IMG/VR virus record: IMGVR_UViG_3300046007_011426
Location: 1 to 57,079 of that record
Length of the DNA: 57,079 nt
Reading direction: 5' to 3' (one strand)
Source of the DNA: a virus
Taxonomy: Duplodnaviria > Caudoviricetes
The position numbers and the translations under genes were made by a program. This document shows, in pieces, positions 1 to 57,079 of the stretch (position 1 is its first letter; each line of letters opens with the position of its first letter). The notes below the pieces were generated by a model. That model was given only the letters and a program-made list of their open reading frames with translations. It did no database searches and was not told where the DNA came from.

Positions 1-2
1 AC

Positions 3-155
3 GGGTGGGATCGGGACTGGAGTGAAGGCTGCGCATCTGTGGCTGAATCAGGATTTTGGCAAGATAAACTGTCTAAGTCCCATCCTAGTTGGAATGATGT
101 ACTTAAAAAAGCAAAGAAATCAGGCGGCATGAACGCAAGAATGGAAACTTTATGA
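3..155 (+). CDS. 3' end of conserved cyanophage hypothetical protein upstream of phoH (partial)
   Basis: Frame 3 reads GWDRDWSEGCASVAESGFWQDKLSKSHPSWNDVLKKAKKSGG...TL*; its stop overlaps the phoH ATG (ATGA). Confidence 0.7.
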   Translation, partial: GWDRDWSEGCASVAESGFWQDKLSKSHPSWNDVLKKAKKSGGMNARMETL

Positions 156-925
156 CAAGATCACGCGCTCACCGTAAATCCAGGCAACAAGCAAACATCC
201 CGCTAAACAAGAAAAAAGAACAATCTCCATTAATAACTCTTGATCATCTAGTCGAACTGCAACCATTGACGAAAAATCAAGAGAGACTTTTTGATTTTTA
301 TGATGAAGGTAAAAACATCGTGGCTCATGGATACCCTGGTACTGGTAAGAGTCTTTGTCTTCTTTACAAGGCCCTAGAAGAAGTCCTGGATCCATCAACT
401 CCTTATAAAAAGGTAATTGTCGTAAGATCAACTGTTGCAACCCGCGACATTGGATTTCTCCCTGGATCAATTTCTGAAAAAATTGCGGAATTTGAAGTAC
501 CTTATAAGTACATGATTAAAAATCTTTTTGATTTTAATTCTGATGAAAAGTATGAGATGCTTTATGGGAACCTAAAGGCCCAGAAGAGTTTTTACTTTAT
601 GCCGACGAGTTTTATTCGTGGGATGACAATTGACGAGGCCGTTATAATTGTTGATGAATTTCAAAATTGTAATAATCATGAATTAGACAGTATCATTACA
701 CGAGTCGGTCTGGATAGTAAGATACATTTCAGTGGAGACATTGCCCAGTCGGATCTTATAAAAAAATCAGAAAAAGACGGGGCCGCATTGTTCTTGAAGA
801 TTCTTGGTCAAATGGAATCTTTTGAGACGATTAATTTTGGTATTGATGATATTTGTAGGTCCTCTTTGGTTAAAGAGTACATTGTTGCAAAACACAACCT
901 TGGATTATTCTCAGAACCCACTTGA
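152..925 (+). CDS. phoH: PhoH-like ATPase
   Basis: GYPGTGKS P-loop; RDIGFLPG, SFIRGMT, IIVDEFQN and SGDIAQSDL motifs. Confidence 0.95.
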   Translation: MTRSRAHRKSRQQANIPLNKKKEQSPLITLDHLVELQPLTKNQERLFDFYDEGKNIVAHGYPGTGKSLCLLYKALEEVLDPSTPYKKVIVVRSTVATRDIGFLPGSISEKIAEFEVPYKYMIKNLFDFNSDEKYEMLYGNLKAQKSFYFMPTSFIRGMTIDEAVIIVDEFQNCNNHELDSIITRVGLDSKIHFSGDIAQSDLIKKSEKDGAALFLKILGQMESFETINFGIDDICRSSLVKEYIVAKHNLGLFSEPT

Positions 926-950
926 CAAATCCAGGAGACCATGCTACAAT
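922..950 (+). promoter_or_regulatory. Host sigma70-type promoter
   Basis: TTGACA (922-927), 17 nt, TACAAT (945-950), with extended TGn. Confidence 0.8.
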
Positions 951-975
951 TACACCATGATCAGAGCCAGATAAA

Positions 976-1644
976 ATGTTTATACACAAGCCGATAGAAG
1001 TTCCAAAGTTAGAGCGATTCCACATAGACGGAAAACGTTTTTATAAAAAAGTAGATTCTGATGAATTAAAGAACTACATTTCTATTACCACGGTTACTTC
1101 TCATTATACTAAAGAAAAGTTTGCTCTATGGAGGCAACGAGTTGGAGAGGAAGAGGCCAATAGGATCACCAAGGCCGCAACGACAAGAGGAACCCAGATG
1201 CACTCTCTTGTTGAACATTACCTGGCAAACGAGCCCTTACCAAAAGCGGCTCCTCTACCTAGAACCTTATTTGAAATTATCAGGCCAGAAGTAGACAAAA
1301 TCAACAACATTATTGGTGTTGAGATTCCTCTTTATTCTGATTATTTCGGTGTCGCCGGTACCGCAGACACTATCGGTGAATACAACGGCCAAATGAGTAT
1401 AATTGACTACAAAACTTCTGCAAAAGTCAAACCAAGAGAGTTTGTCGAGAATTATTTTGTACAGGCCGCTGCATATTCCGCGATGTTATTTCAGATGACG
1501 GGTATAAAGGCTAAAAAATTAGTTATTATAATGGCATGTGAAAGTGGTGAAGTCGAAACGTACATAGAGACCGACATTATGAAATACCTAAAACTCCTAC
1601 AAAAATACATTAAAAAGTTCAAGGACGACCATGAAAACCTTTAA
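976..1644 (+). CDS. PD-(D/E)XK exonuclease (cyanophage 'exonuclease A', Cas4-like fold)
   Basis: YISITTV, RGTQMH, AGTAD, IIDYKTS and YFVQAAAY motifs; usual position after phoH. Confidence 0.85.
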   Translation: MFIHKPIEVPKLERFHIDGKRFYKKVDSDELKNYISITTVTSHYTKEKFALWRQRVGEEEANRITKAATTRGTQMHSLVEHYLANEPLPKAAPLPRTLFEIIRPEVDKINNIIGVEIPLYSDYFGVAGTADTIGEYNGQMSIIDYKTSAKVKPREFVENYFVQAAAYSAMLFQMTGIKAKKLVIIMACESGEVETYIETDIMKYLKLLQKYIKKFKDDHENL

Positions 1645-1903
1645 TTATAAACAAGAACTACAAAAAGAACTAGAAAAGAAGTTCCACTCGCCAGAAAAGT
1701 TTTCACAAGAAATCGAGAACCTAATCATAAAAAACCCAGAATATAACTACATCACCGCAATTGTTGAATACTGTGATGCTAATGATATTGATGTGGAACT
1801 AGTCCCAAAATTAATCACTAAGCCACTAAAAGAAAAACTCAAGTGGAACGCGACCGAACTTAACTTTTTAAAGAAAACATCCCTAGGAAAACTCCCTATC
1901 TAA
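1631..1903 (+). CDS. gp33: Late transcription coactivator gp33
   Basis: FSQEIE..YITAIVEYC..LITKPLKEKL..A.ELNFL; synteny with gp59. Confidence 0.9.
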   Translation: MKTFNYKQELQKELEKKFHSPEKFSQEIENLIIKNPEYNYITAIVEYCDANDIDVELVPKLITKPLKEKLKWNATELNFLKKTSLGKLPI

Positions 1904-2484
1904 TGTCCCCCTTTGAAGTTTATGAAATGTATCTGGCCATAAAGATGCATTTCACCCAACCGTCTTATGATTACTTTAAGTATTCTGGTAAGGTCAAATC
2001 AAACATCGAATCATTCAACAAAAGAAAGGACAGATACTTCTTTGAAAAACTCTCAAGAAAAAAGGCCAGAAAAGACGTTTTGAATTATTTTGTTTCAAAC
2101 TTTATAGAATCCTCTGATCCGTCTAAAATGTGGGTCGGGGAAATGAAAATATCTGGTGAGGATAATTACTTAAAATGGAAAGGACGGGTTCATTCTTTTA
2201 CTTATTTGTTTGAGTCTGATTTAAACACCCTAACGGAAGATTGTCATCTTTATGAGGCGATTATTTCAAAATCGGGTCATCCAAAAATTATAAAGTCCTA
2301 TCTGGCCGGGAGAATCTGTTTAGAATCAGTTGTTGTTATGGATGACCTGACGAAGTTTATGAGTAAGTTGCCTGGGTCTTCTGATCCTGTTTTGGAGATT
2401 ATTCGTTCCAGGGTTAGTAAGTACAGACCATTTTTCGTTTATGATAAAGACTCTGTTGTTCGTGTAATTAGGAGTAAAATGTGA
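1903..2484 (+). CDS. gp59: Helicase loader gp59
   Basis: YLAIKMHFT..YDYFKYSGK..RKDRYFFEKL; synteny. Confidence 0.9.
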   Translation: MSPFEVYEMYLAIKMHFTQPSYDYFKYSGKVKSNIESFNKRKDRYFFEKLSRKKARKDVLNYFVSNFIESSDPSKMWVGEMKISGEDNYLKWKGRVHSFTYLFESDLNTLTEDCHLYEAIISKSGHPKIIKSYLAGRICLESVVVMDDLTKFMSKLPGSSDPVLEIIRSRVSKYRPFFVYDKDSVVRVIRSKM

Positions 2485-2897
2485 TGGATTATGAGACGAA
2501 AGCGAAATTAGCGAGGAGTGAAGATACCCCTGTCGAAGTTTTAGAAGAATTGGCGACTGATGAAAATTCTGGTGTTCGCTCCTGGGTTGCAGAAAACCCA
2601 AACACACCACCAGAAACTCTAAAACTTCTGGCGACTGATGAAGATTCTTATGTTCGCTACTGCGTTGCACAAAACCCAAACACTCCAACTAAAACCCTAG
2701 AACTCCTGGCGACTGATGAAAATTCTTATGTTCGCTACTGTGTTGCAAGAAACCCAAATACACCATTAGAAACCCTAAAACTCCTGGCGACTGATGAAAA
2801 TTCTTATGTTCGCTACTGGGTTGCACAAAACCCGAACCGAACCGAACTTATCGAACGACTGGTTCTTATGACCAATTATAAACAGGAGGTGGGCTGA
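2484..2897 (+). CDS. LRV/HEAT-like repeat protein 1 (4 x 26-aa repeats)
   Basis: LATDExxxVRxxVAxNPNTP repeats; ATG at 2484 overlaps the gp59 stop. Confidence 0.9.
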   Translation: MDYETKAKLARSEDTPVEVLEELATDENSGVRSWVAENPNTPPETLKLLATDEDSYVRYCVAQNPNTPTKTLELLATDENSYVRYCVARNPNTPLETLKLLATDENSYVRYWVAQNPNRTELIERLVLMTNYKQEVG

Positions 2898-3310
2898 TGG
2901 ATTATGAGACAAAACTAAAATTAGCGAGAAGTGATGATACCACTATTAAAATTTTAGAAGAATTGGCGACTGATGAAGATTGGGAGATTCGTGACTATGT
3001 TGCAGAAAACCCAAGCACCCCAACAAAAACTCTACAACTCCTGGCGAGCGATGAAGATTATGTTGTCCGCTACTGTGTTGCACAAAACCCAAATACACCA
3101 CAAGAAACGTTAAAACTTTTAGCGACCGATGAATATTGTAGTGTTCGCTCTAGGGTTGCCGAAAATCCAAGCACTCCATTAGAAACTCTTCAGCAACTAG
3201 CGATTGATGAAGATTCCTGGGTTCGCCATCGTGTCTCACAAAACTCGAACAGAACGGAACTTATAGAGAGGCTGGTTTTTATGACTAATTATAAACAAGA
3301 GGTGGGCTGA
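2897..3310 (+). CDS. LRV/HEAT-like repeat protein 2 (4 repeats)
   Basis: Same caps and repeat; TGATG coupling. Confidence 0.9.
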   Translation: MDYETKLKLARSDDTTIKILEELATDEDWEIRDYVAENPSTPTKTLQLLASDEDYVVRYCVAQNPNTPQETLKLLATDEYCSVRSRVAENPSTPLETLQQLAIDEDSWVRHRVSQNSNRTELIERLVFMTNYKQEVG

Positions 3311-3645
3311 TGAATTTTCAAACAAAACTAGAATTGGCAAGAAGTGTTGACACTCCTGTTGAGGTTTTAGAAGAGTTGGCGGCTGATAAAGATTGGGAGA
3401 TTCGTGGCGGGGTTGCTCATAACCTAAATACACCAATAAAAATCCTACAACTCCTGGCGACTGATGAAGATTTTTATGTTCGCGCTCGTGTTGCACAAAA
3501 TCCAAACATACCATTAGAAATCCTACAACAATTAGCCACCGATGAAGGTCATTATGTTCGCTACTGGGTTGCAGAAAACCCAAACCGAACCGAACTTATC
3601 GAGAGACTGGTTTTTATGACTGATTATAAACAAGAAGTGGGCTGA
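3310..3645 (+). CDS. LRV/HEAT-like repeat protein 3 (3 repeats)
   Basis: 111 aa = 137 - 26; same caps. Confidence 0.9.
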   Translation: MNFQTKLELARSVDTPVEVLEELAADKDWEIRGGVAHNLNTPIKILQLLATDEDFYVRARVAQNPNIPLEILQQLATDEGHYVRYWVAENPNRTELIERLVFMTDYKQEVG

Positions 3646-4262
3646 TGGATTATGATTTATACGAATTACTAGAGAATATTGAAGATACTGTTTCAGATGA
3701 TCATGAATTAAAATTGGAACTAGTAGAAAGTGAGGACACGTCATCGGAAGTTTTAGAAGATTTGGCGACTGATAAATCTGATTATATTCGCAAGTGTATT
3801 GCAAAACATCCAAACACTCCAGCGAAAATACTAGAACAATTAGCGACTGGTGAAGATTATGCTGTTCTCGCTAGTGTTGCAGAAAACCCAAACACCCCAC
3901 CAGAAACTCTAAAAATTCTTGCAACTGATGAAGATTATTATGTTCGCTGCCGGGTTGCACTAAACCCAAACACCTCACAAGAAATTCTTCAACAATTTGC
4001 GACTGATGAGGATTCTAATTTTCGCGCCCGTGCCGCACACCACCCAAACACGCCACAAGAAACTCTAAAAATTCTAGCGACTGATGGATTTTGGATTGTT
4101 CGTTCTTATGTTGCAGGAAATCCAAACACAGCACTAGAAATTCTTAAACAATTAGCGACTGATGAAAATTATAGTGTTCGCCATTGGGTGGCACAAAACC
4201 CAAACAGAACCGAACTTATTGAGCGGTTGGTTTTTATGACTAATTATAAACAAGAACAATGA
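3645..4262 (+). CDS. LRV/HEAT-like repeat protein 4 (6 repeats, acidic N-terminal extension)
   Basis: Same repeat and C-cap RTELIERLVFMTNYKQ. Confidence 0.9.
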   Translation: MDYDLYELLENIEDTVSDDHELKLELVESEDTSSEVLEDLATDKSDYIRKCIAKHPNTPAKILEQLATGEDYAVLASVAENPNTPPETLKILATDEDYYVRCRVALNPNTSQEILQQFATDEDSNFRARAAHHPNTPQETLKILATDGFWIVRSYVAGNPNTALEILKQLATDENYSVRHWVAQNPNRTELIERLVFMTNYKQEQ

Positions 4263-5059
4263 AATACGAACAAAAACTATCTGCTTCAAAAAATCTTACT
4301 ACCCCAAGTGAATTATTAGAACTCCTGGCGAGCGATGAGGATAATTATATTCGTTGTTGGATTGCAAGGAACACAAAAACTCCATGTAATGTCCTAGAAC
4401 AATTGGCGACTGATGAAGTTCCTGGTGTTCGCTGTGGGGTCGCACAAAACCTAGTCACCTCTCCGAAAATTTTAGAACTCTTGGCAGGTGATACGAATCA
4501 TGAGGTTCGCTCTCGTGTTGCAGAAAATCAAAATACTGAGTCAAAAACTTTAAAGCAATTGATGACTGATGAATCTCCTTATGTTCGATATCTTGTCGCG
4601 GGAAATCCAAATACATCAGCAGATTGTTTAGAAATCTTGGCAACTGATGAATATTGTGGTGTTCGTGAATGTGTTGCACAAAATTTAAATACCCCAATAG
4701 AATCTTTACGGTTCCTTGTGTCTGATGAAGACCCCATTGTTCGTCAACGACTTGCATCAAACCCAAATACACCACCTGATTCTTTAAAACTTATGGTAAC
4801 CGATAAAAATTGTGTTGTTCGTGAACGAGTCGCAGAAAACCCAAACACATCATCAGAATCTTTAGAAATTTTGGCATCTGATGAATATAATGGTGTTCGT
4901 AATTATGTTTCACAAAACTTGAATACATCACTTAAGGCTCTACAACTTCTGGCGACTGATAAGCATTTTGCTATTCGCCATTATGTTGCACAAAACCCAA
5001 ACAGAACAGAACTTATTGAGCGGCTGGTTCTTATGACCAATTATCAGTCGGCTAAATAG
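4259..5059 (+). CDS. LRV/HEAT-like repeat protein 5 (9 repeats)
   Basis: More divergent repeats; same C-cap RTELIERLVLMTNY. Confidence 0.9.
   Translation: MKYEQKLSASKNLTTPSELLELLASDEDNYIRCWIARNTKTPCNVLEQLATDEVPGVRCGVAQNLVTSPKILELLAGDTNHEVRSRVAENQNTESKTLKQLMTDESPYVRYLVAGNPNTSADCLEILATDEYCGVRECVAQNLNTPIESLRFLVSDEDPIVRQRLASNPNTPPDSLKLMVTDKNCVVRERVAENPNTSSESLEILASDEYNGVRNYVSQNLNTSLKALQLLATDKHFAIRHYVAQNPNRTELIERLVLMTNYQSAK
5052..5058 (+). promoter_or_regulatory. T4-type late promoter (CTAAATA) upstream of gp32
   Basis: Same motif recurs before many structural genes in the window. Confidence 0.5.
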
Positions 5060-5124
5060 ACAATAATGGGTTGGTAAACCTGTCAAAAAAGCTTCCGGTT
5101 TAATGTTATCTATCGTATTAAAAA

Positions 5125-6063
5125 ATGGATTTTAAACAACTTAAAAAACAATCTTCCTTAGGTTCTCTGACTGAGAAACTTCTTAAGGAAGCAGAAAAAA
5201 TGGGATCCTCCTCTTCTGAGAAGGACAGTCGGATTTTTACGGTTGAAAGAGATTCTTCGGGTCTCGGAATTGCGATTATCCGTTTTCTCTCACAGCCAGA
5301 AGGGGAAGATTCGCCGTTCATCAAAATTTATTCTCACGGATTCAAGGAAAATAATCGTTGGCTTATAGAAAATTGTCCGACAAGTTTAGGCCATGATTGC
5401 GAAATTTGTAACCGTAATTCGGCCTTATGGAACAGTGGTATTGATGCAAATAAGAAAATTGCTAGTGCTCGTAAAAGGAAGTTAAATTTTTATAGTAACA
5501 TTCTTGTGATCAAAAACCCGGCCAATCCAGAGCTAGAAAATAAAGTTATGTTATTTAGATATGGCAAGAAAATCTTTGATAAGATTATGAGTGCCATGAA
5601 ACCGGAATTTCCGGGTGACCCAATTATTGATCCATTTTGTATGTGGAACGGTGCAGATTTTAAAATTAAGGTAAAAACTGTTAAAGAATCAGGCAATAAC
5701 AATTCTTTCCCCAACTATGATGATAGCGTGTTTATGAACACTCGCGCCATCTCAGATGATGATGAGGAACTAGAAAAAATCTGGAAACAGTGCTATTCCC
5801 TTCAGGAACTTATTTCTCCAGATAAATTCAAGTCTCCAGAAGAACTCACCAAACGTCTAGATTACGTTCTAGGAACTTCTACTCCCACACCTTCACCGGT
5901 TCAACAGCAGGAAGAAGAGATCGAGGAACAGTTTTCAACGACTCGGGAGCCTAATGTTATGGAAGACCTGGAAAGGTCCTTCAACCGCTCAAAGGATCCT
6001 CTAGAAGAGGATGGAGATGAGGATGACGATGTATTATCTCGTTTTCAAGAACTAGCCACATGA
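5125..6063 (+). CDS. gp32: Single-stranded DNA-binding protein gp32
   Basis: AIIRFL, YSHGFK, IENCPTSLG..CEIC zinc site, YGKKIFDKI, PNYDDS; acidic C-terminal tail. Confidence 0.95.
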   Translation: MDFKQLKKQSSLGSLTEKLLKEAEKMGSSSSEKDSRIFTVERDSSGLGIAIIRFLSQPEGEDSPFIKIYSHGFKENNRWLIENCPTSLGHDCEICNRNSALWNSGIDANKKIASARKRKLNFYSNILVIKNPANPELENKVMLFRYGKKIFDKIMSAMKPEFPGDPIIDPFCMWNGADFKIKVKTVKESGNNNSFPNYDDSVFMNTRAISDDDEELEKIWKQCYSLQELISPDKFKSPEELTKRLDYVLGTSTPTPSPVQQQEEEIEEQFSTTREPNVMEDLERSFNRSKDPLEEDGDEDDDVLSRFQELAT

Positions 6064-6067
6064 GTGA

Positions 6068-6074
6068 CTAAATA
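6068..6074 (+). promoter_or_regulatory. Late promoter for putative sRNA
   Basis: CTAAATA inside the 13-nt direct repeat TGACTAAATAGTA (6065-6077). Confidence 0.65.
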
Positions 6075-6077
6075 GTA

Positions 6078-6140
6078 AGTTCGTTGAAACGGCAATCTCT
6101 ACGAACAAGAACTGGTGCTCTTCGGGGCACCTTTTCTTTT
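6078..6140 (+). ncRNA. Putative ~60-nt late small RNA complementary to the leader of the downstream nuclease gene
   Basis: Bounded by a late promoter and a terminator; hairpin GTTCGT/ACGAAC; 6080-6096 is complementary to 6166-6182. Confidence 0.55.
6114..6140 (+). terminator. Rho-independent terminator
   Basis: GGTGCTC-TTCG-GGGCACC followed by TTTTCTTTT. Confidence 0.9.
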
Positions 6141-6156
6141 GTAAAAAATTATTTGA

Positions 6157-6163
6157 CTAAATA
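6157..6163 (+). promoter_or_regulatory. Late promoter for the nuclease gene
   Basis: Second copy of TGACTAAATAGTA (6154-6166), about 25 nt before the ATG. Confidence 0.7.
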
Positions 6164-6187
6164 GTATTGCCGTTTCAATGAATAACA

Positions 6188-7285
6188 ATGACTAACCAAA
6201 GTCCAAGAATTTACGTATACAAAATTACCTTTGAAGAGAACTCTTATTATTACTATGGGGTTCATAAGGAAGATGTTTTTGATGAGTACTACATGGGTTC
6301 ACCTAAAACTCATAAGTGGGCTTGGGAATTTTATACCCCACAGAAAACAATCCTTCAAGTATTTCCTTACACTGATGAAGGATGGTTACAAGCAAATAAT
6401 ATTGAAGATAGATTGATTAAACCAGTTTATAATATTGATAAATGGTGTCTTAATGAGAGTTGTGGAGCATTTATTTCTTTAGATGCTTGTAAAAGAGGAG
6501 GACAAAAAACTGGAAAAAAACATAAAGAAAATAATACTGGTATTTTTAATCTTACTCCAAAAGAACGAACCCAAGCTAGTAAAAAAGGAGGCAATTCTTG
6601 TAAAGAGCGGGGAGTAGGTTTTTTTAGTCTTACAACAGAACAAAGAATTGAAAATGGAAAAGTTGGTGGTAATATAGCAAAAGAAAATAATCTAGGTGTA
6701 TGTGGACTTTCTTTTGATGAATTATCTGCTGCTGGCAAAAAGGGTGGAAAAATAGCAAAAGAAAATAAACTAGGTATACATAGGTTATCTCCTGAAGAAA
6801 AATCAAAAAATGGAAAATTGGGGGGAAACGCCGCGAAAGAAAATAAAGTTGGGGTTCACAGTCTTTCTCATGAGGAATTATCTGCTGCTGGCAAAAAGGG
6901 TGGAAAAATAGCAAGAGATATGAAATTAGGCATTCACACTCAAACTTACGAACAAAGACAAGAAAACGGCAGAAGAGCTGGAAGATATATTGTGGAAAAT
7001 AAAATAGGAGTTCACAGTCGCTCAAAGGAGCAAATGAGTGAAGATGGGAGAAAAGGGGGTATTACTCAAGGAAATAGACATAAGGAAAATAAGACGGGTG
7101 TTTGCGGTCGCTCAAAAGAAAAAATGACAGAAGATGGGAGAAAAGGGGGAAAACTAGGTTCTAAGAATACAAATTCACAAAGATACCAATGCACAAAAAC
7201 TGGATATGTTTCAACGCCTGCTGGTCTTTCCGCCTACCAAAAAGCCAGAGGCATCGACACATCAAACAGAATCCGCCTTCAATAA
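6188..7285 (+). CDS. Free-standing GIY-YIG-like (Seg-type) homing endonuclease with tandem KGG-containing repeats
   Basis: IYVYKITF..YYYGVH..YMGS..IEDRLI..CLNE N-terminal domain, then eight 26-30 aa basic repeats. Confidence 0.7.
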   Translation: MTNQSPRIYVYKITFEENSYYYYGVHKEDVFDEYYMGSPKTHKWAWEFYTPQKTILQVFPYTDEGWLQANNIEDRLIKPVYNIDKWCLNESCGAFISLDACKRGGQKTGKKHKENNTGIFNLTPKERTQASKKGGNSCKERGVGFFSLTTEQRIENGKVGGNIAKENNLGVCGLSFDELSAAGKKGGKIAKENKLGIHRLSPEEKSKNGKLGGNAAKENKVGVHSLSHEELSAAGKKGGKIARDMKLGIHTQTYEQRQENGRRAGRYIVENKIGVHSRSKEQMSEDGRKGGITQGNRHKENKTGVCGRSKEKMTEDGRKGGKLGSKNTNSQRYQCTKTGYVSTPAGLSAYQKARGIDTSNRIRLQ

Positions 7286-7995
7286 TCATAAATCCGACTA
7301 TTTTCCCCCCGCTTCAACTTCCTATTAATAAACTGCGACCCGCCTTCCTTATAAGTCATAATCTCCTCTAAGTTCTCAAACAGCACATTCAAATACGTAG
7401 GTTTTAATATAAAAATATCCCTCTTCTTCTCTTCCTTTCTTACCTCATATTGATAATTCGTCACCTCAACAATAAAATCCGTAGATGGAATTAAAACATC
7501 CTGCTCGATTCCATCATCATAGAACCCAAAATAATACTCGCCATTATTTTCCACATAATTACCATTAGTGCTCCAGGTCGGGCTGATTCGTTTTCCCGCC
7601 TCTAAAAGAACCCGCCCTTTAGAGTCCTTTATTTCCAGGGTCTCATAATGATGAACGCCACCATAAAGATTTTCATAAAAACCATATTTTTGTAACATTA
7701 CCTTATCGAATGTTTGTTGCGGAAGAGGCCATTCTTCTTGGACGTTTATTATATTATTAGAAAGAAAAATAACCCAGTCCAACGTAGGATCACCATAAAA
7801 TCTTGATGCAATATTATCAGCCCTTTCATTCCCGACGATACTGTATTTTGTGAAGAAGGTTAGGTCATTAAAAATTTCTTCAAATAATTTGCCTCGTCTA
7901 AAGAAGTTTTTTATCTGAGTATATTCGCCTATCTTTGCATTTGGTAGGCGATTTATGTATTCAAAATTTGGGAGGTAGTCGAAATAGTGGGCCAT
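7279..7995 (-). CDS. gp53: Baseplate wedge protein gp53
   Basis: YFDYLPNFEY, ERADNIA..YGDPTLDWVI..NNI..EWPL, VTNYQYE motifs. Confidence 0.9.
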   Translation of the reverse strand: MAHYFDYLPNFEYINRLPNAKIGEYTQIKNFFRRGKLFEEIFNDLTFFTKYSIVGNERADNIASRFYGDPTLDWVIFLSNNIINVQEEWPLPQQTFDKVMLQKYGFYENLYGGVHHYETLEIKDSKGRVLLEAGKRISPTWSTNGNYVENNGEYYFGFYDDGIEQDVLIPSTDFIVEVTNYQYEVRKEEKKRDIFILKPTYLNVLFENLEEIMTYKEGGSQFINRKLKRGENSRIYDY

Positions 7996-9266
7996 TAGTA
8001 ACCTATCGTATGGATAGAAGTTTCATTTGCTTGTTTTCCATAATCAGAAGCGTAAACTGGAGTTAGTTCTTTGAATTGCAGAGTGAGTCTATACATGACC
8101 ATTGTTGCTTCAGTGTCAGCAAAAGTCATATAAGATCCCATCGGGGTATAATCAACAGTACAATTCTGGAGAGCACATTTTTTTATTCTACCTATAGATT
8201 GATGCTCTTTTGCCTCAACTGGGGTTGTCCTATTGCTTATCCTACCTCTCATATACCTAATTTGAAAGATATAAGGAGAATTTAAAAAGACCCCAGCAGA
8301 AAATTCACTACTTCCTAATTGCCCTAATTCCCCGATATTATCGCGGGTCGCCATATTTGATTTAAAAAAATAAATAATATCTTTTATTGCAGTAGCGTCT
8401 TTATCATCTTTTGCAAATAAGTCAAAGGCAAATGAAAATTGCCTTAATTGTGGACCATTGAATAATAATTCAATGTTGTTGTTTAGGATTGCACCAGTTG
8501 ATCTCGTTAATAGATTATTAACCTGAACAGCCTGACCAGCCAGGGCAACTTTTATTGCAGTCGTGGCGGGGCTTCCTTCAGTAAATAAGTCTTTAAAACC
8601 ATCTATTTCACCTAAATTTTTTGGATCAAATGCGTTAGTATCTGATCGAGCAAGATTTAAAGAAGCATTTGCAAAAACTCTCTGTAGTTCCGAAAGCCGG
8701 TCGTCCAACCAGTCAACACTATTTGTGTCACTAATTTTAGTAATCGGTAAAACAACAAATGGGGTAGATTCTACTCTTTTATATTTTTTATCCTCTCTAT
8801 TTCCACCGACCCCGGCAATTACAATATCTTGCCCTAGTGTTGATAGGCTTCTACTTTCCGGATTATATTCATAAACGCTGAATTGTACATGATCCTGATC
8901 ATCGCTAATATCTTGTGGATATTTCAAAAAAGTGCTTTTTGTGCCTATATTTCTATACTCAATTGTCGTATAAGCCTCTTTGGGTATTGTAATAGAAAAT
9001 GGTTGATTCTCCGTTATCCCGGCTTCTGCTAGAGATTTCTTACTTTCCTTTACTAAATCTTTATTATTCTTTTGCTCATCATCAGTCGCCTTATCAGTTG
9101 GGGTAAACTTTCCATCTTGGTCATAAGAACCAATAGTCACAAAGGTAGTTGTCGATGCCCTAGGAGATGGTCTATCTTCCCGTTGAATTAAAGTTTTCCC
9201 CTCTTCGACTAACGATTTATAGGTTTTGTTATTATATCTATAGGGTTTAGATTCTTTTTCTTCCAT
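7995..9266 (-). CDS. gp48: Baseplate tail-tube cap gp48
   Basis: LKYPQD, NNNIELLFNGPQLRQFSFAF, CALQNCTVDYTP and LQFKEL motifs. Confidence 0.85.
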   Translation of the reverse strand: MEEKESKPYRYNNKTYKSLVEEGKTLIQREDRPSPRASTTTFVTIGSYDQDGKFTPTDKATDDEQKNNKDLVKESKKSLAEAGITENQPFSITIPKEAYTTIEYRNIGTKSTFLKYPQDISDDQDHVQFSVYEYNPESRSLSTLGQDIVIAGVGGNREDKKYKRVESTPFVVLPITKISDTNSVDWLDDRLSELQRVFANASLNLARSDTNAFDPKNLGEIDGFKDLFTEGSPATTAIKVALAGQAVQVNNLLTRSTGAILNNNIELLFNGPQLRQFSFAFDLFAKDDKDATAIKDIIYFFKSNMATRDNIGELGQLGSSEFSAGVFLNSPYIFQIRYMRGRISNRTTPVEAKEHQSIGRIKKCALQNCTVDYTPMGSYMTFADTEATMVMYRLTLQFKELTPVYASDYGKQANETSIHTIGY

Positions 9267-9279
9267 TTAATCTTTATGA

Positions 9280-9858
9280 CTATTTATTTACTTTTATGGG
9301 ATAAAAAGTAGGAATCCTTAAAACATAATCCAATTCTGATGGCTCTATACGATATAATTTACTCTGCACTCTATCAAATCTATATTTCCTAAAAGGTGAC
9401 TGAACATAAGTAATTGCGTCCCTCCAGTGAAAATTAATCCCCTCAAAATAACTACCACTTGCATTTGTGACTAAAACAACTGGATTCATGTCATACCATT
9501 CACCAGTTTTTGCGATATATTTAAAAGTATAAATCTCATTCAATTGAAATGAATCAGCGGTTCTCCCCTCTGTTGCCAAAACACCAATCAACAACTTAAA
9601 ATAATAATTAGGATCATAACCACTAGGAATATTTTTAGATAATTCTTCTAACTTGTTTATCTTTTCTTTTTCTTTTCTAGCCGCCTTATAATCAACAAAT
9701 TCTTCTGGATCCCTTCCTTGTTTTTTGGCAAGATAAACAATTCTCTGCTCATCAGCATCTATCTTCCTTCTTTTTGCATCGGCCAAACGACCAAAAAGAC
9801 TTAAAATTTTACTAACGGCACCCCAGGCCCTGGCCGCAACATTCGATAAAATTCCCAT
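9280..9858 (-). CDS. gp2: DNA end protector gp2-like protein
   Basis: YTFKYIAKT..WYDMNPVV..FEGINFHW..RKY; adjacent to gp4. Confidence 0.65.
   Translation of the reverse strand: MGILSNVAARAWGAVSKILSLFGRLADAKRRKIDADEQRIVYLAKKQGRDPEEFVDYKAARKEKEKINKLEELSKNIPSGYDPNYYFKLLIGVLATEGRTADSFQLNEIYTFKYIAKTGEWYDMNPVVLVTNASGSYFEGINFHWRDAITYVQSPFRKYRFDRVQSKLYRIEPSELDYVLRIPTFYPIKVNK
9281..9287 (-). promoter_or_regulatory. Late promoter (ATAAATA) for gp48-gp53
   Basis: Minus-strand motif about 15 nt before the gp48 start. Confidence 0.6.
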
Positions 9859-9860
9859 AT

Positions 9861-10301
9861 CTAAATCCCCAATTCTTTTTCTGTGACTACCCTAAACATC
9901 ATATTGTTTGATTCACAAAACTGTTTTGCCTGATTCCATTTGGACTGATTCTTTTCATAAGTAGCAACCTCATTAAGATAAGTCTGGGTTTTCTTTCTGC
10001 CTTTTTTAGGAGGTCTGGTTTGTTTGTCTGGTTTTATTTCAATCAGATAAGAATCAACTCCCCCACTTCTGTTTTTTACCTTTAAAAACAAGTCAGGAAA
10101 ATATCTTCTTACCTTATTGGTCGAAGAATCAAAATACTTTATAGGAAATGGCTCAGAAGACCATTCTAAAATACTATCGGTCGTGTCCGCCCATTTAAAG
10201 GCCCTTAGTTCCCATGAGGATCTAAACACAATTTGGTTCACATCACCAATGTATTTTTGTGGATTTTGTGGTTTAAACAGTCCTTGTAAATAATTGGCCA
10301 A
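9861..10301 (-). CDS. gp4: Head completion nuclease gp4 (TTG start)
   Basis: PQNPQKYIGD, FRSSWE, WSSE, RRYFPD, IEIKP, NQSKW and VTEKEL motifs. Confidence 0.9.
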   Translation of the reverse strand: MANYLQGLFKPQNPQKYIGDVNQIVFRSSWELRAFKWADTTDSILEWSSEPFPIKYFDSSTNKVRRYFPDLFLKVKNRSGGVDSYLIEIKPDKQTRPPKKGRKKTQTYLNEVATYEKNQSKWNQAKQFCESNNMMFRVVTEKELGI

Positions 10302-10307
10302 GGGTTA

Positions 10308-10333
10308 ATAAATAGTTATTATTACTTATTTAT
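10308..10333. promoter_or_regulatory. Pair of oppositely oriented late promoters for gp54 (+) and gp4 (-)
   Basis: ATAAATA on + at 10308-10314 and on - at 10327-10333, in a 35-nt gap. Confidence 0.7.
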
Positions 10334-10336
10334 TAA

Positions 10337-10972
10337 ATGGCCCCGAGAATTAGACCATTATCAGAAATAAAATCTAAACTTTTAAGGCCAGCGACGACTA
10401 GTCATTTTGAATGCGATTTTATTATTCCTGGGAATAATGAAAGTGGAGTTTTGCAGTTTTTAAACCAACGGATCGGGAATGGAGCGTTTGATAAAGACAT
10501 AATAAATCTTAGTTGCTGTGATGCGTCGCTTCCAGGATCTACTCTGCAAACGGCAACTCTTACTGATTCTTATACTGGTGTTACTGAAAATTATGCCTAT
10601 AGGAGAGCCTACGATAATCGGGCGGATTTTACTTTTTATGTTGTTTATAGCCCAGAAAAAGCTCCTTATTCTGTAATTGAAGTATTTGAAAATTGGATTG
10701 CCTATGCGGCTGGTGAAGATGATAAAAGAGGGCAAGGAAATCCAAATTATTTTTATAGGGTTAATTTTCCTTCTTTATATATGACAGACTTTACTATCAA
10801 AAAATTTGAAAAAGATTTTGATAAAACAAAAAAATTTTTAAGCTATCGATTCATACGTGCCTTTCCTCAGTCTATTGCCTCAATGCCAGTTTCTTATGAG
10901 GGCTCTCAGGTATTAAAATGCACTGTATCTTTTTCATACCAAAGGTATGTATTAAATCTACCAAATCCCTAA
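10337..10972 (+). CDS. gp54: Baseplate tail-tube initiator gp54 (tube fold)
   Basis: ASLPG, FTFYV, FENW and AFPQSI..VSY..CTVSFSY motifs. Confidence 0.75.
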   Translation: MAPRIRPLSEIKSKLLRPATTSHFECDFIIPGNNESGVLQFLNQRIGNGAFDKDIINLSCCDASLPGSTLQTATLTDSYTGVTENYAYRRAYDNRADFTFYVVYSPEKAPYSVIEVFENWIAYAAGEDDKRGQGNPNYFYRVNFPSLYMTDFTIKKFEKDFDKTKKFLSYRFIRAFPQSIASMPVSYEGSQVLKCTVSFSYQRYVLNLPNP

Positions 10973-10981
10973 ACCAATCAC

Positions 10982-10988
10982 CTAAATA
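10982..10988 (+). promoter_or_regulatory. Late promoter for the gp26 operon
   Basis: CTAAATA about 28 nt before the ATG. Confidence 0.7.
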
Positions 10989-11016
10989 GTACCATGGTTA
11001 TTACTTTATAAATTTT

Positions 11017-11739
11017 ATGGCTCTTCCTATTGTTAATGCTCCTGAATATTTTCTTGAACTCCCTTCAACTGGAAAGAAGGTGAAATATCGTCCTTTTGTT
11101 GTAAGAGAGGAAAAGGTTCTTCTACTTGCACTTGAATCCGAGGACGTTGCTGAAATGTCTAACGCGGTGAAAAATGTATTGACTAGTTGTGTAAAAGGCG
11201 AAAACCTTAATATTGAAACCCTCCCTACTTTTGATATTGAATACCTATTCCTCAATATCCGAGGAAAGGCGGTTGGAGAAGAGATTGAATTGCAACTTCT
11301 TTGCCCTGATGATGGTGAGACTTATGTAAAAACCAAGATCTTTATTGATGAAATCAAGGTCAAAAAAGACCCTACCCATACTAATAAAATAAAGATTAAT
11401 GATGACCTGATGATGGAAATGAGGTATCCATCACTTGAGCAGTTTATTAAATCCAACTTCAACTTTGAAGACCGCAAGAGTCAACTAGAGCAATCAATTG
11501 AACTAATCGCCTCTTGTGTTGATAAAATTTATAACCAAGAAGGGGTCTGGACTTCTTCTGATGCGACGACTAAAGAAATTATTGATTTTCTTGAAGACCT
11601 TACCTCGACCCAGTTCAGTGAGATTGAAAAGTTCTTTGAGACCATGCCAAAACTAGAACATAAAGTCAAGATTAAAAATCCAAAAACAGAAGTCGAGAGT
11701 ACCATTACACTTGCAGGGCTAACCGATTTTTTCGGTTGA
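11017..11739 (+). CDS. gp26: Baseplate hub subunit gp26
   Basis: LPSTGKKVKYRPFVVREEKVLL, FDIEYLFLNIRGKAVGE and FFETMPKL motifs. Confidence 0.9.
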   Translation: MALPIVNAPEYFLELPSTGKKVKYRPFVVREEKVLLLALESEDVAEMSNAVKNVLTSCVKGENLNIETLPTFDIEYLFLNIRGKAVGEEIELQLLCPDDGETYVKTKIFIDEIKVKKDPTHTNKIKINDDLMMEMRYPSLEQFIKSNFNFEDRKSQLEQSIELIASCVDKIYNQEGVWTSSDATTKEIIDFLEDLTSTQFSEIEKFFETMPKLEHKVKIKNPKTEVESTITLAGLTDFFG

Positions 11740-11918
11740 GCCTGAGCCATATGGATCTGATGTCTTACTATAAATTAAATTTTAGTCTGGCCCAGTTCCA
11801 TAAATGGTCAATAGCCGAAATAGAAAACTTTATTCCTTATGAACGTGAACTTTATGTGATAATGTTGAATCAACACATCGAGGAAGAAGAACAAAAGCAA
11901 AAAGCCCTGTCCCAATAA
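11736..11918 (+). CDS. gp51: Baseplate hub assembly protein gp51
   Basis: YYKLNFSLAQFHKWSIAEIEN.IPYERELY. Confidence 0.85.
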   Translation: MSLSHMDLMSYYKLNFSLAQFHKWSIAEIENFIPYERELYVIMLNQHIEEEEQKQKALSQ

Positions 11919-14573
11919 ATGTCAGTCAGAAACAAATTAGACGCACTTAAAAGAATACTTGGGGCTGAGAACTTCTTTCTGGCCGAGGCATTTATTGACA
12001 AAAATTTAAAACCACTAAAGATCAGAAAAACATCTAATCTTTATGTTGCGGCTGTTGAATATATTGGCACATTAATACAAGAAGAAAAGCAGATATTAAC
12101 GGATAAAGAAGCCGAGATCTTAGCCAAAGATAATACAAAAAAGACTGTTGGTACTGTTCATAAAAAGCTAAAGAAAGAGTTTGATAATCTTGTAAAATTA
12201 AATCAAATACTGGAAGGAGAAAAGAAAGAACCAGCAAGATCCCCATCTAAACCTCTCCCTGATCCGATTCCGGCTGCCCCGGCAAAAAAAGAACCACCCG
12301 AAGTAACTCTTGAGGCCGATCAAAAAAGAGTTCAAAAAGGCGGCTCTGCAACAGTAACCTGGGCATCTAAAAATGCGGCCAGGATATCAAGAACGGATAT
12401 TCCAGGAGTAACATCAAGATCTCCTTTGAGTGGTTCTATAGAAATCAAGGACATAAGAAGGAGAAGAGATCTTTATATTGTTGTAGAGTCTTTAGATGGC
12501 CAAAAAGCCGAGGCCAGGACTCAAATTTTTGTTGAGACCCAGGATTATCAAAGGAAAAAAGAGAAAGGATTGGTTGATGAAGAACCTCCTACTCCACAAC
12601 CAAAACCACCCTTAACTAATCTGGTTAGCCCATCTTCTAGACCTCAACCAGAGCCAAGAAGACGGTTAACACCAGATGCCGAATCTTCTAATATAAACAC
12701 CAATATTCTTGTCAGTATTGAAAAATCTCTTACAAACATCTCTAGAGTTCTTGCCTCTCAATTGAAGTTGGGTCAAAGAATTTTTGATACCGAAAGAAGA
12801 TCAGCCGAGGCCGCAAATCGGCTCAAGAAAGAAGAACAAATGGAGGGTAAAGATGAGGGTCCTTCAGGCACTTCCTTAATGAAGGCCGGGGCCGAAAAGA
12901 TGATTTCTCCTTTTAAGGCTATTATTGATAAGATCGTTAACTTCTTGGTCTTTACATTTTTGGGTCGGGCCTTTACTGAGATCATAAAGTGGATGAATGA
13001 TCCGGCAAATAAAGGAAAGGTTGATGCCCTAGGAAAATTCTTAAAGGCCGCCTGGCCAATTCTTCTTGGACTTTCCTTATTATTCTTGACTCCTTTGGGT
13101 AGTTTTATTTTAGGAACTGTTCAGTTCTTGACTGGAACTGCCAAGACCTTAAAGGGCCTGAAAGGACTAATTGATAGACTTATCTTTAAGAAAGGAGCCA
13201 AACCACCTGTAAAGGGCGGCCCAGGTGTTGCAGGAGGCACTAAGGGGAAAGTGACGGTAAGCGGGCAGACACAGGCTAGAGGGTCATTTTCAAGGCGGTC
13301 TCCAATATCTGGAGATGTTCAACCAACAAAAGGGTTTAAATTACCTAAAATCCCAGCGTCTCCTCTAAAGACTATTGGGAAGGGTGGTCTTGCTACGGCT
13401 GCTGTAACTACAATACTAGAGATTTTTAAACCACAGATCCAAGGTGCTGTAGGTCAATTTTATGCAAACGTGGGATCGGGTATGAAAAATTTATCCGATG
13501 AACAACTAATAAAAGAAATTGAAATTGAATCTAAAACAAAAGAAGATCCTTTTGGTAGACTTAGATTATTACAAGAAGAAGCCGAAAGGAGACAGAAAAA
13601 ATTCTCTACTGGTGGTCAAATATTCTCGGGACTTGTAACAGAAAAAGACGGTATAAAAGTATCTGGCGCGGGGAAAGATACCCAGGCATTCCCTGTTATG
13701 GGAGGCGGGACAGCGGTTCTCCAACCTGGAGAAGTCGTTCTTAATAAGGCCGGTGTAAAAAATGCACTTTCCATAGGAATTGACCCATTAAAATTAAACA
13801 CCGGACCAAATGCAAATAAACCAGTTAATATAACGGGTGGAATAAAAGCCATGAAATCGGGTGGTATTATTGGTGGCATGAATAAAATGCCAAAAATCTC
13901 TAGTAATAAAAAGATGCCATCGATGAACATGAATATGGCAAATAATATTACTAATAGATCAACCAATGTAAATGTCAACAATAATATGACAATGAAGAAT
14001 TCTGGAACTTCTTCATATAGGCCAATAAAACAATCAGCTCCTATGATGAGTAATTATTCGTCAATGGGTACTAGGCCAATAAGACAATCAACTCCTATGA
14101 TGAGTAATTATTCTTCAATGAGAAGTAGTCCGACAAGACAATCAACTCCTATGGCAAGTAATTATTCCTCAACTACGCCTAGGTCAATGTCTTCTGGTAT
14201 TTCTATGACCAGGCCATTTACTCCTCAGACTAGAACATACCAGCCAACAAGTCCATATATTAGAAAACCAGAACAAACTTCGTATTTTAGTTCTTATGAT
14301 AAAATAGCCAGATCAACATCTACTGTTTATCAGACTTCAAATAACTTCCAGCCCATAAGATCTACTCCAACACTTACTGCACCGGCTCCCCTTTCGAGAA
14401 GAAACAGATCCGAACCAATTATCCTACCACCTATCACTCAAAACGCCAATATGGTTGGATCATCCGCCACGGGTTCTGGCACCCAAATTCCATCCTTTGG
14501 GGCCACTTGCCCATCATCAAGTGCGGCAACGGCCAGAAAAATCCTATGTGACACCTATGGGATAATTGCCTAA
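11919..14573 (+). CDS. Tape-measure-like/hub-associated structural protein with hydrophobic helices and an Ig-like insert
   Basis: Helical body, hydrophobic segments, FSTGG..G.G.D..LQPGEVV motif, low-complexity tail; follows gp51. Confidence 0.55.
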   Translation: MSVRNKLDALKRILGAENFFLAEAFIDKNLKPLKIRKTSNLYVAAVEYIGTLIQEEKQILTDKEAEILAKDNTKKTVGTVHKKLKKEFDNLVKLNQILEGEKKEPARSPSKPLPDPIPAAPAKKEPPEVTLEADQKRVQKGGSATVTWASKNAARISRTDIPGVTSRSPLSGSIEIKDIRRRRDLYIVVESLDGQKAEARTQIFVETQDYQRKKEKGLVDEEPPTPQPKPPLTNLVSPSSRPQPEPRRRLTPDAESSNINTNILVSIEKSLTNISRVLASQLKLGQRIFDTERRSAEAANRLKKEEQMEGKDEGPSGTSLMKAGAEKMISPFKAIIDKIVNFLVFTFLGRAFTEIIKWMNDPANKGKVDALGKFLKAAWPILLGLSLLFLTPLGSFILGTVQFLTGTAKTLKGLKGLIDRLIFKKGAKPPVKGGPGVAGGTKGKVTVSGQTQARGSFSRRSPISGDVQPTKGFKLPKIPASPLKTIGKGGLATAAVTTILEIFKPQIQGAVGQFYANVGSGMKNLSDEQLIKEIEIESKTKEDPFGRLRLLQEEAERRQKKFSTGGQIFSGLVTEKDGIKVSGAGKDTQAFPVMGGGTAVLQPGEVVLNKAGVKNALSIGIDPLKLNTGPNANKPVNITGGIKAMKSGGIIGGMNKMPKISSNKKMPSMNMNMANNITNRSTNVNVNNNMTMKNSGTSSYRPIKQSAPMMSNYSSMGTRPIRQSTPMMSNYSSMRSSPTRQSTPMASNYSSTTPRSMSSGISMTRPFTPQTRTYQPTSPYIRKPEQTSYFSSYDKIARSTSTVYQTSNNFQPIRSTPTLTAPAPLSRRNRSEPIILPPITQNANMVGSSATGSGTQIPSFGATCPSSSAATARKILCDTYGIIA
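14019..14173 (+). repeat. 3 x 54-nt in-frame tandem repeat (RPIRQSTPMMSNYSSM..)
   Basis: Units start at 14019, 14073 and 14127. Confidence 0.85.
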
Positions 14574-17500
14574 TGGATCCGTCTAAATTCTTTAATCGAA
14601 AAATAAACATAAGAAACCCAGAAACTCCTTATAATAAAGGAAAGTTTGTTGACGAGTCGCAGAATTATTCCAATAGAGTTTCTTCTAGAATAAATCAATC
14701 ACCATTAACCAAGTCTTTATTCTCTTTAAGGAATAAGGTATTTCAGATTGAGAATTTATTAAACGGTATTTTTAGTCTAGATAAAAAGAAACAAGAACAA
14801 ACCAAAAAGATAAAGGCGGCCGAAGTACCTGATAGAAAACCAAAAACAAAAGGACCCCAGATTTTTGGCAACCTTATACAAAGACCTAAAACAGGAGCCC
14901 TTGATTTAATAAAAGATTTTGTCACGTTTACATTTTTGGGCTGGCTGTTTACAAGAATTCAACCATTGCTTGGTGGTCTGACAAAACTTGGACCATTATT
15001 AGAAGGAATGTCCTGGTTTATTGGTGGAACACTTAAAAATATGGTCGATGTTTTTGCGACCTTTTTAAAGTTGGGTTTTGATGCAAAAGAGAAATTTGAT
15101 AGTATAGCCGGGGATATAAAGAAAAATACAAAAGGGATAGACAAGGCATTTGATGAAACCTTAAATTCCTTAAAGGGGGTTTTTACTGGTGTAATACAAC
15201 TGACCAATTCCTTTTTGGCCGTTTCTGTAAAGGAAGATGAATTAAACGAGGCAAAGACCCAGTTAGCCAAAGAACAATCTGCCGATAATGTTCCTCCGCT
15301 TCCACCTTTACCAAAAGCCGATGTCCCACAAACGCCACCAACATCCGATCCATTTCCTAAGACCCCGCCAGTTCAAAAATTCAATACTGGTGGTGTTATT
15401 CGTGGTTATAATGAAGGTGGAAGAATTGATCCGAGAACACCCATAACTCGCGGAGTAGAATCTCAAAGAAGAGAAGTACCCAAACCAAAGCCAATTATTC
15501 AACCACAAAAAACTACCCCAGGTAAGGACGTTGGTGGCGATAAGAAGGTTAAGCAGTTATATGATCAAACTCGCGCAGGTATTCCTGATTTTATTCCACT
15601 TCCTTCTTTCTTCAGGTCTGATAAAAAGAGTGGTTTTGCTGCCCTAATGGGTGCATCTGAAGAGTATAAAAAGCCAATGACCAATGATATTCTTGGTATT
15701 GGAAATATGATGGGTGCCTCTGTTGATTCTGCCTTGGGCCAGAAAATAGAAAAGAAATCTTATACCCAGTTTGCGGACGGTATTAAGTATTTGGTTAATT
15801 ATGGCCGAACCCAACCAGAAGAGTTTGCAAAAATTGATCTTGAAGACATGGTGAGGAAGATTGTTGAGCCAAGAGTAAATATGGCAATCAATCGTATTCA
15901 AGAAGAGATTAATAAAAAGTCAGCAGTTGAGGTTACACCTGGTCCCGGTGGAGGGATGGAAGGAGGAGGAGCTATTGGTACTATAGATATTGGTGGTTTT
16001 AGCCCCGAAGATGTTGATGCTCTAGGCAGGATGATCCAGGCCGAATCTGGAAGTGAAAGCGCATTAGGAAAAGCCGGTGTTTTGGCCGTAATTTTGAACA
16101 GGTATAGATTAATAAAATCTGGAACTCCTCCAAGTCAATTCAATATTTCAGGTAAAACAAGTGAACAAGTTACAATAAGAGATATTTTATTTGCGGGTGG
16201 AACTGGTCCTGGAAATCAATTTTCACCTTATAAAGATGGTAGTTTTGAGCGGACTAGCTCTGCTGCTGGTAAAAGTGCCCTTGCCGCTGCCATTCAAAGT
16301 GGGGGTAATGACCCACAAAAATTTAAAGATAATTTAATATCTTCAGGACTAAGTGAAGCAGATGCAGATTATGTTATTAGATCTGTATCATTTTCTAATG
16401 CTAGAACTAGGTCATCTAGGCCATTTAATACTAGAGAAGTTGCTGTTGGCAATCATGTTTTTCAACATTCACCAAACATAAGATTAACTGGACAAATTGG
16501 AGCAATTGATGCTAGTGTGACTAGTAATTACTCTGCGGTTTTGGTTGATGGTGGTGTATTACCTAGTACTAGAATTATAACAAGTTATAGGGGCTGGAGA
16601 TGGGGCCGAATGCATCGTGGAGTTGATTATGCTGGACCTGGGGTGGATGACCACCCCATTAGTGTTATTAAGCCTGGAAAAGTTGTCGCGGCTGGATGGG
16701 ATGACGGTGGTGGTGGGTTTATAGTAGTAATTGATCACACTGATGGGGCTACGACAAAATATTTTCACTTAAAAGAGGGAAGTATGAAAGTAAAAGTTGG
16801 TGAAAATATAGTTCCAGGCCAGGTTATCGGTATTGTGGGTAATACTGGAAGAAGCACAGGTACTCATCTACACTTTGAGATTTGGAAGGGTGGAAAAGAT
16901 TTGGATAATCCTCACAAATTAGCCGATGGTTATTTTAGATTTGGGGGAAACGTTAAGCCAACAGAAGTACAAAAATTAGCAAAAAAAGGTGGTAAAGAAG
17001 GATATATAAACCCTCAAGGAACATTTGTAGAAAGAAGATGGGCACCTGAGGAAAAACGTCGGTTTGAAAATGAAAATATTAAAAAAACCCAGCAACCCAT
17101 AACTCAAGCACCTAGACCACCAGAACTACAAAGAATTACTCAAACACCTAAAGGAACCGGGCATCTTGTTAATAATAAAATGTATTATTTTGATATAAAT
17201 ACTGGAGTTCTTAAGGATGATAAAAACAAGATAATACAAGAAAGTTCTAATGAGTGGAAAAATGTGATGCCAGAAATCCTTAGGAGAACCACATCAAAAG
17301 ACAGAGAAAAATTAAGAAAGAAATTAGAAGCAAAAAAGGAAAATGAGAACAATCCTCTTTTTCAAATAATAAAAGGCTGGCAAAATATATTTGGAATAAG
17401 TTCGACCAGTCCAACTTTACCAGCCGAAAAATACACTTCTTATAATCAACCAAGAGGATCTCAAGAACCAGTATTGGCCATTCAACCCGTCATAATATCC

Positions 17501-17584
17501 AATCAAATTCCAGTCCCTGTTTCATCTGGCGCTGTTGCATTTCTCCCTCCTAGAATAAGTAGTTCTAAATCAAATCTAGTATAA
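14573..17584 (+). CDS. Virion peptidoglycan hydrolase: tape-measure-like N-terminus, SleB/Hydrolase_2-like domain, M23 peptidase
   Basis: LGRMIQAES..VILNR..QFSP..VGNHVF; HRGVD..YFHL..GNTGRSTGTHLHFEI. Confidence 0.85.
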   Translation: MDPSKFFNRKINIRNPETPYNKGKFVDESQNYSNRVSSRINQSPLTKSLFSLRNKVFQIENLLNGIFSLDKKKQEQTKKIKAAEVPDRKPKTKGPQIFGNLIQRPKTGALDLIKDFVTFTFLGWLFTRIQPLLGGLTKLGPLLEGMSWFIGGTLKNMVDVFATFLKLGFDAKEKFDSIAGDIKKNTKGIDKAFDETLNSLKGVFTGVIQLTNSFLAVSVKEDELNEAKTQLAKEQSADNVPPLPPLPKADVPQTPPTSDPFPKTPPVQKFNTGGVIRGYNEGGRIDPRTPITRGVESQRREVPKPKPIIQPQKTTPGKDVGGDKKVKQLYDQTRAGIPDFIPLPSFFRSDKKSGFAALMGASEEYKKPMTNDILGIGNMMGASVDSALGQKIEKKSYTQFADGIKYLVNYGRTQPEEFAKIDLEDMVRKIVEPRVNMAINRIQEEINKKSAVEVTPGPGGGMEGGGAIGTIDIGGFSPEDVDALGRMIQAESGSESALGKAGVLAVILNRYRLIKSGTPPSQFNISGKTSEQVTIRDILFAGGTGPGNQFSPYKDGSFERTSSAAGKSALAAAIQSGGNDPQKFKDNLISSGLSEADADYVIRSVSFSNARTRSSRPFNTREVAVGNHVFQHSPNIRLTGQIGAIDASVTSNYSAVLVDGGVLPSTRIITSYRGWRWGRMHRGVDYAGPGVDDHPISVIKPGKVVAAGWDDGGGGFIVVIDHTDGATTKYFHLKEGSMKVKVGENIVPGQVIGIVGNTGRSTGTHLHFEIWKGGKDLDNPHKLADGYFRFGGNVKPTEVQKLAKKGGKEGYINPQGTFVERRWAPEEKRRFENENIKKTQQPITQAPRPPELQRITQTPKGTGHLVNNKMYYFDINTGVLKDDKNKIIQESSNEWKNVMPEILRRTTSKDREKLRKKLEAKKENENNPLFQIIKGWQNIFGISSTSPTLPAEKYTSYNQPRGSQEPVLAIQPVIISNQIPVPVSSGAVAFLPPRISSSKSNLV

Positions 17585-18900
17585 TGTCAAATTTAGCAGC
17601 CCTCGGCGGAAAAGGACAACTAAAAGAACTCCGATTAATCTCTAACTATTCAGGAGATCTTAATCTCACTGATGGATTTATTGAAATGATTCTTTATGAA
17701 AGTGTTCTTGATTACTCAACCAGGGCAACACTTTCTTTTGTAGACACCGGTTACAGGCCAAATAAATCTGGAACCGCCGCAATGGAATCTGGCGACATTA
17801 ATCTTGTTTCCGGTGAGCAATTTGAATTTAAGGCAACTGATGGATATGATCAAGTACTAGAATGTAAAAATAATTACCGAATGATTACTGATGCAATTCA
17901 TTCAATAGATGAGCAAGTAAATAAAACAATAATTTCTCTTTCTTTTGCATCACAAGAGCACATAACAAACGACTTTGTAAAAAACAGACTAACAAAAAGA
18001 TACGAAGGAAAAATATCCGATTCGGTTTCAAGAATCTTAAAAGAGTTTACAACCAAACCAACAGATATTGATCAGACCCTAAATGAATTTGTCTTTAACG
18101 GCGACAACGAAAAACCATTTTATAGAATCCCCTGGCTCGCGAAAAAATCAGTGCCGGATGTACCAAATGCAAAAGAAAACCTGGCCGGTTATTTCTTTTA
18201 TGAGACCTTTTATGATGGGACTTTTGGTGGTTATCACTTCAAGTCTATTGATAAACTCTGGACAAATCCCCCAAAAAGAAAGTTAATTTATAATGATCTA
18301 GTAACAACGCCACCTAGATATACCGGAAAGATACTTGCTTATTCGTTTGACAATTCTTTGAGTCTAAGTAAAATGGCCAAGTCTGGTGTATTTTCTACCC
18401 AGCAATTAAAAACATTTGACTTTATAACAAACGTAAGAACAGTAAGCGATAGATCAGATGTTGATCGTTTAAGTACTAATTATACTGGCGGCCTAGAACC
18501 ACCTAAAATTGCATCGCATCTAGATTTCTGGAATACCCAAACAAGAATCAGCGAATCTATTGTTGATCGTGGGGTTCTCCCACCTGGAACGAATTTAGAA
18601 CAACAACTCAAGTCTTTAGATCGACTAAATTTTAATGAAGAAGAGATTTTAAGGCAGTCTTGTGCTAGGTATAATAACTTATTCACCGTAAAACTTTCTG
18701 TTACTATTGCAGGAGACTTTGGAATTCATGCAGGAGACATTATTGAATGCGATTTTCCTGAGGTTTCATCCAAGGCAAATAAAATTGTCAGCAACAAAAA
18801 GAGTGGTAGATATATGGTAATTGATGTTGCTCATCGAATTCATGCAAATGGTTATTATACGACCCTAAATATGGCTAGGGAAACGATTTATAAAAAATGA
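17584..18900 (+). CDS. Baseplate hub protein (gp27-like)
   Basis: LYESV, FFYET..YHFKSID and GDF.IHAGD..SGRYMV..VAH motifs; precedes gp5. Confidence 0.7.
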   Translation: MSNLAALGGKGQLKELRLISNYSGDLNLTDGFIEMILYESVLDYSTRATLSFVDTGYRPNKSGTAAMESGDINLVSGEQFEFKATDGYDQVLECKNNYRMITDAIHSIDEQVNKTIISLSFASQEHITNDFVKNRLTKRYEGKISDSVSRILKEFTTKPTDIDQTLNEFVFNGDNEKPFYRIPWLAKKSVPDVPNAKENLAGYFFYETFYDGTFGGYHFKSIDKLWTNPPKRKLIYNDLVTTPPRYTGKILAYSFDNSLSLSKMAKSGVFSTQQLKTFDFITNVRTVSDRSDVDRLSTNYTGGLEPPKIASHLDFWNTQTRISESIVDRGVLPPGTNLEQQLKSLDRLNFNEEEILRQSCARYNNLFTVKLSVTIAGDFGIHAGDIIECDFPEVSSKANKIVSNKKSGRYMVIDVAHRIHANGYYTTLNMARETIYKK

Positions 18901-19106
18901 CATTACAAGAACACATACAAAATAATGAAAAAGAACTTGCCGATCCACTGGTTAGTTCTCAACGCAGAAGGCACCTTTCTTCTGAACTAGTTGATCTTTT
19001 GAAATACCAATCAGAGAATCCAACAGTTTCTAAAGACCCAACGGCCCTAGAACTCTTTTGTTATTTTAATCCATCAGAATTAGAATGTAAAATCTTCAAT
19101 CTATGA
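18897..19106 (+). CDS. cp12: CP12-like Calvin-cycle inhibitor (phage type, diverged C-terminus)
   Basis: HI...L.DP..S.QRRRH...EL..L..Y...P....DPT.LELFC..NP...EC; C-x8-C pair at the C-terminus. Confidence 0.8.
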   Translation: MTLQEHIQNNEKELADPLVSSQRRRHLSSELVDLLKYQSENPTVSKDPTALELFCYFNPSELECKIFNL

Positions 19107-21376
19107 GTGACTTTTTTGATCCACAAACTGGAGGCCTAAATCAACTTTATGGATTTATTGGTCAGATTGCCGATGATTCTTCGTGGATTAATAACACCGC
19201 CAATAAAAATTTTGAACATAAACTCCATTTAACAAACGATATTGCCGGGGCCTCAAGAAGAGTCAAGGTCCAGATTATTGGAAAACATGTAGAAGTAAAA
19301 AATATTTCGGATGAACAACTCCCAATGGCCGAGGTTCTTCTTCCGACAACCGCCGGATCAGGTCATGGAGGAAGTCATCAGACCCCAAACCTTAAACAGG
19401 GAATGTACGTTTTTGGGTTCTTTAAAGATGGCAAACAGGGAACCCAACCAGTCATAATTGGTGTTCTCCCTAATGATCCGAGGGTTCCTCTTTTTGGGGG
19501 AAATCCATCCCAAAACTTTGTCGCCAGAAGTGGTTTTAAAGGAGTCGGTCGATCAATCCCGGTTTCTACATCTTACATAAGACTAGAGGGACCAGCATCT
19601 CCAACAGAAGCAGAAGGAGGTTCTGTTTCTCCAAATCAGGCAGTACTTTCTTATGATGATCAAAATAAAAAAGGCAAAAAACCATTATACGTCCCAAAGA
19701 CTGTGGGATGTGAGGGGCCATCGGGAGAATTAAAGGGCATTCAAAAACAATTACAGTCCTTTTTATTTGAGGTAAAAAGAGCCAAAAGAGCCTCTCAGCA
19801 ATTCATCGGGGCCGCATCTAACTTAAACTCTAATATAAACAACATAATAAATCAATATTCTGGTTTTATTGCCAATTTATTTAAATCTTTACTGTCAAAG
19901 GCCAGAGGATTTGTAATAAACGAATTGAATAAACAATTAACCAAATTATATGAGCAGGTTCCTCCAAATTTAAGATCTAATCTGGCCAAGGTAAATGAGG
20001 GAGTAACGAATACAATTCAATGTGTTTTTAATAAAATAATTTCTCAATTATTAAAAATCGTCAAGGACTTATTGCAACAGGCAATCGAGAGATATGTTAA
20101 TGCTCCTTTATGTGCGGCAGAAAGTTTTATCACGAGCATAATTTCTACTTTTCTTGGTGATCTTACTTCTGGTATCAGTGAGGCCTTGGGTGCTATTTCT
20201 GGGGTATTATTAAATGTTTCTCAGACTCTTTTCAGGGCATTTGATGTCTTGATTGGGGTTCTTGAATTTTTAACCTGTCAACCAGACCTTGATTGTCAAA
20301 TTTTAGACGAATGGTCTTTTTGGGATGGCTCAAATCTTTCAACCAGTAACCTAAAAACAAGATCGGGAATTACCTCTTCATTAATTGGATTTGTCAATTC
20401 CCAGAATACATCTGGTGAATTAATTCCTGGATGTAGTTCGGCCCAACTACCATGTGGTCCACCTAAACTAACAGTTCTAGGTGAAGGCCAAGAATTTGCC
20501 CAGGGAAATCTTATTATTGGATTGTCTGGGCGTATTATGGGTGTTGATCTTATAACAGGTGGAAGATATTCTGGTGAAACCCCAATACAGGTAAAAATTG
20601 TTGATGAATGTGGTCTAGGTAATGGGGCCACGGGTGTTGCAATAACCGAAAAAAATAAAAAGAAAACTGGTATTGGAACAACGGCCCTAGAAGACGATGA
20701 TACCTTAAGTGTAAAAAGCATTGTTTTTATAGATCCAGGAGCCGGATATTTGGGTTCACCCGATGGCTCAACAGGAGGAGACGGAACACTTTTCTCTAAA
20801 CCAGACGAGACAATTATAGGGACAGACGTATTCCGGCCAGGAGTTTCTGTTCCGGTTACTCCAGGCCAAGAAGTTTTTCTACCACCAAATACAATAGTAG
20901 AAATTGTAAATGAGAATCAGGAAGTGGTTGATACTTTAAACGGAGAAGGTCAAACAACTCCTATACCAATTACTACTCCTGGAACAATTATAACACCAGA
21001 ACCAAACATTCCTGATTCTGTAATTACCCCTTCTTATGATGTTTTTGTATGTATTGAGGATCTTGCAATTATTAGTGGAGGATTTAATTATTCGCCTAAT
21101 GATCAAATCATTATAACCCCGGATAATGGGGCCAAATTTGAGCCGATTTTAGACAAGTTTGGATCCATAAAAGAAGTCAGGATAATAGCCAAGGGCTGTG
21201 GTTTTACTGATGTTCCTCGCATAACCGTCAGATCAGAAACCGGAATAAATGCCAATCTTGTCCCCGTCTTCTCCTTTACCCGCATAAATAGGGCAGAAGA
21301 AGAGGATACCTCTGGACTTCAGGTTGTTAATGTTGTTGACTGTGTTGGGGCCATAAATCGTGAATTTGTCAGATAA
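19103..21376 (+). CDS. gp5: Baseplate hub/spike gp5 (N-terminal OB-fold)
   Basis: RVKVQIIGKH..LPMA.V..PTT..GMYVFGFFKDG..QPVIIG. Confidence 0.8.
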   Translation: MSDFFDPQTGGLNQLYGFIGQIADDSSWINNTANKNFEHKLHLTNDIAGASRRVKVQIIGKHVEVKNISDEQLPMAEVLLPTTAGSGHGGSHQTPNLKQGMYVFGFFKDGKQGTQPVIIGVLPNDPRVPLFGGNPSQNFVARSGFKGVGRSIPVSTSYIRLEGPASPTEAEGGSVSPNQAVLSYDDQNKKGKKPLYVPKTVGCEGPSGELKGIQKQLQSFLFEVKRAKRASQQFIGAASNLNSNINNIINQYSGFIANLFKSLLSKARGFVINELNKQLTKLYEQVPPNLRSNLAKVNEGVTNTIQCVFNKIISQLLKIVKDLLQQAIERYVNAPLCAAESFITSIISTFLGDLTSGISEALGAISGVLLNVSQTLFRAFDVLIGVLEFLTCQPDLDCQILDEWSFWDGSNLSTSNLKTRSGITSSLIGFVNSQNTSGELIPGCSSAQLPCGPPKLTVLGEGQEFAQGNLIIGLSGRIMGVDLITGGRYSGETPIQVKIVDECGLGNGATGVAITEKNKKKTGIGTTALEDDDTLSVKSIVFIDPGAGYLGSPDGSTGGDGTLFSKPDETIIGTDVFRPGVSVPVTPGQEVFLPPNTIVEIVNENQEVVDTLNGEGQTTPIPITTPGTIITPEPNIPDSVITPSYDVFVCIEDLAIISGGFNYSPNDQIIITPDNGAKFEPILDKFGSIKEVRIIAKGCGFTDVPRITVRSETGINANLVPVFSFTRINRAEEEDTSGLQVVNVVDCVGAINREFVR

Positions 21377-21989
21377 CAATAACTCTAGGCCGACTGGACC
21401 TAAAACTAATCCAGAAACCATTTCATATGGAAATAAAGATGGTCGAATTAAATTCGGTCATCTACACATGGAAAATGATAATCTGGATTCATGTGTAACG
21501 TCCGGTGTTTATTTAAATGCCTATGATTCAAGGCATTATATGTCCTTCGATATTGATGGTCATAGAAAGGGCTGGACCTTAAATAGTTGTCCGGGCTCTT
21601 ATCAAATTCTTTGTGGCGAGGATACTAAAAAAGGCGATTTTGGATTTTTTCTTCTTGCCGAAAACGGAGACATTATAATAAGAGCCCCAAATGGAAGAGT
21701 AAGAATTTCTGGTCTTGATGTTGACATAAGAGCCGATGGCCCAGATAACACCAGAGGATCAGTTAATATTGATTCCAATCAAAGTGTAAACATCAATACC
21801 GGGACATTTGATATAAAGGCCTCAGTCGGGGCCAAAATTTTTACCTCGGCAACCCTAAGTCTTATTGGCAACACATCAATGAAAATTGTCAGTAATTTTG
21901 TCGAAGGTCTCAGTGCCGCAACAAGTACTAGACCTAGCAAGACTTCTCCAGATTCCACTTCTCAATTCAATCGATTTTCTAGTTACTAA
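21360..21989 (+). CDS. gp5 C-terminal beta-helix-like spike protein
   Basis: Short beta-strand repeats (AENGDIIIRAPNGRVRI); directly follows gp5. Confidence 0.55.
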   Translation: MNLSDNNNSRPTGPKTNPETISYGNKDGRIKFGHLHMENDNLDSCVTSGVYLNAYDSRHYMSFDIDGHRKGWTLNSCPGSYQILCGEDTKKGDFGFFLLAENGDIIIRAPNGRVRISGLDVDIRADGPDNTRGSVNIDSNQSVNINTGTFDIKASVGAKIFTSATLSLIGNTSMKIVSNFVEGLSAATSTRPSKTSPDSTSQFNRFSSY

Positions 21990-22771
21990 TGGCCTTTCAA
22001 TACGATGATTTATCCATATCTCATCAATTTATAGTTGGTGAGGGATTCCCCTCTTTTCTTGGTCTCGGGGCCGGAAAGATAAGGGGCTCTGCATATATCG
22101 AGGGTCCGGTTGTTATGGGTGAATCTGCCGCATTTCCAAACGTGGCCGCAACCCTCATGGTCGGACCCAATCAAAACGTTGATTCAACATCTCCAAATAC
22201 TCCAGGAGCCCTATGTGGAGTAAATTTTTCTCCTTATTCGTTGGCGGTTTATGGTAATGCGGTTGTTTTTGATAACATTAGCATAAACAAAGACACCTAT
22301 TCTGGTGGAAATATTATTGCTCAGGGAAATGTTGTTTCTCAATGTGGTGGCCATGTTCTTTCTGCAAAGAAGAATTTCGATATTCCTCACCCATCCAAAG
22401 AAGGCTGGAGACTGAGACACACATGCACAGAGGCTCCTTATAACGATGTTTATATTAGAGGAAAATTAAAAAATTCTTCCGAGATTATTCTACCAGAATA
22501 CTGGAAGGATTTTGTTGACATTTCTTCTATAACCGTTTCAATCACCCCAATTGGAGCCCATCAGGACATTATTGTAAAGGCCATAACAGAAAATAAAGTG
22601 CTATTACAATCAAAAGGCCCTATTCCAATTAATTGTTTTTATCACATTTTTGCAGAAAGAAAAGACGGAGAAAAACTAATTCCAGAATATCAAGGAGAAA
22701 GTCCTTCTGATTATCCAGGAAATAGTAACGAATATTCAGTTGTTGGCTTTAATTATGACAGGAGAGACTAA
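21989..22771 (+). CDS. Structural protein with KxFDIxHP/RLRHxCxE domain
   Basis: C-terminal domain paralogous to the next ORF. Confidence 0.65.
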   Translation: MAFQYDDLSISHQFIVGEGFPSFLGLGAGKIRGSAYIEGPVVMGESAAFPNVAATLMVGPNQNVDSTSPNTPGALCGVNFSPYSLAVYGNAVVFDNISINKDTYSGGNIIAQGNVVSQCGGHVLSAKKNFDIPHPSKEGWRLRHTCTEAPYNDVYIRGKLKNSSEIILPEYWKDFVDISSITVSITPIGAHQDIIVKAITENKVLLQSKGPIPINCFYHIFAERKDGEKLIPEYQGESPSDYPGNSNEYSVVGFNYDRRD

Positions 22772-23421
22772 TGGAAGAAGATCTTAGAACAAACGTAGAA
22801 AAAACTACTCTTATTAATCAACCACCAGAAGGTCCAAATTGTGACGACGAAACTCCTACTGGCCGAAAATCAAGCAGGTTTGATTATGTTGTTAAGACAA
22901 TAAACAATGGTGGGAGATTTTATGAAGAATGTGAACCCTGGTTGTATGGAAACATGCAAGTTGATAATCTCCAAATAAACGGAACCGCAACCGGGGATTT
23001 CCAAGGAACAATCAATGTTCAGTCATGGAAAGGGTTCGATATCAAACACCCAACTAGACCAAGCCACAGACTACGGCACATTTGCCTTGAAGGACCTGAG
23101 GCGGGGATCTATATAAGAGGAAGACTAACCGAAAACACGGTCATCAATCTCCCAGAATATTGGAGAAATCTTATAGATCCAGAATCAATTACTGTTCATC
23201 TAACTCCAATTGGATATTCACAAGATCTTATTGTAGAAAAGATCGAATGGGGGCAGAGAATAGTGATTAAATCAAATAGTGGTAATACTATTGATTGTTT
23301 TTATGAGGTAAAGGCCTCAAGGATTGATGGGGAACCATTAATTGTTGAATACGAAGGGGAAACCCCCAAAGATTATCCGGGTGATTTTAGTCAATTTTCA
23401 ATTTCGGGGTACGATTACTAA
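22771..23421 (+). CDS. Structural protein, paralogue of the preceding ORF
   Basis: KGFDIKHP..RLRHICLEGPE..LPEYW..TPIG..QD. Confidence 0.65.
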   Translation: MEEDLRTNVEKTTLINQPPEGPNCDDETPTGRKSSRFDYVVKTINNGGRFYEECEPWLYGNMQVDNLQINGTATGDFQGTINVQSWKGFDIKHPTRPSHRLRHICLEGPEAGIYIRGRLTENTVINLPEYWRNLIDPESITVHLTPIGYSQDLIVEKIEWGQRIVIKSNSGNTIDCFYEVKASRIDGEPLIVEYEGETPKDYPGDFSQFSISGYDY

Positions 23422-23591
23422 TGTTTATGACACGAGAAACTCATGATGAGTTATTTAAATTACAAGAAGACATGGCCGAGTATTTTACTTCAGAGTATTT
23501 TCCTGTTTCTGGGGAAGCCTACTGGACAATTGTTGAAAGTATTGCCACGGCAAAACTAGCCGAGCTAAAAGGAGAACTGGCCAGTTCATAA
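23421..23591 (+). CDS. Small hypothetical protein (56 aa, not in ORF track)
   Basis: MFMTRETHDELFKLQEDMAEYF...VSGEAYWTIVESIATAKLAELKGELASS; TAATG coupling. Confidence 0.75.
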   Translation: MFMTRETHDELFKLQEDMAEYFTSEYFPVSGEAYWTIVESIATAKLAELKGELASS

Positions 23592-23634
23592 ACTGTCCAT
23601 TCATAAGACTTTTTGATAAAAATGGGTGTATTAT
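23578..23634 (+). promoter_or_regulatory. Palindromic element + -10 box
   Basis: TGGCCAGTT-CATA-AACTGTCCA; TATTAT at 23629. Confidence 0.75.
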
Positions 23635-23648
23635 AATAAGGCCAATAA

Positions 23649-23846
23649 ATGGAGAACAAAATGCGCGGCTTTATTAACAAAGATCAAATTCTAGAATCTT
23701 ATCGTCAAAAAACTCATCTTGATAAGTTTGAGGCGATTACCGAAGTAATCAACGAGACTTTCCCAGAAGATACTGCGGAGATGCCTTATTCGGATTATTA
23801 TCACACGATCTATACTGTTTGGAGTATTATCGAGAATGCGTCCTGA
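23649..23846 (+). CDS. Hypothetical protein
   Basis: ORF directly downstream of the palindromic promoter. Confidence 0.6.
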   Translation: MENKMRGFINKDQILESYRQKTHLDKFEAITEVINETFPEDTAEMPYSDYYHTIYTVWSIIENAS

Positions 23847-24000
23847 AACTAGACAGGCAATGGAAGATCTCTTTTATGCCCGAAGAAATCTTCCAGATTG
23901 TGCCGAATCATGCAATCTCACGAACAAGGAAATGAAAATCATTTTCAACGAATATTGCCGGTTAAACCTGGCAAATTACACTCCAGAAATAAATAGTTAA
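23836..24000 (+). CDS. Small hypothetical protein (54 aa, possibly HTH-like; not in track)
   Basis: MRPETRQAMEDLFYARRNLPDCAESCNLTNKEMKIIFNEYC... Confidence 0.7.
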   Translation: MRPETRQAMEDLFYARRNLPDCAESCNLTNKEMKIIFNEYCRLNLANYTPEINS

Positions 24001-24016
24001 AATGTGGACCGGTTCA

Positions 24017-24304
24017 ATGGGATATAAATTGTCAAGTGGTTATAGATGGTATCAGGTCCCCAATGAGCCAAAAATGTTGGTCAAGGTCTATTATATTGAA
24101 GGAATTCCTTATGAATTTGATGAAGTAACTCAGATTCAAAAAGATAATCCAGAAATTATTTCCGAGGCTGACCGAAATAAGGCACTTCATGCGGATGATG
24201 TATTTAAGAAATCTGATTACCTTATTGCCGAGATGATTCATCCTCTTCTTTTTGAAGTAGAGGTAGAAAATCCTGAGGAATTACCAAACGATTACGCTGC
24301 CTAA
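24017..24304 (+). CDS. Conserved cyanophage hypothetical protein
   Basis: VKVYYIEGIPYEFD..S.YLIAE..HPLLF; late motif ATAAATA at 23989-23995; start chosen at the internal ATG. Confidence 0.7.
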   Translation: MGYKLSSGYRWYQVPNEPKMLVKVYYIEGIPYEFDEVTQIQKDNPEIISEADRNKALHADDVFKKSDYLIAEMIHPLLFEVEVENPEELPNDYAA

Positions 24305-24308
24305 TTAA

Positions 24309-24315
24309 CTAAATA
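24309..24315 (+). promoter_or_regulatory. Late promoter
   Basis: CTAAATA before the 2116-aa gene. Confidence 0.7.
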
Positions 24316-24343
24316 TACTTAAGAAAGTATATTTGGTCAAATA

Positions 24344-27300
24344 ATGGCTCTTAGTCGGTTATCAAATTTCCTCAGGTCTTCACGCGGGAAGATTTTACAC
24401 GTTAATCCTGAGAATCTAGATGCATCTGATTCTATAATTAACTCAGGTGACACTCCATTTACGCCATTTAAAACACTAAACAGGGCCTTAATTGAAGCGT
24501 CCAGGTATTCTTATCAGGTAGGATTAAATAATGACCGCTTCAATTTCTGCACAATCCTTCTTTATTCTGGAACCCATTATGTAGATAATCGTCCTGGACT
24601 TGTTATCGAAGACGACGGGACTTCTTATGTAAGAAACGGAGCCCAGACGTCATTAACCCAGTTTGACCTAACAACAGTAATGGATCTATCAGATCCAGAG
24701 AATAAGCTATATCTTCTAAACTCGGTTTATGGTGGTCTTATTGTTCCTCGTGGTACATCGATTATTGCTAATGACCTAAGAAAAACAGAAGTCATCCCTC
24801 TTTATGTTCCAGATTCAAGAAACGCGAATATCGAAAGATCCGCTATTTTCAGAACCACCGGGGCATCATTTTTCTATGGCTTTACTGTAACCGATGCTGA
24901 TCCAACCGGCTTTTGTTATAAAAATTATAATAAACAAAAATTTGTTCCGAATTTCTCTCACCATAAACTAACCGCATTTGAGTATGTTGATGGCGTAAAT
25001 CCAGTAAAAATTAATGATACTTTCCTAGACGTTAATACGACCAGAACAGATCTCCAGCAATATTACGAGAAGATTTCTATTGTTTATGGAGCAAGTTCAG
25101 GCAAAGAAATTGATTCGGTAAGCTATATTGGAGGGGTATCTGTCGATATTCAGCCGGTTATTGATGAATATCGAATTGTTGGTCCTAGAGGTGAACAAGT
25201 CGGGATCAGTAGCATTCGCTCTGGTAATGGGGTAACACCAACCGAAGTCATCACAGTAACTTTAGATAGTCCGGTTAAAGGAATTTCTGTTGATACTGCG
25301 ATCCAAGTATCTGGAGTCTTTGAAGGTTTTGACGGTCAATTTGTTGTTTCTGCAATTCCTTCTGAAAATCAGATCCAATATAAAACCTCAGAGGTTCCCG
25401 TTGTTGCTCTTCCTTCTGTTTTCGGCGCAACCCTGAATATCATTTCAGATACAACCGCGTCTTCTTCTCCTTATGTAAACAAGGTTTCACTAAAATCCTC
25501 TCTTGGTCTGTGTGGTCTTCATGCAGATGGTAGTAAAGTAGAAGGATTCAAGAGCTTCGTTGTTGCAGAATTTACGGCAATCAGTCTACAGAAAGACAAT
25601 GATGCTTTTGTAATTTATGATGAAACTTCTGGTACTTACGTTGATTCAAATGTGGTTCCAGATCTTTATAAAAATACAAGAGCCAGGTATAAGCCAGATT
25701 TTGAAAATTATCATGTTAAACTTTCTAACGATGCCTTTGCCCAGCTAGTATCAGTATTTTCAATTGGTTATGCGGCCCAGATTATTGCCGAAAGTGGCGG
25801 GGACTATTCAATAACCAATTCAAACTCTAATTTTGGCGCAAAGTCCTTTATTGCATCTGGCTTTAAATCGGATGCATTTGATCAGGACGACCATGGTTTT
25901 ATTGTTGGTATTGTTCCACCAGAAAATATTTTAAACTCAACAATAAACGTCGAATTCCCCCAGATAGACGTTGGTGTGACAACAACTGCCGCAGCCGGTG
26001 CCGCAACTACAACGAGACTTTATCTTTATAATGAAAAGAGCCTAGAAAATCCACCGAAACATTTTATTAATGGTTATAAAATTGGTGCCAAAATTGATGA
26101 AAAACTGTTTATCAATTATCCATCAAACGTTTCCTCTAATGTTGTAATTCCTGGAACCACCTCATCATACGAAAAAACATCAACTGTTCAGAGACAAAAC
26201 AATAATACCCAAAATGCCATTACAAATGGAGTCATTTCCCTGACTAGTGCCCATGCTTTTTCTGCCGGAGAAAAGGTCAGGGTTTTCTCTGATAATGCCC
26301 ATTTACCCGATGGGATTGGACCAAATATTGTATATTATGTTATTGATTCAACAATCGATAATACCCTGACTTCTAGTCAAATAAAACTCGCCGCAACATT
26401 TAATAATTTTTTAAATAATGTTGCAGTTCTTCCCAATAGAAAAGGCGGGATCCTTGAGATTTCAAGTAAGGTTTACGACAAGATTCCAAATGAGCCAGGG
26501 CATCCCATCCAGTGGGATAGTAATCTAAACAACTGGTATGTCACGGTAAATTCTGTTGACAATGGAATTTATTCTACAATACGAAATACAAATCGAATTG
26601 TAACCGGAAAAACCTACATCACAAGAACCCCGGACAATAGAACCGAAGATGATAAAATCTATAAGCTGGTTTATTGTATCCCAAGAAATACAACCACTGC
26701 GGCCAGACCTCCGGTGGATGGTTTTGTTATTCAAGAAAGTGGAGATTCTTCCCTTTCTGGTTCTGAATTTTCTAGGTACTTTGGTGGGGTTGATTTAGAT
26801 TCAGATACCGAACTAAGAAATCCGAAATTTATTTCTAACGCGGCATGGGCCTCTAATGAAGTCACTTTTACAACAGAACTTGATCATAAACTAAAGGTAA
26901 ACGATCAGGTCGAAATTAATAATATTCTGCCCGTTGCATATAATGGTAGCTACACTGTAACTAGAATTCCTTCTTCAAGAAGTTTTGTCGTTACCCTGAC
27001 CTCTGATCCTGGGACCTTTGCAAATAATACAACAGTAAGAAATTCTTCACTGCCTTTTGTAAAGAGAAAGAACACTAACAATATTTTCAAAATTTATAAG
27101 TCTAAAGAACTTAAAAAATTCATTAGAAATAAACAGGATGGTCTTTATGAACTATATGTTCTGCACAGTTCAGTAAAACCAACCATTGCTCCTTTTACGG
27201 GTTATAGTTTTTCACAACCAGTTAAAAATCTATATCCAAGACTAGAAAGAGACAATTTTAATTCAGATCCACAACCCTCCCAGTGCTTTGCGGATCATAA

Positions 27301-30300
27301 TCTAATCGGAAATGTTTTTGTTGATGACAACAAAAATTCGATTACAAGAGAATCCTTTAATAAACTATCCTCTGATTTTGCGCCCGGTATTGGGATCACG
27401 GCAATTGTTTCTAATCAGGCCGGAACTGCTCATACACTTTATACGACAACTGATCATGGTCTTTCGGCCATTACATCAGTTTCTGTTGTTGGGGCCGGGG
27501 TCTCTTATATCACCGGGACTTATTATGGAGTTGGAGTAACAACTACTTCAGGCGGGAATGCAGCCTCATTCAAGGTAGTTGTTGATGTTAATGGAGAAAT
27601 TTCATCTGCTGATATAATGTCTGGTGGCAGCAATTATAAAGTAAACGACGTTTTAATTGTTTCTTCAGGTATTGCGACCACTACAGGTTTTTCTGCTGCA
27701 ACTCTTTCTGTTACTGGAATTACAACTGATACCAAAAAATCTATTTCACTTTATGGTTCTGATAATTATTCTGATACCTTCACAATACAATCAATTCCGT
27801 CTTCAAATAGAATAAATGTTACCTCCGAGGCTGCCGTTTCTGGGGCATCAACGATTATTGTAAGTGGCGATTATTTTGCAACAATTAATGGAAGAGTTCT
27901 CGATATTTCGTCTTTGACCTACAATAATGTCACCGGAATTTCTACTGTAACGACTACTGGTTCTCATGGTCTAAATGCCAATACAAAAGTAAGAATCGCC
28001 GGGTTTACCAGTAGTTTTTATAACAAAGATGTTGTTGTAACATCGGTAAACTCCTTAAACCAAATCGAGGTTTATTCTGGAATTTCCACCACGTCTCTTT
28101 CGACGGCCGGTTCTGGTAAAATTATTCCCTTGGGTGTTCAGTCTATAATAGGCAACTCAAGAGCCTCTTATTATTACTCTGGGATTACAACCACTACTGG
28201 AACCATTCTTAATCAGGGCGACCCAGACTCTACCCTTTTTGACATCACAAATGCCGCGACAACTGGTCTGGTTCAGGGTGATTATATTGAGGTGAATGGA
28301 GAAGTACTAAGAATCAAGTCACCGATTACTACTGATTTAGTAGGCGTTTATAGGGCTCAATTTGGAACGGATCGAAAGACCCATCCCGTCAATTCTGTTG
28401 TCAAAAAAATAGAAGTGATTCCTGTAGAATTAAGAAGGACTTCTATTATTCGTTCATCTGGCGGGACCTTTGAATATGTCGGATTTGGTGCGGGTAATTA
28501 CTCGACTTCTTTACCAGAAAATCAGGACAGAAATATTGAGGATGTTGAAAAACTTCTTTCCCAGGCAACTAAGTCTTCTGGTGGCGTCATTAATTATTCC
28601 GGTATGGATGAAAATGGTGATTTTTATTCTGGAAATAAAAAACTAGTTTCATCAACCGGTATTCAAAAAATTTATGATCTCCCGGCTCCTTCTGTTGCGG
28701 GTGAATCCGAATCCGAAGAACTGATTAACCTAATCGAGGCCGAACAACTTCTTGTTTCAGAATCATTAAGGGTTGATGGTGGAGAAAATAATGAAAATAT
28801 CTCAGTATTCAACAGTCCTGTTGTATTGAATAATAAACTAATTTCTTATTCAGACGAGGGCCTTGAGGCAATATCCGTATCCCTAAAAGGCGATTCTGGT
28901 CTTTCTAGAAAATACACTGTTTCTGATGTCATCCCGACTATTTCTGGTAATTATGGTGACGTTATTTTTAGGGCAACTCCTTCTGATGGTCAAAATATTG
29001 GCTGGGTATATACGACTAATGATACGTGGAGAACCTGGGGTTATGTTGGTGATCTAGGAACCCAGGTTGCATTATATTCTGGAACTGAAACTGGACCAAA
29101 TACACTTGAAGGTATCGTAGACAAGATTAAATTTGTTGGGGATCCTGATGGTTTTGGTATTGATGTTGATATTGATGTTGATGCGATTTCAGGATTTGCT
29201 ACTGTTATTCTAAGAAATCCATTAGATTCAATTAATTTCGGAACTTCTCTAGGTAGAAATACTCCTACTTTTGGTTCTAGAAGTGTTGGTTCAAGAAACG
29301 TTTATTATGAGACATTAAATTCAACAAATGTCGATTATGCTGTTGGTGTATCGACCAATACTTTATGGCATTCTGTCCCACAAAATACTAATGCGTTCTC
29401 GTTCAAATGGTTTGGCGGTGAAACTGAGATCATGTCTCTTACTGGAGACGGGCAATTATCAATTGCCGGTGGAATTATTGCGACCATAAATGGTGATGTT
29501 GAGGGTAATGCAACCACTGCAACCACGGCAACTGATCTTTCTAGATCAGTAATTGCCGGGGCTGGTCTAACTGGTGGTGGCCAATTGAATAATAATAGAA
29601 CAATAAATGTTGTTGGGGCTGCTAATGGTGGTATTCAGGTAAATGAAGATTCTATTCAGGTTGATTCTACTGTAGTAAGAACAACTGGAAATCAGACTAT
29701 TAGTGGAAGCAAAACATTTAGTAATCCTATTATAGGAAACCTCACCGGAACGGCCACAACCGCAACCACGGCAACTAATCTTTCTAGAACATTAACTGCC
29801 GGAAATGGTTTAACAGGTGGTGGTCAACTAAATGCAGATAGAACAATAAATGTTGGTGTGACCACTAATGGAGGTATTCAAGTAAATGAAGATTCTATTC
29901 AGGTTGATTCTACTGTAGTAAGAACAACTGGAAATCAGACTATTGGTGGAGTTAAAACATATACTAATGAAAATACCTTTAGTTCCAATGTAAACCTAGA
30001 AGGAACTAATAAATTAGGAGAGGGGAATTATGTAGCCAATAACAATTCCAATAATATAATTTTCAATACTACTAGATTTATTAGTAGAGAAGGTAACATT
30101 GTATTAAATAATAGCCAAATACTGAATAGAAGTTGGCTATTTGGAATTAATTCAAGTGGAAATCTAGAATTTTCTAATAACCCAACTGGATCCGAGCCAG
30201 AAAATTGGACCAGACGAGTAACTTTCGCATCAAATGGTGACTTGGTTGTTCCTGGAGTCTTTAACAATACTGGTAGTGGTTCTAATGTTGTGGTCAATGC

Positions 30301-30694
30301 AAATGGTGTTTTACAGAGACAGAGTTCTTCTATAAAATATAAAGAAGACGTAGAGGATGCTGATGTAAATATCAGTAAAAATACCGTCTATAATACAAGA
30401 CCAGTCAAATATAAATCCAAAAAGAAAGAAAATGATTTAGACTGGTCTTATTGGGGTTTTATAGCAGAAGAAGTTGCCGAAATTGATCCTAGATTAGTCA
30501 TCTGGAAAACAACCGAAACCATAAAAGATGAAGAAACTGGGGAATATATCCAACAAGATTTGGAAACAGCAGAACCAGAGAGTATCGATTATGCGAGATA
30601 CGTTGTCCACCTTGTTAACGTCATTAAAGATCATAAATGTGAAATTGATGAGCTAAAAGAGCGAATTATTAAATTAGAAAATAAAAATAACTAA
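24344..30694 (+). CDS. Giant tail fibre/structural protein with C-terminal Peptidase_S74-type intramolecular chaperone
   Basis: MALSRLSNFL..PFKTLNRALIEA N-terminus; SSIKYKEDV..RPVKY..WGFIAEEV..IDY plus coiled-coil end. Confidence 0.8.
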   Translation: MALSRLSNFLRSSRGKILHVNPENLDASDSIINSGDTPFTPFKTLNRALIEASRYSYQVGLNNDRFNFCTILLYSGTHYVDNRPGLVIEDDGTSYVRNGAQTSLTQFDLTTVMDLSDPENKLYLLNSVYGGLIVPRGTSIIANDLRKTEVIPLYVPDSRNANIERSAIFRTTGASFFYGFTVTDADPTGFCYKNYNKQKFVPNFSHHKLTAFEYVDGVNPVKINDTFLDVNTTRTDLQQYYEKISIVYGASSGKEIDSVSYIGGVSVDIQPVIDEYRIVGPRGEQVGISSIRSGNGVTPTEVITVTLDSPVKGISVDTAIQVSGVFEGFDGQFVVSAIPSENQIQYKTSEVPVVALPSVFGATLNIISDTTASSSPYVNKVSLKSSLGLCGLHADGSKVEGFKSFVVAEFTAISLQKDNDAFVIYDETSGTYVDSNVVPDLYKNTRARYKPDFENYHVKLSNDAFAQLVSVFSIGYAAQIIAESGGDYSITNSNSNFGAKSFIASGFKSDAFDQDDHGFIVGIVPPENILNSTINVEFPQIDVGVTTTAAAGAATTTRLYLYNEKSLENPPKHFINGYKIGAKIDEKLFINYPSNVSSNVVIPGTTSSYEKTSTVQRQNNNTQNAITNGVISLTSAHAFSAGEKVRVFSDNAHLPDGIGPNIVYYVIDSTIDNTLTSSQIKLAATFNNFLNNVAVLPNRKGGILEISSKVYDKIPNEPGHPIQWDSNLNNWYVTVNSVDNGIYSTIRNTNRIVTGKTYITRTPDNRTEDDKIYKLVYCIPRNTTTAARPPVDGFVIQESGDSSLSGSEFSRYFGGVDLDSDTELRNPKFISNAAWASNEVTFTTELDHKLKVNDQVEINNILPVAYNGSYTVTRIPSSRSFVVTLTSDPGTFANNTTVRNSSLPFVKRKNTNNIFKIYKSKELKKFIRNKQDGLYELYVLHSSVKPTIAPFTGYSFSQPVKNLYPRLERDNFNSDPQPSQCFADHNLIGNVFVDDNKNSITRESFNKLSSDFAPGIGITAIVSNQAGTAHTLYTTTDHGLSAITSVSVVGAGVSYITGTYYGVGVTTTSGGNAASFKVVVDVNGEISSADIMSGGSNYKVNDVLIVSSGIATTTGFSAATLSVTGITTDTKKSISLYGSDNYSDTFTIQSIPSSNRINVTSEAAVSGASTIIVSGDYFATINGRVLDISSLTYNNVTGISTVTTTGSHGLNANTKVRIAGFTSSFYNKDVVVTSVNSLNQIEVYSGISTTSLSTAGSGKIIPLGVQSIIGNSRASYYYSGITTTTGTILNQGDPDSTLFDITNAATTGLVQGDYIEVNGEVLRIKSPITTDLVGVYRAQFGTDRKTHPVNSVVKKIEVIPVELRRTSIIRSSGGTFEYVGFGAGNYSTSLPENQDRNIEDVEKLLSQATKSSGGVINYSGMDENGDFYSGNKKLVSSTGIQKIYDLPAPSVAGESESEELINLIEAEQLLVSESLRVDGGENNENISVFNSPVVLNNKLISYSDEGLEAISVSLKGDSGLSRKYTVSDVIPTISGNYGDVIFRATPSDGQNIGWVYTTNDTWRTWGYVGDLGTQVALYSGTETGPNTLEGIVDKIKFVGDPDGFGIDVDIDVDAISGFATVILRNPLDSINFGTSLGRNTPTFGSRSVGSRNVYYETLNSTNVDYAVGVSTNTLWHSVPQNTNAFSFKWFGGETEIMSLTGDGQLSIAGGIIATINGDVEGNATTATTATDLSRSVIAGAGLTGGGQLNNNRTINVVGAANGGIQVNEDSIQVDSTVVRTTGNQTISGSKTFSNPIIGNLTGTATTATTATNLSRTLTAGNGLTGGGQLNADRTINVGVTTNGGIQVNEDSIQVDSTVVRTTGNQTIGGVKTYTNENTFSSNVNLEGTNKLGEGNYVANNNSNNIIFNTTRFISREGNIVLNNSQILNRSWLFGINSSGNLEFSNNPTGSEPENWTRRVTFASNGDLVVPGVFNNTGSGSNVVVNANGVLQRQSSSIKYKEDVEDADVNISKNTVYNTRPVKYKSKKKENDLDWSYWGFIAEEVAEIDPRLVIWKTTETIKDEETGEYIQQDLETAEPESIDYARYVVHLVNVIKDHKCEIDELKERIIKLENKNN
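29506..29948 (+). repeat. Internal duplication with 243-nt (81-aa) period
   Basis: NEDSIQVDSTVVRTTGNQTI is encoded twice with about 60 identical nt (from 29641 and 29884). Confidence 0.85.
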
Positions 30695-30697
30695 ATA
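30691..30697 (+). promoter_or_regulatory. Late promoter
   Basis: CTAAATA. Confidence 0.7.
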
Positions 30698-30728
30698 GTA
30701 AAGAAAGATCGGTGGAGAGTGAAACCGA

Positions 30729-33700
30729 ATGGGCATAAATAAAAATTTTGTCGTAAAAAATGGCCTAGAAGTTGCTGACGACTTAATTTTTGCTGATGGT
30801 ACTACTGAAAAAGTAGGTATTGGAACTACTTCACCGGAATATTCTTTAGATGTGCGGAGGGACGTTGCCTTAAGTGGCGAACTTTATGTCCCCACGGTAA
30901 ATTCTAATCTTGGAACTTTTACAGGAACTCTATCGGCGGCGTTTCCTACTTTTGTAGTAGGTATAAATACTGCTCTATACCATGTTAACGATCTACTTGA
31001 TGACGGGGCCTTTATTGGTCTACTACCAAATAACACAAGAGTAGTTAATATTGGTATTACAAGTGTTCAAATTTCTAGACCACATGGCCAATTAGTCGGA
31101 TCCGCAACGACTAGTTTTAACATAATCAGGCGAGTAACTCCTGGTGAAAATGGTCAGGTACTAGTATCCAGAGGAAAGGATCAATCTCCAATTTGGGATG
31201 ATTCTGAGCCAAAGGTAGAAGAAACCAACTCATCCCAGGTTCACTATCCAACTTTTGTAGATGGCACCGGAAGAAAGCCTCTAAAAATAACGAGTGATGA
31301 ACTATCCTTTATTCCTTCGTCCGGTAGATTTGGTTTAGGGACAACCAATCCACAGGCAAAATTAGATGTTGATGGTGATGTAAAGGTTTCAGAAGAATTA
31401 GACGTAACCGGGGCAACTACCTTAGGTTCAACATTAGATGTTGATGGATATGTAAATTTAGGTGAAGATCTTAATGTTGTTGGTGTAACCACTTTAGGAT
31501 CAACCCTGGACGTTTCTGGAGCGGTTGATTTTTCTTCTACTTTAGATGTTTCTGGAGCAGTTGACTTCAGTTCTACTTTAGACGTTGATGGTGAAACAAC
31601 TCTTGGCTCAACATTAGACGTTGATGGAGACGTAAATTTAGGTGAAGATCTTAATGTTGTTGGAATTACAACTCTAGGGTCAACCCTTGATGTAGTTGGT
31701 GCTGTTGACTTCAATTCTACATTAAATGTTGATGGGGCCGTTGATTTTAATTCGACTCTAAAAGTTGATGGAGACGTAAATTTAAATGAAGACCTTAATG
31801 TTGTTGGCATTACAACCCTAAGATCGACCCTAGACGTAATTGGAGATGTTGAATTTGATTCTAAGTTAGATGTATCCGGGGCGGTTGATTTTGATTCAAC
31901 GTTAAATGTTGATGGTAAAACAACTCTTGGCTCAACATTAGATGTTAATAGAGACGTAAATTTAGGCGAAGATCTCAATGTTGTTGGAATTACAACCCTA
32001 AGATCAACCCTAGACGTAATCGGGGTGGTTGAGTTTTCTTCGACTCTAGATGTTTCTGGTGATGTAGATTTTGGATCGGACCTAGATGTTGATGGTGATA
32101 CTACTTCTGCAAGATATTTTGGTGATGGTGTAAATCTTGTAGGCATTGTAACCAATTTAATTCCTGGAATTGGAATCGGTTTAGTACCGAATCAAACTCC
32201 TGGTAATAAAGGTCAAGTAACAATTCAGTCTTATAGACCAGTAGGGAAAACAATTTATGTTTCTCAGACTGGTAATGATAACAATACTGGACTTGCCGAA
32301 AATCATACAAAAAGAACTATTAAGGCTGCGGCTACTGCGGCCATTTTTGGTGATACAATTAAGGTATTCCCTGGGGTATATGTAGAAGAAAATCCTATTG
32401 TATTAAAAAGAACAGTTTCAGTAGAGGGTACTGAATTGAGAAACTGTGTAGTTACTCCGAAATATCCATATCTAGATCTCTTCCATGTTAATAATGGCTG
32501 TCACCTCACTGATCTAAGTTACATTGGTCCATCAATGACGGACGGGGCTGCTGTTGTGGCCCTTCAACCATTACTTGGAACCTCGGTTGATAGATTCTTT
32601 GATGCTGCAAGACTAATAAGAACGAATCTTGATTACATTGCAAATGAAACAGTCGGATTTTTAACTAGTGGCTTTAGCGGATTTGCTGGTGATCATAAAG
32701 AACAAGACGCGGCCAGATTAATAGATCTAAACCTTGATTATATTGCCGCCGAAACAGTAGGATTTTTAACCACTGCATCACCAACCGGTTATGGATTTAC
32801 TCTTTCTAGCGGGGATTATACGAATTGTAAAGAAGACGTCGTAAGTGTTTTCTCGGCAGTTTCTTATGACCTAAAGGCAAATAGTAATAAAAAATCAGTA
32901 GGAGCAGCCCTTTCTTACTTCAATAGTTCAGGTGGACTTATTCATATCACGGGTATTTCCACCCAACAGGCAACAATTGCCGCATTTGATTATGCAGTGG
33001 GAATTGCTAAATCAGTAATTAATAATGTTACCCCACCAATTTCTTATCAATCTGGTATTGGAAGTATTTCTCAGGTTATTGACCCATCCGTTATTCAGGT
33101 CGCTGGTGGATGTGTTGGTGTCGGAACAACTATTGCCCAACTAGTCGGAATTGTTACATCCGCAATTGGGGCCGGAAATACATCTGGGCTTCCTGCAATC
33201 CGATTTGGTGTGACTCTTGAAAGCCAGGATTGTGCGGATGATATTAAGGATATTTGGAAATGCATTATTCATGATATAACAAGAGGTGGTAATTCAAGAT
33301 GTGTTGATGCTGGTAAGGCCTATTATGATAAAGACTGGAATTTAATTCCACAGATTCTGAAAAACCCAGGAGAAGTTGATCAAACAGTTGCCTCGGTTGA
33401 TTATTCACTTAATGTAGCAAGAGCCGTTGTCAACAACTCAACCTGGGGTGGCTATCCAGATAGCCTGCCAATAAATGTTACTGGGGCCGTTTATGGTAAT
33501 GTAAGTGGAATTGCCACCATAACCGCAACCAATCATGGATTATCCACTAATGACGCGGTTAAAATTGTTGGTTTAGAATTTTCTTGTCCTTCAGGTCCCC
33601 AAACTATTCTGTATCCTTCCGGTGCATTTGGATATATTTTCAATGTCCTTAAAAAAGTAAATAATAATTCTTTTGAGGTTGTTGTTGGTCAATCTACTCT

Positions 33701-35939
33701 TCCTCACACATATGTTACGGGCGGGACGGTTCAGAAATATGAAAGTTTTGCCCACGATACTTATCAGGTAAAGGACCTAGCCATACAAAAAGACCCCCTA
33801 ACCGGATTTAATAATGCAATCAATGGATGCTCAAACGTTATTTCCGCGATGCATTCATGTGTTGGTGTTGTTACCAGCATTGTTGGACTAGGATCAGAAG
33901 CCTTCTCTACTGTGGGTATTAAAACAACTTACCCTGGAAATTCTGGAATCGGATTCACCTCAATTGTTGGAATTACTTCTGCAGTTTATGATGAAAAAAC
34001 CGGTCGAACTACAATACTTGCTCCTGGTGTAAACGTTCTAGAAGGCGAGCACATTGAGTTAAGGGACCTAGAATTTAGCTGCAATTCTGGTGGGGGAATA
34101 TCAACTCAAAAATTCCCATCAGGTAAGTATGGTTATGACTTCTTTATTGATAAAGTAAATATTGATGGATCATTTGATGTTTATGTTGGTCCATCGACTC
34201 TTCCTCACACTTATGAGGGTAGTGGAATCATTGTTGATAGAACTGTTGCTGTAACCACGGCCATCTATAACAATGCAACCGGCATAACAACAATCAGGGC
34301 AGAGGGTCTAGAAATTGAAACAGGCGATCTGGTTAAAATTCGTGGCCTACAATTCTCTTGTCCAAGTGGCAGCGGGACAACGACCATTTATCCAACCGGA
34401 AACAACGGATTTGAATTTAGAGTATTAGACATTGTTGTTGATAAACCATTTGGTATTACGACTGCTGTTTATAATAATACAACCGGTATAACAACAATAA
34501 CCGCTCCTGGAATAGGTGTTTCATTCAATGATCTAGTCGAACTAAGAAACCTAGAATTTTCATGTACCAGTGGTGCGGCAACTACTACTTTATATCCAAC
34601 CGGAAATAATGGCTATAAGTTTAGAGTATTAAGTTCTATTGGTTCTACCTTTACTGTAAATGTAGGCCCGTCAACTATTGCTCATACTTATGTTTCTGGT
34701 GGTGTTGCGATTGATAGAACTCTTACTTCTAACGACGAATTCACCATTAATGTTGGTGTATCAACAATACCACACAATTACGTCTCGGGTGGTATTGTTA
34801 TTCCCCCATTTTCAAGAGGTGTCGGTCCAATTACACAGGGTCCTTATGTAAGGAACTGTACTAATTTTATACCAAATTCTATTGGTATGAAAGTCGATGG
34901 TTTTGATGCCGAACCTGGCGACAAAGACGATATTGGTGTAACAGGAACCATGAGCGTCGATTCTTACACTCAATACAATCAAGGGGGTATTGGTGTCTCG
35001 ATTACAAATGGGGCCTATTCCCAGCTAGTGTCTATCTTTACTATCTGTGACGATATTGCAATATTTACGGGTTCAGGTGGTCAGTGTGACATTACCAACT
35101 CTAACTCTTCTTTTGGTAATCTTGGTCTTGTTTCTGACGGGGTTGGTGACATAAACACCAAGTCCATCTATAGATATACTGGTATCGCAAATACGGCCCT
35201 TTCCGAGCAGAATATCATTGAGGTTTCTGGTATAGGAGCCCTTAGACCTTATGATGGCCAGGCACTGTATTTTGGTGAGTTATTTTATGAGGTAAGGGGA
35301 GTAACAATAGTCAATGGTGGTTCTGGTTATACTCAGCCACCAAGAGTTACCATTGATTTCCCAGCCGGACCAAATGGTATTAGGGCCGAGGCAACATCGG
35401 CTATTGATTCTTCTGGAAGAGTTTCTTCTATTGATATTATCAGTAATGGTAGCCAGTATAAAATTTCTGACAGACCAACTATTACTATAGATCCTCCGAC
35501 CAATTCTGGAACAACCGCCACTGCAAAACTTGAATTTTATCCTCTTTATTACACCATTGAATCTGCAACATTACCAAGTGCCGGTATTTCTACTATTACA
35601 TTAAACACTAATTTAAACAATAATGTAAGTCTTGGGACGATAGTTTATTTTAATCGTATAAGTCTACAAATTGTTTCTTCTCATTCATTTGAATGGGTCG
35701 GTTCTGGTAATGATATAAATAAAGCAAAGCCCGCTCTTGGTGGTGTTGTTAAAACAGAAAATGAGGTGGTTAAGTTAAATGGTGGTGAGGTGTTTTATAC
35801 AAGCACCGACCAGGCAGGTAACTTTAAAATTGGTGATGATTTGACTATTAATCAGTTAACCGGAACAGTTACGGGCCGGGCATTTAACCAGAGTATTTTA
35901 AATAACGTAACACCACTAATCATCGCCCTAGGACGTTAA
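30729..35939 (+). CDS. Tail fibre protein with 12-aa shaft repeats and a pectate-lyase-like beta-helix region
   Basis: NKNFVVKNGLEV start; GIGTTxP motifs; TIYVSQTGNDNNTG..KRTIKAA..GVYVE; PYVRNCT. Confidence 0.8.
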   Translation: MGINKNFVVKNGLEVADDLIFADGTTEKVGIGTTSPEYSLDVRRDVALSGELYVPTVNSNLGTFTGTLSAAFPTFVVGINTALYHVNDLLDDGAFIGLLPNNTRVVNIGITSVQISRPHGQLVGSATTSFNIIRRVTPGENGQVLVSRGKDQSPIWDDSEPKVEETNSSQVHYPTFVDGTGRKPLKITSDELSFIPSSGRFGLGTTNPQAKLDVDGDVKVSEELDVTGATTLGSTLDVDGYVNLGEDLNVVGVTTLGSTLDVSGAVDFSSTLDVSGAVDFSSTLDVDGETTLGSTLDVDGDVNLGEDLNVVGITTLGSTLDVVGAVDFNSTLNVDGAVDFNSTLKVDGDVNLNEDLNVVGITTLRSTLDVIGDVEFDSKLDVSGAVDFDSTLNVDGKTTLGSTLDVNRDVNLGEDLNVVGITTLRSTLDVIGVVEFSSTLDVSGDVDFGSDLDVDGDTTSARYFGDGVNLVGIVTNLIPGIGIGLVPNQTPGNKGQVTIQSYRPVGKTIYVSQTGNDNNTGLAENHTKRTIKAAATAAIFGDTIKVFPGVYVEENPIVLKRTVSVEGTELRNCVVTPKYPYLDLFHVNNGCHLTDLSYIGPSMTDGAAVVALQPLLGTSVDRFFDAARLIRTNLDYIANETVGFLTSGFSGFAGDHKEQDAARLIDLNLDYIAAETVGFLTTASPTGYGFTLSSGDYTNCKEDVVSVFSAVSYDLKANSNKKSVGAALSYFNSSGGLIHITGISTQQATIAAFDYAVGIAKSVINNVTPPISYQSGIGSISQVIDPSVIQVAGGCVGVGTTIAQLVGIVTSAIGAGNTSGLPAIRFGVTLESQDCADDIKDIWKCIIHDITRGGNSRCVDAGKAYYDKDWNLIPQILKNPGEVDQTVASVDYSLNVARAVVNNSTWGGYPDSLPINVTGAVYGNVSGIATITATNHGLSTNDAVKIVGLEFSCPSGPQTILYPSGAFGYIFNVLKKVNNNSFEVVVGQSTLPHTYVTGGTVQKYESFAHDTYQVKDLAIQKDPLTGFNNAINGCSNVISAMHSCVGVVTSIVGLGSEAFSTVGIKTTYPGNSGIGFTSIVGITSAVYDEKTGRTTILAPGVNVLEGEHIELRDLEFSCNSGGGISTQKFPSGKYGYDFFIDKVNIDGSFDVYVGPSTLPHTYEGSGIIVDRTVAVTTAIYNNATGITTIRAEGLEIETGDLVKIRGLQFSCPSGSGTTTIYPTGNNGFEFRVLDIVVDKPFGITTAVYNNTTGITTITAPGIGVSFNDLVELRNLEFSCTSGAATTTLYPTGNNGYKFRVLSSIGSTFTVNVGPSTIAHTYVSGGVAIDRTLTSNDEFTINVGVSTIPHNYVSGGIVIPPFSRGVGPITQGPYVRNCTNFIPNSIGMKVDGFDAEPGDKDDIGVTGTMSVDSYTQYNQGGIGVSITNGAYSQLVSIFTICDDIAIFTGSGGQCDITNSNSSFGNLGLVSDGVGDINTKSIYRYTGIANTALSEQNIIEVSGIGALRPYDGQALYFGELFYEVRGVTIVNGGSGYTQPPRVTIDFPAGPNGIRAEATSAIDSSGRVSSIDIISNGSQYKISDRPTITIDPPTNSGTTATAKLEFYPLYYTIESATLPSAGISTITLNTNLNNNVSLGTIVYFNRISLQIVSSHSFEWVGSGNDINKAKPALGGVVKTENEVVKLNGGEVFYTSTDQAGNFKIGDDLTINQLTGTVTGRAFNQSILNNVTPLIIALGR
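31360..32100 (+). repeat. Degenerate 36-nt (12-aa) tandem repeats: TTLGSTLDVxG / VDFxSTLxVxG / VNLGEDLNVVG
   Basis: Visible in both protein and DNA; boundaries approximate. Confidence 0.85.
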
Positions 35940-35943
35940 AATT

Positions 35944-36294
35944 ATGGCCGCAGTAGCACTTAACAAATTTAGAACAATTCGATCAAATGTCGGTATTGCC
36001 GAAACAACCATTTATACTTGTCCAGTAGGTGTTGCGGCAATTGTTATCTTGGCCCAGGTAACAAATGTGACCTCGGATACAACCTCACAAGTAACCGCAA
36101 TTCATTCAAGGCCCGGAGAAAGCCCCGCTGACTTTAAATTTTCCAATGGGTCATTTGTTCCACCTAATGATAGCATTAATTTGGTTCCTGATGGTAGGTT
36201 GGCCTTAGAAACCAATGATTTTATAAAAATTAGTGCATCTGGTGATAATCAATTAAATATTGTATTAAGCATTCTAGAAACAGCAAAACAATAA
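35944..36294 (+). CDS. Small fibre-associated structural protein
   Basis: IYTCPVG..VILAQVTN..LALETND.IKI..LSILET. Confidence 0.65.
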   Translation: MAAVALNKFRTIRSNVGIAETTIYTCPVGVAAIVILAQVTNVTSDTTSQVTAIHSRPGESPADFKFSNGSFVPPNDSINLVPDGRLALETNDFIKISASGDNQLNIVLSILETAKQ

Positions 36295-36297
36295 ACT

Positions 36298-39200
36298 ATG
36301 TCTAAATTAGTCTCTGGGCGCGTAAAGAAACTTCCTCAATCTGGAATTACTTCGGATAGGTATGAATTTTTAGGATTAGATCAGGCGGAACCTGATCTGG
36401 GTGATCCTGTTGTTGGACCTTCTTCTATTGGGGTAAACCCATATACAGGTAATATTTCAGAAACTTATGTTTTAATTTCTGATAGTCAAGGTGATGGAAA
36501 TCGTTATTGGGCTCCCCAACCAAATGTTATTTCTGGGGGTATTGTAAATCCAGGTTCTATTACGGTCAGAGATTCTGGTGTTATTGTTGGTTCGGTTAAT
36601 CAAATAACCGATATAAATTTTGTAGGTAGTGGTGTAACAGTAACAAGTCCAGCCTCATGGGTAGGTTCTGGTTCAAGTTCTGTTGATATTACTGTTGCAG
36701 TTATTGATGTTGAGGTTCCTTCTGGTAAAACTGGATCAATTGGTTATAGAGACGGTAATTCTTTACTGCAAGGTGCTGATGATTTTATTTATAACCCAGT
36801 AAATAAAAATGTAGGTATAGGAAGCACAACACCAAAAGTAAAATTAGACGTATTGGGTGATGCAAACATTAGTGGCATTCTTACTGTTAATCAGCTAAAA
36901 GCCGATTCTGCCGAAATCACTAATTCATTAAAAGTCGGTAATTTTGAGATTGTTGATAACACTACTTTTATTAGAATTATTTCTGGTAGTGTGGGTGTTG
37001 GAACTACTAATCCAATTGCAACTCTAGATGTAAGGGGAACTGTTAACGTAAGTGGGGCCGCAACTTTTGCCAACATAACTGCCCAGGACGTTAATTTAGA
37101 TGATCTTACTGCAAATAGAATAACTACCGGTTATATATTCTCAACAAGCGGGTTTATTGGAATTTTAACATCAAATACTATAAACAGTGGCAATTTAATT
37201 TCCACTAGTATCAGTGCAACAAATTCAAGTATAACTAATCTCACTAGTGTTGCGGCAACTGTAACCAATTTTATAGGAACCTCGGTTACTGTAACGGGTA
37301 ATCTACAAGTAAACAATAATACATTATTTGCAAATTCTTCCACAACAAATGTTGGTTTTGGAACAACTAATCCAGTACAAAAAGTACAAGTAGGACCATC
37401 AACTAATCCAGTAGTAATTACAGATTCTAGCAGAATTGGGATCGGCACAACAAATCCAGATTACAATCTGGATGTCAGGGGTAATGTTGGATTTAGTAGT
37501 TTTATATTCATCAATGGCTCTAGTGGTCTTGCTAATCAGGTTTTAGTTTCTGGTGGAACTGGTCTACCTTTTTGGGGGGCTCCAGAAAACATAACTGTTG
37601 GTGCCGCAGTATCTGTTAGTATCGCAAGTACTCAACAGAATGATATTTTTTATCCGACTTTTACAAGACAAACAGTAAATAATGCAATAATCAGAGTAGA
37701 TAGCACTGGATTGGTATTTAATCCCGCATTAAATTATCTTGGAATCGGAACAACTGCTCCTACTTCAAATCTGGATGTTGTTGGTGATATTAAAACCAAT
37801 TCATTATCAATCGGTATTGGGACAACCGTTGTCAATGCGTCTTCTAATGTAGTCTCAACGGCAACAACCGCGACTGCAGTATTAAGTTCCTTAAACACCG
37901 GGGTTTTTAGAAGCGCCAGATACAATGTACAAATTACATGTAATGGTCAATTAGTTGCAAATAATAGTTCGGCCTCTGTTTCTAATTTACAAGGTGGTTC
38001 TAATTATCTGTTCGGGATTTATCCTAATGTCTTATTAACAACGTCTTCAGGTAGTGGTTCTGATGCCAGGGCCGATATACAAGTAACTCCCGAAAAAGTT
38101 CTTCCGATTGATTCTATTTCTTCTGGATCCTTTAATGTTCAAGATACTATTGGGGTAAATGTAAACGCCCCGGTCAGTTTTAATCGTTTAATCCCAGCAA
38201 CTCCTAGAGAAAATTCAAGAGTTACTTCCATAACTGTTGTAAATAGCGGGGCCGGTTATACTGCACTACCATCAATTCAGATAGCCGCCCCAACAAATAA
38301 CCCACCCATTTTAGGGGTAACCGGTTCTGGAACTACTGCAACTGCAGTAGTTGATTCACTTTTTGTTTCTGATGTTTCTATCACCACCCCCGGAATTCAT
38401 ACTACTATTCCTACTGTTTCATTTAAGACCCCAGTTGGTGCCGGGGCATCTGCAACTGGTCTTGTTGGAGTTGGTGTTTCTAGAGTAACTGTTACCAATT
38501 CTGGTTTTGGTTATAACATTTTTCCAACCGTCAATGCGGAAAGTCTAGAGGCTCCTTTAGAATTTGCAAGTCTCGGAATTTCTACCGTATTTCTTACAAA
38601 TTTTTATGTACAAAATACTGGTCTAGGTTATACCTCTAGTAATTTCCCAATATTAACAATAGGTTCTCCTGAAGTTGGTGTAAATACCGCAACTGCAGTC
38701 GTAAATAGTCTAGGTGTTTCTATTCATTTCACAATAACCCCTGGTCTAGGTTACACGACACCACCTACATTGACCGCAAGTTCACCAAACGTTGGTGTCA
38801 ATACGGCGACCCTAACTGCAACACTAGGCATAAGTTCAATTACTATAACTTCTCCTGGCGCTGGTTACACTTCCTCTTCTCAAATACAAATTTCTTCTTC
38901 ACCAACCGTTACTGGATTTGCCGCGACTGTTGGTTTAGGTGTAACACTAACCGATGCAATAATTTCTGGTGGTGTCAATTATGCTACTCTACCTACTGTA
39001 ACATTTAGTGCCCCGAACGTTAGTTCTGGAACTACTGCAACTGGCGGCTTCACCCAACTACAGGGTGATACTGGAGTTCTAGGCGGGTTTCAAATTACCA
39101 ATCCTGGTTCTGGTTATTTTAGTATCCCCACAGTTACTGTATCAGGCGGTGGCGGAACCGGTGCAGGGGTTACCATAACCACCATGAGAGTTGCCAATGT

Positions 39201-40410
39201 TGTAATCAATAATACTGGATTTGGTGTAACTGTTGTTCCTTCAATTTCTATAATTTCTCCGGTTGGCGGTGGGGTGGCCGGTATTGCCTCTATGGGTATA
39301 GGTAGAGTCAATGTTGTGGGTTTTGGTTCTGGATACAATTTACCACCAACGGTCACTGTAACCCTGGTTGGCTCATCGGGTGCCGGTGCATCGGTTGTGG
39401 CGGGTCTAGGAGTGACCTCATCGAATATTACGATTACTAACCCAGGATACGGCTATTCCTCAATCCCAACCGTTACTGTCTCTAGTCCAACTCCCGTTTC
39501 AATTGCTTCTTCAATCATTGCTGGGGTTGGTATAACCGGAATTGTTGTAAATAATTCTGGAATCGGATATAGCGGCTCCACTCCGACTATTAATATAACC
39601 TCTCGGGGAAATAATTTTGGTAGCGGGGCCGTTGCAATTGCGTCTAGTCTAATAGTAACCAATGTTTATATTACAAATCCTGGTTCTGGATATACCGCCT
39701 CTGATCTGGCTTCTTTGCCAATCGCCACCTTTAGTCCGACTGGTACGGCTGCTACTGTTGGTTTTGGTGTTAGTACTATTCTTTTGACAAATCTTGGTGT
39801 TGGTTATACGAGTGCTGTTGCTGCGGCAGTCTCATTCAGTGCCCCAAATATTTCTACCGGAACTACGGCAACCGCAACTGCCTCTTTAGGCTTCCCAGGT
39901 ATTCTCCCTGGACCGGGAGTCAACACAACAGGACAGACCAGAATTTATTATGTTGCTTCTGTTTCTCCAAATAGTATTGGAATATCAACCGGAGTCGGAA
40001 TTGGAACCCTTACTGCAATTGATGTTGGAGACGACGTTTTTACTTCAGAACCCCCTATTGCAAGTATTGGCGGTACAGTTACCAATGTTCTTGTGGTTTC
40101 TCCGGGTTCTGGATATACCTCAACAAGCGTCTTGACCGCATCTTCTTTTGATGGGGCCAATACTGGAACCGGATTCTCCTTTAGGTCATCAACGGTTGTA
40201 AATAATTACCAATTCTCCGATGTAATGATTCTCCAATCGGTCGGAAGTGCCTCGACTTCTTGTGACTTTATGGAATATGGAACTATTGCAAATGATGATA
40301 TTATTGGCTCATTTAATGCCGACATAAGTGGCCCTAATGCCAGATTATTATTTACTCCTACTTATAGAAATAATATCATAAAAATCTCTTCACAATCCAT
40401 AACTAATTGA
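36298..40410 (+). CDS. Tail fibre protein with GIGTTxP and GxGY beta-repeats
   Basis: SGRVKK..RYEFLGLDQAEPDLGDP; many TNPGSGY units; Gly/Thr/Val-rich. Confidence 0.8.
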   Translation: MSKLVSGRVKKLPQSGITSDRYEFLGLDQAEPDLGDPVVGPSSIGVNPYTGNISETYVLISDSQGDGNRYWAPQPNVISGGIVNPGSITVRDSGVIVGSVNQITDINFVGSGVTVTSPASWVGSGSSSVDITVAVIDVEVPSGKTGSIGYRDGNSLLQGADDFIYNPVNKNVGIGSTTPKVKLDVLGDANISGILTVNQLKADSAEITNSLKVGNFEIVDNTTFIRIISGSVGVGTTNPIATLDVRGTVNVSGAATFANITAQDVNLDDLTANRITTGYIFSTSGFIGILTSNTINSGNLISTSISATNSSITNLTSVAATVTNFIGTSVTVTGNLQVNNNTLFANSSTTNVGFGTTNPVQKVQVGPSTNPVVITDSSRIGIGTTNPDYNLDVRGNVGFSSFIFINGSSGLANQVLVSGGTGLPFWGAPENITVGAAVSVSIASTQQNDIFYPTFTRQTVNNAIIRVDSTGLVFNPALNYLGIGTTAPTSNLDVVGDIKTNSLSIGIGTTVVNASSNVVSTATTATAVLSSLNTGVFRSARYNVQITCNGQLVANNSSASVSNLQGGSNYLFGIYPNVLLTTSSGSGSDARADIQVTPEKVLPIDSISSGSFNVQDTIGVNVNAPVSFNRLIPATPRENSRVTSITVVNSGAGYTALPSIQIAAPTNNPPILGVTGSGTTATAVVDSLFVSDVSITTPGIHTTIPTVSFKTPVGAGASATGLVGVGVSRVTVTNSGFGYNIFPTVNAESLEAPLEFASLGISTVFLTNFYVQNTGLGYTSSNFPILTIGSPEVGVNTATAVVNSLGVSIHFTITPGLGYTTPPTLTASSPNVGVNTATLTATLGISSITITSPGAGYTSSSQIQISSSPTVTGFAATVGLGVTLTDAIISGGVNYATLPTVTFSAPNVSSGTTATGGFTQLQGDTGVLGGFQITNPGSGYFSIPTVTVSGGGGTGAGVTITTMRVANVVINNTGFGVTVVPSISIISPVGGGVAGIASMGIGRVNVVGFGSGYNLPPTVTVTLVGSSGAGASVVAGLGVTSSNITITNPGYGYSSIPTVTVSSPTPVSIASSIIAGVGITGIVVNNSGIGYSGSTPTINITSRGNNFGSGAVAIASSLIVTNVYITNPGSGYTASDLASLPIATFSPTGTAATVGFGVSTILLTNLGVGYTSAVAAAVSFSAPNISTGTTATATASLGFPGILPGPGVNTTGQTRIYYVASVSPNSIGISTGVGIGTLTAIDVGDDVFTSEPPIASIGGTVTNVLVVSPGSGYTSTSVLTASSFDGANTGTGFSFRSSTVVNNYQFSDVMILQSVGSASTSCDFMEYGTIANDDIIGSFNADISGPNARLLFTPTYRNNIIKISSQSITN

Positions 40411-40411
40411 T

Positions 40412-41785
40412 ATGTCAGTTTTTAGGGTAGGAAATAAATCAACTACATCTAGATTTCAACCAAATAGTGGTTCACCCGTAAGGGGCTCGGTTAAAAATAT
40501 TGTAAATTCTAATTTACAATTAGATTTCCCAAAGGTACTACCCTCACTAGACTTAGACTTTGTTAATTCTAATGTTCTAGATCAGAGAGTCGATTTTACA
40601 AGGGCTTCTGGTGGGTCTTATGTTGGTCCAGATGGTCTTATTAAGTATGTGGGAATCAATCAACCTCGCTTTGATTATGATCCAGAAACTGGGGAATGCT
40701 TAGGATTGTTGATGGAAGAAGCAAGAACTAATTTAATTAATCAAAGTGAAAATTTTAACACCTGGACTCTCCATAGTGATACTGATGAACCCCCAACAAT
40801 AACCAGAAAATTATCCGATGTTAAATCACCCGATGGGGCGAGTAATTATTTTTTATGTACTTATGGGCGAACGGATTTGCGTCGAAGTTTTACTGGAGGT
40901 TTTGGTAGAACATATACTGCAAGTTGTTTTTTTAAACAGCCATTTGATGGAAATGCTTCCGATCTGGCCGCATTTGAAATACACATTACTGGAGGAGGTA
41001 CTACTGTTGCTGTTGGTAAAGTAATCTACAGGTTTTCTACCAATAGAATTATTCGCTCAGACAGATTTGGTATAGGCGTTCCGCCAATAAGAACCGGCTT
41101 TAAAAAGTATGCTGATGGCTCAGTAAGGCTTTGGTTAACCATGACTGATAATGGGTCTGGGCAGGCAGTATTTTTTCTTAATTTAAGGGTCGAAGGTTTT
41201 TTTCAAAATATAGGCAAATCAATTTTAACCTGGGGAGCCCAAATAGAAGAAGGAAACTTTCCAACGTCTTATATTCCAACCAGAGGCTCTGCCAGAACCA
41301 GGGCCGCCGATAATTTTCAAATAATTGGCAAGAATTTTGATAGCTGGTTTAGGAAAGATGAGGGGACAATATTTGTTGCACATAAGGCCCTGACACAATT
41401 AAATTTTAGAGGTTCTTCGGTAAACTCTATAATATACAGCATAGATCCAGGTACTAATACTTTAGGTATTTTTTATAATACTCATTCGGATAACAATGAT
41501 ATATTCTTTTTTGGTTCATTGGGTGGTTCTATAATTAGATTTGAGCAACCCCAGCCATCAAGAAGAAAAGCAATTTTTTCTTATAATGGTCCAAAAGAAC
41601 AATATCAACCATATGTTGATGGGGTAAAAATCACCACAGTAACAGATAAAAATCCATATATAGAATTACCTTATGATAGATTAATTTTGGCCAGACCAGG
41701 AGAAAAATTCAATGGCCATTATCAAAGATTTACGTACTATCCTAAGTCCTTACCTGATTCTCAATTACAATTTTTAACACTATGA
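40412..41785 (+). CDS. Putative lectin-like (ConA/LamG-type) fibre-tip protein A
   Basis: PSLDLDF..FTRASGGSYVG..PRFD.DPETGE.LGLL.E..R.N; WGAQIEEG.FPTSYIPT; YYP..LPD. Confidence 0.6.
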   Translation: MSVFRVGNKSTTSRFQPNSGSPVRGSVKNIVNSNLQLDFPKVLPSLDLDFVNSNVLDQRVDFTRASGGSYVGPDGLIKYVGINQPRFDYDPETGECLGLLMEEARTNLINQSENFNTWTLHSDTDEPPTITRKLSDVKSPDGASNYFLCTYGRTDLRRSFTGGFGRTYTASCFFKQPFDGNASDLAAFEIHITGGGTTVAVGKVIYRFSTNRIIRSDRFGIGVPPIRTGFKKYADGSVRLWLTMTDNGSGQAVFFLNLRVEGFFQNIGKSILTWGAQIEEGNFPTSYIPTRGSARTRAADNFQIIGKNFDSWFRKDEGTIFVAHKALTQLNFRGSSVNSIIYSIDPGTNTLGIFYNTHSDNNDIFFFGSLGGSIIRFEQPQPSRRKAIFSYNGPKEQYQPYVDGVKITTVTDKNPYIELPYDRLILARPGEKFNGHYQRFTYYPKSLPDSQLQFLTL

Positions 41786-42102
41786 CTTATACTGATTACT
41801 TTCTAAAATTCGCCTCTAAACAACAAGCCCTCCAAGTTTTTTCCACAATTTCAGATCATATTAGTCTAGAAAATGAAATAATCGATCAAACCGAACATTT
41901 TGCCATTGATGAAGTTGGTATTCTCTATGAAGACGATGCGGTTTATGATGATTATGGTAATCTAATTACTCCACCTACTAAAATTGATGGGTATCATTAT
42001 AATTATAGAACTCTTTATGGTAACAAACCAGAGATTCCTCTCCCGGTTGAATTAGAACCTTATTTGGTACACCCAGAACCACCACAAAGAACATTCTTTT
42101 GA
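41782..42102 (+). CDS. Hypothetical protein (fibre-associated); stop codon supplied by the IS end
   Basis: ATGA coupling to the preceding gene; ends PQRTFF*. Confidence 0.7.
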   Translation: MTYTDYFLKFASKQQALQVFSTISDHISLENEIIDQTEHFAIDEVGILYEDDAVYDDYGNLITPPTKIDGYHYNYRTLYGNKPEIPLPVELEPYLVHPEPPQRTFF

Positions 42103-42240
42103 ACTACTGTGAAGCTAAAGACTTCGCAGTTTCAGCATTCATAGACTCTTCTATTGAAGACGCCTCCTGCTGTTTTTGTTTAGAGTCCGATTGCGTTCCA
42201 CAACCAGACAGAATATTCAATCCTTGAATTAAAATGTTTT
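42079..42240 (-). ncRNA. Putative omegaRNA/reRNA overlapping the tnpB 3' end, with guide AAGAATGTTCTTTGTGGTGG
   Basis: Hairpin ACTGCGAAG/CTTCACAGT (42106-42130) and upstream TGAA able to pair with terminal TTCA; 5' boundary is a guess. Confidence 0.6.
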
Positions 42241-43312
42241 TTGCCGCATTAGTGTCTCTGTCGTGAACTGTTCCACAAGAAGGACAAGTCCATTCCCGAA
42301 CATTTAGAGGCATAGAATCCATTAAATGACTACAAAAACTACAAGTTTTACTGGAAGGATAGAACCTATCTATCACAACAAGTTCTCTTGAGTTCCATTT
42401 GCACTTATAAGTAAGCATAGAGACCAATGTTCCCCAAGAAACATCATTAATTGCTTGTGCCAATTTATGATTTTTAACCATTCCTTTTACATTCAGGTTC
42501 TCAATACAAATAACTTGGTTTTCGTTAATGAGTTGAGAAGTAATTTGATGTAAGTAGTCTAGTCTTTGGTTAGTTACTTTTTCATACTGAATTGCTAGTT
42601 TGTTTCTCCATTTTTCTCTTGTTTTGGTTTCCTTTTTCTTTTTAGAATGTTGTCTCTGAATGTATTTGATTCTCTTCAGTCTTCGCTTTAGAAATCTCTT
42701 GTTTGGGAAGACCTCACCATTAGAAGTAATTACTAAATCCTTAATTCCTAAATCTATTCCAATACAATCTTCAACTTGTGGTTTTGGTTGAATATCAAAT
42801 TCTCCCTGAACCGAGGCATAATATTTCCCAGAAGGAGTTTTAGAAATTGTTACAGAATTAATTTTAATCAACTCTCCTTTATAATTTCCTTTGAATTTAA
42901 ATGGTTTTTTAAATTTAGGAATAGTAACCAGATTGTTTTCCCAATCAACATCAAAATGTTGAGGCACTCTAAAGGAATACCTAGATTTTCTTTTAGACTT
43001 AAATTTAGGAAACTTTGCTAACTTTCTAAAAAATCTATCATAAGCACCATCTAAATCTTTAATAGATGCCTGAAGGGTTTGAGAATTAACTTCTTTTAAC
43101 CATTCGGTTTCAGTTTCTTGTTTTAAATTTACAAGAAGTTTAGATGCGTCAATATAAGAAAGTTTATTTTTTCCTTGATGATAATTTTCATTAAATATGT
43201 TCAAAAAGTGATTATAAACCCACCGTCTACAACCAAAATGCTTTTCAAGCAGAACAACATCTTGTTGGTTATTTGGATAGATTCTAAGTTTAACTGCTTT
43301 TTGGACCAACAT
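42104..43312 (-). CDS. tnpB: TnpB RNA-guided endonuclease
   Basis: N-terminal HTH (LRIYPN..FGCRRWVYN); RuvC-I GIDLG, RuvC-II IENL, zinc finger CSFC/CPSC, RuvC-III DRDTNAA. Confidence 0.95.
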   Translation of the reverse strand: MLVQKAVKLRIYPNNQQDVVLLEKHFGCRRWVYNHFLNIFNENYHQGKNKLSYIDASKLLVNLKQETETEWLKEVNSQTLQASIKDLDGAYDRFFRKLAKFPKFKSKRKSRYSFRVPQHFDVDWENNLVTIPKFKKPFKFKGNYKGELIKINSVTISKTPSGKYYASVQGEFDIQPKPQVEDCIGIDLGIKDLVITSNGEVFPNKRFLKRRLKRIKYIQRQHSKKKKETKTREKWRNKLAIQYEKVTNQRLDYLHQITSQLINENQVICIENLNVKGMVKNHKLAQAINDVSWGTLVSMLTYKCKWNSRELVVIDRFYPSSKTCSFCSHLMDSMPLNVREWTCPSCGTVHDRDTNAAKNILIQGLNILSGCGTQSDSKQKQQEASSIEESMNAETAKSLASQ

Positions 43313-43332
43313 TTAATTTAATTGCCTAATAT

Positions 43333-43339
43333 TATTTAG
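43333..43339 (-). promoter_or_regulatory. Late promoter driving tnpB
   Basis: CTAAATA on the minus strand, 20 nt before the ATG. Confidence 0.6.
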
Positions 43340-43402
43340 CAAATTGAATACCTTGAGATAAATAAAATATCATTAATCTAAATATTTTAAGATTTTATTC
43401 TT

Positions 43403-43409
43403 CTAAATA
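43403..43409 (+). promoter_or_regulatory. Late promoter
   Basis: CTAAATA about 20 nt before the ATG at 43429. Confidence 0.65.
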
Positions 43410-43428
43410 ACTAATAAAACATAAAAAC

Positions 43429-43836
43429 ATGGCAAGTCTAATTGGCCCAGACCCAAATCAGTTAAGCACTAACGGGATGTTAGGGGAACTTGCATTCATG
43501 AACTCTTCTGGAATTACTGTCCAGTCAGTTCAGTCTCCAGTAGGTATTGCGAGTACAGTTGGGCCAGATAATTTCCCGACTTCTGGTACTGTTAATAATT
43601 TTACAAATCTTGCATTACAACCAAATACCGGAAATGTTATTGTTGGTTCTGGGTCTTCTTTAGGGACAACCGCAACTAATGGATTTTTATGTATCCCTAC
43701 TTGTTCTGGTCCTCCTACAGGAATTCCAACCGGGATTCCACTTGGGGCAGTTCCTTTAATTTATGATACAACAAATAATAGACTTTACATGAGAACTCCA
43801 GGGGGTACTTGGAGATATTCGATAACTACTACCTGA
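43429..43836 (+). CDS. Short fibre-like protein
   Basis: LIGPDPNQLSTNGMLGELAF; TTATNGFLCIPTCSGPPTG..YDTTNNRLY. Confidence 0.7.
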   Translation: MASLIGPDPNQLSTNGMLGELAFMNSSGITVQSVQSPVGIASTVGPDNFPTSGTVNNFTNLALQPNTGNVIVGSGSSLGTTATNGFLCIPTCSGPPTGIPTGIPLGAVPLIYDTTNNRLYMRTPGGTWRYSITTT

Positions 43837-43838
43837 TT

Positions 43839-45116
43839 ATGAGTGTCGATCAATTTCTTCTTTCCAGTGATACAACTGATTTAAATTATCCAGAGATTAG
43901 GCCAACTCTGGATCTAAATTTTGCAAGAACAAAAACATTAGATCCAAGAATTACTTTTACTAGAGCCAGTGGTGGATCTTATGTCGGGGCCGATGGTTTT
44001 ATTAAGTATGCTGGTGTTAATGAGCCCAGATTTGACCATGATCCAGAAACGGGTGAAAGTTTAGGGTTACTTATTGAAAATAATAGGTCTAATGCGATTT
44101 TATGGAGTAGTAACTTTGAAAATTCATATTGGCTAAAACAAGAATTAACAGTTGTTCCAAATGCAACAATTGCACCTGATGGATCTATGACTGGCCAGTT
44201 CATTGCTCCAACCAGGACATTTAGCACACATGCTTTTCGTAAACCTGGAACTACTGGGTCCTTACGTTGGGTATCAATGTATGTTAAGTATGCTGGGTGG
44301 AGATACATTACAATTCTTAGTGATAATCCAGTAGGCGTCGGAGTCTATGATTTATTAACTGGTAGAGGTAATATTAGTTCATCAATTAGTATAAGACCTG
44401 CTGGTAATGGGTGGTTTCGTATTACAAGAAGAAATAACACAACTTCAAATATAGTGATCGCATTTACTGATACATTTTCTTCTAATTACAATGACCAAAA
44501 TAGTGGGGCTACTCCTGGATGGCAGGGAAAACCAACTACTGGAGACGGTATATCTGGTATATATGCCTGGGGATTTCAAGAGGAAGAAAGTGGAAGTTTT
44601 TTTACTTCATATATTCCAACACAGGGTTCGGCCAGAACTAGAACTAATGATGTTGCAACAATAAGCGATAGTAATTTTAGTAGCTGGTACAATCAAAATG
44701 GTGGTACGATATTATGTGAGGCGAATGGCACTGGATCCGTTTTTGAAGACTATAAGTTTTATTGGGAATTAAATTCAAATTCTAATAATTTTAGAATTGG
44801 GTGTAATTATAATAACTCGGATTCCGCAAGATTAGAAATCATAAATAATGGAATTACACAAGCGACATTAAGAGCATTTGGAACAAGTCACACTGAAGAT
44901 GGGGCAAAGTTTGCTTCTATTTTTTCAAATAAGTATTTTAGGCTATCCGTAGATGGGACCTATCCACTATCCAGTAATTCTGGTGCTCTACCTGACGTTA
45001 ATAGACTACTCTTAGGGAGACCTCAATCTGGCGATTATTTAAATGGAACCATATCTCGTCTCACATATTACCCACAAATTCTTCCAGACACCCAAACCCA
45101 GGCCCTCACCCGCTAG
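43839..45116 (+). CDS. Putative lectin-like fibre-tip protein B (paralogue of 40412-41785)
   Basis: PTLDLNF..FTRASGGSYVG..PRFDHDPETGESLGLL; TSYIPT; YYPQILPD. ATG at 43839 preferred over 43809. Confidence 0.6.
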   Translation: MSVDQFLLSSDTTDLNYPEIRPTLDLNFARTKTLDPRITFTRASGGSYVGADGFIKYAGVNEPRFDHDPETGESLGLLIENNRSNAILWSSNFENSYWLKQELTVVPNATIAPDGSMTGQFIAPTRTFSTHAFRKPGTTGSLRWVSMYVKYAGWRYITILSDNPVGVGVYDLLTGRGNISSSISIRPAGNGWFRITRRNNTTSNIVIAFTDTFSSNYNDQNSGATPGWQGKPTTGDGISGIYAWGFQEEESGSFFTSYIPTQGSARTRTNDVATISDSNFSSWYNQNGGTILCEANGTGSVFEDYKFYWELNSNSNNFRIGCNYNNSDSARLEIINNGITQATLRAFGTSHTEDGAKFASIFSNKYFRLSVDGTYPLSSNSGALPDVNRLLLGRPQSGDYLNGTISRLTYYPQILPDTQTQALTR

Positions 45117-45118
45117 AC

Positions 45119-45147
45119 AATATACAACCTAAATCCAAATTTGTCAA
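45119..45147 (-). promoter_or_regulatory. Antisense sigma70-like promoter
   Basis: TTGACA-N17-TATATT on the minus strand. Confidence 0.5.
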
Positions 45148-45154
45148 GTGCCTT

Positions 45155-45212
45155 GTGACAATTTCAACATTGACATATACCCCCTTGACTTTTTTGGCAT
45201 CTGCCCTAGGAT
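45155..45212 (+). promoter_or_regulatory. Degenerate palindromic element with TTGACT-N16-TAGGAT
   Basis: GTGACAATT-TCAA-CATTGACAT; same 39-nt spacing to the -10. Confidence 0.45.
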
Positions 45213-45252
45213 CGGTTTGATGGATATGTTCTAGTATCTATTAATTATTATA

Positions 45253-45309
45253 TAGACACTTATAAAACTGTCTATCAATCTAATAAACACCATAAATACC
45301 AACTACATT
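45253..45309 (+). promoter_or_regulatory. Palindromic element + -10 box
   Basis: TAGACACTT-ATAA-AACTGTCTA; TACATT at 45304. Confidence 0.75.
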
Positions 45310-45330
45310 AAAAAAGTATTCAACAACCAC

Positions 45331-46563
45331 ATGACATCTATTATTCTGAGACCTCATCAAGAAGATGCCTTGATTTCCATGAATAATAATTCCATTGGAA
45401 AAATACTACTTGGAACTGGTGCTGGTAAATCAATTATTTTTATTCAGAATACAATCAAACAATTTGAGTTTGATCAACCACAAACCGTTTGTATTGTTGC
45501 ACCAAGGATTCTTCTTGCATGTCAGCTGTCTCAAGAGTATGAGAAGTTTATTAGCAATGCAAAGTTTATTCACGTACACTCAGGTAGTCGTCTAAAACAC
45601 TATAGGACTACGAATCCAGAAGATATTCAAGAGTGGCATAATATCCATAAGGATCACCATAAATTGATTTTTACTTCTTATAATTCCCTAAAAAAAGTAA
45701 TTGAATCTGGAATCAAGGTTGACACTTATCATTTTGATGAAGGACATAATTCAGTGAAGAAAAACTTTTTTCCTCATATTGAGGATGCTGTAAGGTCTGC
45801 CAATAAAAAATACTTCTTTACGGCTACTCCTAAAAATTCCCTTATTCCTGATAAAAAACCAGGAATGAATATATCAGAAGTTTATGGTGACACTCTTTGT
45901 AGTGTTCCTATGACCCAAATGGTAGACCAGGGATTTGTTATTCCTCCACTTGTTGTAAAAAAGGAAGTGGAAAATAATGAGAATATTGATGAACGTAATT
46001 GTGATCTGATCTTGAAGGCCCTTGATGAGGAGAATGTTTCTAAGGTTCTTATTGCAGCAAAATCTACTAAATCAATTATTTCTCTCATTAGTGAAACCGA
46101 TTTTTCAGAACGTCTTAAAGAGAGAGATTATAGTCTAATGCACATTACCTCACAACATGGGTGTTATATTAATGGAAAGGAAGTCAAGAGAATGGATTTC
46201 TTTAAGACCCTAAACGAATGGGGTAATGACGTGGATAAGAAATTTGTGGTACTTAATTACAGTATTCTTGGGGAAGGAATCAATGTGGTCGGACTTGATT
46301 CTGTTATTTTCCTAAGGAATATGTCTATTATTGATATGGTCCAGACTGTAGGGAGAATTATTCGTTTAGATAAAAAAGACTCTGACCGAATTGCATCAGG
46401 AGAACTGGTTGTTGGTGATTATAGGAACTATGTAAAACCTTATGGTCTTGTTGTATTGCCCATTTTTGATTCTTATTCAAAGAAGGTTTCAGAAGCAGTG
46501 GAAGAAATGATTTATAAGAGTTTTACCCTGGGTGAAACTGTTACTCAGGAGATTATAAAGTAG
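45331..46563 (+). CDS. SF2 (DExH/ResIII-like) helicase
   Basis: LRPHQ, GTGAGKS, FDEGHN, FTAT, LGEGIN and QTVGRIIR motifs. Confidence 0.9.
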   Translation: MTSIILRPHQEDALISMNNNSIGKILLGTGAGKSIIFIQNTIKQFEFDQPQTVCIVAPRILLACQLSQEYEKFISNAKFIHVHSGSRLKHYRTTNPEDIQEWHNIHKDHHKLIFTSYNSLKKVIESGIKVDTYHFDEGHNSVKKNFFPHIEDAVRSANKKYFFTATPKNSLIPDKKPGMNISEVYGDTLCSVPMTQMVDQGFVIPPLVVKKEVENNENIDERNCDLILKALDEENVSKVLIAAKSTKSIISLISETDFSERLKERDYSLMHITSQHGCYINGKEVKRMDFFKTLNEWGNDVDKKFVVLNYSILGEGINVVGLDSVIFLRNMSIIDMVQTVGRIIRLDKKDSDRIASGELVVGDYRNYVKPYGLVVLPIFDSYSKKVSEAVEEMIYKSFTLGETVTQEIIK

Positions 46564-46619
46564 GGACGGTTTTTAAACTGTCCCCTATTTGCACTAGTTC
46601 TTTAAAAATCTGTTATGGT
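46563..46619 (+). promoter_or_regulatory. Palindromic element + -10 box
   Basis: GGGACGGTT-TTTA-AACTGTCCC; TGt-TATGGT at 46614. Confidence 0.8.
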
Positions 46620-46639
46620 TTATTTGCCATTGAAATTTT

Positions 46640-47971
46640 ATGATGTTCAAGATCTCAGAAAAAGCCAATCCAAATTATCTTGCGGCAATCGTTCGGCTGG
46701 ATAATATTGTTCCTCATCCTAATGCGGACAGGCTTCAAATTGCCGTTGTTCAGGGAAATTCTGTTATTGTGTCCTTGGATGCAAAGGAAGGAGACGTTTA
46801 TGTTTACTTTCCTTTAGAGTGCGCCATTAATAAGGAATTCCTTTCATGGAGTAATTCTTTTTCCGATAAAACAATGAACTCTGATACAGAAATAGCTGGG
46901 TTTTTCGGAAAACAGGGAAGAGTCAAAGCGGTAAAACTTCGGGGAGCACCATCTATGGGGTATGCCGTTCCCCGCAACAAACTAGAAATGTGGCTATCAG
47001 AAAAAGAAAAGAAGGCAGTTATTATTTCTGATGATCTTATTGGAAAGGAGTTTGATTCTTATAATGATATTATTATTTGTGAAAAATATGTGAATCCTGT
47101 TGCCCTTAAGAAGCAGAATAAAGAGAAAAAGAACCAAAAGAAAGTTGTTCGGGAACCAAAAGTTGTTGATTCTCAATTTCATTTTCACATAAACACGCCA
47201 CAACTTAGGAAACTTATTCACAATATTTCGCCAAACGATTATATTGCAATTACCCGAAAACTTCATGGAACGTCATGGGTTGCGGCCAGACTTCTCTGTA
47301 ATAAAAGGCTGACCTGGCAAGAAAAAGTACTTAAGAAGTTTGGTGTAAAAATTGTTGACACTGAATATGATTTGCTCTGGGCATCAAGAAGGGTCCTGAA
47401 AAACGGCTATCTTGAAGTAGGAAATAAAGATCACTTTTATTCTTATGATCTATGGGAAGATATTGCCAAATCAGTAGAATACGCAATTCAAGATTCTATT
47501 ACTCTTTATGGCGAATCCGTGGGGTACACAAAAACTGGTAGTTTTATTCAAAATGGATATGATTATGGATGTCCTGTTGGGCAATTTAAAACCTATATTT
47601 ACCGAATCACCACAACGAATCAGTCTGGTCAAGTTTATGAATTTTCTCATAATCAGGTAAAGGAATATTGTGAAAAATTTGGTCTTACAATGGTTCCTGA
47701 ACTTTATTATGGAAAGGCCAAGGATCTTTATCCGGAGCTTTCTGTAAAAGAACATTGGCACGAAAATTTCCTCCAGCGTCTTATTGAAGATTATCTTGAG
47801 AAAGATTGTGATCTATGTAAATCTCAAAAGGTTCCTGATGAGGGAATTTGTCTTCGTAAGGATATTTTCGATATCGAAGTTTATAAACTCAAATCATTCA
47901 AATTCCTTGAATGGGAAACAAAACAACTAGATGACGAAAATTATTTAGATATGGAATCCCAAGATGCCTAA
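46640..47971 (+). CDS. ATP-dependent RNA ligase with N-terminal OB-fold (DRB0094/Rnl5-like)
   Basis: PHPNADRL..VYFP..KLRG..SMG OB domain; motif I RKLHGTS, III YGE, IV EGIC, V KLKS. Confidence 0.85.
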   Translation: MMFKISEKANPNYLAAIVRLDNIVPHPNADRLQIAVVQGNSVIVSLDAKEGDVYVYFPLECAINKEFLSWSNSFSDKTMNSDTEIAGFFGKQGRVKAVKLRGAPSMGYAVPRNKLEMWLSEKEKKAVIISDDLIGKEFDSYNDIIICEKYVNPVALKKQNKEKKNQKKVVREPKVVDSQFHFHINTPQLRKLIHNISPNDYIAITRKLHGTSWVAARLLCNKRLTWQEKVLKKFGVKIVDTEYDLLWASRRVLKNGYLEVGNKDHFYSYDLWEDIAKSVEYAIQDSITLYGESVGYTKTGSFIQNGYDYGCPVGQFKTYIYRITTTNQSGQVYEFSHNQVKEYCEKFGLTMVPELYYGKAKDLYPELSVKEHWHENFLQRLIEDYLEKDCDLCKSQKVPDEGICLRKDIFDIEVYKLKSFKFLEWETKQLDDENYLDMESQDA

Positions 47972-48443
47972 AGCAATCCTTCTCTGCGGTGTACCAACAT
48001 CAGGAAAATCTTCCTGGGTTAAAAATCATCCAGGTTACATTGTCATTTCTTCTGATAACATAATCGAGAACTATGCGAAAAACATCGGATCAACTTATGA
48101 TGGTGTCTTTGATCACTATATACAAGAGGCAATTTCTTTGATGCTTCAACAACTTAAACACGCAGTCAAGAACAATAAAAACATTATTGTCGATCAGACT
48201 CACCTGACACCCAAAGTCAGAAAAAGAAAACTCAGAATGATCTCGGATCATTATGAGAAAATTGCTGTTTATTTTGAAATCTCTAAGGAAGAAATGCTAA
48301 AGAGAAACCACAACTCGGACAGAACAAAAACTGTCCCGGTTCATGTGCTAGAGTCGATGCATGGCTCTTATAGTAGGCCATGCGTTTCGGAGGGTTTCTC
48401 CCAAGTGGCCGATGGACGGTCCTTCAACTGTCCACTAAATTGA
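47964..48443 (+). CDS. Polynucleotide kinase-like P-loop protein (AAA_33 type)
   Basis: GVPTSGKS, ISSD, IVDQTH, RN..R..VP and EGF motifs. Confidence 0.85.
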   Translation: MPKAILLCGVPTSGKSSWVKNHPGYIVISSDNIIENYAKNIGSTYDGVFDHYIQEAISLMLQQLKHAVKNNKNIIVDQTHLTPKVRKRKLRMISDHYEKIAVYFEISKEEMLKRNHNSDRTKTVPVHVLESMHGSYSRPCVSEGFSQVADGRSFNCPLN

Positions 48444-48469
48444 CCACTTACCCTTAAACGTGCTACAGT
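48413..48469 (+). promoter_or_regulatory. Palindromic element + -10 box
   Basis: TGGACGGTC-CTTC-AACTGTCCA; TGc-TACAGT at 48464. Confidence 0.8.
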
Positions 48470-48492
48470 TCACTTGTCCAAATTACTAAAGG

Positions 48493-48855
48493 ATGCTTTT
48501 TATGACTTATCAAATTTTCAATCGCACTGACTATGATTTCACGGCTCGCACTACATCCTCAAAGGTGCTGGCTTATGATGTGAATGTTGATCGATGGGTG
48601 CAAACCACAATGCAAGCAGTTAGGGATTACGCTGGCTACACTCGATTCTTCTTTGTTGATGATCTTGAGGCCGATGTTCCTGAAGAGGAAGTCGAGCCCA
48701 CCGCCGCCGACCGCGCCCGTGAGGGAGTTAATGAGATGATCAGTTGGATTTCGCAATGGTCAGTCCGCGCACCAGCCGTTGACGCAAAACTCAACGAGTT
48801 CCGCGACCAGATTTTTGAGGCCATTGACGAACTAGAAGAAGAAGTGGACGGGTGA
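48493..48855 (+). CDS. Acidic hypothetical protein
   Basis: Has its own promoter; D/E-rich. Confidence 0.7.
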   Translation: MLFMTYQIFNRTDYDFTARTTSSKVLAYDVNVDRWVQTTMQAVRDYAGYTRFFFVDDLEADVPEEEVEPTAADRAREGVNEMISWISQWSVRAPAVDAKLNEFRDQIFEAIDELEEEVDG

Positions 48856-48909
48856 CAATCTTCTAACTGTCACACCTTAACCCAATAAAACCATAACCTC
48901 GGCTAGACT
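48852..48909 (+). promoter_or_regulatory. Palindromic element + -10 box
   Basis: GTGACAATC-TTCT-AACTGTCAC; TAGACT at 48904. Confidence 0.75.
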
Positions 48910-48933
48910 TAAAACACTAACCGGGGTTTTCTA

Positions 48934-49608
48934 ATGTCTTTCTGTTTCATTTCAGATATCCACTCTCAGTCTCAAAGACTGCAAAGGGCAATCGATTATG
49001 CCGAGTCTCAAAATCTTCAAATCATCTTTCTTGGAGACATTTTTGACAGCAAGATCGAATACAGCGACTCCATCGGGGTTCTGAATCTAGTGGAAAAGTC
49101 TGTAAAAAAAGGTCACGTTTGTATGCACTCTAATCACCAGGACAAGCTGGTTCGTTATCTAAAAGGAAACAATGTTTCTCAAAATAACGGTCTTGATGTC
49201 ACAATCAAGGAATTTGAGGAGAACAACATCGATAAAAATGCCCTGTTTGATCTTCTTTCGTCCTTTCCTTATGGGGTGATTATGAAGGACAATAAGGGCA
49301 AAGAATACCGGATTGCCCATGCATACTTCCCGAATAGCCTAAGGACCGAATCAAAGTTTGTTTATAGGAGTGACCTTAATCGTAGGTACAGGGACGTATT
49401 CATTTACGGAAAAACCGACCGGGATAATATCCGGGTCAAGTGGTGGGAGGCCCAAAATGAAAACCAGGATTATGTAAGGGTAGCCGGTCATTATCATGCG
49501 GTTTTTATTGGAGACCAATCCATCGTTCTTGATTCTGGATGCGGTAGTGATTCTCTGGCTCCGCTGTCACTTTATAATGTAGAATCTGGTGTAATCAAGG
49601 AGTTTTGA
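48934..49608 (+). CDS. Calcineurin-like metallophosphoesterase (Pnkp/PrpE-phosphatase-like)
   Basis: SDIH, LGDIFD, SNHQDKL, AHA, GHYH and LDSGC motifs. Confidence 0.85.
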   Translation: MSFCFISDIHSQSQRLQRAIDYAESQNLQIIFLGDIFDSKIEYSDSIGVLNLVEKSVKKGHVCMHSNHQDKLVRYLKGNNVSQNNGLDVTIKEFEENNIDKNALFDLLSSFPYGVIMKDNKGKEYRIAHAYFPNSLRTESKFVYRSDLNRRYRDVFIYGKTDRDNIRVKWWEAQNENQDYVRVAGHYHAVFIGDQSIVLDSGCGSDSLAPLSLYNVESGVIKEF

Positions 49609-50090
49609 TTTTTATGAGCTATAGGGACCTAGAACCTTACCGAGACGTGTTACTTTTAAACGCTGATTACAACCCGATTTCCATCATAAAATGGCGAAGA
49701 GCCATTGTTCTTTTATTGAAGGAACGAGTCAAGTTCATTTCTAAACGAGTTATTTGCCTAAAAAATTATGTAAGGATTCCTTCTGAAAAACTCTTAAGTG
49801 TGAGGCCAACCAAAAATCTTGTTAAGAAATTTGGTAATTATCAATGCGCTTATTGTGGAATTTATGATGGCCTAACAATTGATCACGTAATTCCATTGTC
49901 TCGCGGAGGGCTTCACACTTTTGATAATCTGGTTCCAGCATGTCGAAGTTGCAATGAAGAAAAGGGTAATCGGACTCCAGAAGAATGGGGAAAGTTTCCC
50001 TACAGAACTAACTACAAACCTAAAAGTAAATTGGAGATTATTTTGAAAAAATCTAACGTTGATGAATGGAAGGATTACGTGTACTCATGA
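49605..50090 (+). CDS. HNH endonuclease (McrA-like)
   Basis: LLNADY.P..WRRA; CAYC, TIDHVIP.SRGG..NLV.AC..CN..KG. Confidence 0.9.
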   Translation: MIFMSYRDLEPYRDVLLLNADYNPISIIKWRRAIVLLLKERVKFISKRVICLKNYVRIPSEKLLSVRPTKNLVKKFGNYQCAYCGIYDGLTIDHVIPLSRGGLHTFDNLVPACRSCNEEKGNRTPEEWGKFPYRTNYKPKSKLEIILKKSNVDEWKDYVYS

Positions 50091-50179
50091 AATTCTTTCT
50101 TTACTTGCCAATTGTATCCATTTCAGTATTTCTTTCTGTAGCGACCATTTACAACATTATCCAAATTTTTAAACTATGA
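50087..50179 (+). CDS. 30-aa hydrophobic peptide (not in track)
   Basis: MKFFLYLPIVSISVFLSVATIYNIIQIFKL; ATGA-coupled at both ends. Confidence 0.6.
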   Translation: MKFFLYLPIVSISVFLSVATIYNIIQIFKL

Positions 50180-50382
50180 AGCGCTTTTTTGAAGATCCGA
50201 ATGCTATTGCGTTCCTTTTGCTTATCGTTTTGGGTGTGGGGCTTTCTGTTTATTTTATACATCAAGAAAATAGCCTGTTTCGACAAAATTTCAATATGGT
50301 TCTTGAGTGTCGCAAGTCGGTAGAACTCACTCAGATGGACAAGATCTGTGGGCCAATTCCTCAACGTGGAGGTAGCAAATGA
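50176..50382 (+). CDS. Small single-pass membrane protein
   Basis: Hydrophobic helix followed by a Cys pair. Confidence 0.7.
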   Translation: MKRFFEDPNAIAFLLLIVLGVGLSVYFIHQENSLFRQNFNMVLECRKSVELTQMDKICGPIPQRGGSK

Positions 50383-50555
50383 CTGATGAATCAAGCAAAT
50401 CATTTAGAAATGTTGCTCTCATTATAATGTTTATGATTGCAATTTCTAATGTCACTTATACTCTTGGAGAACGACGAACTGTTGTTATGTGTGTTGACAA
50501 ACCGGCTCAATGTAAAATCATTTATGATTATTTAAAAATGGGAGAAAACAAATGA
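50379..50555 (+). CDS. Small single-pass membrane protein (58 aa, not in track)
   Basis: TM helix + CVDKPAQCKIIYDYLK; ATGA-coupled. Confidence 0.75.
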   Translation: MTDESSKSFRNVALIIMFMIAISNVTYTLGERRTVVMCVDKPAQCKIIYDYLKMGENK

Positions 50556-50743
50556 CTGAAGACCAACTAATGGAACTCTGGGGAGACGGAAGTGATTTCG
50601 GACTTTCTCCACATGATGAACTCTTTATGAACAGCGCATTTCGTGAGGTTGCTATTAAGTTTGCGCAAAAAATTTCTGCAATTTCTTATATGGAAGGTTA
50701 TACAAACGGAAGTACTGGGGCTTGGGGTGAACCATTACAATGA
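50552..50743 (+). CDS. Hypothetical protein
   Basis: ATGA-coupled ORF. Confidence 0.65.
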   Translation: MTEDQLMELWGDGSDFGLSPHDELFMNSAFREVAIKFAQKISAISYMEGYTNGSTGAWGEPLQ

Positions 50744-50937
50744 CCTATCAAGTTTATGCATTAATTCAAGGATACACAGACAACTGCACTTATAGTGGGG
50801 AGGATTTTGATACATTAGAACTTTTTTTCAACAAAGAAGATGCCGAACTTCGCCAAACAGAATTAGAACTAAAAATTCTTGAATCTGGGCGAGAAGATTA
50901 TGAGTATGTTTATGTAAATTTAGTGGATATTAACTAA
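50740..50937 (+). CDS. Acidic hypothetical protein
   Basis: ATGA-coupled ORF. Confidence 0.65.
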   Translation: MTYQVYALIQGYTDNCTYSGEDFDTLELFFNKEDAELRQTELELKILESGREDYEYVYVNLVDIN

Positions 50938-50942
50938 AATAA

Positions 50943-51296
50943 ATGACTATCAAACGCATTCAAGTAAAAGAAACTAAACGGTATTATGGGGACTTTGAAG
51001 GTTCTCTTGAGAGTATCATTTATTCACTTCAGGCAGATTTAGACGCTGGTTGGGAGGGCCTTGGGAGTGATTATGAATATAATGGATATGGTGGCGAGAG
51101 ATATACAGTATATTATCTCTACAAGCACCGCGAGGAAAATGATAAAGAATATAAAAAACGAATGAAACTACTAGAAACAGAAAAACAGCAAAAAGAAAAG
51201 GCCAAGGCCCAAAAACTTGAAAAACTCAAGAAAGAACTTTCTTCTTTGAGTAAGGAAGAAAAAGAGCAGTTAGGACTTATTGGAGACAACAAATGA
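50943..51296 (+). CDS. Hypothetical protein with C-terminal coiled coil
   Basis: E/K-rich tail. Confidence 0.7.
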   Translation: MTIKRIQVKETKRYYGDFEGSLESIIYSLQADLDAGWEGLGSDYEYNGYGGERYTVYYLYKHREENDKEYKKRMKLLETEKQQKEKAKAQKLEKLKKELSSLSKEEKEQLGLIGDNK

Positions 51297-51511
51297 TCAA
51301 TAAAGAAGATTTTATTAAAATAGCACTTGAATGTCTTAGTCTTTTTCTTGTTTTAATTGGGTTTCCTGTGATGTTTTATAATATGGGCCATTTTCATGGA
51401 AAAAAAGAAGCAAAAAACAAGACAACTATTTCTTGTATGGAAAAGCCTAATGAGTGTAAAGAACTTTATAATTACATAAAACTCTCTGAAAAACTTGGGA
51501 AGGCACCATAA
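51293..51511 (+). CDS. Small single-pass membrane protein (paralogue of 50379-50555)
   Basis: TM helix + CMEKPNECKELYNYIK. Confidence 0.75.
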   Translation: MINKEDFIKIALECLSLFLVLIGFPVMFYNMGHFHGKKEAKNKTTISCMEKPNECKELYNYIKLSEKLGKAP

Positions 51512-51518
51512 ACTCTTT

Positions 51519-51576
51519 GAGCCACTCCCCAAACTGGCACACTCATAAAAAATCCTGATCACCCATCATATATAAT
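51519..51576 (+). promoter_or_regulatory. Palindromic element + -10 box
   Basis: GAGCCACTC-CCCA-AACTGGCAC; TATAAT at 51571. Confidence 0.7.
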
Positions 51577-51608
51577 ACAAACATCCACATTGGAGGACCT
51601 AAACAAAC

Positions 51609-51764
51609 TTGGATTTACAGCACAAATTTCTTCTTGACATCACCTCTCAAATTGAGGACATTATGATGGACGCCGATTTTGACCTCGGAACCGATTCAGT
51701 CATTTATAAAAAACTAAAAGACCTTATCGGATCAGTAGAAGATTATCAAGAATCGCTTCCATGA
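51609..51764 (+). CDS. Small acidic protein (TTG start; not in track)
   Basis: GGAGG upstream; MDLQHKFLLDITSQIEDIMMDADF... Confidence 0.55.
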   Translation: MDLQHKFLLDITSQIEDIMMDADFDLGTDSVIYKKLKDLIGSVEDYQESLP

Positions 51765-51904
51765 GATTCACCGTTACTTACAAAATCCCAAAACACAAAA
51801 AGAAACAAAAGGCAACTTTTTTTGAAATTGAAGATTCAATTAAATGGGAAGAACACGTCAAACAAAATCTAAAAGCATTCGATGTTAAAATCATTCCATC
51901 CTAG
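51761..51904 (+). CDS. Small hypothetical protein (47 aa; not in track)
   Basis: MRFTVTYK..KQKATFFEIEDSIKWEEHV; ATGA coupling. Confidence 0.7.
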   Translation: MRFTVTYKIPKHKKKQKATFFEIEDSIKWEEHVKQNLKAFDVKIIPS

Positions 51905-51913
51905 GAGGAACTT

Positions 51914-52069
51914 ATGCCAACAGTTATCGACCAAAAAATCAGGATCACCGATGTTGAAATTATCTGCGAGGAAGATGGATTTTATGCGATAGTCACTTAC
52001 TCTGATAAGAAATTTGACGAGTTCGGGCCTTATGCCACTTATCGAGAGGCCGAGTCGGCTGTTTACTAA
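51914..52069 (+). CDS. Small hypothetical protein (51 aa; not in track)
   Basis: AGGAGG SD; MPTVIDQKIR...FGPYATYREAESAVY. Confidence 0.7.
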   Translation: MPTVIDQKIRITDVEIICEEDGFYAIVTYSDKKFDEFGPYATYREAESAVY

Positions 52070-52101
52070 TTTAAATAAAAACAAAAGTTGGAGGGACTGC
52101 T

Positions 52102-52224
52102 ATGGACACTCAGGTAATTGAAAAAATTGAAGAAAAAGATTCCCTTGAATACTTTTTAGACAAACTAGAAGAATATGACACTCAAGATGAGGAGTATCCA
52201 GAGTTCGATGATTATGCCAATTGA
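52102..52224 (+). CDS. Very acidic 40-aa protein (not in track)
   Basis: GGAGG SD; 16 of 40 residues are D/E. Confidence 0.65.
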   Translation: MDTQVIEKIEEKDSLEYFLDKLEEYDTQDEEYPEFDDYAN

Positions 52225-52270
52225 AAAACTGTCCACGAATGCAACCAAAAAAGGAAAACTATACTAGACT
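52214..52270 (+). promoter_or_regulatory. Palindromic element + -10 box
   Basis: ATGCCAATT-GAAA-AACTGTCCA; TAGACT at 52265. Confidence 0.75.
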
Positions 52271-52289
52271 AAGGAGGTCTAATGAGAAG

Positions 52290-52394
52290 TTGTCACAGAC
52301 TCTCATTGACGATCTTCTAGAAACCGGGGTTTTTAATTCTCCGGTCGAAGAGGAACTATCCCCAGAAGTCCAACGACTTCTAAAAAACATGTAA
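52290..52394 (+). CDS. Possible 34-aa protein (TTG start)
   Basis: MSQTLIDDLLETGVFNSPVEEELSPEVQRLLKNM after AAGGAGG. Confidence 0.4.
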   Translation: MSQTLIDDLLETGVFNSPVEEELSPEVQRLLKNM

Positions 52395-52418
52395 ACCAAA
52401 TTATAATGGAGTTAAATT

Positions 52419-52553
52419 ATGTCCCGTGAAGAAGCCCTGATTATTATTCGATCCGGTAAAAACGGCAACCAAATCCTTGACCTTCTGGATAAGGTTTCGT
52501 CTCTCTGCACTGATGCAGACGAAGAAGTTTCTGATCTAGAGTTTGCTGAGTGA
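52419..52553 (+). CDS. Small hypothetical protein (44 aa; not in track)
   Basis: GGAG SD; MSREEALIIIRSGKNGNQILDLLD with an acidic tail. Confidence 0.65.
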   Translation: MSREEALIIIRSGKNGNQILDLLDKVSSLCTDADEEVSDLEFAE

Positions 52554-52607
52554 CGGTCTAAAAACTGTCCACTCCGGCCCATCTCAGCAACTGAGGTGGG
52601 CTATTAT
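52550..52607 (+). promoter_or_regulatory. Palindromic element + second inverted repeat + -10 box
   Basis: GTGACGGTC-TAAA-AACTGTCCA; GCCCATCTCAG-CAA-CTGAGGTGGGC; TATTAT at 52602. Confidence 0.8.
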
Positions 52608-52630
52608 TATGTCTGTTACCAATCCAACTA

Positions 52631-52780
52631 ATGAAACGATACTCTGCGCATTCTCATACGGAATTTGAAGAATCTGATACCCTAGAAGAGGCTATTGAAA
52701 TTGCCAAATCAATGTCGGCTCATTTTGGAAATTCTTACGTGATCGATAACGAAACCAACCAAGTTGTGGAGGAATTTTGA
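52631..52780 (+). CDS. Small acidic protein (49 aa; not in track)
   Basis: MKRYSAHSHTEFEESDTLEEAIEIAKSMS...; TGATG coupling to the next gene. Confidence 0.7.
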   Translation: MKRYSAHSHTEFEESDTLEEAIEIAKSMSAHFGNSYVIDNETNQVVEEF

Positions 52781-54342
52781 TGTTGAATTTTACTATCCCC
52801 AAGCCTCTTTATGTGAAAGTAGAAGATTATAATGTAAAGAAACCAGTGGCCCTTAAAATAGCTGCAAATACCAAACCAGTTTTCCCAAAGGCCGGAATCC
52901 CAGAAAATCTGGTCCCAGAAAATATCCTTCCTAAGCAACGGCTTACAAATATTATTACAGAACTGAATAGGGATACTGATTCTTATTATAATAATAATGC
53001 TACTTTTGCAACCAACTGGCAAGAGAACACCATTATTGTAACAAAAATTGGTAATCGTTTTTGGTATGCTATTTGGTTTGATATTAGTGAAGAAGTTGTA
53101 TTCAATTATTCTCTTTGTATAAGAAATCTTAAGTCCCTTAAAAGCTATAAAGACTGGATTTATTTTAAGATGTTTGGTGTACTAGAAGACGACTTTACTT
53201 CTCAGACCCATAGTAAAAAAGAATATCTTTATCTTTCCCGGAGTGTAACTCCACTTGATCTAGAGAACCATTCTTATCAAATGGTGGATTCTTTTGCTAG
53301 GAATTATAATCAACCAGAATCGGTTACTAATGCTAGATCTACTTTTGTAGAAAAACTTCAGAGATTTATTAAGGTAGATAACAAGTATTCCAATATTTTT
53401 TATTATTATAATAGGTCTTTGGCCATTGTTCTGGGTAATTGGGATCAACAATATAATTTCCATTGGGTTCCTGATATCGATTATTATTTGTCTGAAAGAC
53501 AGTTTCATCCTAAACTCAAAGAAGCCGTTAATACGCCCTTCTTTAAAAAGTCAATCAACCAGGACATTTCCTTTATTGTTGAGACATTTAGAGAAGCCGA
53601 TACCAGGGAAAAAGAGGCTCTTTTTCTTAAAAGAAGCGCCTCTATTAAAAACAGACTGAATGCTATTAACTACTTGCTTCATCTTTATGAAGATGAGATG
53701 ACTCTTGATTATCTCCAACAGGTCTGGTCGGGGCTTGGTCCTGATCACAATGTTTCTTATTATAGTTATCACTTTAGCCAAGAAACGCTTATTTGGTTCA
53801 GGGATAATGTCCCGGTCAAGTCCTTTGTGAACATGTTTATTAATTCGGAAGACCAGATTAAGGACACTGTTAGTATGGTCTACGATATCTTGCGCCAGAA
53901 GCCCGATATTGATCTGAAATACACCGGACGTTGGAGGCCCACCGAATTTCATGATTTCATTATGTCGGAACAATGGAAGTGCAAACATAAAAATGTGCCT
54001 CTTCCCCAGGACCTATTTCCAAAACCAGTAAAGGTTGATGAAATGACGTTCCTCCAGCCCCTAGATTTACATTTTCTTACAAAATGGGGACGGGCCGCTA
54101 GGAATTGCGTAGGTAGTTCTACCTATTCGGATGGTATCTTGAAGAAGAATCATTTTATTATCCTGGCCCTTAAGGAAAATGTCCCATACTTGACTATTCA
54201 GGCCAAGGTAGAGGCCGAAAATTTTAAGGTGGTTCAAATTAAGAAACAATGTAATTCTTCTCTTAATTCACTAGAACAAGAAGATTTCTCAAAAGCGTTC
54301 AAAAAAGCCCTGGAAATTAGAACGAATGAACTGGCCGCTTAA
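52780..54342 (+). CDS. PcfJ-like domain protein
   Basis: C-terminal EFHD..FLQP..L..WG...RNCVGS..Y..TIQ..VVQ..CN. Confidence 0.7.
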   Translation: MLNFTIPKPLYVKVEDYNVKKPVALKIAANTKPVFPKAGIPENLVPENILPKQRLTNIITELNRDTDSYYNNNATFATNWQENTIIVTKIGNRFWYAIWFDISEEVVFNYSLCIRNLKSLKSYKDWIYFKMFGVLEDDFTSQTHSKKEYLYLSRSVTPLDLENHSYQMVDSFARNYNQPESVTNARSTFVEKLQRFIKVDNKYSNIFYYYNRSLAIVLGNWDQQYNFHWVPDIDYYLSERQFHPKLKEAVNTPFFKKSINQDISFIVETFREADTREKEALFLKRSASIKNRLNAINYLLHLYEDEMTLDYLQQVWSGLGPDHNVSYYSYHFSQETLIWFRDNVPVKSFVNMFINSEDQIKDTVSMVYDILRQKPDIDLKYTGRWRPTEFHDFIMSEQWKCKHKNVPLPQDLFPKPVKVDEMTFLQPLDLHFLTKWGRAARNCVGSSTYSDGILKKNHFIILALKENVPYLTIQAKVEAENFKVVQIKKQCNSSLNSLEQEDFSKAFKKALEIRTNELAA

Positions 54343-54568
54343 TTACAAGTACACCGAAAAATATGGCGGGAAAATGGTTATTTTTACTGTATTTCCTATT
54401 AAAAGCAAATTCGCCCTGGCCGAGATTAGTTTCTCTTTAGACGGATTTACTGGCTGGCCGTGGATCCGAATTGATTGCGGCCTCAATCAGATTTTTTCTC
54501 TTATTGTTAGTGTTTTTAAATTTACTTTTGAATTTAATTTCTTGACCAAAATTTATGAGCATGATTGA
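54326..54568 (+). CDS. Hypothetical protein
   Basis: Overlapping operon ORF. Confidence 0.55.
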   Translation: MNWPLNYKYTEKYGGKMVIFTVFPIKSKFALAEISFSLDGFTGWPWIRIDCGLNQIFSLIVSVFKFTFEFNFLTKIYEHD

Positions 54569-54851
54569 GGATCTTATTAAAAAAGTAGTAGAAGACCCTT
54601 CTGAAGAGAATAAACAAGAATATTTCTCGTTTATAAATCGAATGGAATATTCTCTTTTACTAGAATCCGAAACCTTTCCTTTTAGATCATGGGAGTATTT
54701 TGACAAACGCAAACAGGCCTTTGCATACAGGCGTGAGTGTGCTATTATGTTTTTGAATTCCTGGATTGCCGCCCACAAGACCACAGAGAATTCACCAGTC
54801 ACTTATGCTGACACCCTTATTATTCCCTTTACCCAAATCAAAAGACCATGA
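54555..54851 (+). CDS. Hypothetical protein
   Basis: Operon ORF. Confidence 0.65.
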   Translation: MSMIEDLIKKVVEDPSEENKQEYFSFINRMEYSLLLESETFPFRSWEYFDKRKQAFAYRRECAIMFLNSWIAAHKTTENSPVTYADTLIIPFTQIKRP

Positions 54852-55105
54852 AACCAGAACTAGTCCAAAGACTTTTTGAAATGCAGAAAAAAATTGACAA
54901 AATTATTTGTCCTCTTTATGAAGATATAGACCAAGGAATGTTTGTACCACAAGACGAAGAACCGTATTGGCGGGATACCACATGTTTTAATGATCCTGAA
55001 AAAGTCTATTCTTTTTCATTTTCTAGTGATGGAGATTATGAGGGCGATCTGCCGCCTGATTGTGCTCTTGAAATTTTGACCATTTTTGAGTCTTATAGAC
55101 GATGA
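54848..55105 (+). CDS. Acidic hypothetical protein
   Basis: ATGA-coupled. Confidence 0.65.
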   Translation: MKPELVQRLFEMQKKIDKIICPLYEDIDQGMFVPQDEEPYWRDTTCFNDPEKVYSFSFSSDGDYEGDLPPDCALEILTIFESYRR

Positions 55106-55905
55106 GAATTCGCGTAAGTTCCGACGTTCATCTTGAATTTAATGAATCTGGTCATGGGATCCCTGATTTAGGGTCCGCTGACGCATTAATATTAGGTGGT
55201 GACATCTTATGTGCCCGCCATTTCAAGACAGATGGCCCACTTAAAAAAGTTTATAAGGATTTTCTTCAAAAGTGTTCTGATAATTTTGAGCATGTTATTT
55301 ATATAAAAGGAAACCATGAGCCGTGGGGTCATACTTATCAGGGCACTCATGATCTAATAAAAGAAAACCTCCCGGATAATATCCATCTACTTGAAAACGA
55401 GTACATAAAAATCAAAAGTTGGACCTTCCTTTGTTGCACGCTCTGGACGGACTTCTTTAATGAGAACCCATTAGAAATGATGGAGGCCCAGAGGTATATG
55501 CGAGATTATACAAGCATAAGAATCGGAAGTAATTATAGAAAACTAAGACCAGAAGATACTCTTGGGTTTCATAAACAATCTAAACAATTTCTTATTGAGA
55601 AGTTAGAAGAGTTTAAAAACGAAAAAATCTGGGTCTGTACTCATCATGCTCCGTCTTATCAGTCAATCCATCCAAAATACAGGGCCGAGACCATGAACGG
55701 GGCATTTGCGAGTAATTTAGATGATTTGATTTTGAATAATCCACAGATTAAATACTTTTCACATGGTCATACGCACGATAGTTTTGATTACATGATTAAA
55801 GGTTGTCGGGTTATTTGTAATCCGAGGGGTTATTATACAGGTGTAAATTCTAACGATCTAAATCCAGATTTCGATCCAAACTTTGAGATCGAGGTGGACG
55901 ATTGA
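55102..55905 (+). CDS. Calcineurin-like metallophosphoesterase
   Basis: SDVHLEF, GGDI, GNHE, TLWTDF, THHAP, HGHTH and CNPRGY motifs. Confidence 0.9.
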   Translation: MRIRVSSDVHLEFNESGHGIPDLGSADALILGGDILCARHFKTDGPLKKVYKDFLQKCSDNFEHVIYIKGNHEPWGHTYQGTHDLIKENLPDNIHLLENEYIKIKSWTFLCCTLWTDFFNENPLEMMEAQRYMRDYTSIRIGSNYRKLRPEDTLGFHKQSKQFLIEKLEEFKNEKIWVCTHHAPSYQSIHPKYRAETMNGAFASNLDDLILNNPQIKYFSHGHTHDSFDYMIKGCRVICNPRGYYTGVNSNDLNPDFDPNFEIEVDD

Positions 55906-55952
55906 TAAACTGTCATAAGACCATAAAACCAGAACCAAAAATCAGTTATTGT
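55895..55952 (+). promoter_or_regulatory. Palindromic element + -10 box
   Basis: TGGACGATT-GATA-AACTGTCAT; TATTGT at 55947. Confidence 0.75.
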
Positions 55953-55980
55953 TCATCTGTTCAAACAAAGGAGATTTTTT

Positions 55981-56460
55981 ATGAGCGAAATTAACTTCAA
56001 AAAACATAAGGTCTTCCGAGAAACCGATTCGGTTATCTTCTATGACATTTCAGTAGAAGATTCTAATGCCCAGGATCTTGTTGTTCATAATGGTGCCGCA
56101 ATTTCTCCACCGGATGATAAAGTAGGGGCCAAGCAATTCTACATCCATTATCATCAGATTGACAACAATAGGGTTCTTTCAGGAAAGAGAACTTTTGAAC
56201 TGGTTAACCTGTCCTGGCGATACCCTTATCACATTGTCCATCTCAACCGGTCTTCAGGAGCCCTTGTGATTCCAAAAGAAACCTTCCATAGGTCCTGGTC
56301 TTATGATGAAGGTTCCATTGTGATCAATCAGGCAATCCGGGACGAATATTTTAATCCTGAAACAGAATTTGTTCCGGTTTCTGCATCACAAAATAAGGAT
56401 CTTTATAAGGTCCTGACTCAAGAAACACCCGTTATCCACACCCTAGGAGAAGATTTTTAA
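55981..56460 (+). CDS. Cupin-like conserved cyanophage/cyanobacterial protein
   Basis: FRET..V.FYDI..DLVVH..AISPP; H.HQ.D..VLSG.R.FEL; L.IP..FHRS. Confidence 0.6.
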   Translation: MSEINFKKHKVFRETDSVIFYDISVEDSNAQDLVVHNGAAISPPDDKVGAKQFYIHYHQIDNNRVLSGKRTFELVNLSWRYPYHIVHLNRSSGALVIPKETFHRSWSYDEGSIVINQAIRDEYFNPETEFVPVSASQNKDLYKVLTQETPVIHTLGEDF

Positions 56461-56957
56461 TGGATTATGAACAGGCCTGGGAGGCCATGAACAATCTAGA
56501 AATGTGTATTTCTAAAGTTTGTTCGGCCAGGGAAATCCTAGATTGTGCTATTGATAAATCAGTTGATGGAGAAAAAGCAAAGGCCGAAACTCTGATGTTG
56601 GCTGCTGATGAGTTTCTTCAGATGTTTATTAAAGAATTTGACGAAAAATTCAAGGTCGCCTGGAAAGAGGTGATTGTTAAACAGAAAGATGACATCGATT
56701 ATTTGGCGAATGATTTTCTAACAAGCAATTTCCCGAATGAAAATAAGCCAAAAACCTGGGTTCTTCCGGTAGAGGTCGATGGCCCATCCGGGGAATATGT
56801 CGTTAGTTTCCCTGATGATCTTTTAGAAGCCACAGGCCTAACCGAAGGAGACGAAATCGAATGGGTTGATAATGGCGATAGTTATTTTGTTTTTAAAAAA
56901 ACCACCACTTCGGAAACTGGCACACCCACTACACCAGAATCCTCGATTACCCCTTAA
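56460..56957 (+). CDS. Helical N-domain fused to an AbrB/MazE/SpoVT-like DNA-binding domain
   Basis: KTWVLPVEVD..GEYVVSFPDDLLEATGLTEGDEIEW. Confidence 0.7.
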   Translation: MDYEQAWEAMNNLEMCISKVCSAREILDCAIDKSVDGEKAKAETLMLAADEFLQMFIKEFDEKFKVAWKEVIVKQKDDIDYLANDFLTSNFPNENKPKTWVLPVEVDGPSGEYVVSFPDDLLEATGLTEGDEIEWVDNGDSYFVFKKTTTSETGTPTTPESSITP

Positions 56958-56960
56958 ACT
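56902..56960 (+). promoter_or_regulatory. Degenerate palindromic element + -10 box
   Basis: CCACCACTT-CGGA-AACTGGCAC; TAAACT at 56955. Confidence 0.5.
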
Positions 56961-56983
56961 GTTGTTAGTTACCAGATTATTAT

Positions 56984-57079
56984 GCAACCACATCTCACAC
57001 TTCAAACTGCCGCCGCGTTTGAGCGCATCTACGATTCCCTTATGGGCAGGACCTCTGATGACTTTGAGGCCCTGACTCT
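56984..57079 (+). CDS. 5' end of a hypothetical protein (partial)
   Basis: MQPHLTLQTAAAFERIYDSLMGRTSDDFEALT runs off the window. Confidence 0.5.

Follow-up and report, generated by a model that had tools for sequence, protein, structure and literature searches.

The leucine-rich repeat variant (LRV) protein of Azotobacter vinelandii (1LRV) carries an N-terminal iron-sulfur domain, and to our knowledge it has no known function. Poxviruses and giant viruses encode ankyrin families with a variable binding part, a conserved end, and a copy number that varies between strains, and they use them against host functions; in these families of eukaryotic viruses, host ubiquitin ligases are recruited through the conserved C-terminal part. 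T4-type phages have hyperplastic regions, such as the T-even internal-protein locus, where small genes particular to a strain replace one another, and some of these have anti-defence roles; the genes of the internal-protein locus are small and unrelated and have a common capsid-targeting leader. Expanding, shuffling families of repeat-protein binders are a hallmark of host–parasite conflict in eukaryotic viruses and immune systems, and we found no description of such a family in a bacteriophage in the searchable literature. For the artificial alphaRep binders, whose scaffold is a thermostable HEAT-like repeat, the available passages of the source (PMC3754942) describe libraries in which positions 18, 19, 22, 23, and 26 on the concave face are randomised and in which the randomised face binds the target.

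We analysed a 57,079-nt stretch of DNA (one strand of IMG/VR record IMGVR_UViG_3300046007_011426; Duplodnaviria; Caudoviricetes), hereafter the window, from an uncultured, lake-derived phage related to T4-like cyanophages. Five consecutive + strand LRV ORFs (2484-5059) fill exactly the gap between the gene for the helicase loader gp59 (1903..2484 (+); PF08993, E 9.5e-14; phrog_269, E 5e-56) and the leader of the gene for the single-stranded DNA-binding protein gp32 (5125..6063 (+); PF08804, E 4.9e-47; phrog_224, E 2.6e-97). Our favoured reading, to which we assign a probability of roughly 60%, is that the array encodes protein binders of a recombining family specific to this lineage, used for host takeover or counter-defence.

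All five proteins have a common layout, in which a 14-residue N-terminal capping helix at the very start is followed by ungapped 26-aa repeats and a near-invariant C-cap helix. Stepping each protein back from its C-cap, 26 residues at a time, gave 4, 4, 3, 6, and 9 repeats for genes 1 to 5 (26 in total); this count and the ORF list agree on the five tandem paralogues that an earlier note had read from the sequence, and Tandem Repeats Finder reported 78-nt periods over 2551-4900. The genes are LRV gene 1 (2484..2897 (+), 137 aa from ATG), gene 2 (2897..3310 (+), 137 aa), gene 3 (3310..3645 (+), 111 aa), gene 4 (3645..4262 (+), 205 aa, with an N-terminal extension), and gene 5 (4259..5059 (+), 266 aa). 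The C-cap, N(P/S)NRTELIERLV(L/F)MT(N/D)Y, is present in all five proteins, as that note had stated. Its shared N-cap holds in part: the motif MDYETK.KLARS.D is close in genes 1-3 but has diverged in gene 5, and in gene 4 it is preceded by ~16 additional residues. Likewise, protein length follows 33 + 26n, in line with the proposed whole 78-nt steps, except in gene 4 (the extension) and gene 5 (1 residue short). All contigs compared here are metagenome assemblies, in which repeats are prone to mis-assembly. Contigs from an independent lake metagenome run (X5), which carries no flag as a potential origin of this DNA, bridged all six gene junctions without differing letters. The repeat count is least certain for gene 1, because none of the X5 pieces listed bridges its interior (2533-2843); repeats 2-4 of this gene are the most similar in the array (86% nucleotide matches).

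Pfam LRV (PF01816) matched all five proteins at 61-123 bits against a cut-off of 21.6 (94.4, 66.6, 60.9, 109.4, and 123.3 bits for genes 1 to 5), which excludes chance, and LRV_2 (PF25591) gave 44.8, 36.7, 29.0, 58.1, and 48.6 bits against a cut-off of 27. The window contains 17 LRV repeat matches, all inside 2493-4885. The sole sequence match to a solved structure was 1lrv (E 1.8e-7). An AlphaFold2 model of the gene 5 protein (pLDDT 87.9, pTM 0.79) shows a helix pair every 26 residues, and Foldseek with this model returned 1lrv first (E 3e-7, TM 0.62/0.69, 27% identity, rmsd 3.6 over 220 columns). Next in rank were PP2A-A HEAT and the artificial alphaRep binders (4zv6, TM 0.73/0.70); giant-virus ankyrin proteins were among the weak matches. 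The gene 4 protein has an ESM Atlas model (pTM 0.78). We conclude that the five products are, as judged from the family matches and the modelled fold, alpha-solenoid proteins of the LRV family, in agreement with the LRV/HEAT-like assignment made earlier. They share the repeat family, the fold, and the signature L..LA.D....VR..VA with 1LRV but are minimal, consisting of caps and repeats only, and in sequence alignment the 1LRV repeats are ~2 residues shorter than the 26-residue phage unit. No iron-sulfur domain family matched the five proteins in Pfam at E 0.01 or better. PADLOC-DB 2.0 returned nothing for genes 2-5 and one weak PDC-M72B match for gene 1 (E 0.0034), which covers no separate stretch.

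The closest cellular relatives are large cyanobacterial LRV proteins (Nostoc, Melainabacteria/Obscuribacterales, and others; 34-50% identity). They share the repeat NPNTP...L..LA.D...VR with the phage proteins, and one cyanobacterial MAG also has a tandem array of LRV paralogues; they differ in their length (480-700 aa), in having extra N- and C-terminal regions, and in lacking the RTELIERLV C-cap. The closest cellular relatives were cyanobacterial in 14 of 15 loci, which bears out the suggested link of these solenoids to cyanobacteria. This relationship, and the infection of Synechococcus by the named phages closest to the window, would also suit phycobilisome-directed HEAT-like proteins (NblB or CpcE/F-like) that remodel host light harvesting, and genes 2 and 3 do have weak NblB matches (E 3.9e-4 and 2.7e-3). 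We regard such a function as very unlikely. The two matches (20.0 and 17.3 bits) compare with an NCBIfam cut-off of 300, cover a single repeat, and mark no separate stretch; genes 1, 4, and 5 had no NblB match in NCBIfam, and no HEAT_PBS match at E 0.01 or better was found in the five proteins in Pfam. A close match to a bilin lyase, which the earlier note had named as evidence against its reading, or to NblB was therefore not found in these searches. Moreover, a single enzyme-like function would need neither two to five variable paralogues nor the 24 of G001, a 179.5-kb phage contig whose PhoH, exonuclease, gp59, gp32, and baseplate genes are syntenic with those of the window.

The position of the array and its translational coupling to gp59 could be taken to mean that the LRV proteins are replisome accessories or shields, which act on gp59 or gp32 by binding, either to modulate these proteins or to conceal them from host sensors, as the earlier note had proposed. 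The first LRV gene of the array starts at the gp59 stop codon in 8 of 8 close-clade contigs, and our scan found no terminator-like site within the array or between gp59 and gp32, both of which fit this idea. We nevertheless consider it unlikely, and a role tied to the replisome is not supported, because the same family occurs at many other loci in related phages. In G001, the gp59-gp32 slot holds three non-LRV ORFs and all 24 LRV ORFs (101 repeats, 6% of 179.5 kb) lie elsewhere. LRV genes with the same C-cap are found at other loci in five contigs (L017, L018, L019, L140, and L142), and Pfam LRV matches in five related contigs number 75, 71, 61, 11, and 38. Conversely, the same replication genes occur without any LRV gene in the relatives whose gp59 is 76% or 63% identical and in phages B3 and S-SRM01. 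The slot itself is generally variable. The note's premise that gp59 and gp32 are normally adjacent needs correction: they are adjacent in just 7 of 72 loci and separated by 150-499 nt in 46 of 72, and unrelated small genes occupy the slot in most T4-like cyanophage loci. In this respect the locus resembles the hyperplastic regions, being a slot between conserved genes in which small genes are exchanged; it differs in that a single repeat family fills it and that we saw no signs of packaging here. As for the family as a whole, the claim that no such phage system has been described stands insofar as we found no paper on such proteins in the searchable literature, but the proteins themselves are on record: viral metagenome clusters contain small LRV proteins in abundance, UniProt lists automatically annotated examples, a PHROG of unknown function covers them, and the nearest ESM Atlas clusters are mostly viral.

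We compared the array among close relatives. In seven other viral contigs, whose gp59 is 95-100% identical at the amino acid level, LRV genes follow gp59 immediately. With the window included, the complete gp59-gp32 interval is present in seven contigs whose gp59 identity is at least 95%, and these seven display six different arrangements, so the array is variable and not fixed, as had been expected of an expanding family. Written as repeats per gene separated by slashes, the arrangements are 4/4/3/6/9 in the window, 4/159-aa ORF/remnant/4/9/4 in L013, 7/159-aa ORF/remnant/4 in L014, 7/159-aa ORF/remnant/4/5/4 in L016, 4/3 in L033, and 3/4 in both L034 and L035; the array of L015 (4/at least 4) runs off the contig end. 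Individual genes differ in how widely they are shared. Gene 2 has orthologues in L013, L015, and L016 (90-93% amino acid identity) and gene 5 has one in L013 (~95%; 96% over 263 aligned residues and 94.7% over the full length); among the sampled arrays, the best relatives of genes 3 and 4 reach at most 61% and 55% identity, respectively. The array is absent from L038-L040 (gp59 76%) and L041 (gp59 63%), in which gp59 and gp32 are 71-74 nt apart. In L038 and L041, homology to the window ends at 2450 and restarts at 5066/5067. We place the right-hand edge of the insertion at ~5066, since the sequence thereafter aligns with the short gp59-gp32 spacer of these array-less relatives; this point lies within the spacer and gp32 leader (5060..5124 (+)). 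No LRV match was found in the genomes of phages B3 and S-SRM01, and the window's gp32 is 61% identical to that of Synechococcus phages B3 and B23. Such variation between near-identical phages suggests a fast-evolving set of protein binders.

The differences between repeats are concentrated at particular positions. Column entropy is 2.2-3.2 bits at repeat positions 3, 5, 8, 14, 15, 16, 19, 20, and 23, at most 0.5 bits at T1, L6, L9, D12, R18, A22, and N24, and below 1 bit at A10, V17, V21, and N26. The second helix of the repeat comprises positions 15-23 in the gene 5 model, and the variable residues 15, 16, 19, 20, and 23 (i, i+1, i+4, i+5, i+8) fall on one face of it; variable positions are enriched in Tyr, Trp, His, and Cys. 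The spacing of these five positions matches that of the randomised alphaRep positions, as numbered in the available passages (PMC3754942). The phage proteins and alphaRep further share the two-helix solenoid and the N- and C-caps, and they differ in that alphaRep is man-made with a longer repeat (variable positions numbered up to 30), whereas the phage diversity is natural and its binding face putative. On the gene 5 model and those alphaRep passages, the pattern of a conserved framework and a variegated second-helix face is that of repeat-protein binders, which favours the binder idea of the earlier note.

The variable positions and the acidity of the proteins (pI 4.5-5.1, net charge -8 to -20, with a conserved D-E-(D/N) in each repeat) bear on another proposal, namely that they are nucleic-acid mimics (acidic solenoids that imitate DNA in the manner of anti-restriction mimics) or DNA binders like the HEAT-like AlkC/AlkD glycosylases. 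JGI automatic names among the 120 homologues listed include 'AlkC' (12) and 'CopG/RHH' (2). We find this proposal improbable. These names are automatic, Pfam and NCBIfam searches at E 0.01 or better returned no DNA-glycosylase family, including the HEAT-like AlkC/AlkD type, and the acidic surface speaks against DNA binding. In a mimic, nine freely varying, aromatic-rich positions in each repeat would be superfluous, and a HEAT-type framework itself requires a conserved Asp and Arg in each repeat.

Using the variable-site set defined from the window's own paralogues, we measured how these positions change between phages. Variable sites are identical at 285 of 324 positions (0.88) between orthologous repeats and at 0.16-0.17 between paralogous repeats; the corresponding framework identities are 0.95 and 0.68-0.71. 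Across six orthologue pairs, dN/dS reached 1.17 at variable sites, compared with 0.34 for the framework and 0.06-0.07 for gp59 (Fisher test of nonsynonymous versus synonymous changes, p = 0.001). The excess of amino acid changes at variable sites is modest (dN/dS ~1.2), is based on 57 changes, and is uneven between pairs: two of the six, both from the gene 2 orthogroup, have no excess, and changes between the near-identical L014 and L016 are too few for a judgement. Relaxed constraint may be the source of the excess. These values also bear on whether the array is selfish or nearly neutral repeat DNA, that is, cassettes that recombine into a permissive slot and are useless to the phage. The rapid gain and loss would follow naturally, as would the remnants (a 1-repeat fragment in L013 and L016, a shorter fragment in L014, and in L033 a gene that lacks its C-cap) and the nearby mobile genes (homing-endonuclease-like ORFs, and the unrelated 159-aa ORF inside arrays). 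Yet we give this explanation little credence: reading frames are open in all contigs, remnants excepted, the framework is constrained, the variable face is largely kept between orthologues and near random between paralogues, and the family takes up as much as 6% of the genome in related phages.

A separate candidate, that the repeats are targets of a diversity-generating retroelement (DGR), which pairs a reverse transcriptase with a template repeat mismatched to the variable region at its adenines, was rejected: no RVT_1 match was found in the window, G001, or G002. Trp and Glu are present at LRV variable sites, and the AAY codons typical of DGRs cannot yield either residue. G003 has a real DGR, the variable region of which lies in a 160-aa non-LRV ORF.

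Under the favoured reading of a recombining binder family, each LRV gene would be a cassette whose last C-cap codons carry the ribosome-binding site for the next gene. The sequence GGAGGTG lies within these final codons, and the junctions comprise four TGATG overlaps, the first between the gp59 TGA stop and the LRV gene 1 ATG, and one ATGA overlap, at which the gene 5 start overlaps the gene 4 stop. With a ribosome-binding site in the C-cap and stop/start overlap, cassettes could be gained, lost, or swapped and still be translationally coupled to gp59. Exchange would proceed by recombination between the common cap and repeat sequences, and the same recombination would shift repeat number by whole 78-nt units. 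While the solenoid framework stays conserved, ~9 positions per repeat would be free to vary between paralogues, each of which would present a distinct binding surface and engage a separate protein partner, most probably one from the host. We infer that binding would occur early or midway in infection and serve host takeover or the neutralisation of host defence, with an arms race driving expansion, contraction, and shuffling. The ankyrin families of eukaryotic viruses are similar in being virus-encoded repeat proteins with a variable part, a conserved end, and variable copy number. They have another repeat fold, however, and unlike their C-terminal part, the phage C-cap is apparently a helix with a structural capping role, in whose codons the ribosome-binding site of the following gene also lies.

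A bolder version, which we hold as possible though doubtful, is that these lake T4-like phages maintain, as a clade, a natural alphaRep-like binder library, with dozens of small LRV solenoids per genome, each directed against a separate immune sensor or effector of the host, which it neutralises, or else mimicking the host's large LRV proteins. Each solenoid would then have its own aromatic-rich recognition face, the coupled cassettes would recombine freely between phages, and the gp59-gp32 array would be one hot spot of a counter-defence repertoire new for bacteriophages. The array is a compact test case for either version: the proteins are small, the 9-repeat and 6-repeat members have confident predictions (our own model and the ESM Atlas, respectively), the variable faces are well delimited, and lake metagenomes supply natural variants in which entire cassettes and repeats are present or missing. 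Should the targets turn out to be proteins of host defence or takeover, the family would offer many new phage–host interaction pairs for freshwater cyanobacteria, where these are scarce, and a natural scaffold akin to engineered binders. If the proteins are dispensable, the arrays would still record turnover in a slot between two core replication genes of T4-like phages.

Signals for transcription of the array were sought by scanning the window. A sigma-70-like promoter candidate upstream of the exonuclease gene (922..950 (+); TTGACA, 17 nt, TACAAT, with TG) was the top of 21 sites (11 of 12 matches) and may be the start of a transcription unit that contains the array; it is a weak lead only, because shuffled sequence is expected to give as many sites (19.1 ± 3.9). 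One RNA run contained part of the window; it yielded just two contigs of 151 nt, both of them in the leader and 5' part of gp32. Downstream of the array, the first terminator-like + strand site is a hairpin with a T run 3' of gp32 (6114..6131 (+)).

The stretch that carries the five LRV genes reads on the + strand as PhoH (152-925), a PD-(D/E)XK exonuclease (976-1644), a gp33-type late-transcription coactivator (1631-1903), gp59 (1903-2484), the five LRV genes (2484-5059, by Pfam LRV), and gp32 (5125-6063), the others being assigned by ORF calls and family matches; a homing-endonuclease-like ORF (6188-7285; phrog_314, E 5e-7) follows. The window, an IMG/VR record of 57,079 bases, is estimated to be about 23% complete. 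Among named phages, the gp32 proteins nearest to its own are those of Synechococcus phages B3 and B23, at 61% identity, with other Synechococcus and Prochlorococcus myoviruses coming next. The public runs that contain window DNA are labeled lake water or freshwater. We therefore take the source to be an uncultured T4-like phage of fresh water with a probable cyanobacterial host. No near-identical DNA to window positions 1-8000 was found in named phages, and a scan of the whole window for Rfam families and tRNAs found none.

The earlier note had described a five-gene repeat array with 4, 4, 3, 6, and 9 repeats, and several lines of evidence bear this out. Stepping back from the C-cap in ungapped 26-residue units gives these counts for genes 1 to 5, and Tandem Repeats Finder reports 78-nt periods in the array. 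All five proteins match Pfam LRV at 61-123 bits (cut-off 21.6), with lower scores for the HEAT and HEAT_2 models. Finally, a confident AlphaFold2 model of the nine-repeat protein (pLDDT 87.9, pTM 0.79) predicts that each repeat forms two short helices and that the last helix is longer. The anatomy and family of the array are thus established, and the fold is a predicted one. The A. vinelandii LRV structure, 1lrv, was the sole solved structure reached by sequence search and the best among solved structures in a fold search with the nine-repeat model, followed by the PP2A HEAT scaffold and artificial alphaRep binders. The best matches in a viral structure library, from uncultured Caudovirales phages, are already named 'Leucine rich repeat variant'. 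The closest clusters in the ESM Atlas, of 53-252 members, are likewise LRV clusters, and viruses make up most of the members that are classified. For the five proteins, NCBIfam gave no match above its cut-off and PADLOC no significant match (gene 1 had one weak match, E 0.0034). A close match to a bilin lyase of the CpcE/F type, which the earlier note had named as evidence against its reading, is absent; bilin-lyase/NblB membership fails the Pfam and NCBIfam tests. Some homologues carry DNA-glycosylase names that were assigned automatically and find no support in Pfam or NCBIfam.

Comparison with related contigs showed that the array is not fixed. In seven other viral contigs with gp59 95-100% identical to that of the window at the amino acid level, LRV genes start at the gp59 stop codon. 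Repeats per gene run 4, 4, 3, 6, 9 in the window; 4, an unrelated 159-aa ORF, a one-repeat remnant, 4, 9, 4 in L013; 7, the same ORF, a remnant, 4 in L014; 7, the same ORF, a remnant, 4, 5, 4 in L016; 4, 3 in L033, the second gene lacking the C-cap; 3, 4 in both L034 and L035, which come from different samples; and 4, at least 4 in L015, which ends inside the array. The copy-number variation that the earlier note had proposed to look for is therefore present, with six arrangements in seven complete gp59-gp32 intervals, window included. In a more distant group, L038-L040 (gp59 76% identical) and L041 (63%), the gap between gp59 and gp32 is 71-74 nt, and nucleotide homology to the window ends at 2450 and restarts at 5066/5067, so the array behaves as a clean insertion or deletion. 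In phage B3, gp59 adjoins gp32, and in phage S-SRM01 the slot holds a DUF1825 gene and a NUMOD3 gene; the complete genomes of both gave no LRV match. The earlier premise that gp59 and gp32 are normally adjacent did not survive a wider count: of the 72 loci that include both gene ends, only 7 had a gap below 150 nt, 46 had one of 150-499 nt, 5 of 500-799 nt, 10 of 800-1199 nt, and 4 of at least 1200 nt. The slot is thus variable, not normally empty. When window positions 1903-6063 were compared among L013-L016, L033-L035, and the window, gp32 was only 77-83% identical versus 95-100% for gp59 (protein), so the region is a mosaic in which the two flanks of the array do not share one history.

The cassettes have been shuffled, and individual genes of the array differ in how far they can be traced. 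Gene 2 has orthologues at 90-93% amino acid identity in L013, L015, and L016. The gene 5 orthologue in L013 is about 95% identical, with 96% across the 263 residues that align and 94.7% across the whole protein. Relatives of gene 1 reach 80-81%; within the sampled arrays, gene 3 has none above 61% and gene 4 none above 55%. An alignment of ten four-repeat genes contains chimeras, such as the L014 gene in which the middle repeats match gene 1 and the last repeat matches gene 2. The 159-aa ORF (MEIQTPQKNF...) lies inside the LRV arrays in identical-looking form at L013 810-1289, L014 7443-7922, and L016 4278-4757, and is followed by the one-repeat LRV remnant, which includes the C-cap in L013 and L016. 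Judged from this layout, the ORF looks as if it took the place of the 5' part of an LRV gene; Pfam, NCBIfam, and PADLOC gave no match to it in these three contigs.

A second ORF lies just beyond gp32. The 365-aa ORF at 6188-7285 (+) opens with what we read as a GIY-YIG-like start (IYVYKIT...YYYGV; no Pfam match), followed by about nine GGK.AKENK.G(V/I)H units. Its homologues in relatives (about 50% amino acid identity) vary in place and orientation: L013 and L014 have the gene after gp32, L016 has it in reverse, and in L034 and L035 it lies upstream of gp59. Phage B3 carries one between PhoH and the exonuclease. This ORF is a mobile gene adjoining the variable slot, and its position after gp32 resembles that of segG beside gene 32 in T4.

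Within the 26 repeats, variability is concentrated at particular positions. T1, L6, L9, A10, D12, V17, R18, V21, A22, N24, and N26 are near-fixed, and entropy is 2.2-3.2 bits at positions 3, 5, 8, 14, 15, 16, 19, 20, and 23, with Tyr, Trp, Cys, and His common at 15, 16, 19, and 20. Because positions 15-23 form the second helix in the AlphaFold2 model, helix geometry would place 15, 16, 19, 20, and 23 on one face. This spacing equals that of positions 18, 19, 22, 23, and 26, which are randomized in alphaRep libraries and lie on the target-contacting concave face (PMC3754942). Paralogous repeats are 16-17% identical at variable positions and 68-71% in the framework; for orthologous repeats of different phages the values are 88% (285/324) and 95% (584/612). 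The faces thus diverge from one paralogue to the next but are largely preserved between orthologues, a pattern to be expected if every paralogue had its own target. Across six orthologue pairs, variable sites had a dN/dS of 1.17, compared with 0.34 for the framework, 0.39 for the caps, and 0.06-0.07 for gp59; these figures rest on small numbers that are uneven between pairs. In the pair of gene 1 and its L013 relative, 20 of 36 variable residues are common and 63 of 68 framework residues are kept.

We considered and rejected a diversity-generating retroelement (DGR) as the source of this diversity. One is present in G003, an LRV-rich related phage contig (L150, G003:C1, 1-2561). Its reverse transcriptase is encoded at 125-1156 (RVT_1, E 4e-16), and its template and variable repeats, at about 1-113 and about 2434-2546, mismatch at 13 sites, all of them adenines in the template. 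However, the variable repeat lies at the 3' end of a 160-aa non-LRV ORF, and no reverse transcriptase was found in the window or in contigs G001 and G002. We therefore attribute LRV diversity to point change and recombination between units and cassettes.

The LRV genes overlap one another and gp59 at their ends. A TGATG overlap links the gp59 stop to the first LRV ATG and recurs at junctions 1/2, 2/3, and 3/4, and genes 4 and 5 share an ATGA overlap. The closing C-cap codons (…KQEVG) read GGAGGTG directly before the next start, so the conserved 3' end doubles as the ribosome-binding site of the next gene. In a consensus scan the array was free of terminator-like sites, and on the + strand the next one downstream was at 6114-6131, after gp32; the best promoter-like site was at 922-950, in a scan whose total of such sites equals the shuffle level. 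RNA run X24 contains 5% of the sampled words from the window and yielded two 151-nt contigs (5076-5226 and 5281-5431) and none on the LRV genes; as contigs from a low-depth library, these are uninformative on array transcription. One contig from X5, a lake metagenome run, links 2884 to 4394 with 1509 nt skipped; we discounted it as an array variant because its shorter side has only 22 letters. In three DNA runs, the depth peaks seen at 2459-2875 come from the many related repeats and do not indicate copy number. Antisense open frames at 2326-2688, 3236-3583, and 4455-4775 (-) traverse the array and recur opposite LRV genes at other loci. Their matches elsewhere arise only from the shared repeats that they lie over, and we read them as by-products of repeat codon make-up and not as genes.

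The earlier note had also placed solenoid kin in cyanobacteria, and the cellular survey agrees. In a search of prokaryotes with a single genome for each species, relatives are encoded at 15 loci, of which 14 are in Cyanobacteriota in the broad sense (34-50% identity; Nostoc, Waterburya, Drouetiella, and Melainabacteria/Obscuribacterales). The proteins in L120 and L124 measure 480-700 aa and carry additional terminal regions. In L120 (1-10487), a Cyanobacteriota MAG contig, at least five large LRV paralogues (305+, 633, 540, 528, and 478 aa) stand in tandem, and after them come a MoxR-like AAA ATPase and a DUF2201 metallopeptidase/VWA protein. The sole PADLOC match at this locus was weak (IetA, E 9.5e-4) and linked it to no known defense system. 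The L120 array may be a cellular counterpart of the phage arrays, and it is a reasonable inference that the phage genes were captured from a cyanobacterial host and then reduced to minimal form.

The family is widely dispersed in related phages. Five related contigs have Pfam LRV matches in 75, 71, 61, 11, and 38 places. G001 (179.5 kb, 83% complete), syntenic with the window in its PhoH, exonuclease, gp59, gp32, baseplate, and fiber genes, devotes 6% of its DNA to 24 LRV ORFs, which total 101 repeats and stand singly or in pairs among small ORFs. The LRV ORFs share a C-cap, NPNTP(H/R)YIKKYLKIQEHL, unlike that of the window, and the three ORFs in the G001 gp59-gp32 slot are all non-LRV. L028, a related 46-kb phage contig, encodes at 9063-11282 a 739-aa LRV protein (at least 21 repeats, LRV 337.8 bits) within a cluster of seven LRV ORFs. 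Genes with the window-type C-cap occur at other loci in L017, L018, L019, L140, and L142; thus, the remaining three quarters of the window phage may hold more. The earlier suggestion that these proteins shield the gp59/gp32 replisome would tie them to this slot and is weakened by the many other loci at which the family occurs. At a threshold of E 1e-5, a tblastn search with gene 5 reached just one of 50,697 phage records, that of Moorella phage MTATph1 (46% of gene 5 aligned, at 36% identity), and at this sensitivity no cultured cyanophage has the family.

We postulate, with a probability of roughly 60%, that the LRV proteins are binders aimed at host proteins and expressed with early or middle replication genes. 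A specific counter-defense role is a bolder reading that we consider unlikely. Our literature search found no publication on the LRV family in phages, including cyanophages: for cyanophage 'HEAT repeat', PMC7824862 was not relevant in the portion retrieved; papers naming PF01816 concern, by title, plant LRR kinases; among the matches listed, those for 'leucine-rich repeat variant' mainly treat NOD2/Crohn's disease, with none on phage LRV proteins, and those for bacteriophage solenoids, multigene families, or repeat proteins include nothing relevant.

Two further loci in the window were recorded. A TnpB/IS605 OrfB-type gene at 42104-43312 (-) (401-402 aa; phrog_506, E 2.6e-132; Pfam OrfB_IS605, Cas12f1-like TNB domain, and HTH_OrfB_IS605) sits among phage fiber and helicase genes and has a 42% homologue at G001 169151-170329. 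At 46640-48443 (+), a polynucleotide-kinase/ATPase-like ORF (phrog_505, phrog_2071) comes after an RNA ligase gene (phrog_968, E 1.9e-60). Together they look like an RNA repair pair, which in T4 counters anticodon nucleases.

What the first reader, a model, noticed from the sequence alone, without database searches (positions are those of the whole stretch)
42099..43345. Transposase-less, catalytically intact TnpB wired to a phage late promoter
Seen: all three RuvC acidic residues and the zinc finger are intact, no tnpA lies in the window, CTAAATA sits 20 nt upstream, and the insertion is intergenic with its end supplying the neighbour's stop codon. Known: TnpB uses a right-end omegaRNA to cut empty alleles. 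Inference: it behaves as an RNA-guided homing endonuclease or competition weapon in mixed infections, timed like T4 late homing genes.
Basis: partly seen in the sequence, partly recalled or inferred. Interest (0 to 1): 0.7.

Follow-up and report, generated by a model that had tools for sequence, protein, structure and literature searches.

The report
Phage TnpB nuclease with late promoter
A freshwater T4-like cyanophage carries the stripped-down remains of a jumping gene that keeps an intact RNA-guided DNA cutter, its guide RNA and a phage-style late promoter, so it probably spreads or persists by cutting rival phage genomes that lack it.

Summary
Window 42104-43312 (-) encodes a 402-aa TnpB with the RuvC triad (D187, E271, D353) and a CxxC...CxxC zinc finger. 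A 110-nt omegaRNA with strong covariation ends at 42100. The element's end motif TTCAA supplies the TGA stop of the neighbouring ORF. CTAAATA lies 20 nt before the start codon.

- The element is a deletion derivative. It keeps 13 nt of the tnpA 5' end (43362-43374) and has no left end. A 91%-identical relative in a related phage contig (L039) still has tnpA and the left-end hairpin.
- CTAAATA is carried inside the element, because the tnpA-tnpB spacer is conserved in L039. It is also this phage's commonest upstream 7-mer (7 of 60 genes; 0.74 expected). Sister copies in other phage contigs carry TATAAATA at the same place. None of 54 bacterial relatives has either motif.
- The inferred target motif TTTAT and end motif TTCAY match the published ISGst2 TnpB system. 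An element-free relative (L120) has TTTAT followed by a 15-of-17 match to the guide.

Late-timed, RNA-guided homing or retention against element-free co-infecting phages is the best reading, but it is untested. I class it as a new variant of a known kind, of moderate interest.

The parts
42104..43312 (-). tnpB coding sequence, 402 aa including the TAG stop at 42104-42106. RuvC residues D187/E271/D353; zinc finger C324, C327, C343, C346.
42100..42209 (-). omegaRNA scaffold of 110 nt (three stem regions; conserved single-stranded CUCUAAACAAAAAC). It overlaps the last 35 codons of tnpB and ends in the element's terminal motif.
   Evidence: 33 pairs, 19 with compensatory changes. 97% of cells paired against 76.5% in shuffles. 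The covariance model scores 123.1 bits here; the next best place in the window scores 14.4.
42099..42103 (-). Transposon-end motif TTCAA (relatives have TTCAT or TTCAC). Its complement forms the TGA stop (42100-42102) of the neighbouring ORF.
   Evidence: Compare the ISGst2 end motif TTCAC in PMC10055086. Whether the end is 4 or 5 nt long is inferred.
42079..42098 (-). Predicted guide portion of the omegaRNA: 16-20 nt read from the flank (AAGAATGTTCTTTGTGGTGG), antisense to the last codons of ORF 41782..42102.
   Evidence: Position follows from the right-end boundary. Homologous sites in element-free relatives match 15 of 17. Guide length is inferred from the 16-nt guide of ISDra2 (PMC8612924).
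41782..42102 (+). Neighbouring phage ORF, 106 aa (phrog_18574, function unknown). It converges on tnpB, and its stop codon is supplied by the element's end.
43333..43339 (-). CTAAATA, a T4-late-type promoter-like box 20 nt upstream of the tnpB ATG and inside the element. The predicted transcription start is near 43327.
   Evidence: The position rule (-12 to -6) comes from PMC1524935.
43322..43342 (-). Imperfect hairpin TTGCTAAATAATATTAGGCAA that holds the CTAAATA box. Relatives L002 and L009 have a hairpin around TATAAATA at the same place.
   Evidence: Read from the sequence. Not tested further.
43362..43374 (+). Remnant of the tnpA 5' end, 13 nt. ATG is now ATA and the fifth codon is TAA. 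Similarity to the intact element stops at 43374.
   Evidence: L039 tnpA, Y1_Tnp 1.5e-33. In one search, relatives in X14 and X18 run on into tnpA after 43374.
43375..43428 (+). Phage intergenic DNA with two CTAAATA boxes (43378-43384 and 43403-43409) ahead of the next gene. ATTCTTCTAAATA (43397-43409) repeats the ATTCTT that flanks the right end at 42093-42098.
43429..43836 (+). Downstream phage gene, 135 aa, no family match. It lies next to the 106-aa ORF in 5 of 5 element-free relatives.

Best explanation
Window 42099/42100-43374 is the surviving part of an IS605-type insertion sequence in a T4-like cyanomyovirus related to Synechococcus phages B3 and B23. It was originally tnpA and tnpB transcribed divergently. 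A deletion removed the left end and all but 13 nt of tnpA. What remains is tnpB, the tnpA-tnpB spacer and the right end with its omegaRNA.

The spacer carries a T4-late-type promoter box, CTAAATA, which is this phage's own upstream consensus. I therefore infer that tnpB is transcribed late by the phage's late machinery. No separate promoter precedes the omegaRNA here, so the RNA would be cut out of the 3' part of the same transcript.

The TnpB-omegaRNA complex would recognise the motif TTTAT followed by AAGAATGTTCTTTGTG.... That is the sequence of the same site in a genome without the element. In a mixed infection it would cut such genomes. Repair by recombination from the element-bearing genome would copy the element in (homing) or reduce the rival's markers.

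Without a left end the element can no longer transpose, so this is its only remaining route of spread.

Shown: the anatomy, the relatives, the motif statistics and the selection on tnpB. Inferred: late transcription, the target motif, cleavage and homing.
For: Identity and integrity. dN/dS is 0.098 against L039 (235 codons) and 0.078 against L003 (206 codons). The omegaRNA overlap has only 6 of 105 nt differences, against 16% overall.

omegaRNA: 19 of 33 pairs have compensatory changes. 97.0% of cells are paired against 76.5% in shuffles, 0 of 500 shuffles reach the observed value, and slid controls give 28-42%. The model hits the window once, at 123 bits. It also hits the tnpB 3' end in 25 of 37 bacterial relatives searched.

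Deletion derivative: L039 has tnpA (Y1_Tnp 1.5e-33), a left-end hairpin with the same sequence as the right-end hairpin and a conserved spacer. Relatives in X14 and X18 continue into tnpA after 43374.

Phage setting: the window has gp32-like, gp5-like and RNA ligase genes. Its closest SSB is that of phages B3 and B23, at 61% identity. The flank ORF of L039 hits only B3 and B23 (2 records, 54.5%).

Promoter: CTAAATA is the top 7-mer in the 50-nt upstream windows (7 of 60 genes, gaps of 19-31 nt, 0 of 2000 shuffles). TATAAATA is upstream of 0 of 60 genes. All 5 other full-length phage copies have TATAAATA 20-32 nt before the ATG. In their loci TATAAATA also precedes other genes: 4 of 13 genes in L019 and 3 of 13 in L007, each count including tnpB. 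None of 54 distinct bacterial relatives has either motif within 50 nt upstream. No sigma-70-like site lies on the tnpB strand upstream.

Target and end motifs: left-end flanks read TTTAT in 6 of 6 mini-elements, in L039 and in L019 and L007. L028 and the inverted mini-element upstream of tnpB in L009 read ATTAT. Ends read TTCAY. This equals the ISGst2 target motif TTTAT and end motif TTCAC (PMC10055086). The element-free relative L120 has TTTAT immediately followed by a 15-of-17 match to the guide.

TnpB homing is established in bacteria (PMC10055086 passages). TnpB processing of its own mRNA into omegaRNA is reported in PMC10278001 (abstract start only).
Against: - No transcription start and no strand-resolved RNA are available. 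The only RNA data are two short contigs inside tnpB in one metatranscriptome, and these could be DNA carry-over.
- No element-free allele with a perfect target was found. The 20-mer has 0 hits in viral contigs, and the 4 runs laid show no joint.
- The three nearest element-free relatives each have 2 mismatches in 17. Only one has TTTAT; the others have TTTAG or ATTAG.
- The promoter contrast rests on one or two evolutionary events. The tree shows two phage clades, and a single origin is not excluded (quick tree).
- Bacterial relatives have near-motifs (cATAAAa after TTTACAAAAA) at the same place. In L007, L019 and L028 the box sits 16 nt after TTTACA, so it also reads as a sigma-70 promoter.
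- The window's end motif is TTCAA, where all relatives have TTCAT or TTCAC.
- Purifying selection may date from before the deletion.
Confidence: 0.55

Rival explanations
1. Inert remnant. The element is a decaying insertion sequence that lost tnpA and its left end. It is carried passively by the phage. tnpB and the omegaRNA are intact only because the deletion is recent, and the CTAAATA box has no consequence.
For: The left end and tnpA are gone. No element-free allele or target was found. The end motif is atypical, TTCAA. The low dN/dS is measured against relatives and may reflect selection before the deletion. TnpB genes are common passengers in phages: 593 of 50,697 records have a match.
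Against: The ORF is full length, with all catalytic and zinc residues. The omegaRNA scores as high as those of the relatives. The same arrangement is found at 100% identity in a second sample's contigs, X5. The insertion preserved the neighbour's exact C-terminus and stop codon. Phage genomes are under pressure to lose useless DNA (general knowledge, not tested here).
Confidence: 0.27
2. Active nuclease, but not late-timed. tnpB is transcribed by host RNA polymerase from an ordinary -10-like box in the spacer or by read-through. On this reading the CTAAATA/TATAAATA boxes are the family's ordinary promoter, which only happens to resemble a T4 late promoter.
For: L007, L019 and L028 have TTTACA, a 16-nt spacer, then TATAAA. 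Bacterial relatives keep TTTACAAAAA followed by an ATAAAA-like box at the same place. TATAAATA contains a near-consensus -10 element.
Against: In the window the scan finds no sigma-70-like site on the minus strand upstream of tnpB. CTAAAT is a poor -10 element (my reading). The box variant matches the resident phage's own consensus: CTAAATA here and in L039, TATAAATA in the others. None of 54 bacterial copies has the exact motif.
Confidence: 0.13
3. Domesticated for another job. The guide is used to regulate or cut something other than the element-free allele, for example as a repressor in the manner of nuclease-dead TnpB relatives, or against host DNA.
For: The guide is antisense to the 3' end of a conserved phage gene. 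Domesticated TnpB repressors exist (PMC10705468, abstract start only).
Against: The catalytic residues are intact, whereas the known repressors are nuclease-dead. The guide is simply the flank, as in every mobile copy. No other match to the guide was found in viral contigs.
Confidence: 0.05

Closest known systems
ISGst2 TnpB2 of Geobacillus stearothermophilus (IS605 family; Meers et al., preprint PMC10055086)
   Same: The same inferred target motif (TTTAT) and nearly the same end motif (TTCAC there; TTCAT, TTCAC or TTCAA here). The omegaRNA is at the right end, with the guide read from the flank. Protein-free mini-elements exist. There is a homing-type role by cutting the vacant site (for the paper; here).
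   Different: This copy sits in a lytic T4-like phage and has lost tnpA and its left end. Its upstream box is of T4-late type rather than a host promoter. Sequence relatedness to ISGst2 was not measured here, because no ISGst2 sequence was in hand.
ISDra2 TnpB of Deinococcus radiodurans (PDB 8h1j, 8bf8, 8exa)
   Same: Alignable over residues 2-365 (E 6.4e-63), with matching RuvC residues and zinc finger. It is an RNA-guided dsDNA nuclease whose guide follows the right end (PMC8612924).
   Different: Its target motif is TTGAT, against TTTAT inferred here. ISDra2 is a bacterial element with tnpA. The window's omegaRNA scaffold is compact (110 nt) and lies almost wholly inside the coding sequence.
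Free-standing homing endonuclease genes of T-even phages (Seg, Mob; intronless homing and localized marker exclusion)
   Same: The proposed way of working: a nuclease gene between conserved phage genes cuts the co-infecting genome that lacks it and is copied in by recombination (PMC13565253 passages). The window also has a homing-endonuclease-like gene behind a CTAAATA box at 6188..7285.
   Different: Those enzymes recognise DNA through protein, whereas this one would use an RNA guide plus a 5-nt motif. The protein families are unrelated. Late timing of the T4 enzymes is recalled and was not checked here.
tnpB of cyanophage A-1(L) (bioRxiv 10.64898/2026.02.14.705889)
   Same: A tnpB carried by a cyanophage and strongly transcribed during infection (passages).
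   Different: That copy is identical to five host copies in Anabaena, and the phage is a different kind. Here no close bacterial copy was found (best 42-52% identity), and the closest copies are in related phage contigs.

Membership tests
IS200/IS605-family TnpB (RNA-guided nuclease) | Domain set: N-terminal HTH/WED region, OrfB_IS605 RuvC core, zinc-ribbon TNB domain | tested here: met
   Pfam PF12323, PF01385 and PF07282 are all above their cut-offs. Alignment to solved TnpB structures gives E 6.4e-63.
IS200/IS605-family TnpB (RNA-guided nuclease) | RuvC catalytic D-E-D triad | tested here: met
   D187/E271/D353 align with ISDra2 D191/E278/D361. They are invariant in 6 of 6 phage copies. D191 and E278 are confirmed catalytic in PMC8612924. 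D361 is recalled.
IS200/IS605-family TnpB (RNA-guided nuclease) | Structured omegaRNA overlapping the 3' end of tnpB and ending at the right end | tested here: met
   (covariation; 123 bits). The same model matches 25 of 37 bacterial relatives at the same place. No Rfam family matched.
IS200/IS605-family TnpB (RNA-guided nuclease) | RNA-guided cleavage of a target next to the target motif | not testable with these tools
   This needs a biochemical or interference assay.
Mobile IS605-type element (able to transpose) | Y1 transposase TnpA, in cis or in trans | tested here: not met
   No Y1_Tnp in the window at E <= 1, and only a 13-nt remnant. The contig is 23% complete, so a copy elsewhere in the genome is not excluded.
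Mobile IS605-type element (able to transpose) | Left end with a subterminal hairpin like that of the right end, next to the target motif | tested here: not met
   The hairpin is present in L039 and in the mini-elements. It is absent from the window: similarity to the intact element stops at 43374, and the covariance model and hairpin occur only once, at the right end.
Mobile IS605-type element (able to transpose) | Right end with hairpin and terminal motif | tested here: met
   The terminal hairpin plus TTCAA is present. The fifth base differs from the TTCAY of all relatives.
T4-type late gene (late-sigma-dependent promoter) | TATAAATA-like box at about -13 to -6, with no -35 element | tested here: met
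   CTAAATA lies 20 nt before the ATG. The same box with gaps of 19-31 nt stands before 6 other genes, mostly structural. CTAAATA was described as the late box of phage Aeh1 (PMC1524935).
T4-type late gene (late-sigma-dependent promoter) | Late transcription start and dependence on the phage late sigma factor | not testable with these tools
   Only RNA contigs without strand or ends were available. I did not search for a gp55 homologue.
Homing endonuclease gene (functional class) | An element-free allele with an intact target exists in the population and is converted | tested here: inconclusive
   5 of 5 related phage loci are element-free at this site. Three have the target in register at 15 of 17, and one of those has TTTAT. 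No perfect target was found.

The most novel reading that the evidence does not exclude
A lineage of IS605 elements has become resident in large T4-like and jumbo phages as RNA-guided homing genes. On this reading:
- They carry their own late-sigma-type promoter, whose variant tracks the resident phage's consensus (CTAAATA here, TATAAATA elsewhere).
- Their target motif TTTAT is the complement of the ATAAA core of late promoters. They therefore land at gene boundaries and late promoters, and a C at the first position (CTAAATA, complement TTTAG) removes the target motif.
- In some phages they have multiplied into omegaRNA-only mini-elements. That would give one TnpB a set of a dozen guides for excluding rivals' markers at many loci.
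- The window's copy, which has no transposase and no left end, would then be a pure RNA-guided homing endonuclease gene.
Probability: 0.2. Interest if true: 0.8.

Novelty: new variant of a known kind. Interest (0 to 1): 0.55.

Why it matters
TnpB is the ancestor of Cas12, and its natural role was shown in bacteria as keeping transposons in place.

Phages recombine heavily in mixed infections and already host protein-guided homing endonucleases. A transposase-less TnpB with its guide RNA and a phage late promoter would therefore be a natural case of RNA-guided homing, or rival exclusion, between viruses. That idea exists in a review table but, in the searches made here, has no worked example.

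It also gives a concrete, testable system: a 402-aa nuclease, a 110-nt scaffold, a predicted target motif and a predicted target.

The link between the target motif and the late-promoter core suggests how such elements choose harmless sites in dense phage genomes.

Tried and rejected
- Near-identity DNA search of 40400-45200 against isolate phages found nothing. The best isolate-phage TnpB matches are 43% identical or less.
- Rfam gave only a chance lncRNA hit at E 0.3.
- I first read TTATC at 43357-43361 as the target motif and the left-end boundary. I rejected this once L039 showed that stretch to be the tnpA-tnpB spacer and the tnpA start.
- I first read the repeated AAGAAT/ATTCTT at both junctions as a target duplication. 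IS605 elements make none. It now looks like a pre-existing tandem pair of ATTCTTNTAAATA modules in the phage, with the element in the first copy. This is inferred and not settled.
- I looked for an element-free allele. The 20-mer scan of viral contigs gave 0 hits. Laying 4 runs gave no joint across the element. The absence of cover or joints there is not evidence of absence.
- RNA run X20 gave two contigs at 100% identity inside tnpB only. There is no strand and there are no ends, and DNA carry-over is possible.
- The gp32 search found a T4-like marker in only 1 of 5 other records, so I do not claim that all carriers are T4-like.
- The careful tree did not finish in the time allowed. The quick tree was used.
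- I did not search for gp55, did not fold the protein and did not run the large protein searches. They would not have changed the reading.
- Supplementary files of the papers were not seen. The promoter coordinate tables of PMC1524935 and the extended data of PMC10055086 may bear on the motif claims.
- The literature check for 'TnpB' plus 'late promoter' found 2 papers, neither about a TnpB behind a T4-type late promoter. The searches gave nothing closer.
Full report
WHAT IS THERE.
The window is a whole IMG/VR viral contig of 57,079 bases that CheckV rates 23% complete. It is a T4-like myovirus: it has a gp32-type SSB, a gp5-type baseplate hub, an RNA ligase and tail proteins. Its SSB is closest to those of Synechococcus phages B3 and B23, at 61% identity. 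Near-identical DNA occurs in many lake-water metagenomes.

ORF 42104..43312 on the minus strand encodes a 402-aa TnpB. It matches Pfam HTH_OrfB_IS605, OrfB_IS605 and Cas12f1-like TNB. It lies between two plus-strand phage genes, 41782..42102 (106 aa) and 43429..43836 (135 aa).

CHECK OF THE OBSERVATION.
In the alignment with ISDra2 TnpB (E 6.4e-63), window D187, E271 and D353 stand at D191, E278 and D361. D191 and E278 are the tested catalytic residues (PMC8612924 passages). D361 is recalled. C324/C327/C343/C346 form the zinc finger. All seven residues are invariant in six phage-borne full-length relatives.

No Y1 transposase is found in the window, and tnpB is present once. CTAAATA lies at 43339-43333 (minus strand), 20 nt before the ATG.

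THE RIGHT END AND THE GUIDE RNA.
A 19-nt motif conserved between the window and two relatives recovered 25 stretches in viral contigs. One of them (L005) is unrelated. The rest, together with the window, give 20 distinct sequences that all end in ...GTAGTTCA and then diverge. Contigs from runs X14 and X18 add two more contexts that break at 42100.

I aligned 17 of the 20. I left out L010, which has a long insertion, and L011 and L024, which are near-copies of L012. The alignment folds into three stem regions with 33 pairs, 19 of which show compensatory changes. 97.0% of cells are paired against 76.5% in shuffles, 0 of 500 shuffles reach this, and sliding the partners drops pairing to 28-42%.

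A covariance model finds one copy in the window, at 42209-42100 (123.1 bits; the next best is 14.4). It also finds the 3' end of tnpB in 25 of 37 bacterial relatives searched. This is therefore the omegaRNA of a widespread TnpB clade. It is not in Rfam.

The scaffold overlaps the last 35 codons of tnpB. That stretch differs from relative L003 at only 6 of 105 positions, against 16% overall.

The complement of the end motif TTCAA contains the TGA at 42100-42102 that ends the neighbouring ORF. Element-free relatives end this ORF RTFF* or RTFL* with their own TAA.

A DELETION DERIVATIVE, NOT A SOLO INSERTION.
The genome-contig scan returned L039, a 2.3-kb contig binned in a bacterial MAG. Its TnpB is 91% identical over residues 1-235. 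Its other ORF matches only phages B3 and B23 (2 records, 54.5%), so I read L039 as a fragment of a related phage.

In L039, a Y1 transposase gene (Y1_Tnp, 1.5e-33) is transcribed divergently from tnpB. Beyond it lies a left-end hairpin with the same sequence as the right-end hairpin.

The 49-nt tnpA-tnpB spacer, including CTAAATA, is conserved with the window. The window then keeps 13 nt of tnpA (43362-43374; ATG changed to ATA, fifth codon TAA), after which the similarity stops. Relatives in runs X14 and X18 run on into tnpA at exactly that point.

The left end and tnpA are therefore deleted. PMC10055086 reports that excision fails when either end is scrambled, so this copy should no longer transpose even with TnpA supplied in trans.

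THE PROMOTER.
CTAAATA is not over-represented in the window as a whole (13 found, 14.4 expected). However, 8 of the 13 lie in the 4.6% of the window that is intergenic.

It is the commonest 7-mer in the 50 nt upstream of genes: 7 of 60 genes, with gaps of 19-31 nt to the start codon. The expectation is 0.74, and 0 of 2000 shuffles reach 7. The genes concerned are mostly large structural genes. TATAAATA precedes none of the 60. CTAAATA was described as the late-promoter box of the T4-like phage Aeh1, from -12 (PMC1524935).

The copy before tnpB belongs to the element, not to the phage's original sequence. It points away from the neighbouring genes, it is conserved in L039, and the element-free sites have only 26-50 nt between the two phage genes.

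The five other full-length phage-borne copies (L002, L009, L007, L019, L028; 51-62% identical) all carry TATAAATA 20-32 nt before the ATG. In their loci TATAAATA also precedes other genes (4 of 13 in L019 and 3 of 13 in L007, each including tnpB).

Among 54 distinct bacterial relatives, none has TATAAATA or [CT]TAAATA in the 50 nt upstream. Many of them show host-type boxes instead. No sigma-70-like site lies upstream of tnpB on its strand in the window.

Three cautions apply.
- The phage copies form two clades, and a single origin is not excluded (quick tree). The contrast therefore rests on one or two events.
- Bacterial relatives have a similar ATAAAA-like box at the same place.
- In L007, L019 and L028 the box follows TTTACA by 16 nt, so it could also serve host polymerase.

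TARGET MOTIF AND TARGET.
Left-end flanks read TTTAT in 6 of 6 mini-elements of one phage, in L039 and in L019 and L007. L028 and the inverted mini-element upstream of tnpB in L009 read ATTAT. Ends read TTCAT or TTCAC. These equal the target motif TTTAT and end motif TTCAC reported for ISGst2 TnpB2 (PMC10055086).

With a 5-nt end motif, the guide is AAGAATGTTCTTTGTGGTGG (42098 downwards). Five related phage loci are element-free at this spot. Three have the target in register at 15 of 17 matches. The five bases before it are TTTAT in L120, TTTAG in L121 and ATTAG in L119.

TTTAT is the complement of the ATAAA core of the late-promoter box, which here overlaps the ORF's stop codon. The CTAAATA form gives TTTAG instead.

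HOW IT MOST LIKELY WORKS.
I infer the following sequence of events.
1. The phage's late transcription starts near 43327.
2. The transcript encodes TnpB and carries the omegaRNA at its 3' end. TnpB is reported to process its own mRNA into omegaRNA (PMC10278001, abstract start only).
3. The complex cuts genomes that have TTTAT followed by the guide match, meaning co-infecting relatives without the element.
4. Recombination from the element-bearing genome repairs the break.

This is the 'non-restorative homing' listed as a concept in a 2026 review (PMC13565253). It works like the Seg and Mob genes of T-even phages.

In support, purifying selection on tnpB is strong (dN/dS 0.098 and 0.078), and the same arrangement occurs at 100% identity in another sample (X5). 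Against it, no perfect target, no transcription start and no cleavage have been shown.

I put the whole chain at about 0.55. The inert-remnant reading is at about 0.27.

COMPARISON AND NOVELTY.
The protein and RNA are members of the IS200/IS605 TnpB/omegaRNA family. As a transposon the element fails two defining tests, because it has no tnpA and no left end.

TnpB genes in phages are common (593 of 50,697 records), and TnpB homing is established in bacteria. Three things appear new:
- a phage-resident lineage whose tnpB promoter box is of T4-late type and matches the resident phage's variant;
- a natural copy reduced to nuclease, guide and promoter;
- the tie between the target motif and the late-promoter core.

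The searches found no paper describing this.

TOOLS.

Noticed in passing
Record of L009 (G001, a 244-kb viral contig rated 72% complete); loci L009, L011, L012, L014, L015, L016, L024: This phage contig holds 18 matches to the omegaRNA model (12 above 100 bits) and 7 full-length TnpB-like genes (35-61% identical to the window's). No Y1 transposase was found. Most omegaRNA copies sit in protein-free mini-elements of about 200 nt, made of a left-end hairpin plus the scaffold, each with a different flank and therefore a different guide.
   Followed up: partly
L011, L012, L014-L016, L024, L008, L021 and L036, just upstream of the scaffold start GTCTGG: In the mini-elements, an ATAAATA/TATAAATA/TTAAATA-like box lies 4-6 nt before the first base of the omegaRNA scaffold, as if the guide RNA had its own late-type (or -10) promoter. 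The window's copy has no such box there (it reads TTGAATATTCT).
   Followed up: no
window 6188..7285 (+): A 365-aa ORF with a weak match to a homing-endonuclease PHROG (phrog_314, 5.2e-07) lies 24 nt behind a CTAAATA box, right after the SSB gene. It is a second candidate mobile nuclease gene with the same promoter type.
   Followed up: no
window 42093-42098 and 43397-43409; also 43375-43384: ATTCTT flanks the right end, and ATTCTTCTAAATA stands on the other side of the element. A second TCTAAATA lies 3 nt from the tnpA remnant. This may be a pre-existing tandem repeat of the stop-codon/promoter module, but its origin is not settled.
   Followed up: partly
L003 621-629, L002 1428-1436, and the right-end flanks of L004, L008, L011 and L014: Other copies sit directly in front of phage genes. 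In L003 and L002 the last A of the end motif is the A of the next gene's ATG (in L003 a head-closure/neck gene). In others a ribosome-binding site and ATG follow within about 25-35 nt. The elements seem to land at gene boundaries without breaking genes.
   Followed up: no
window 40412..41785 and 43809..45116: Two paralogous tail-protein genes (both phrog_5939, about 1e-75) bracket the locus, and the same pair brackets the element-free site in L029. The element lies inside a tail-fibre-like module.
   Followed up: no
L039 (contig of a MAG labelled Ignavibacteria): This 2.3-kb contig looks like phage DNA binned into a bacterial genome. Its only other sizeable ORF matches only Synechococcus phages B3 and B23.
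   Followed up: partly

Follow-up and report, generated by a model that had tools for sequence, protein, structure and literature searches.

A tnpB cassette lacking tnpA at a late gene boundary of a T4-like cyanophage: a probable RNA-guided homing element beside a late promoter

Introduction

How does a tnpB gene come to lie, without a transposase gene, exactly at the boundary of two late tail-module genes, and does its place beside a late promoter reflect targeting? We address these questions for an insert found antisense to its neighbours in a freshwater T4-like cyanomyovirus. The window (the whole stretch of DNA analysed, 57,079 nucleotides) represents about 23% of a genome. An initial annotation proposed that the TAM of this TnpB is the reverse complement of the late-promoter core and that the element therefore targets sites that competitors cannot easily mutate. 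Phage TnpB genes, the TAMs TTTAA and TTTAT, and homing by TnpB are already in print, so the advance reported here is modest. Alleles with and without the TnpB cassette occur naturally at this locus of a lytic T4-like phage, and the sequence shows directly the guide, the target and the position of the TAM. We consider it probable, though by no means settled, that the insert is a reduced IS605-family (IS200/IS605) element that serves as a TnpA-independent, RNA-guided homing cassette and that its overlap with a promoter is incidental. The features of the locus are listed in Table 1.

Table 1. Features of the tnpB locus, in window coordinates.
Feature	Position	Strand	Basis
Upstream 106-aa ORF (phrog_18574); its TGA stop now comes from the insert's right end	41782..42102	+	homologues in S-TIM54, S-WAM2 and L001
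Predicted guide-encoding flank, identical to the empty-allele target; first 16 nt AAGAATGTTCTTTGTG, antisense to the last codons of ORF 41782-42102	42083..42098	-	position directly after the right end; layout as in SisTnpB7 (PMC11043419)
ATTCTT, right-hand junction repeat of 6 nt, native to the target	42093..42098	+	direct reading; also in empty alleles
Whole insert (left remnant, tnpB, omega-RNA/right end)	42099..43402	-	empty alleles and family right end
Right-end terminal pentamer TTCAA (TTCAT or TTCAC in relatives)	42099..42103	-	family comparison
Predicted omega-RNA scaffold region overlapping the tnpB 3' end (240 nt examined)	42099..42338	-	RNAalifold, fold z, dS
tnpB ORF, 402 aa, intact	42104..43312	-	Pfam, structure match, dN/dS
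Right-end terminal hairpin CTGCGAAG-TCTTTAG-CTTCACAG, one C.A mismatch	42107..42129	-	hairpin scan, RNAalifold
Left part: putative remnant of the tnpA-tnpB intergenic region and first tnpA codons, no canonical left-end hairpin	43313..43402	-	comparison with the full element L049
CTAAATA box preceding the tnpB start by 21 nt; likely tnpB's own late-type promoter	43333..43339	-	box enrichment; relatives
ATTCTT, left copy of the 6-nt junction repeat; opens the insert in tnpB orientation	43397..43402	+	direct reading
TTTAG, pentamer that occupies the TAM position in the empty allele	43403..43407	-	direct reading, X8 joints
CTAAATA late-promoter-like box of gene 43429-43836, intact after insertion	43403..43409	+	TAAATA enrichment
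Downstream 135-aa ORF; directly after the 106-aa ORF in empty alleles	43429..43836	+	comparison with L001 and X8

Filled and empty alleles

Empty alleles of the locus were found in two sources. At positions 3338-3389 of the related phage contig L001, a homologue of the 106-aa ORF with the same RTFF* ending (TTC TTC TAA) is followed directly by the 135-aa gene's homologue. Two contigs of run X8 are also empty: one joins 42098 to 43410 with CTAAAT between (depth 97.7) and the other joins 42097 to 43410 with GCTAAAT between (depth 139.6), the shorter side of these joints being only 24 letters. The upstream ORF of the empty alleles ends in its own TAA, followed by AATA, and that of the window retains the RTFF* ending with TTT TGA. 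The X8 flanks are 90-95% like the window and L001 is about 65% alike at the protein level, so that these alleles represent related strains rather than an isogenic empty phage.

The locus is polymorphic: the insert is present in the window, in some X8 sequences and in runs X1-X4, and is missing from L001 and the two X8 contigs. Such presence and absence among related phages is characteristic of free-standing homing genes. Within X8, the insert stands at a depth of about 21-28 with 0 differences and its flanks at 200-700; a third allele of this run continues unlike the window from 42100. Runs X6, X7 and X10 have no joint across the insert, which is not evidence of absence. The cultured-phage matches to the 106-aa ORF are confined to S-TIM54 and S-WAM2 (39-40%). 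A tblastn search with the 135-aa ORF gave no match, nor did Megablast of positions 40400-45200 against cultured phages.

These alleles fix the insert at 42099-43402 on the minus strand (1304 bp), because no other placement is compatible with both the conserved right end of the family and the empty alleles. The minus strand reads ...GTAGTTCAA|AAGAATGTTC across the right junction, with TTCAA at 42103..42099. The plus-strand segment 42090-42109 contains ATTCTT at 42093-42098, and segment 43390-43409 contains a second ATTCTT (43397-43402) immediately followed by CTAAATA. Two other placements were rejected. A right end at TTCA (42100) with the TAM TTTA needs a T at the equivalent of 43403, where L001 and both X8 contigs have C. 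Boundaries moved further into the 6-nt repeat are excluded by the right ends of relatives, which diverge straight after TTCA+Y.

The initial annotation had noted ATTCTT at both junctions and reconstructed an empty site that restores the RTFF* ending. The repeats are read directly in the sequence, and L001 and the two X8 contigs match the reconstruction. It had also ended the element at 42099 and begun the guide with AAGAATGTTC; both assignments agree with the only placement compatible with the empty alleles and with GTAGTTCA+Y, and with the layout given in the SisTnpB7 report (PMC11043419).

TnpB and its predicted omega-RNA

The protein has the helix-turn-helix, RuvC-like OrfB_IS605 and zinc-ribbon domains by which TnpB/OrfB of the IS200/IS605 group is recognized. 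All three Pfam matches pass the cut-offs (HTH_OrfB_IS605, 1.9e-15; OrfB_IS605, 4.6e-24; Cas12f1-like_TNB, 1.5e-24), and the best natural match among solved structures is ISDra2 TnpB (E 6.4e-63, residues 2-365). E271, D351/D353 and four cysteines (C324, C327, C343 and C346) occupy invariant columns of alignment A1, and IGIDLG is present in both of its full-length rows. We take E271 and D351/D353 to be the residues of the catalytic triad. Comparison with an 88% relative (L004) gives a dN/dS of 0.078 over 206 codons, a ratio that indicates purifying selection on tnpB.

Protein clusters at 78-91% identity number about 25 in metagenomes, each of about 400 aa, and copies of the cassette are identical across several runs from different studies. 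A contig scan with the TnpB protein returned distant relatives only (28-36%) and the relatives in 75 cultured-phage records were all below 60% identity; no close source, cellular or cultured, emerged from either search.

The 3' end of tnpB overlaps a conserved structured RNA that finishes at the right end of the element, as in OMEGA systems. RNAalifold with 6 sequences predicts 60 pairs, 18 of them with compensatory changes; the single-sequence fold has a z of -2.31, and the dS of tnpB is lowered within the overlap (0.48 vs 1.34). Rfam assigned no family to this region and returned only a chance snoRNA match (E = 1). The terminal hairpin with its tctttag loop covaries among relatives. The family right end, GTAGTTCA+Y, is conserved together with this hairpin, and the flanks diverge one base later. 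Indeed, the base after TTCA is T or C at 23 of 23 relative loci, and two further TTCAT ends occur among loose contig ends in the run comparison. The A that ends the window's element breaks a predicted A-U pair.

The motif on the other side of the element is equally regular in the family. All nine relatives with full left ends have TTTAA (5 loci) or TTTAT (4 loci) 17-20 nt 5' of the left-end hairpin. The window has TTTAG, which matches the first four bases of the family motif and carries at -1 a G present in no family example. Changes at TAM -1 had the second largest effect in SisTnpB7 (PMC11043419), and mutations of the TAM are said to affect ISGst2 TnpB2 strongly (PMC10055086). By analogy, TTTAG may be a weak TAM, and empty alleles may be cut poorly or not at all. 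The earlier assignment of the TAM as approximately TTTAG thus holds for its position and first four bases and is less secure for the last base.

The altered last base of the right end, the mismatch in the terminal hairpin and the non-family base at TAM -1, together with the absence of tnpA and of a left-end hairpin, could mean that the cassette is an inert relic that now cuts nothing and is merely carried. The low dN/dS, the intact ORF with its conserved motifs and the covarying RNA structure speak against this reading, as do the late-type box in front of tnpB and the identical copies in several runs of different studies. We therefore regard an inert relic as quite unlikely.

We infer instead, by analogy with characterized systems, that TnpB may cleave empty alleles and promote homing into them. 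The element keeps tnpB, the omega-RNA/right end and a short left remnant bearing a likely promoter; tnpA is gone, and so is the left-end hairpin on which TnpA depends. TnpB would be made late, from its own CTAAATA box, during mixed infections. A guide copied from the flank (AAGAATGTTC...) and loaded on TnpB would direct cleavage of empty alleles in which TTTAG precedes the target, and phage recombination would then copy the cassette into the cut allele. A cassette of this kind would act as a free-standing gene for an RNA-guided homing nuclease with no need of TnpA.

The left side and the origin of the junctions

The relative L049 has the full layout of the family, in the order TTTAT, left-end hairpin, divergent Y1 tnpA, tnpB and right end. 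The window has 90 nt to the left of tnpB. No ORF for tnpA (Y1/HUH transposase) is present in the ORF list for 42099-43402, and a remnant of its first codons is doubtful. Members of the IS1341 type likewise have no such gene. The family-type left-end hairpin (AAGAAA-stem-tctttag-stem-ATGAAT) is absent from the insert and from the whole window, where the hairpin scan recovered the right-end hairpin alone. Hence, of the subterminal hairpins that mark both ends of IS200/IS605 elements, the right one is present and the left one is missing. Pairwise, the A/T-rich remnant on the left aligns ambiguously with L003, L047, L048 and L049, leaving the exact point of truncation uncertain. The loss of both tnpA and the left-end hairpin implies that the left junction is not a normal TnpA end and favours either a route independent of TnpA or a rearrangement after insertion.

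The repeat at the junctions is also atypical. Canonical insertion occurs 3' of a fixed motif of 4-5 nt without target duplication. Here the flank is TTTAG, compared with TTTAA or TTTAT in the family, and a 6-nt direct repeat stands at the junctions. Identical 6-mers spaced exactly 1304 apart occur at 26 of 55769 positions in the window (4.7e-4), and the frequency of ATTCTT is 1.2e-3 per position. A chance repeat is improbable, though this is a single case noted post hoc. The repeat is compatible with a microhomology event, as the initial annotation had suggested, and the absence of tnpA and of the left-end hairpin adds weight to that suggestion.

A canonical origin would have TnpA place a full-length element 3' of TTTAG, with later deletion of the left end and tnpA; the repeat, AAGAAT in tnpB orientation, would be due to chance or to microhomology at the deletion. 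Consistent with this history, the right junction is the exact canonical right-end terminus, a near-cognate TAM lies where TnpA would cut (TTTA at a fixed place has a probability of about 1%, estimated from base composition), and full-length relatives exist in phage-like contexts (L049). However, the deletion must then have stopped exactly at the border of flank and left end, the first 6 nt that remain on the left match those with which the target begins (chance 4.7e-4), and no intermediate with a left end was seen at this locus among the sequences compared. We consider this origin rather unlikely, although it is the alternative to be taken most seriously. For the homing cassette that we favour, the left junction with its AAGAAT repeat would stem from microhomology, whether the cassette was captured in this way or an element already in place lost its left end and tnpA.

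Late-promoter boxes

A T4-type late promoter consists of a TATAAATA-like box that precedes a late gene by a short, fixed distance, and NATAAATA is given as the late-promoter box of cyanomyoviruses in a published report (PMC2984593). Boxes of this type are evident in the window. No 6-mer is more enriched ahead of genes than TAAATA, which precedes 12 of 49 genes (1.5 expected), and 8 gene starts have (C/A)TAAATA(G)T 12-37 nt in front of them. Six of the 13 CTAAATA sites are upstream of starts, the total in the window not being raised (13 vs 14.4). One CTAAATA, at 43403-43409, lies 20 nt before the 135-aa gene. The second box of the locus precedes tnpB, and GTATAAATAA or GCATAAATAA is found at the matching place in L003, L047, L048 and L049. 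This box is therefore likely to be tnpB's own late-type promoter.

The adjacency of the TAM to the first of these boxes could reflect selection. A TAM selected as the complement of a late promoter would let the element land beside such promoters and cut sites that rivals cannot mutate without losing late transcription. TTTAG does complement the CTAAA of the CTAAATA before the 135-aa gene, and TAAATA-type boxes are strongly enriched upstream of genes. Similarly, TTTAT, the TAM of L049, is complementary to the ATAAA within ATAAATAAATAA, which lies about 35 nt ahead of a tail-fibre-like gene in divergent orientation. The TAM falls inside a TAAATA-type word in 2 of the 3 T4-like contexts with left-flank information. 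The background for the TATTTAN flank, taken from the intergenic TTTA[ATG] sites of the window, is 11 of 100 (a null of about 11%), against which two cases have a chance near 0.01.

Those two cases were, however, picked post hoc, and the TATTTAN flank is found at just 2 of the 10 loci whose left flank can be read. L004 adjoins the start codon of gp14 in that gene's own orientation rather than a promoter complement, and TTTAT|G at the gp14 start occurs in 1 of 79 empty gp14 sites (L132). TTTA[ATG] sites are abundant (939 in the window). Furthermore, IS605-type elements of Sulfolobus, Helicobacter and Geobacillus use TTTAA or TTTAT as targets (PMC11043419, PMC13565253, PMC10055086); use outside phages implies that the motif predates any phage promoter. 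Escape would also be possible through changes in the 16-nt target. Run X8 includes a variant with a different base beside the TAM (the GCTAAAT joint) and the allele that departs from the window at 42100. Promoter adjacency at 2 of 10 loci is better explained by the survival of insertions at gene boundaries.

Selection of the TAM as a promoter complement thus appears improbable to us. Describing the TAM as the reverse complement of the late-promoter core was an overstatement, as CTAAA overlaps only the TAAA of TAAATA, and the claim of evolved targeting of an immutable promoter is not supported in view of the L004 site, the 2 of 10 flanks, the G at TAM -1 and the use of the same TAM words outside phages. 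A broader proposal, that one IS605 lineage of T4-like cyanophages is a TnpA-independent, free-standing, late-transcribed and RNA-guided homing nuclease whose TAM (TTTAW/TTTAG) complements the first bases of WTAAATA, seems to us similarly hard to credit. If it were true, late promoters at gene boundaries would be both landing pads and TAMs that rival phages could hardly change. For the homing cassette without promoter targeting, the overlap would follow from the A/T-rich TAM word and from the survival of insertions at gene boundaries.

Relation to known systems

T4-like phages have free-standing homing endonuclease genes (Seg and Mob) that spread by intronless homing. The cassette resembles them: it is small, encodes a predicted nuclease, lies between conserved late genes, occurs in some related phages and not in others, and has its own probable late-type promoter. 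It differs in its predicted recognition, which would rely on a guide RNA and a 5-nt motif rather than on protein alone.

Among characterized TnpB systems, a close parallel is TnpB7 of Sulfolobus islandicus, for which the report gives the TAM TTTAA, the right end TTCAC and a guide directly after it (Feng et al., 2024; PMC11043419). The family of the window's element likewise pairs a TTTAA-like motif with a TTCAY right end, the guide beginning right after the pentamer, and, as in SisTnpB7, the right-end pentamer would shield the filled site from self-cleavage (PMC11043419). The host, in contrast, is a T4-like cyanophage and not an archaeon, the window has TTTAG and a right end in A, and neither tnpA nor the left-end hairpin is present. 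In Geobacillus stearothermophilus, TnpB2 of ISGst2 has the TAM TTTAT and is described as a homing nuclease directed by RNA, through which recombination returns the element to vacant sites (Meers et al., 2023; PMC10055086). ISGst2 is a complete insertion sequence with TnpA in a bacterial chromosome, whereas the phage cassette would not be excisable by TnpA and is proposed to home between co-infecting phages. The domain order is shared with ISDra2 TnpB (8h1j, 8bf8/8exa). The TAM of ISDra2 is TTGAT and the target of IS605 is TTTAA (PMC13565253); the family of the window thus differs from ISDra2 in using TTTAA or TTTAT.

The allele pair makes it testable whether TnpB spreads between co-infecting phages as a homing gene without a transposase. 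The resemblance of the right-end pentamer to the TAM lets insertions rebuild the start or stop codon of a neighbouring gene, which may explain their survival at gene boundaries in tightly packed phage genomes.

The window insert has matching empty alleles in related phages

All elements of the locus listed in the initial annotation are present in the window and can be read directly in its sequence (table). The ORF upstream of the insert ends in RTFF*, with its TGA supplied by the insert, and the 402-aa product of the minus-strand ORF carries three TnpB Pfam domains. The word ATTCTT occurs at both junctions, a coincidence of 6-mers at two fixed positions with a chance of ~4.7e-4 in the window. 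On the minus strand, the sequence at 42099/42098 reads ...GTAGTTCAA and then AAGAATGTTC.

Features of the insertion locus and of other regions of the window
Feature	Position	Strand	Description
Small-gene series	1903-5059		Small same-strand genes
Tail-protein gene	40412-41785		phrog_5939
106-aa ORF	41782-42102	+	Upstream of the insert
ATTCTT	42093-42098	+	Read in sequence
Insert	42099-43402	-	tnpB and omega-RNA/right end
tnpB	42104-43312	-	402 aa
ATTCTT	43397-43402	+	Read in sequence
CTAAATA	43403-43409	+	Read in sequence
135-aa ORF	43429-43836	+	Downstream of the insert
Tail-protein gene	43839-45116		phrog_5939

The empty site that the initial annotation had rebuilt by joining the two junctions was seen in two independent sources, an IMG/VR contig (L001) and a metagenome run (X8) from a different study from that of the likely source runs. 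L001 has a 121-aa ORF 65% identical to the 106-aa ORF and the same four-gene order as the window (tail protein, small ORF, 134-aa ORF and tail protein). Its junction runs from ...TTC TTC TAA straight to TAAATAACTAATAAAG and the next gene, without tnpB. Two X8 contigs, with flanks 90-95% like the window and just 24 letters on the shorter side of each joint, skip the insert. One joins 42098 to 43410 with CTAAAT in between (depth 97.7) and matches the reconstruction at every letter up to TAAATA, with one A fewer beyond. The other joins 42097 to 43410 through GCTAAAT (depth 139.6), which alters the final codon of the upstream ORF. The insert is also in X8 at a depth of ~21-28, with zero differences over 42776-43418, and filled and empty forms thus co-occur in this run. 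A third X8 allele matches the window to 42100 and continues in unlike sequence without CTAAATA, so this locus varies between related phages.

The empty alleles alone allow seven placements of the 1304-bp insert inside the 6-nt repeat. The right end of relatives consists of a hairpin with a tctttag loop, GTAGTTCA and then T or C, and the flanks diverge only after this base. The pattern holds in 23/23 loci (20 distinct flanks without the duplicates L005/L006, L024, L044 and L065), and X8 and a second run, X10, contain two further right ends of this type (TTCAT) as loose contig ends. We placed the insert at 42099-43402 because it is the sole position that fits both the empty alleles and the right ends of relatives. 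Its right-end pentamer is TTCAA and the guide starts AAGAATGTTC. This arrangement agrees with the published layout of SisTnpB7, a TTTAA-type TnpB whose right end (TTCAC) is followed immediately by the guide (PMC11043419). The final right-end base is A in the window and T or C in all relatives. On the plus strand, the A gives the upstream ORF a final TTT (Phe) codon in place of TTA (Leu), which selection for retaining RTFF may explain.

The insert is a stripped cassette without a canonical left end

A complete element is found in L049, a locus whose TnpB is 62% identical to that of the window. It comprises TTTAT, a left-end hairpin with a stem matching the right-end hairpin, a divergent Y1 transposase gene (HUH motif HMHLL), tnpB and the right end. 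In L049 (2698-2735), the right-end terminus TATTAGTTCATTT is present in two copies, 24 nt apart, ending this full-length relative. L048 and several relatives further removed have tnpB alone, yet keep the canonical left end. The window insert has just 90 nt left of tnpB, and a scan of the whole window for family-type hairpins found the right-end hairpin alone and no left-end one. The 90-nt part resembles the tnpA-tnpB intergenic region of relatives, with ambiguous A/T-rich alignments, and perhaps holds a remnant of the first tnpA codons. We conclude that the insert is a stripped cassette of promoter region, tnpB and guide-RNA/right end, which TnpA could not excise and whose left junction is not a normal left end.

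IS200/IS605 elements are described as making no target duplication (PMC13565253). The truncated left part here starts with the same 6 nt as the target. The earlier proposal of a microhomology route fits, given the repeat and the missing left end. Such an event could have been the capture of a pre-truncated cassette or the loss of the left end and tnpA following a canonical insertion; the right junction is canonical under both routes.

A TTTA-type putative TAM at the empty site

All nine relatives with a canonical left end have TTTAA (L031, L033, L037, L050 and L052) or TTTAT (L048, L049, L051 and L060) 17-20 nt 5' of the left-end hairpin, and homology between sister copies (L050 versus L052; L031, L033 and L037) starts at this pentamer. 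TTTAA is a functional TAM of SisTnpB7 (PMC11043419) and the target of IS605 (PMC13565253), and TTTAT is the measured TAM of ISGst2 TnpB2 (PMC10055086). The initial annotation had proposed a TAM of about TTTAG. TTTAG does stand at the corresponding position of the empty allele and matches 4/5 bases; G at -1 occurs in 0/9 relatives. TTTAG may be a weak TAM, because changes at -1 have the second largest effect on SisTnpB7 cleavage (PMC11043419, section 7). The argument that the left flank is the TAM does not strictly apply, since TnpA did not make the left junction. However, TTTA at exactly that position has a chance of ~1%, as estimated from base composition, which suggests a role of the TAM in the original choice of the site or in its present use.

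Promoter overlap probably follows from survival at gene boundaries

In the 60-nt regions preceding the 49 called genes, no 6-mer is more enriched than TAAATA (12 genes versus 1.5 expected). These upstream regions also contain 6/13 CTAAATA sites (0.3 expected), the overall window count not being raised (13 versus 14.4). The extended form of the box, (C/A)TAAATAGT, lies 12-37 nt ahead of the start and agrees with the cyanomyovirus late promoter described as NATAAATA (PMC2984593). The box at the insertion thus very probably serves the 135-aa gene as its late promoter, and the insertion leaves it whole.

The idea that the TAM is the complement of the late-promoter core overstates the overlap, as CTAAA covers just 4 bases of the TAAATA core. 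TATTTAN occurs in 2/10 loci with a readable left flank, the window and L049, where the box is ~35 nt before a divergent tail-fibre-like gene. TATTTAN makes up 46/939 of the TTTA[ATG] sites of the window overall and 11/100 of the intergenic ones. Its presence in two phage contexts is suggestive of a link to promoters, in a sample of two.

The insertions in the window, in L004 (an 88% relative) and in L003 all lie exactly on gene boundaries. L004 lies at the gp14 (neck protein) start codon, oriented like the gene itself, and TTTAT|G is found in 1/79 empty gp14 sites (L132). The right-end TTCAT abuts G in L004 (620-630) and L003 (1427-1437), rebuilding the ATG of the next gene (gp14 in L004), and the window right end gives a TGA stop to the convergent upstream ORF. 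We regard the TAM word as a long-standing trait of the IS605 family and conclude that insertions survive in packed phage genomes solely at gene boundaries, where late promoters lie.

The tnpB-only relative in L048 (150-235), which has a canonical left end, directly follows a terminator-like hairpin and T-run (TTTTAT flank), another gene-boundary site. The phage contig L003 carries a ~50-nt sequence repeated ahead of two different genes (1-50 and 1905-1960), which may be a shared regulatory region.

Signs of function and a proposed homing mechanism

Comparison of the window with L004 (88% aa and 84% nt identity over 206 codons) gave a dN/dS of 0.078. The dS was 1.34 upstream and 0.48 in the last 72 tnpB codons (42099-42320), the RNA-overlapping part; constraint on silent sites by the guide-RNA scaffold would be expected to have this effect. 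Folding six right-end regions together gave a consensus of 60 pairs, with compensatory changes in 18, and a predicted long-range helix pairing the terminal GUUCAU with an upstream AUGGAC. Furthermore, the acidic and cysteine motifs of TnpB are invariant in the alignment, and ~25 protein clusters, each full length, are known from metagenomes at 78-91% identity. The tnpB start has a CTAAATA box 21 nt upstream, with G[TC]ATAAATAA at the corresponding place in relatives. Two features argue against full fitness: a C.A mismatch in the terminal hairpin and a final base that disrupts a predicted pair.

From these features we infer a homing mechanism. TnpB would be produced late and would bind RNA transcribed through the tnpB 3' end into the flank, yielding a guide that matches the final codons of the 106-aa ORF. 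Filled alleles would be protected because TTCAA, which is no TAM, precedes the target; SisTnpB7 no longer cleaved when its TAM was replaced by the right-end pentamer (PMC11043419). During co-infection with an empty-allele phage, cleavage beside TTTAG and subsequent T4-type recombination would insert a copy of the cassette, and recombination-based copying is described for TnpB homing in bacteria (PMC10055086).

TnpB genes are common in phages (75 cultured-phage records at E <= 1e-40), and a 2026 preprint discusses a freshwater cyanophage tnpB (10.64898/2026.02.14.705889). Published work also treats TnpB as a homing nuclease and draws the parallel to homing endonuclease genes of phages (PMC10055086; PMC13565253). 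A limited literature search turned up no paper on a TnpB cassette lacking TnpA in a T4-like cyanophage, or on a link between TAM and late promoter. The case contributes a well-documented filled/empty pair for a known kind of element.

Phage and genomic context

The window is an IMG/VR virus record of 57,079 bases, estimated to be 23% complete. Its genes, for the most part on the plus strand, include a baseplate hub/tail lysozyme, tail proteins, a helicase and an RNA ligase. Relatives of the 106-aa ORF were found in T4-like cyanomyoviruses only (S-TIM54 and S-WAM2; 39-40% identity), and the stretch occurs in runs that carry the label of lake-water or freshwater metagenomes. We read the window as part of a freshwater T4-like cyanophage.

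The tail-protein genes that flank the insertion are paralogous (both match phrog_5939 at E ~1e-75), and each comes with one small ORF. Elsewhere in the window, the 60 nt preceding each start in a series of small genes are nearly identical and enriched in the words CCGAACTTA, TTATGAC and GTGGGCTG. This series looks like a tandem array of paralogues.
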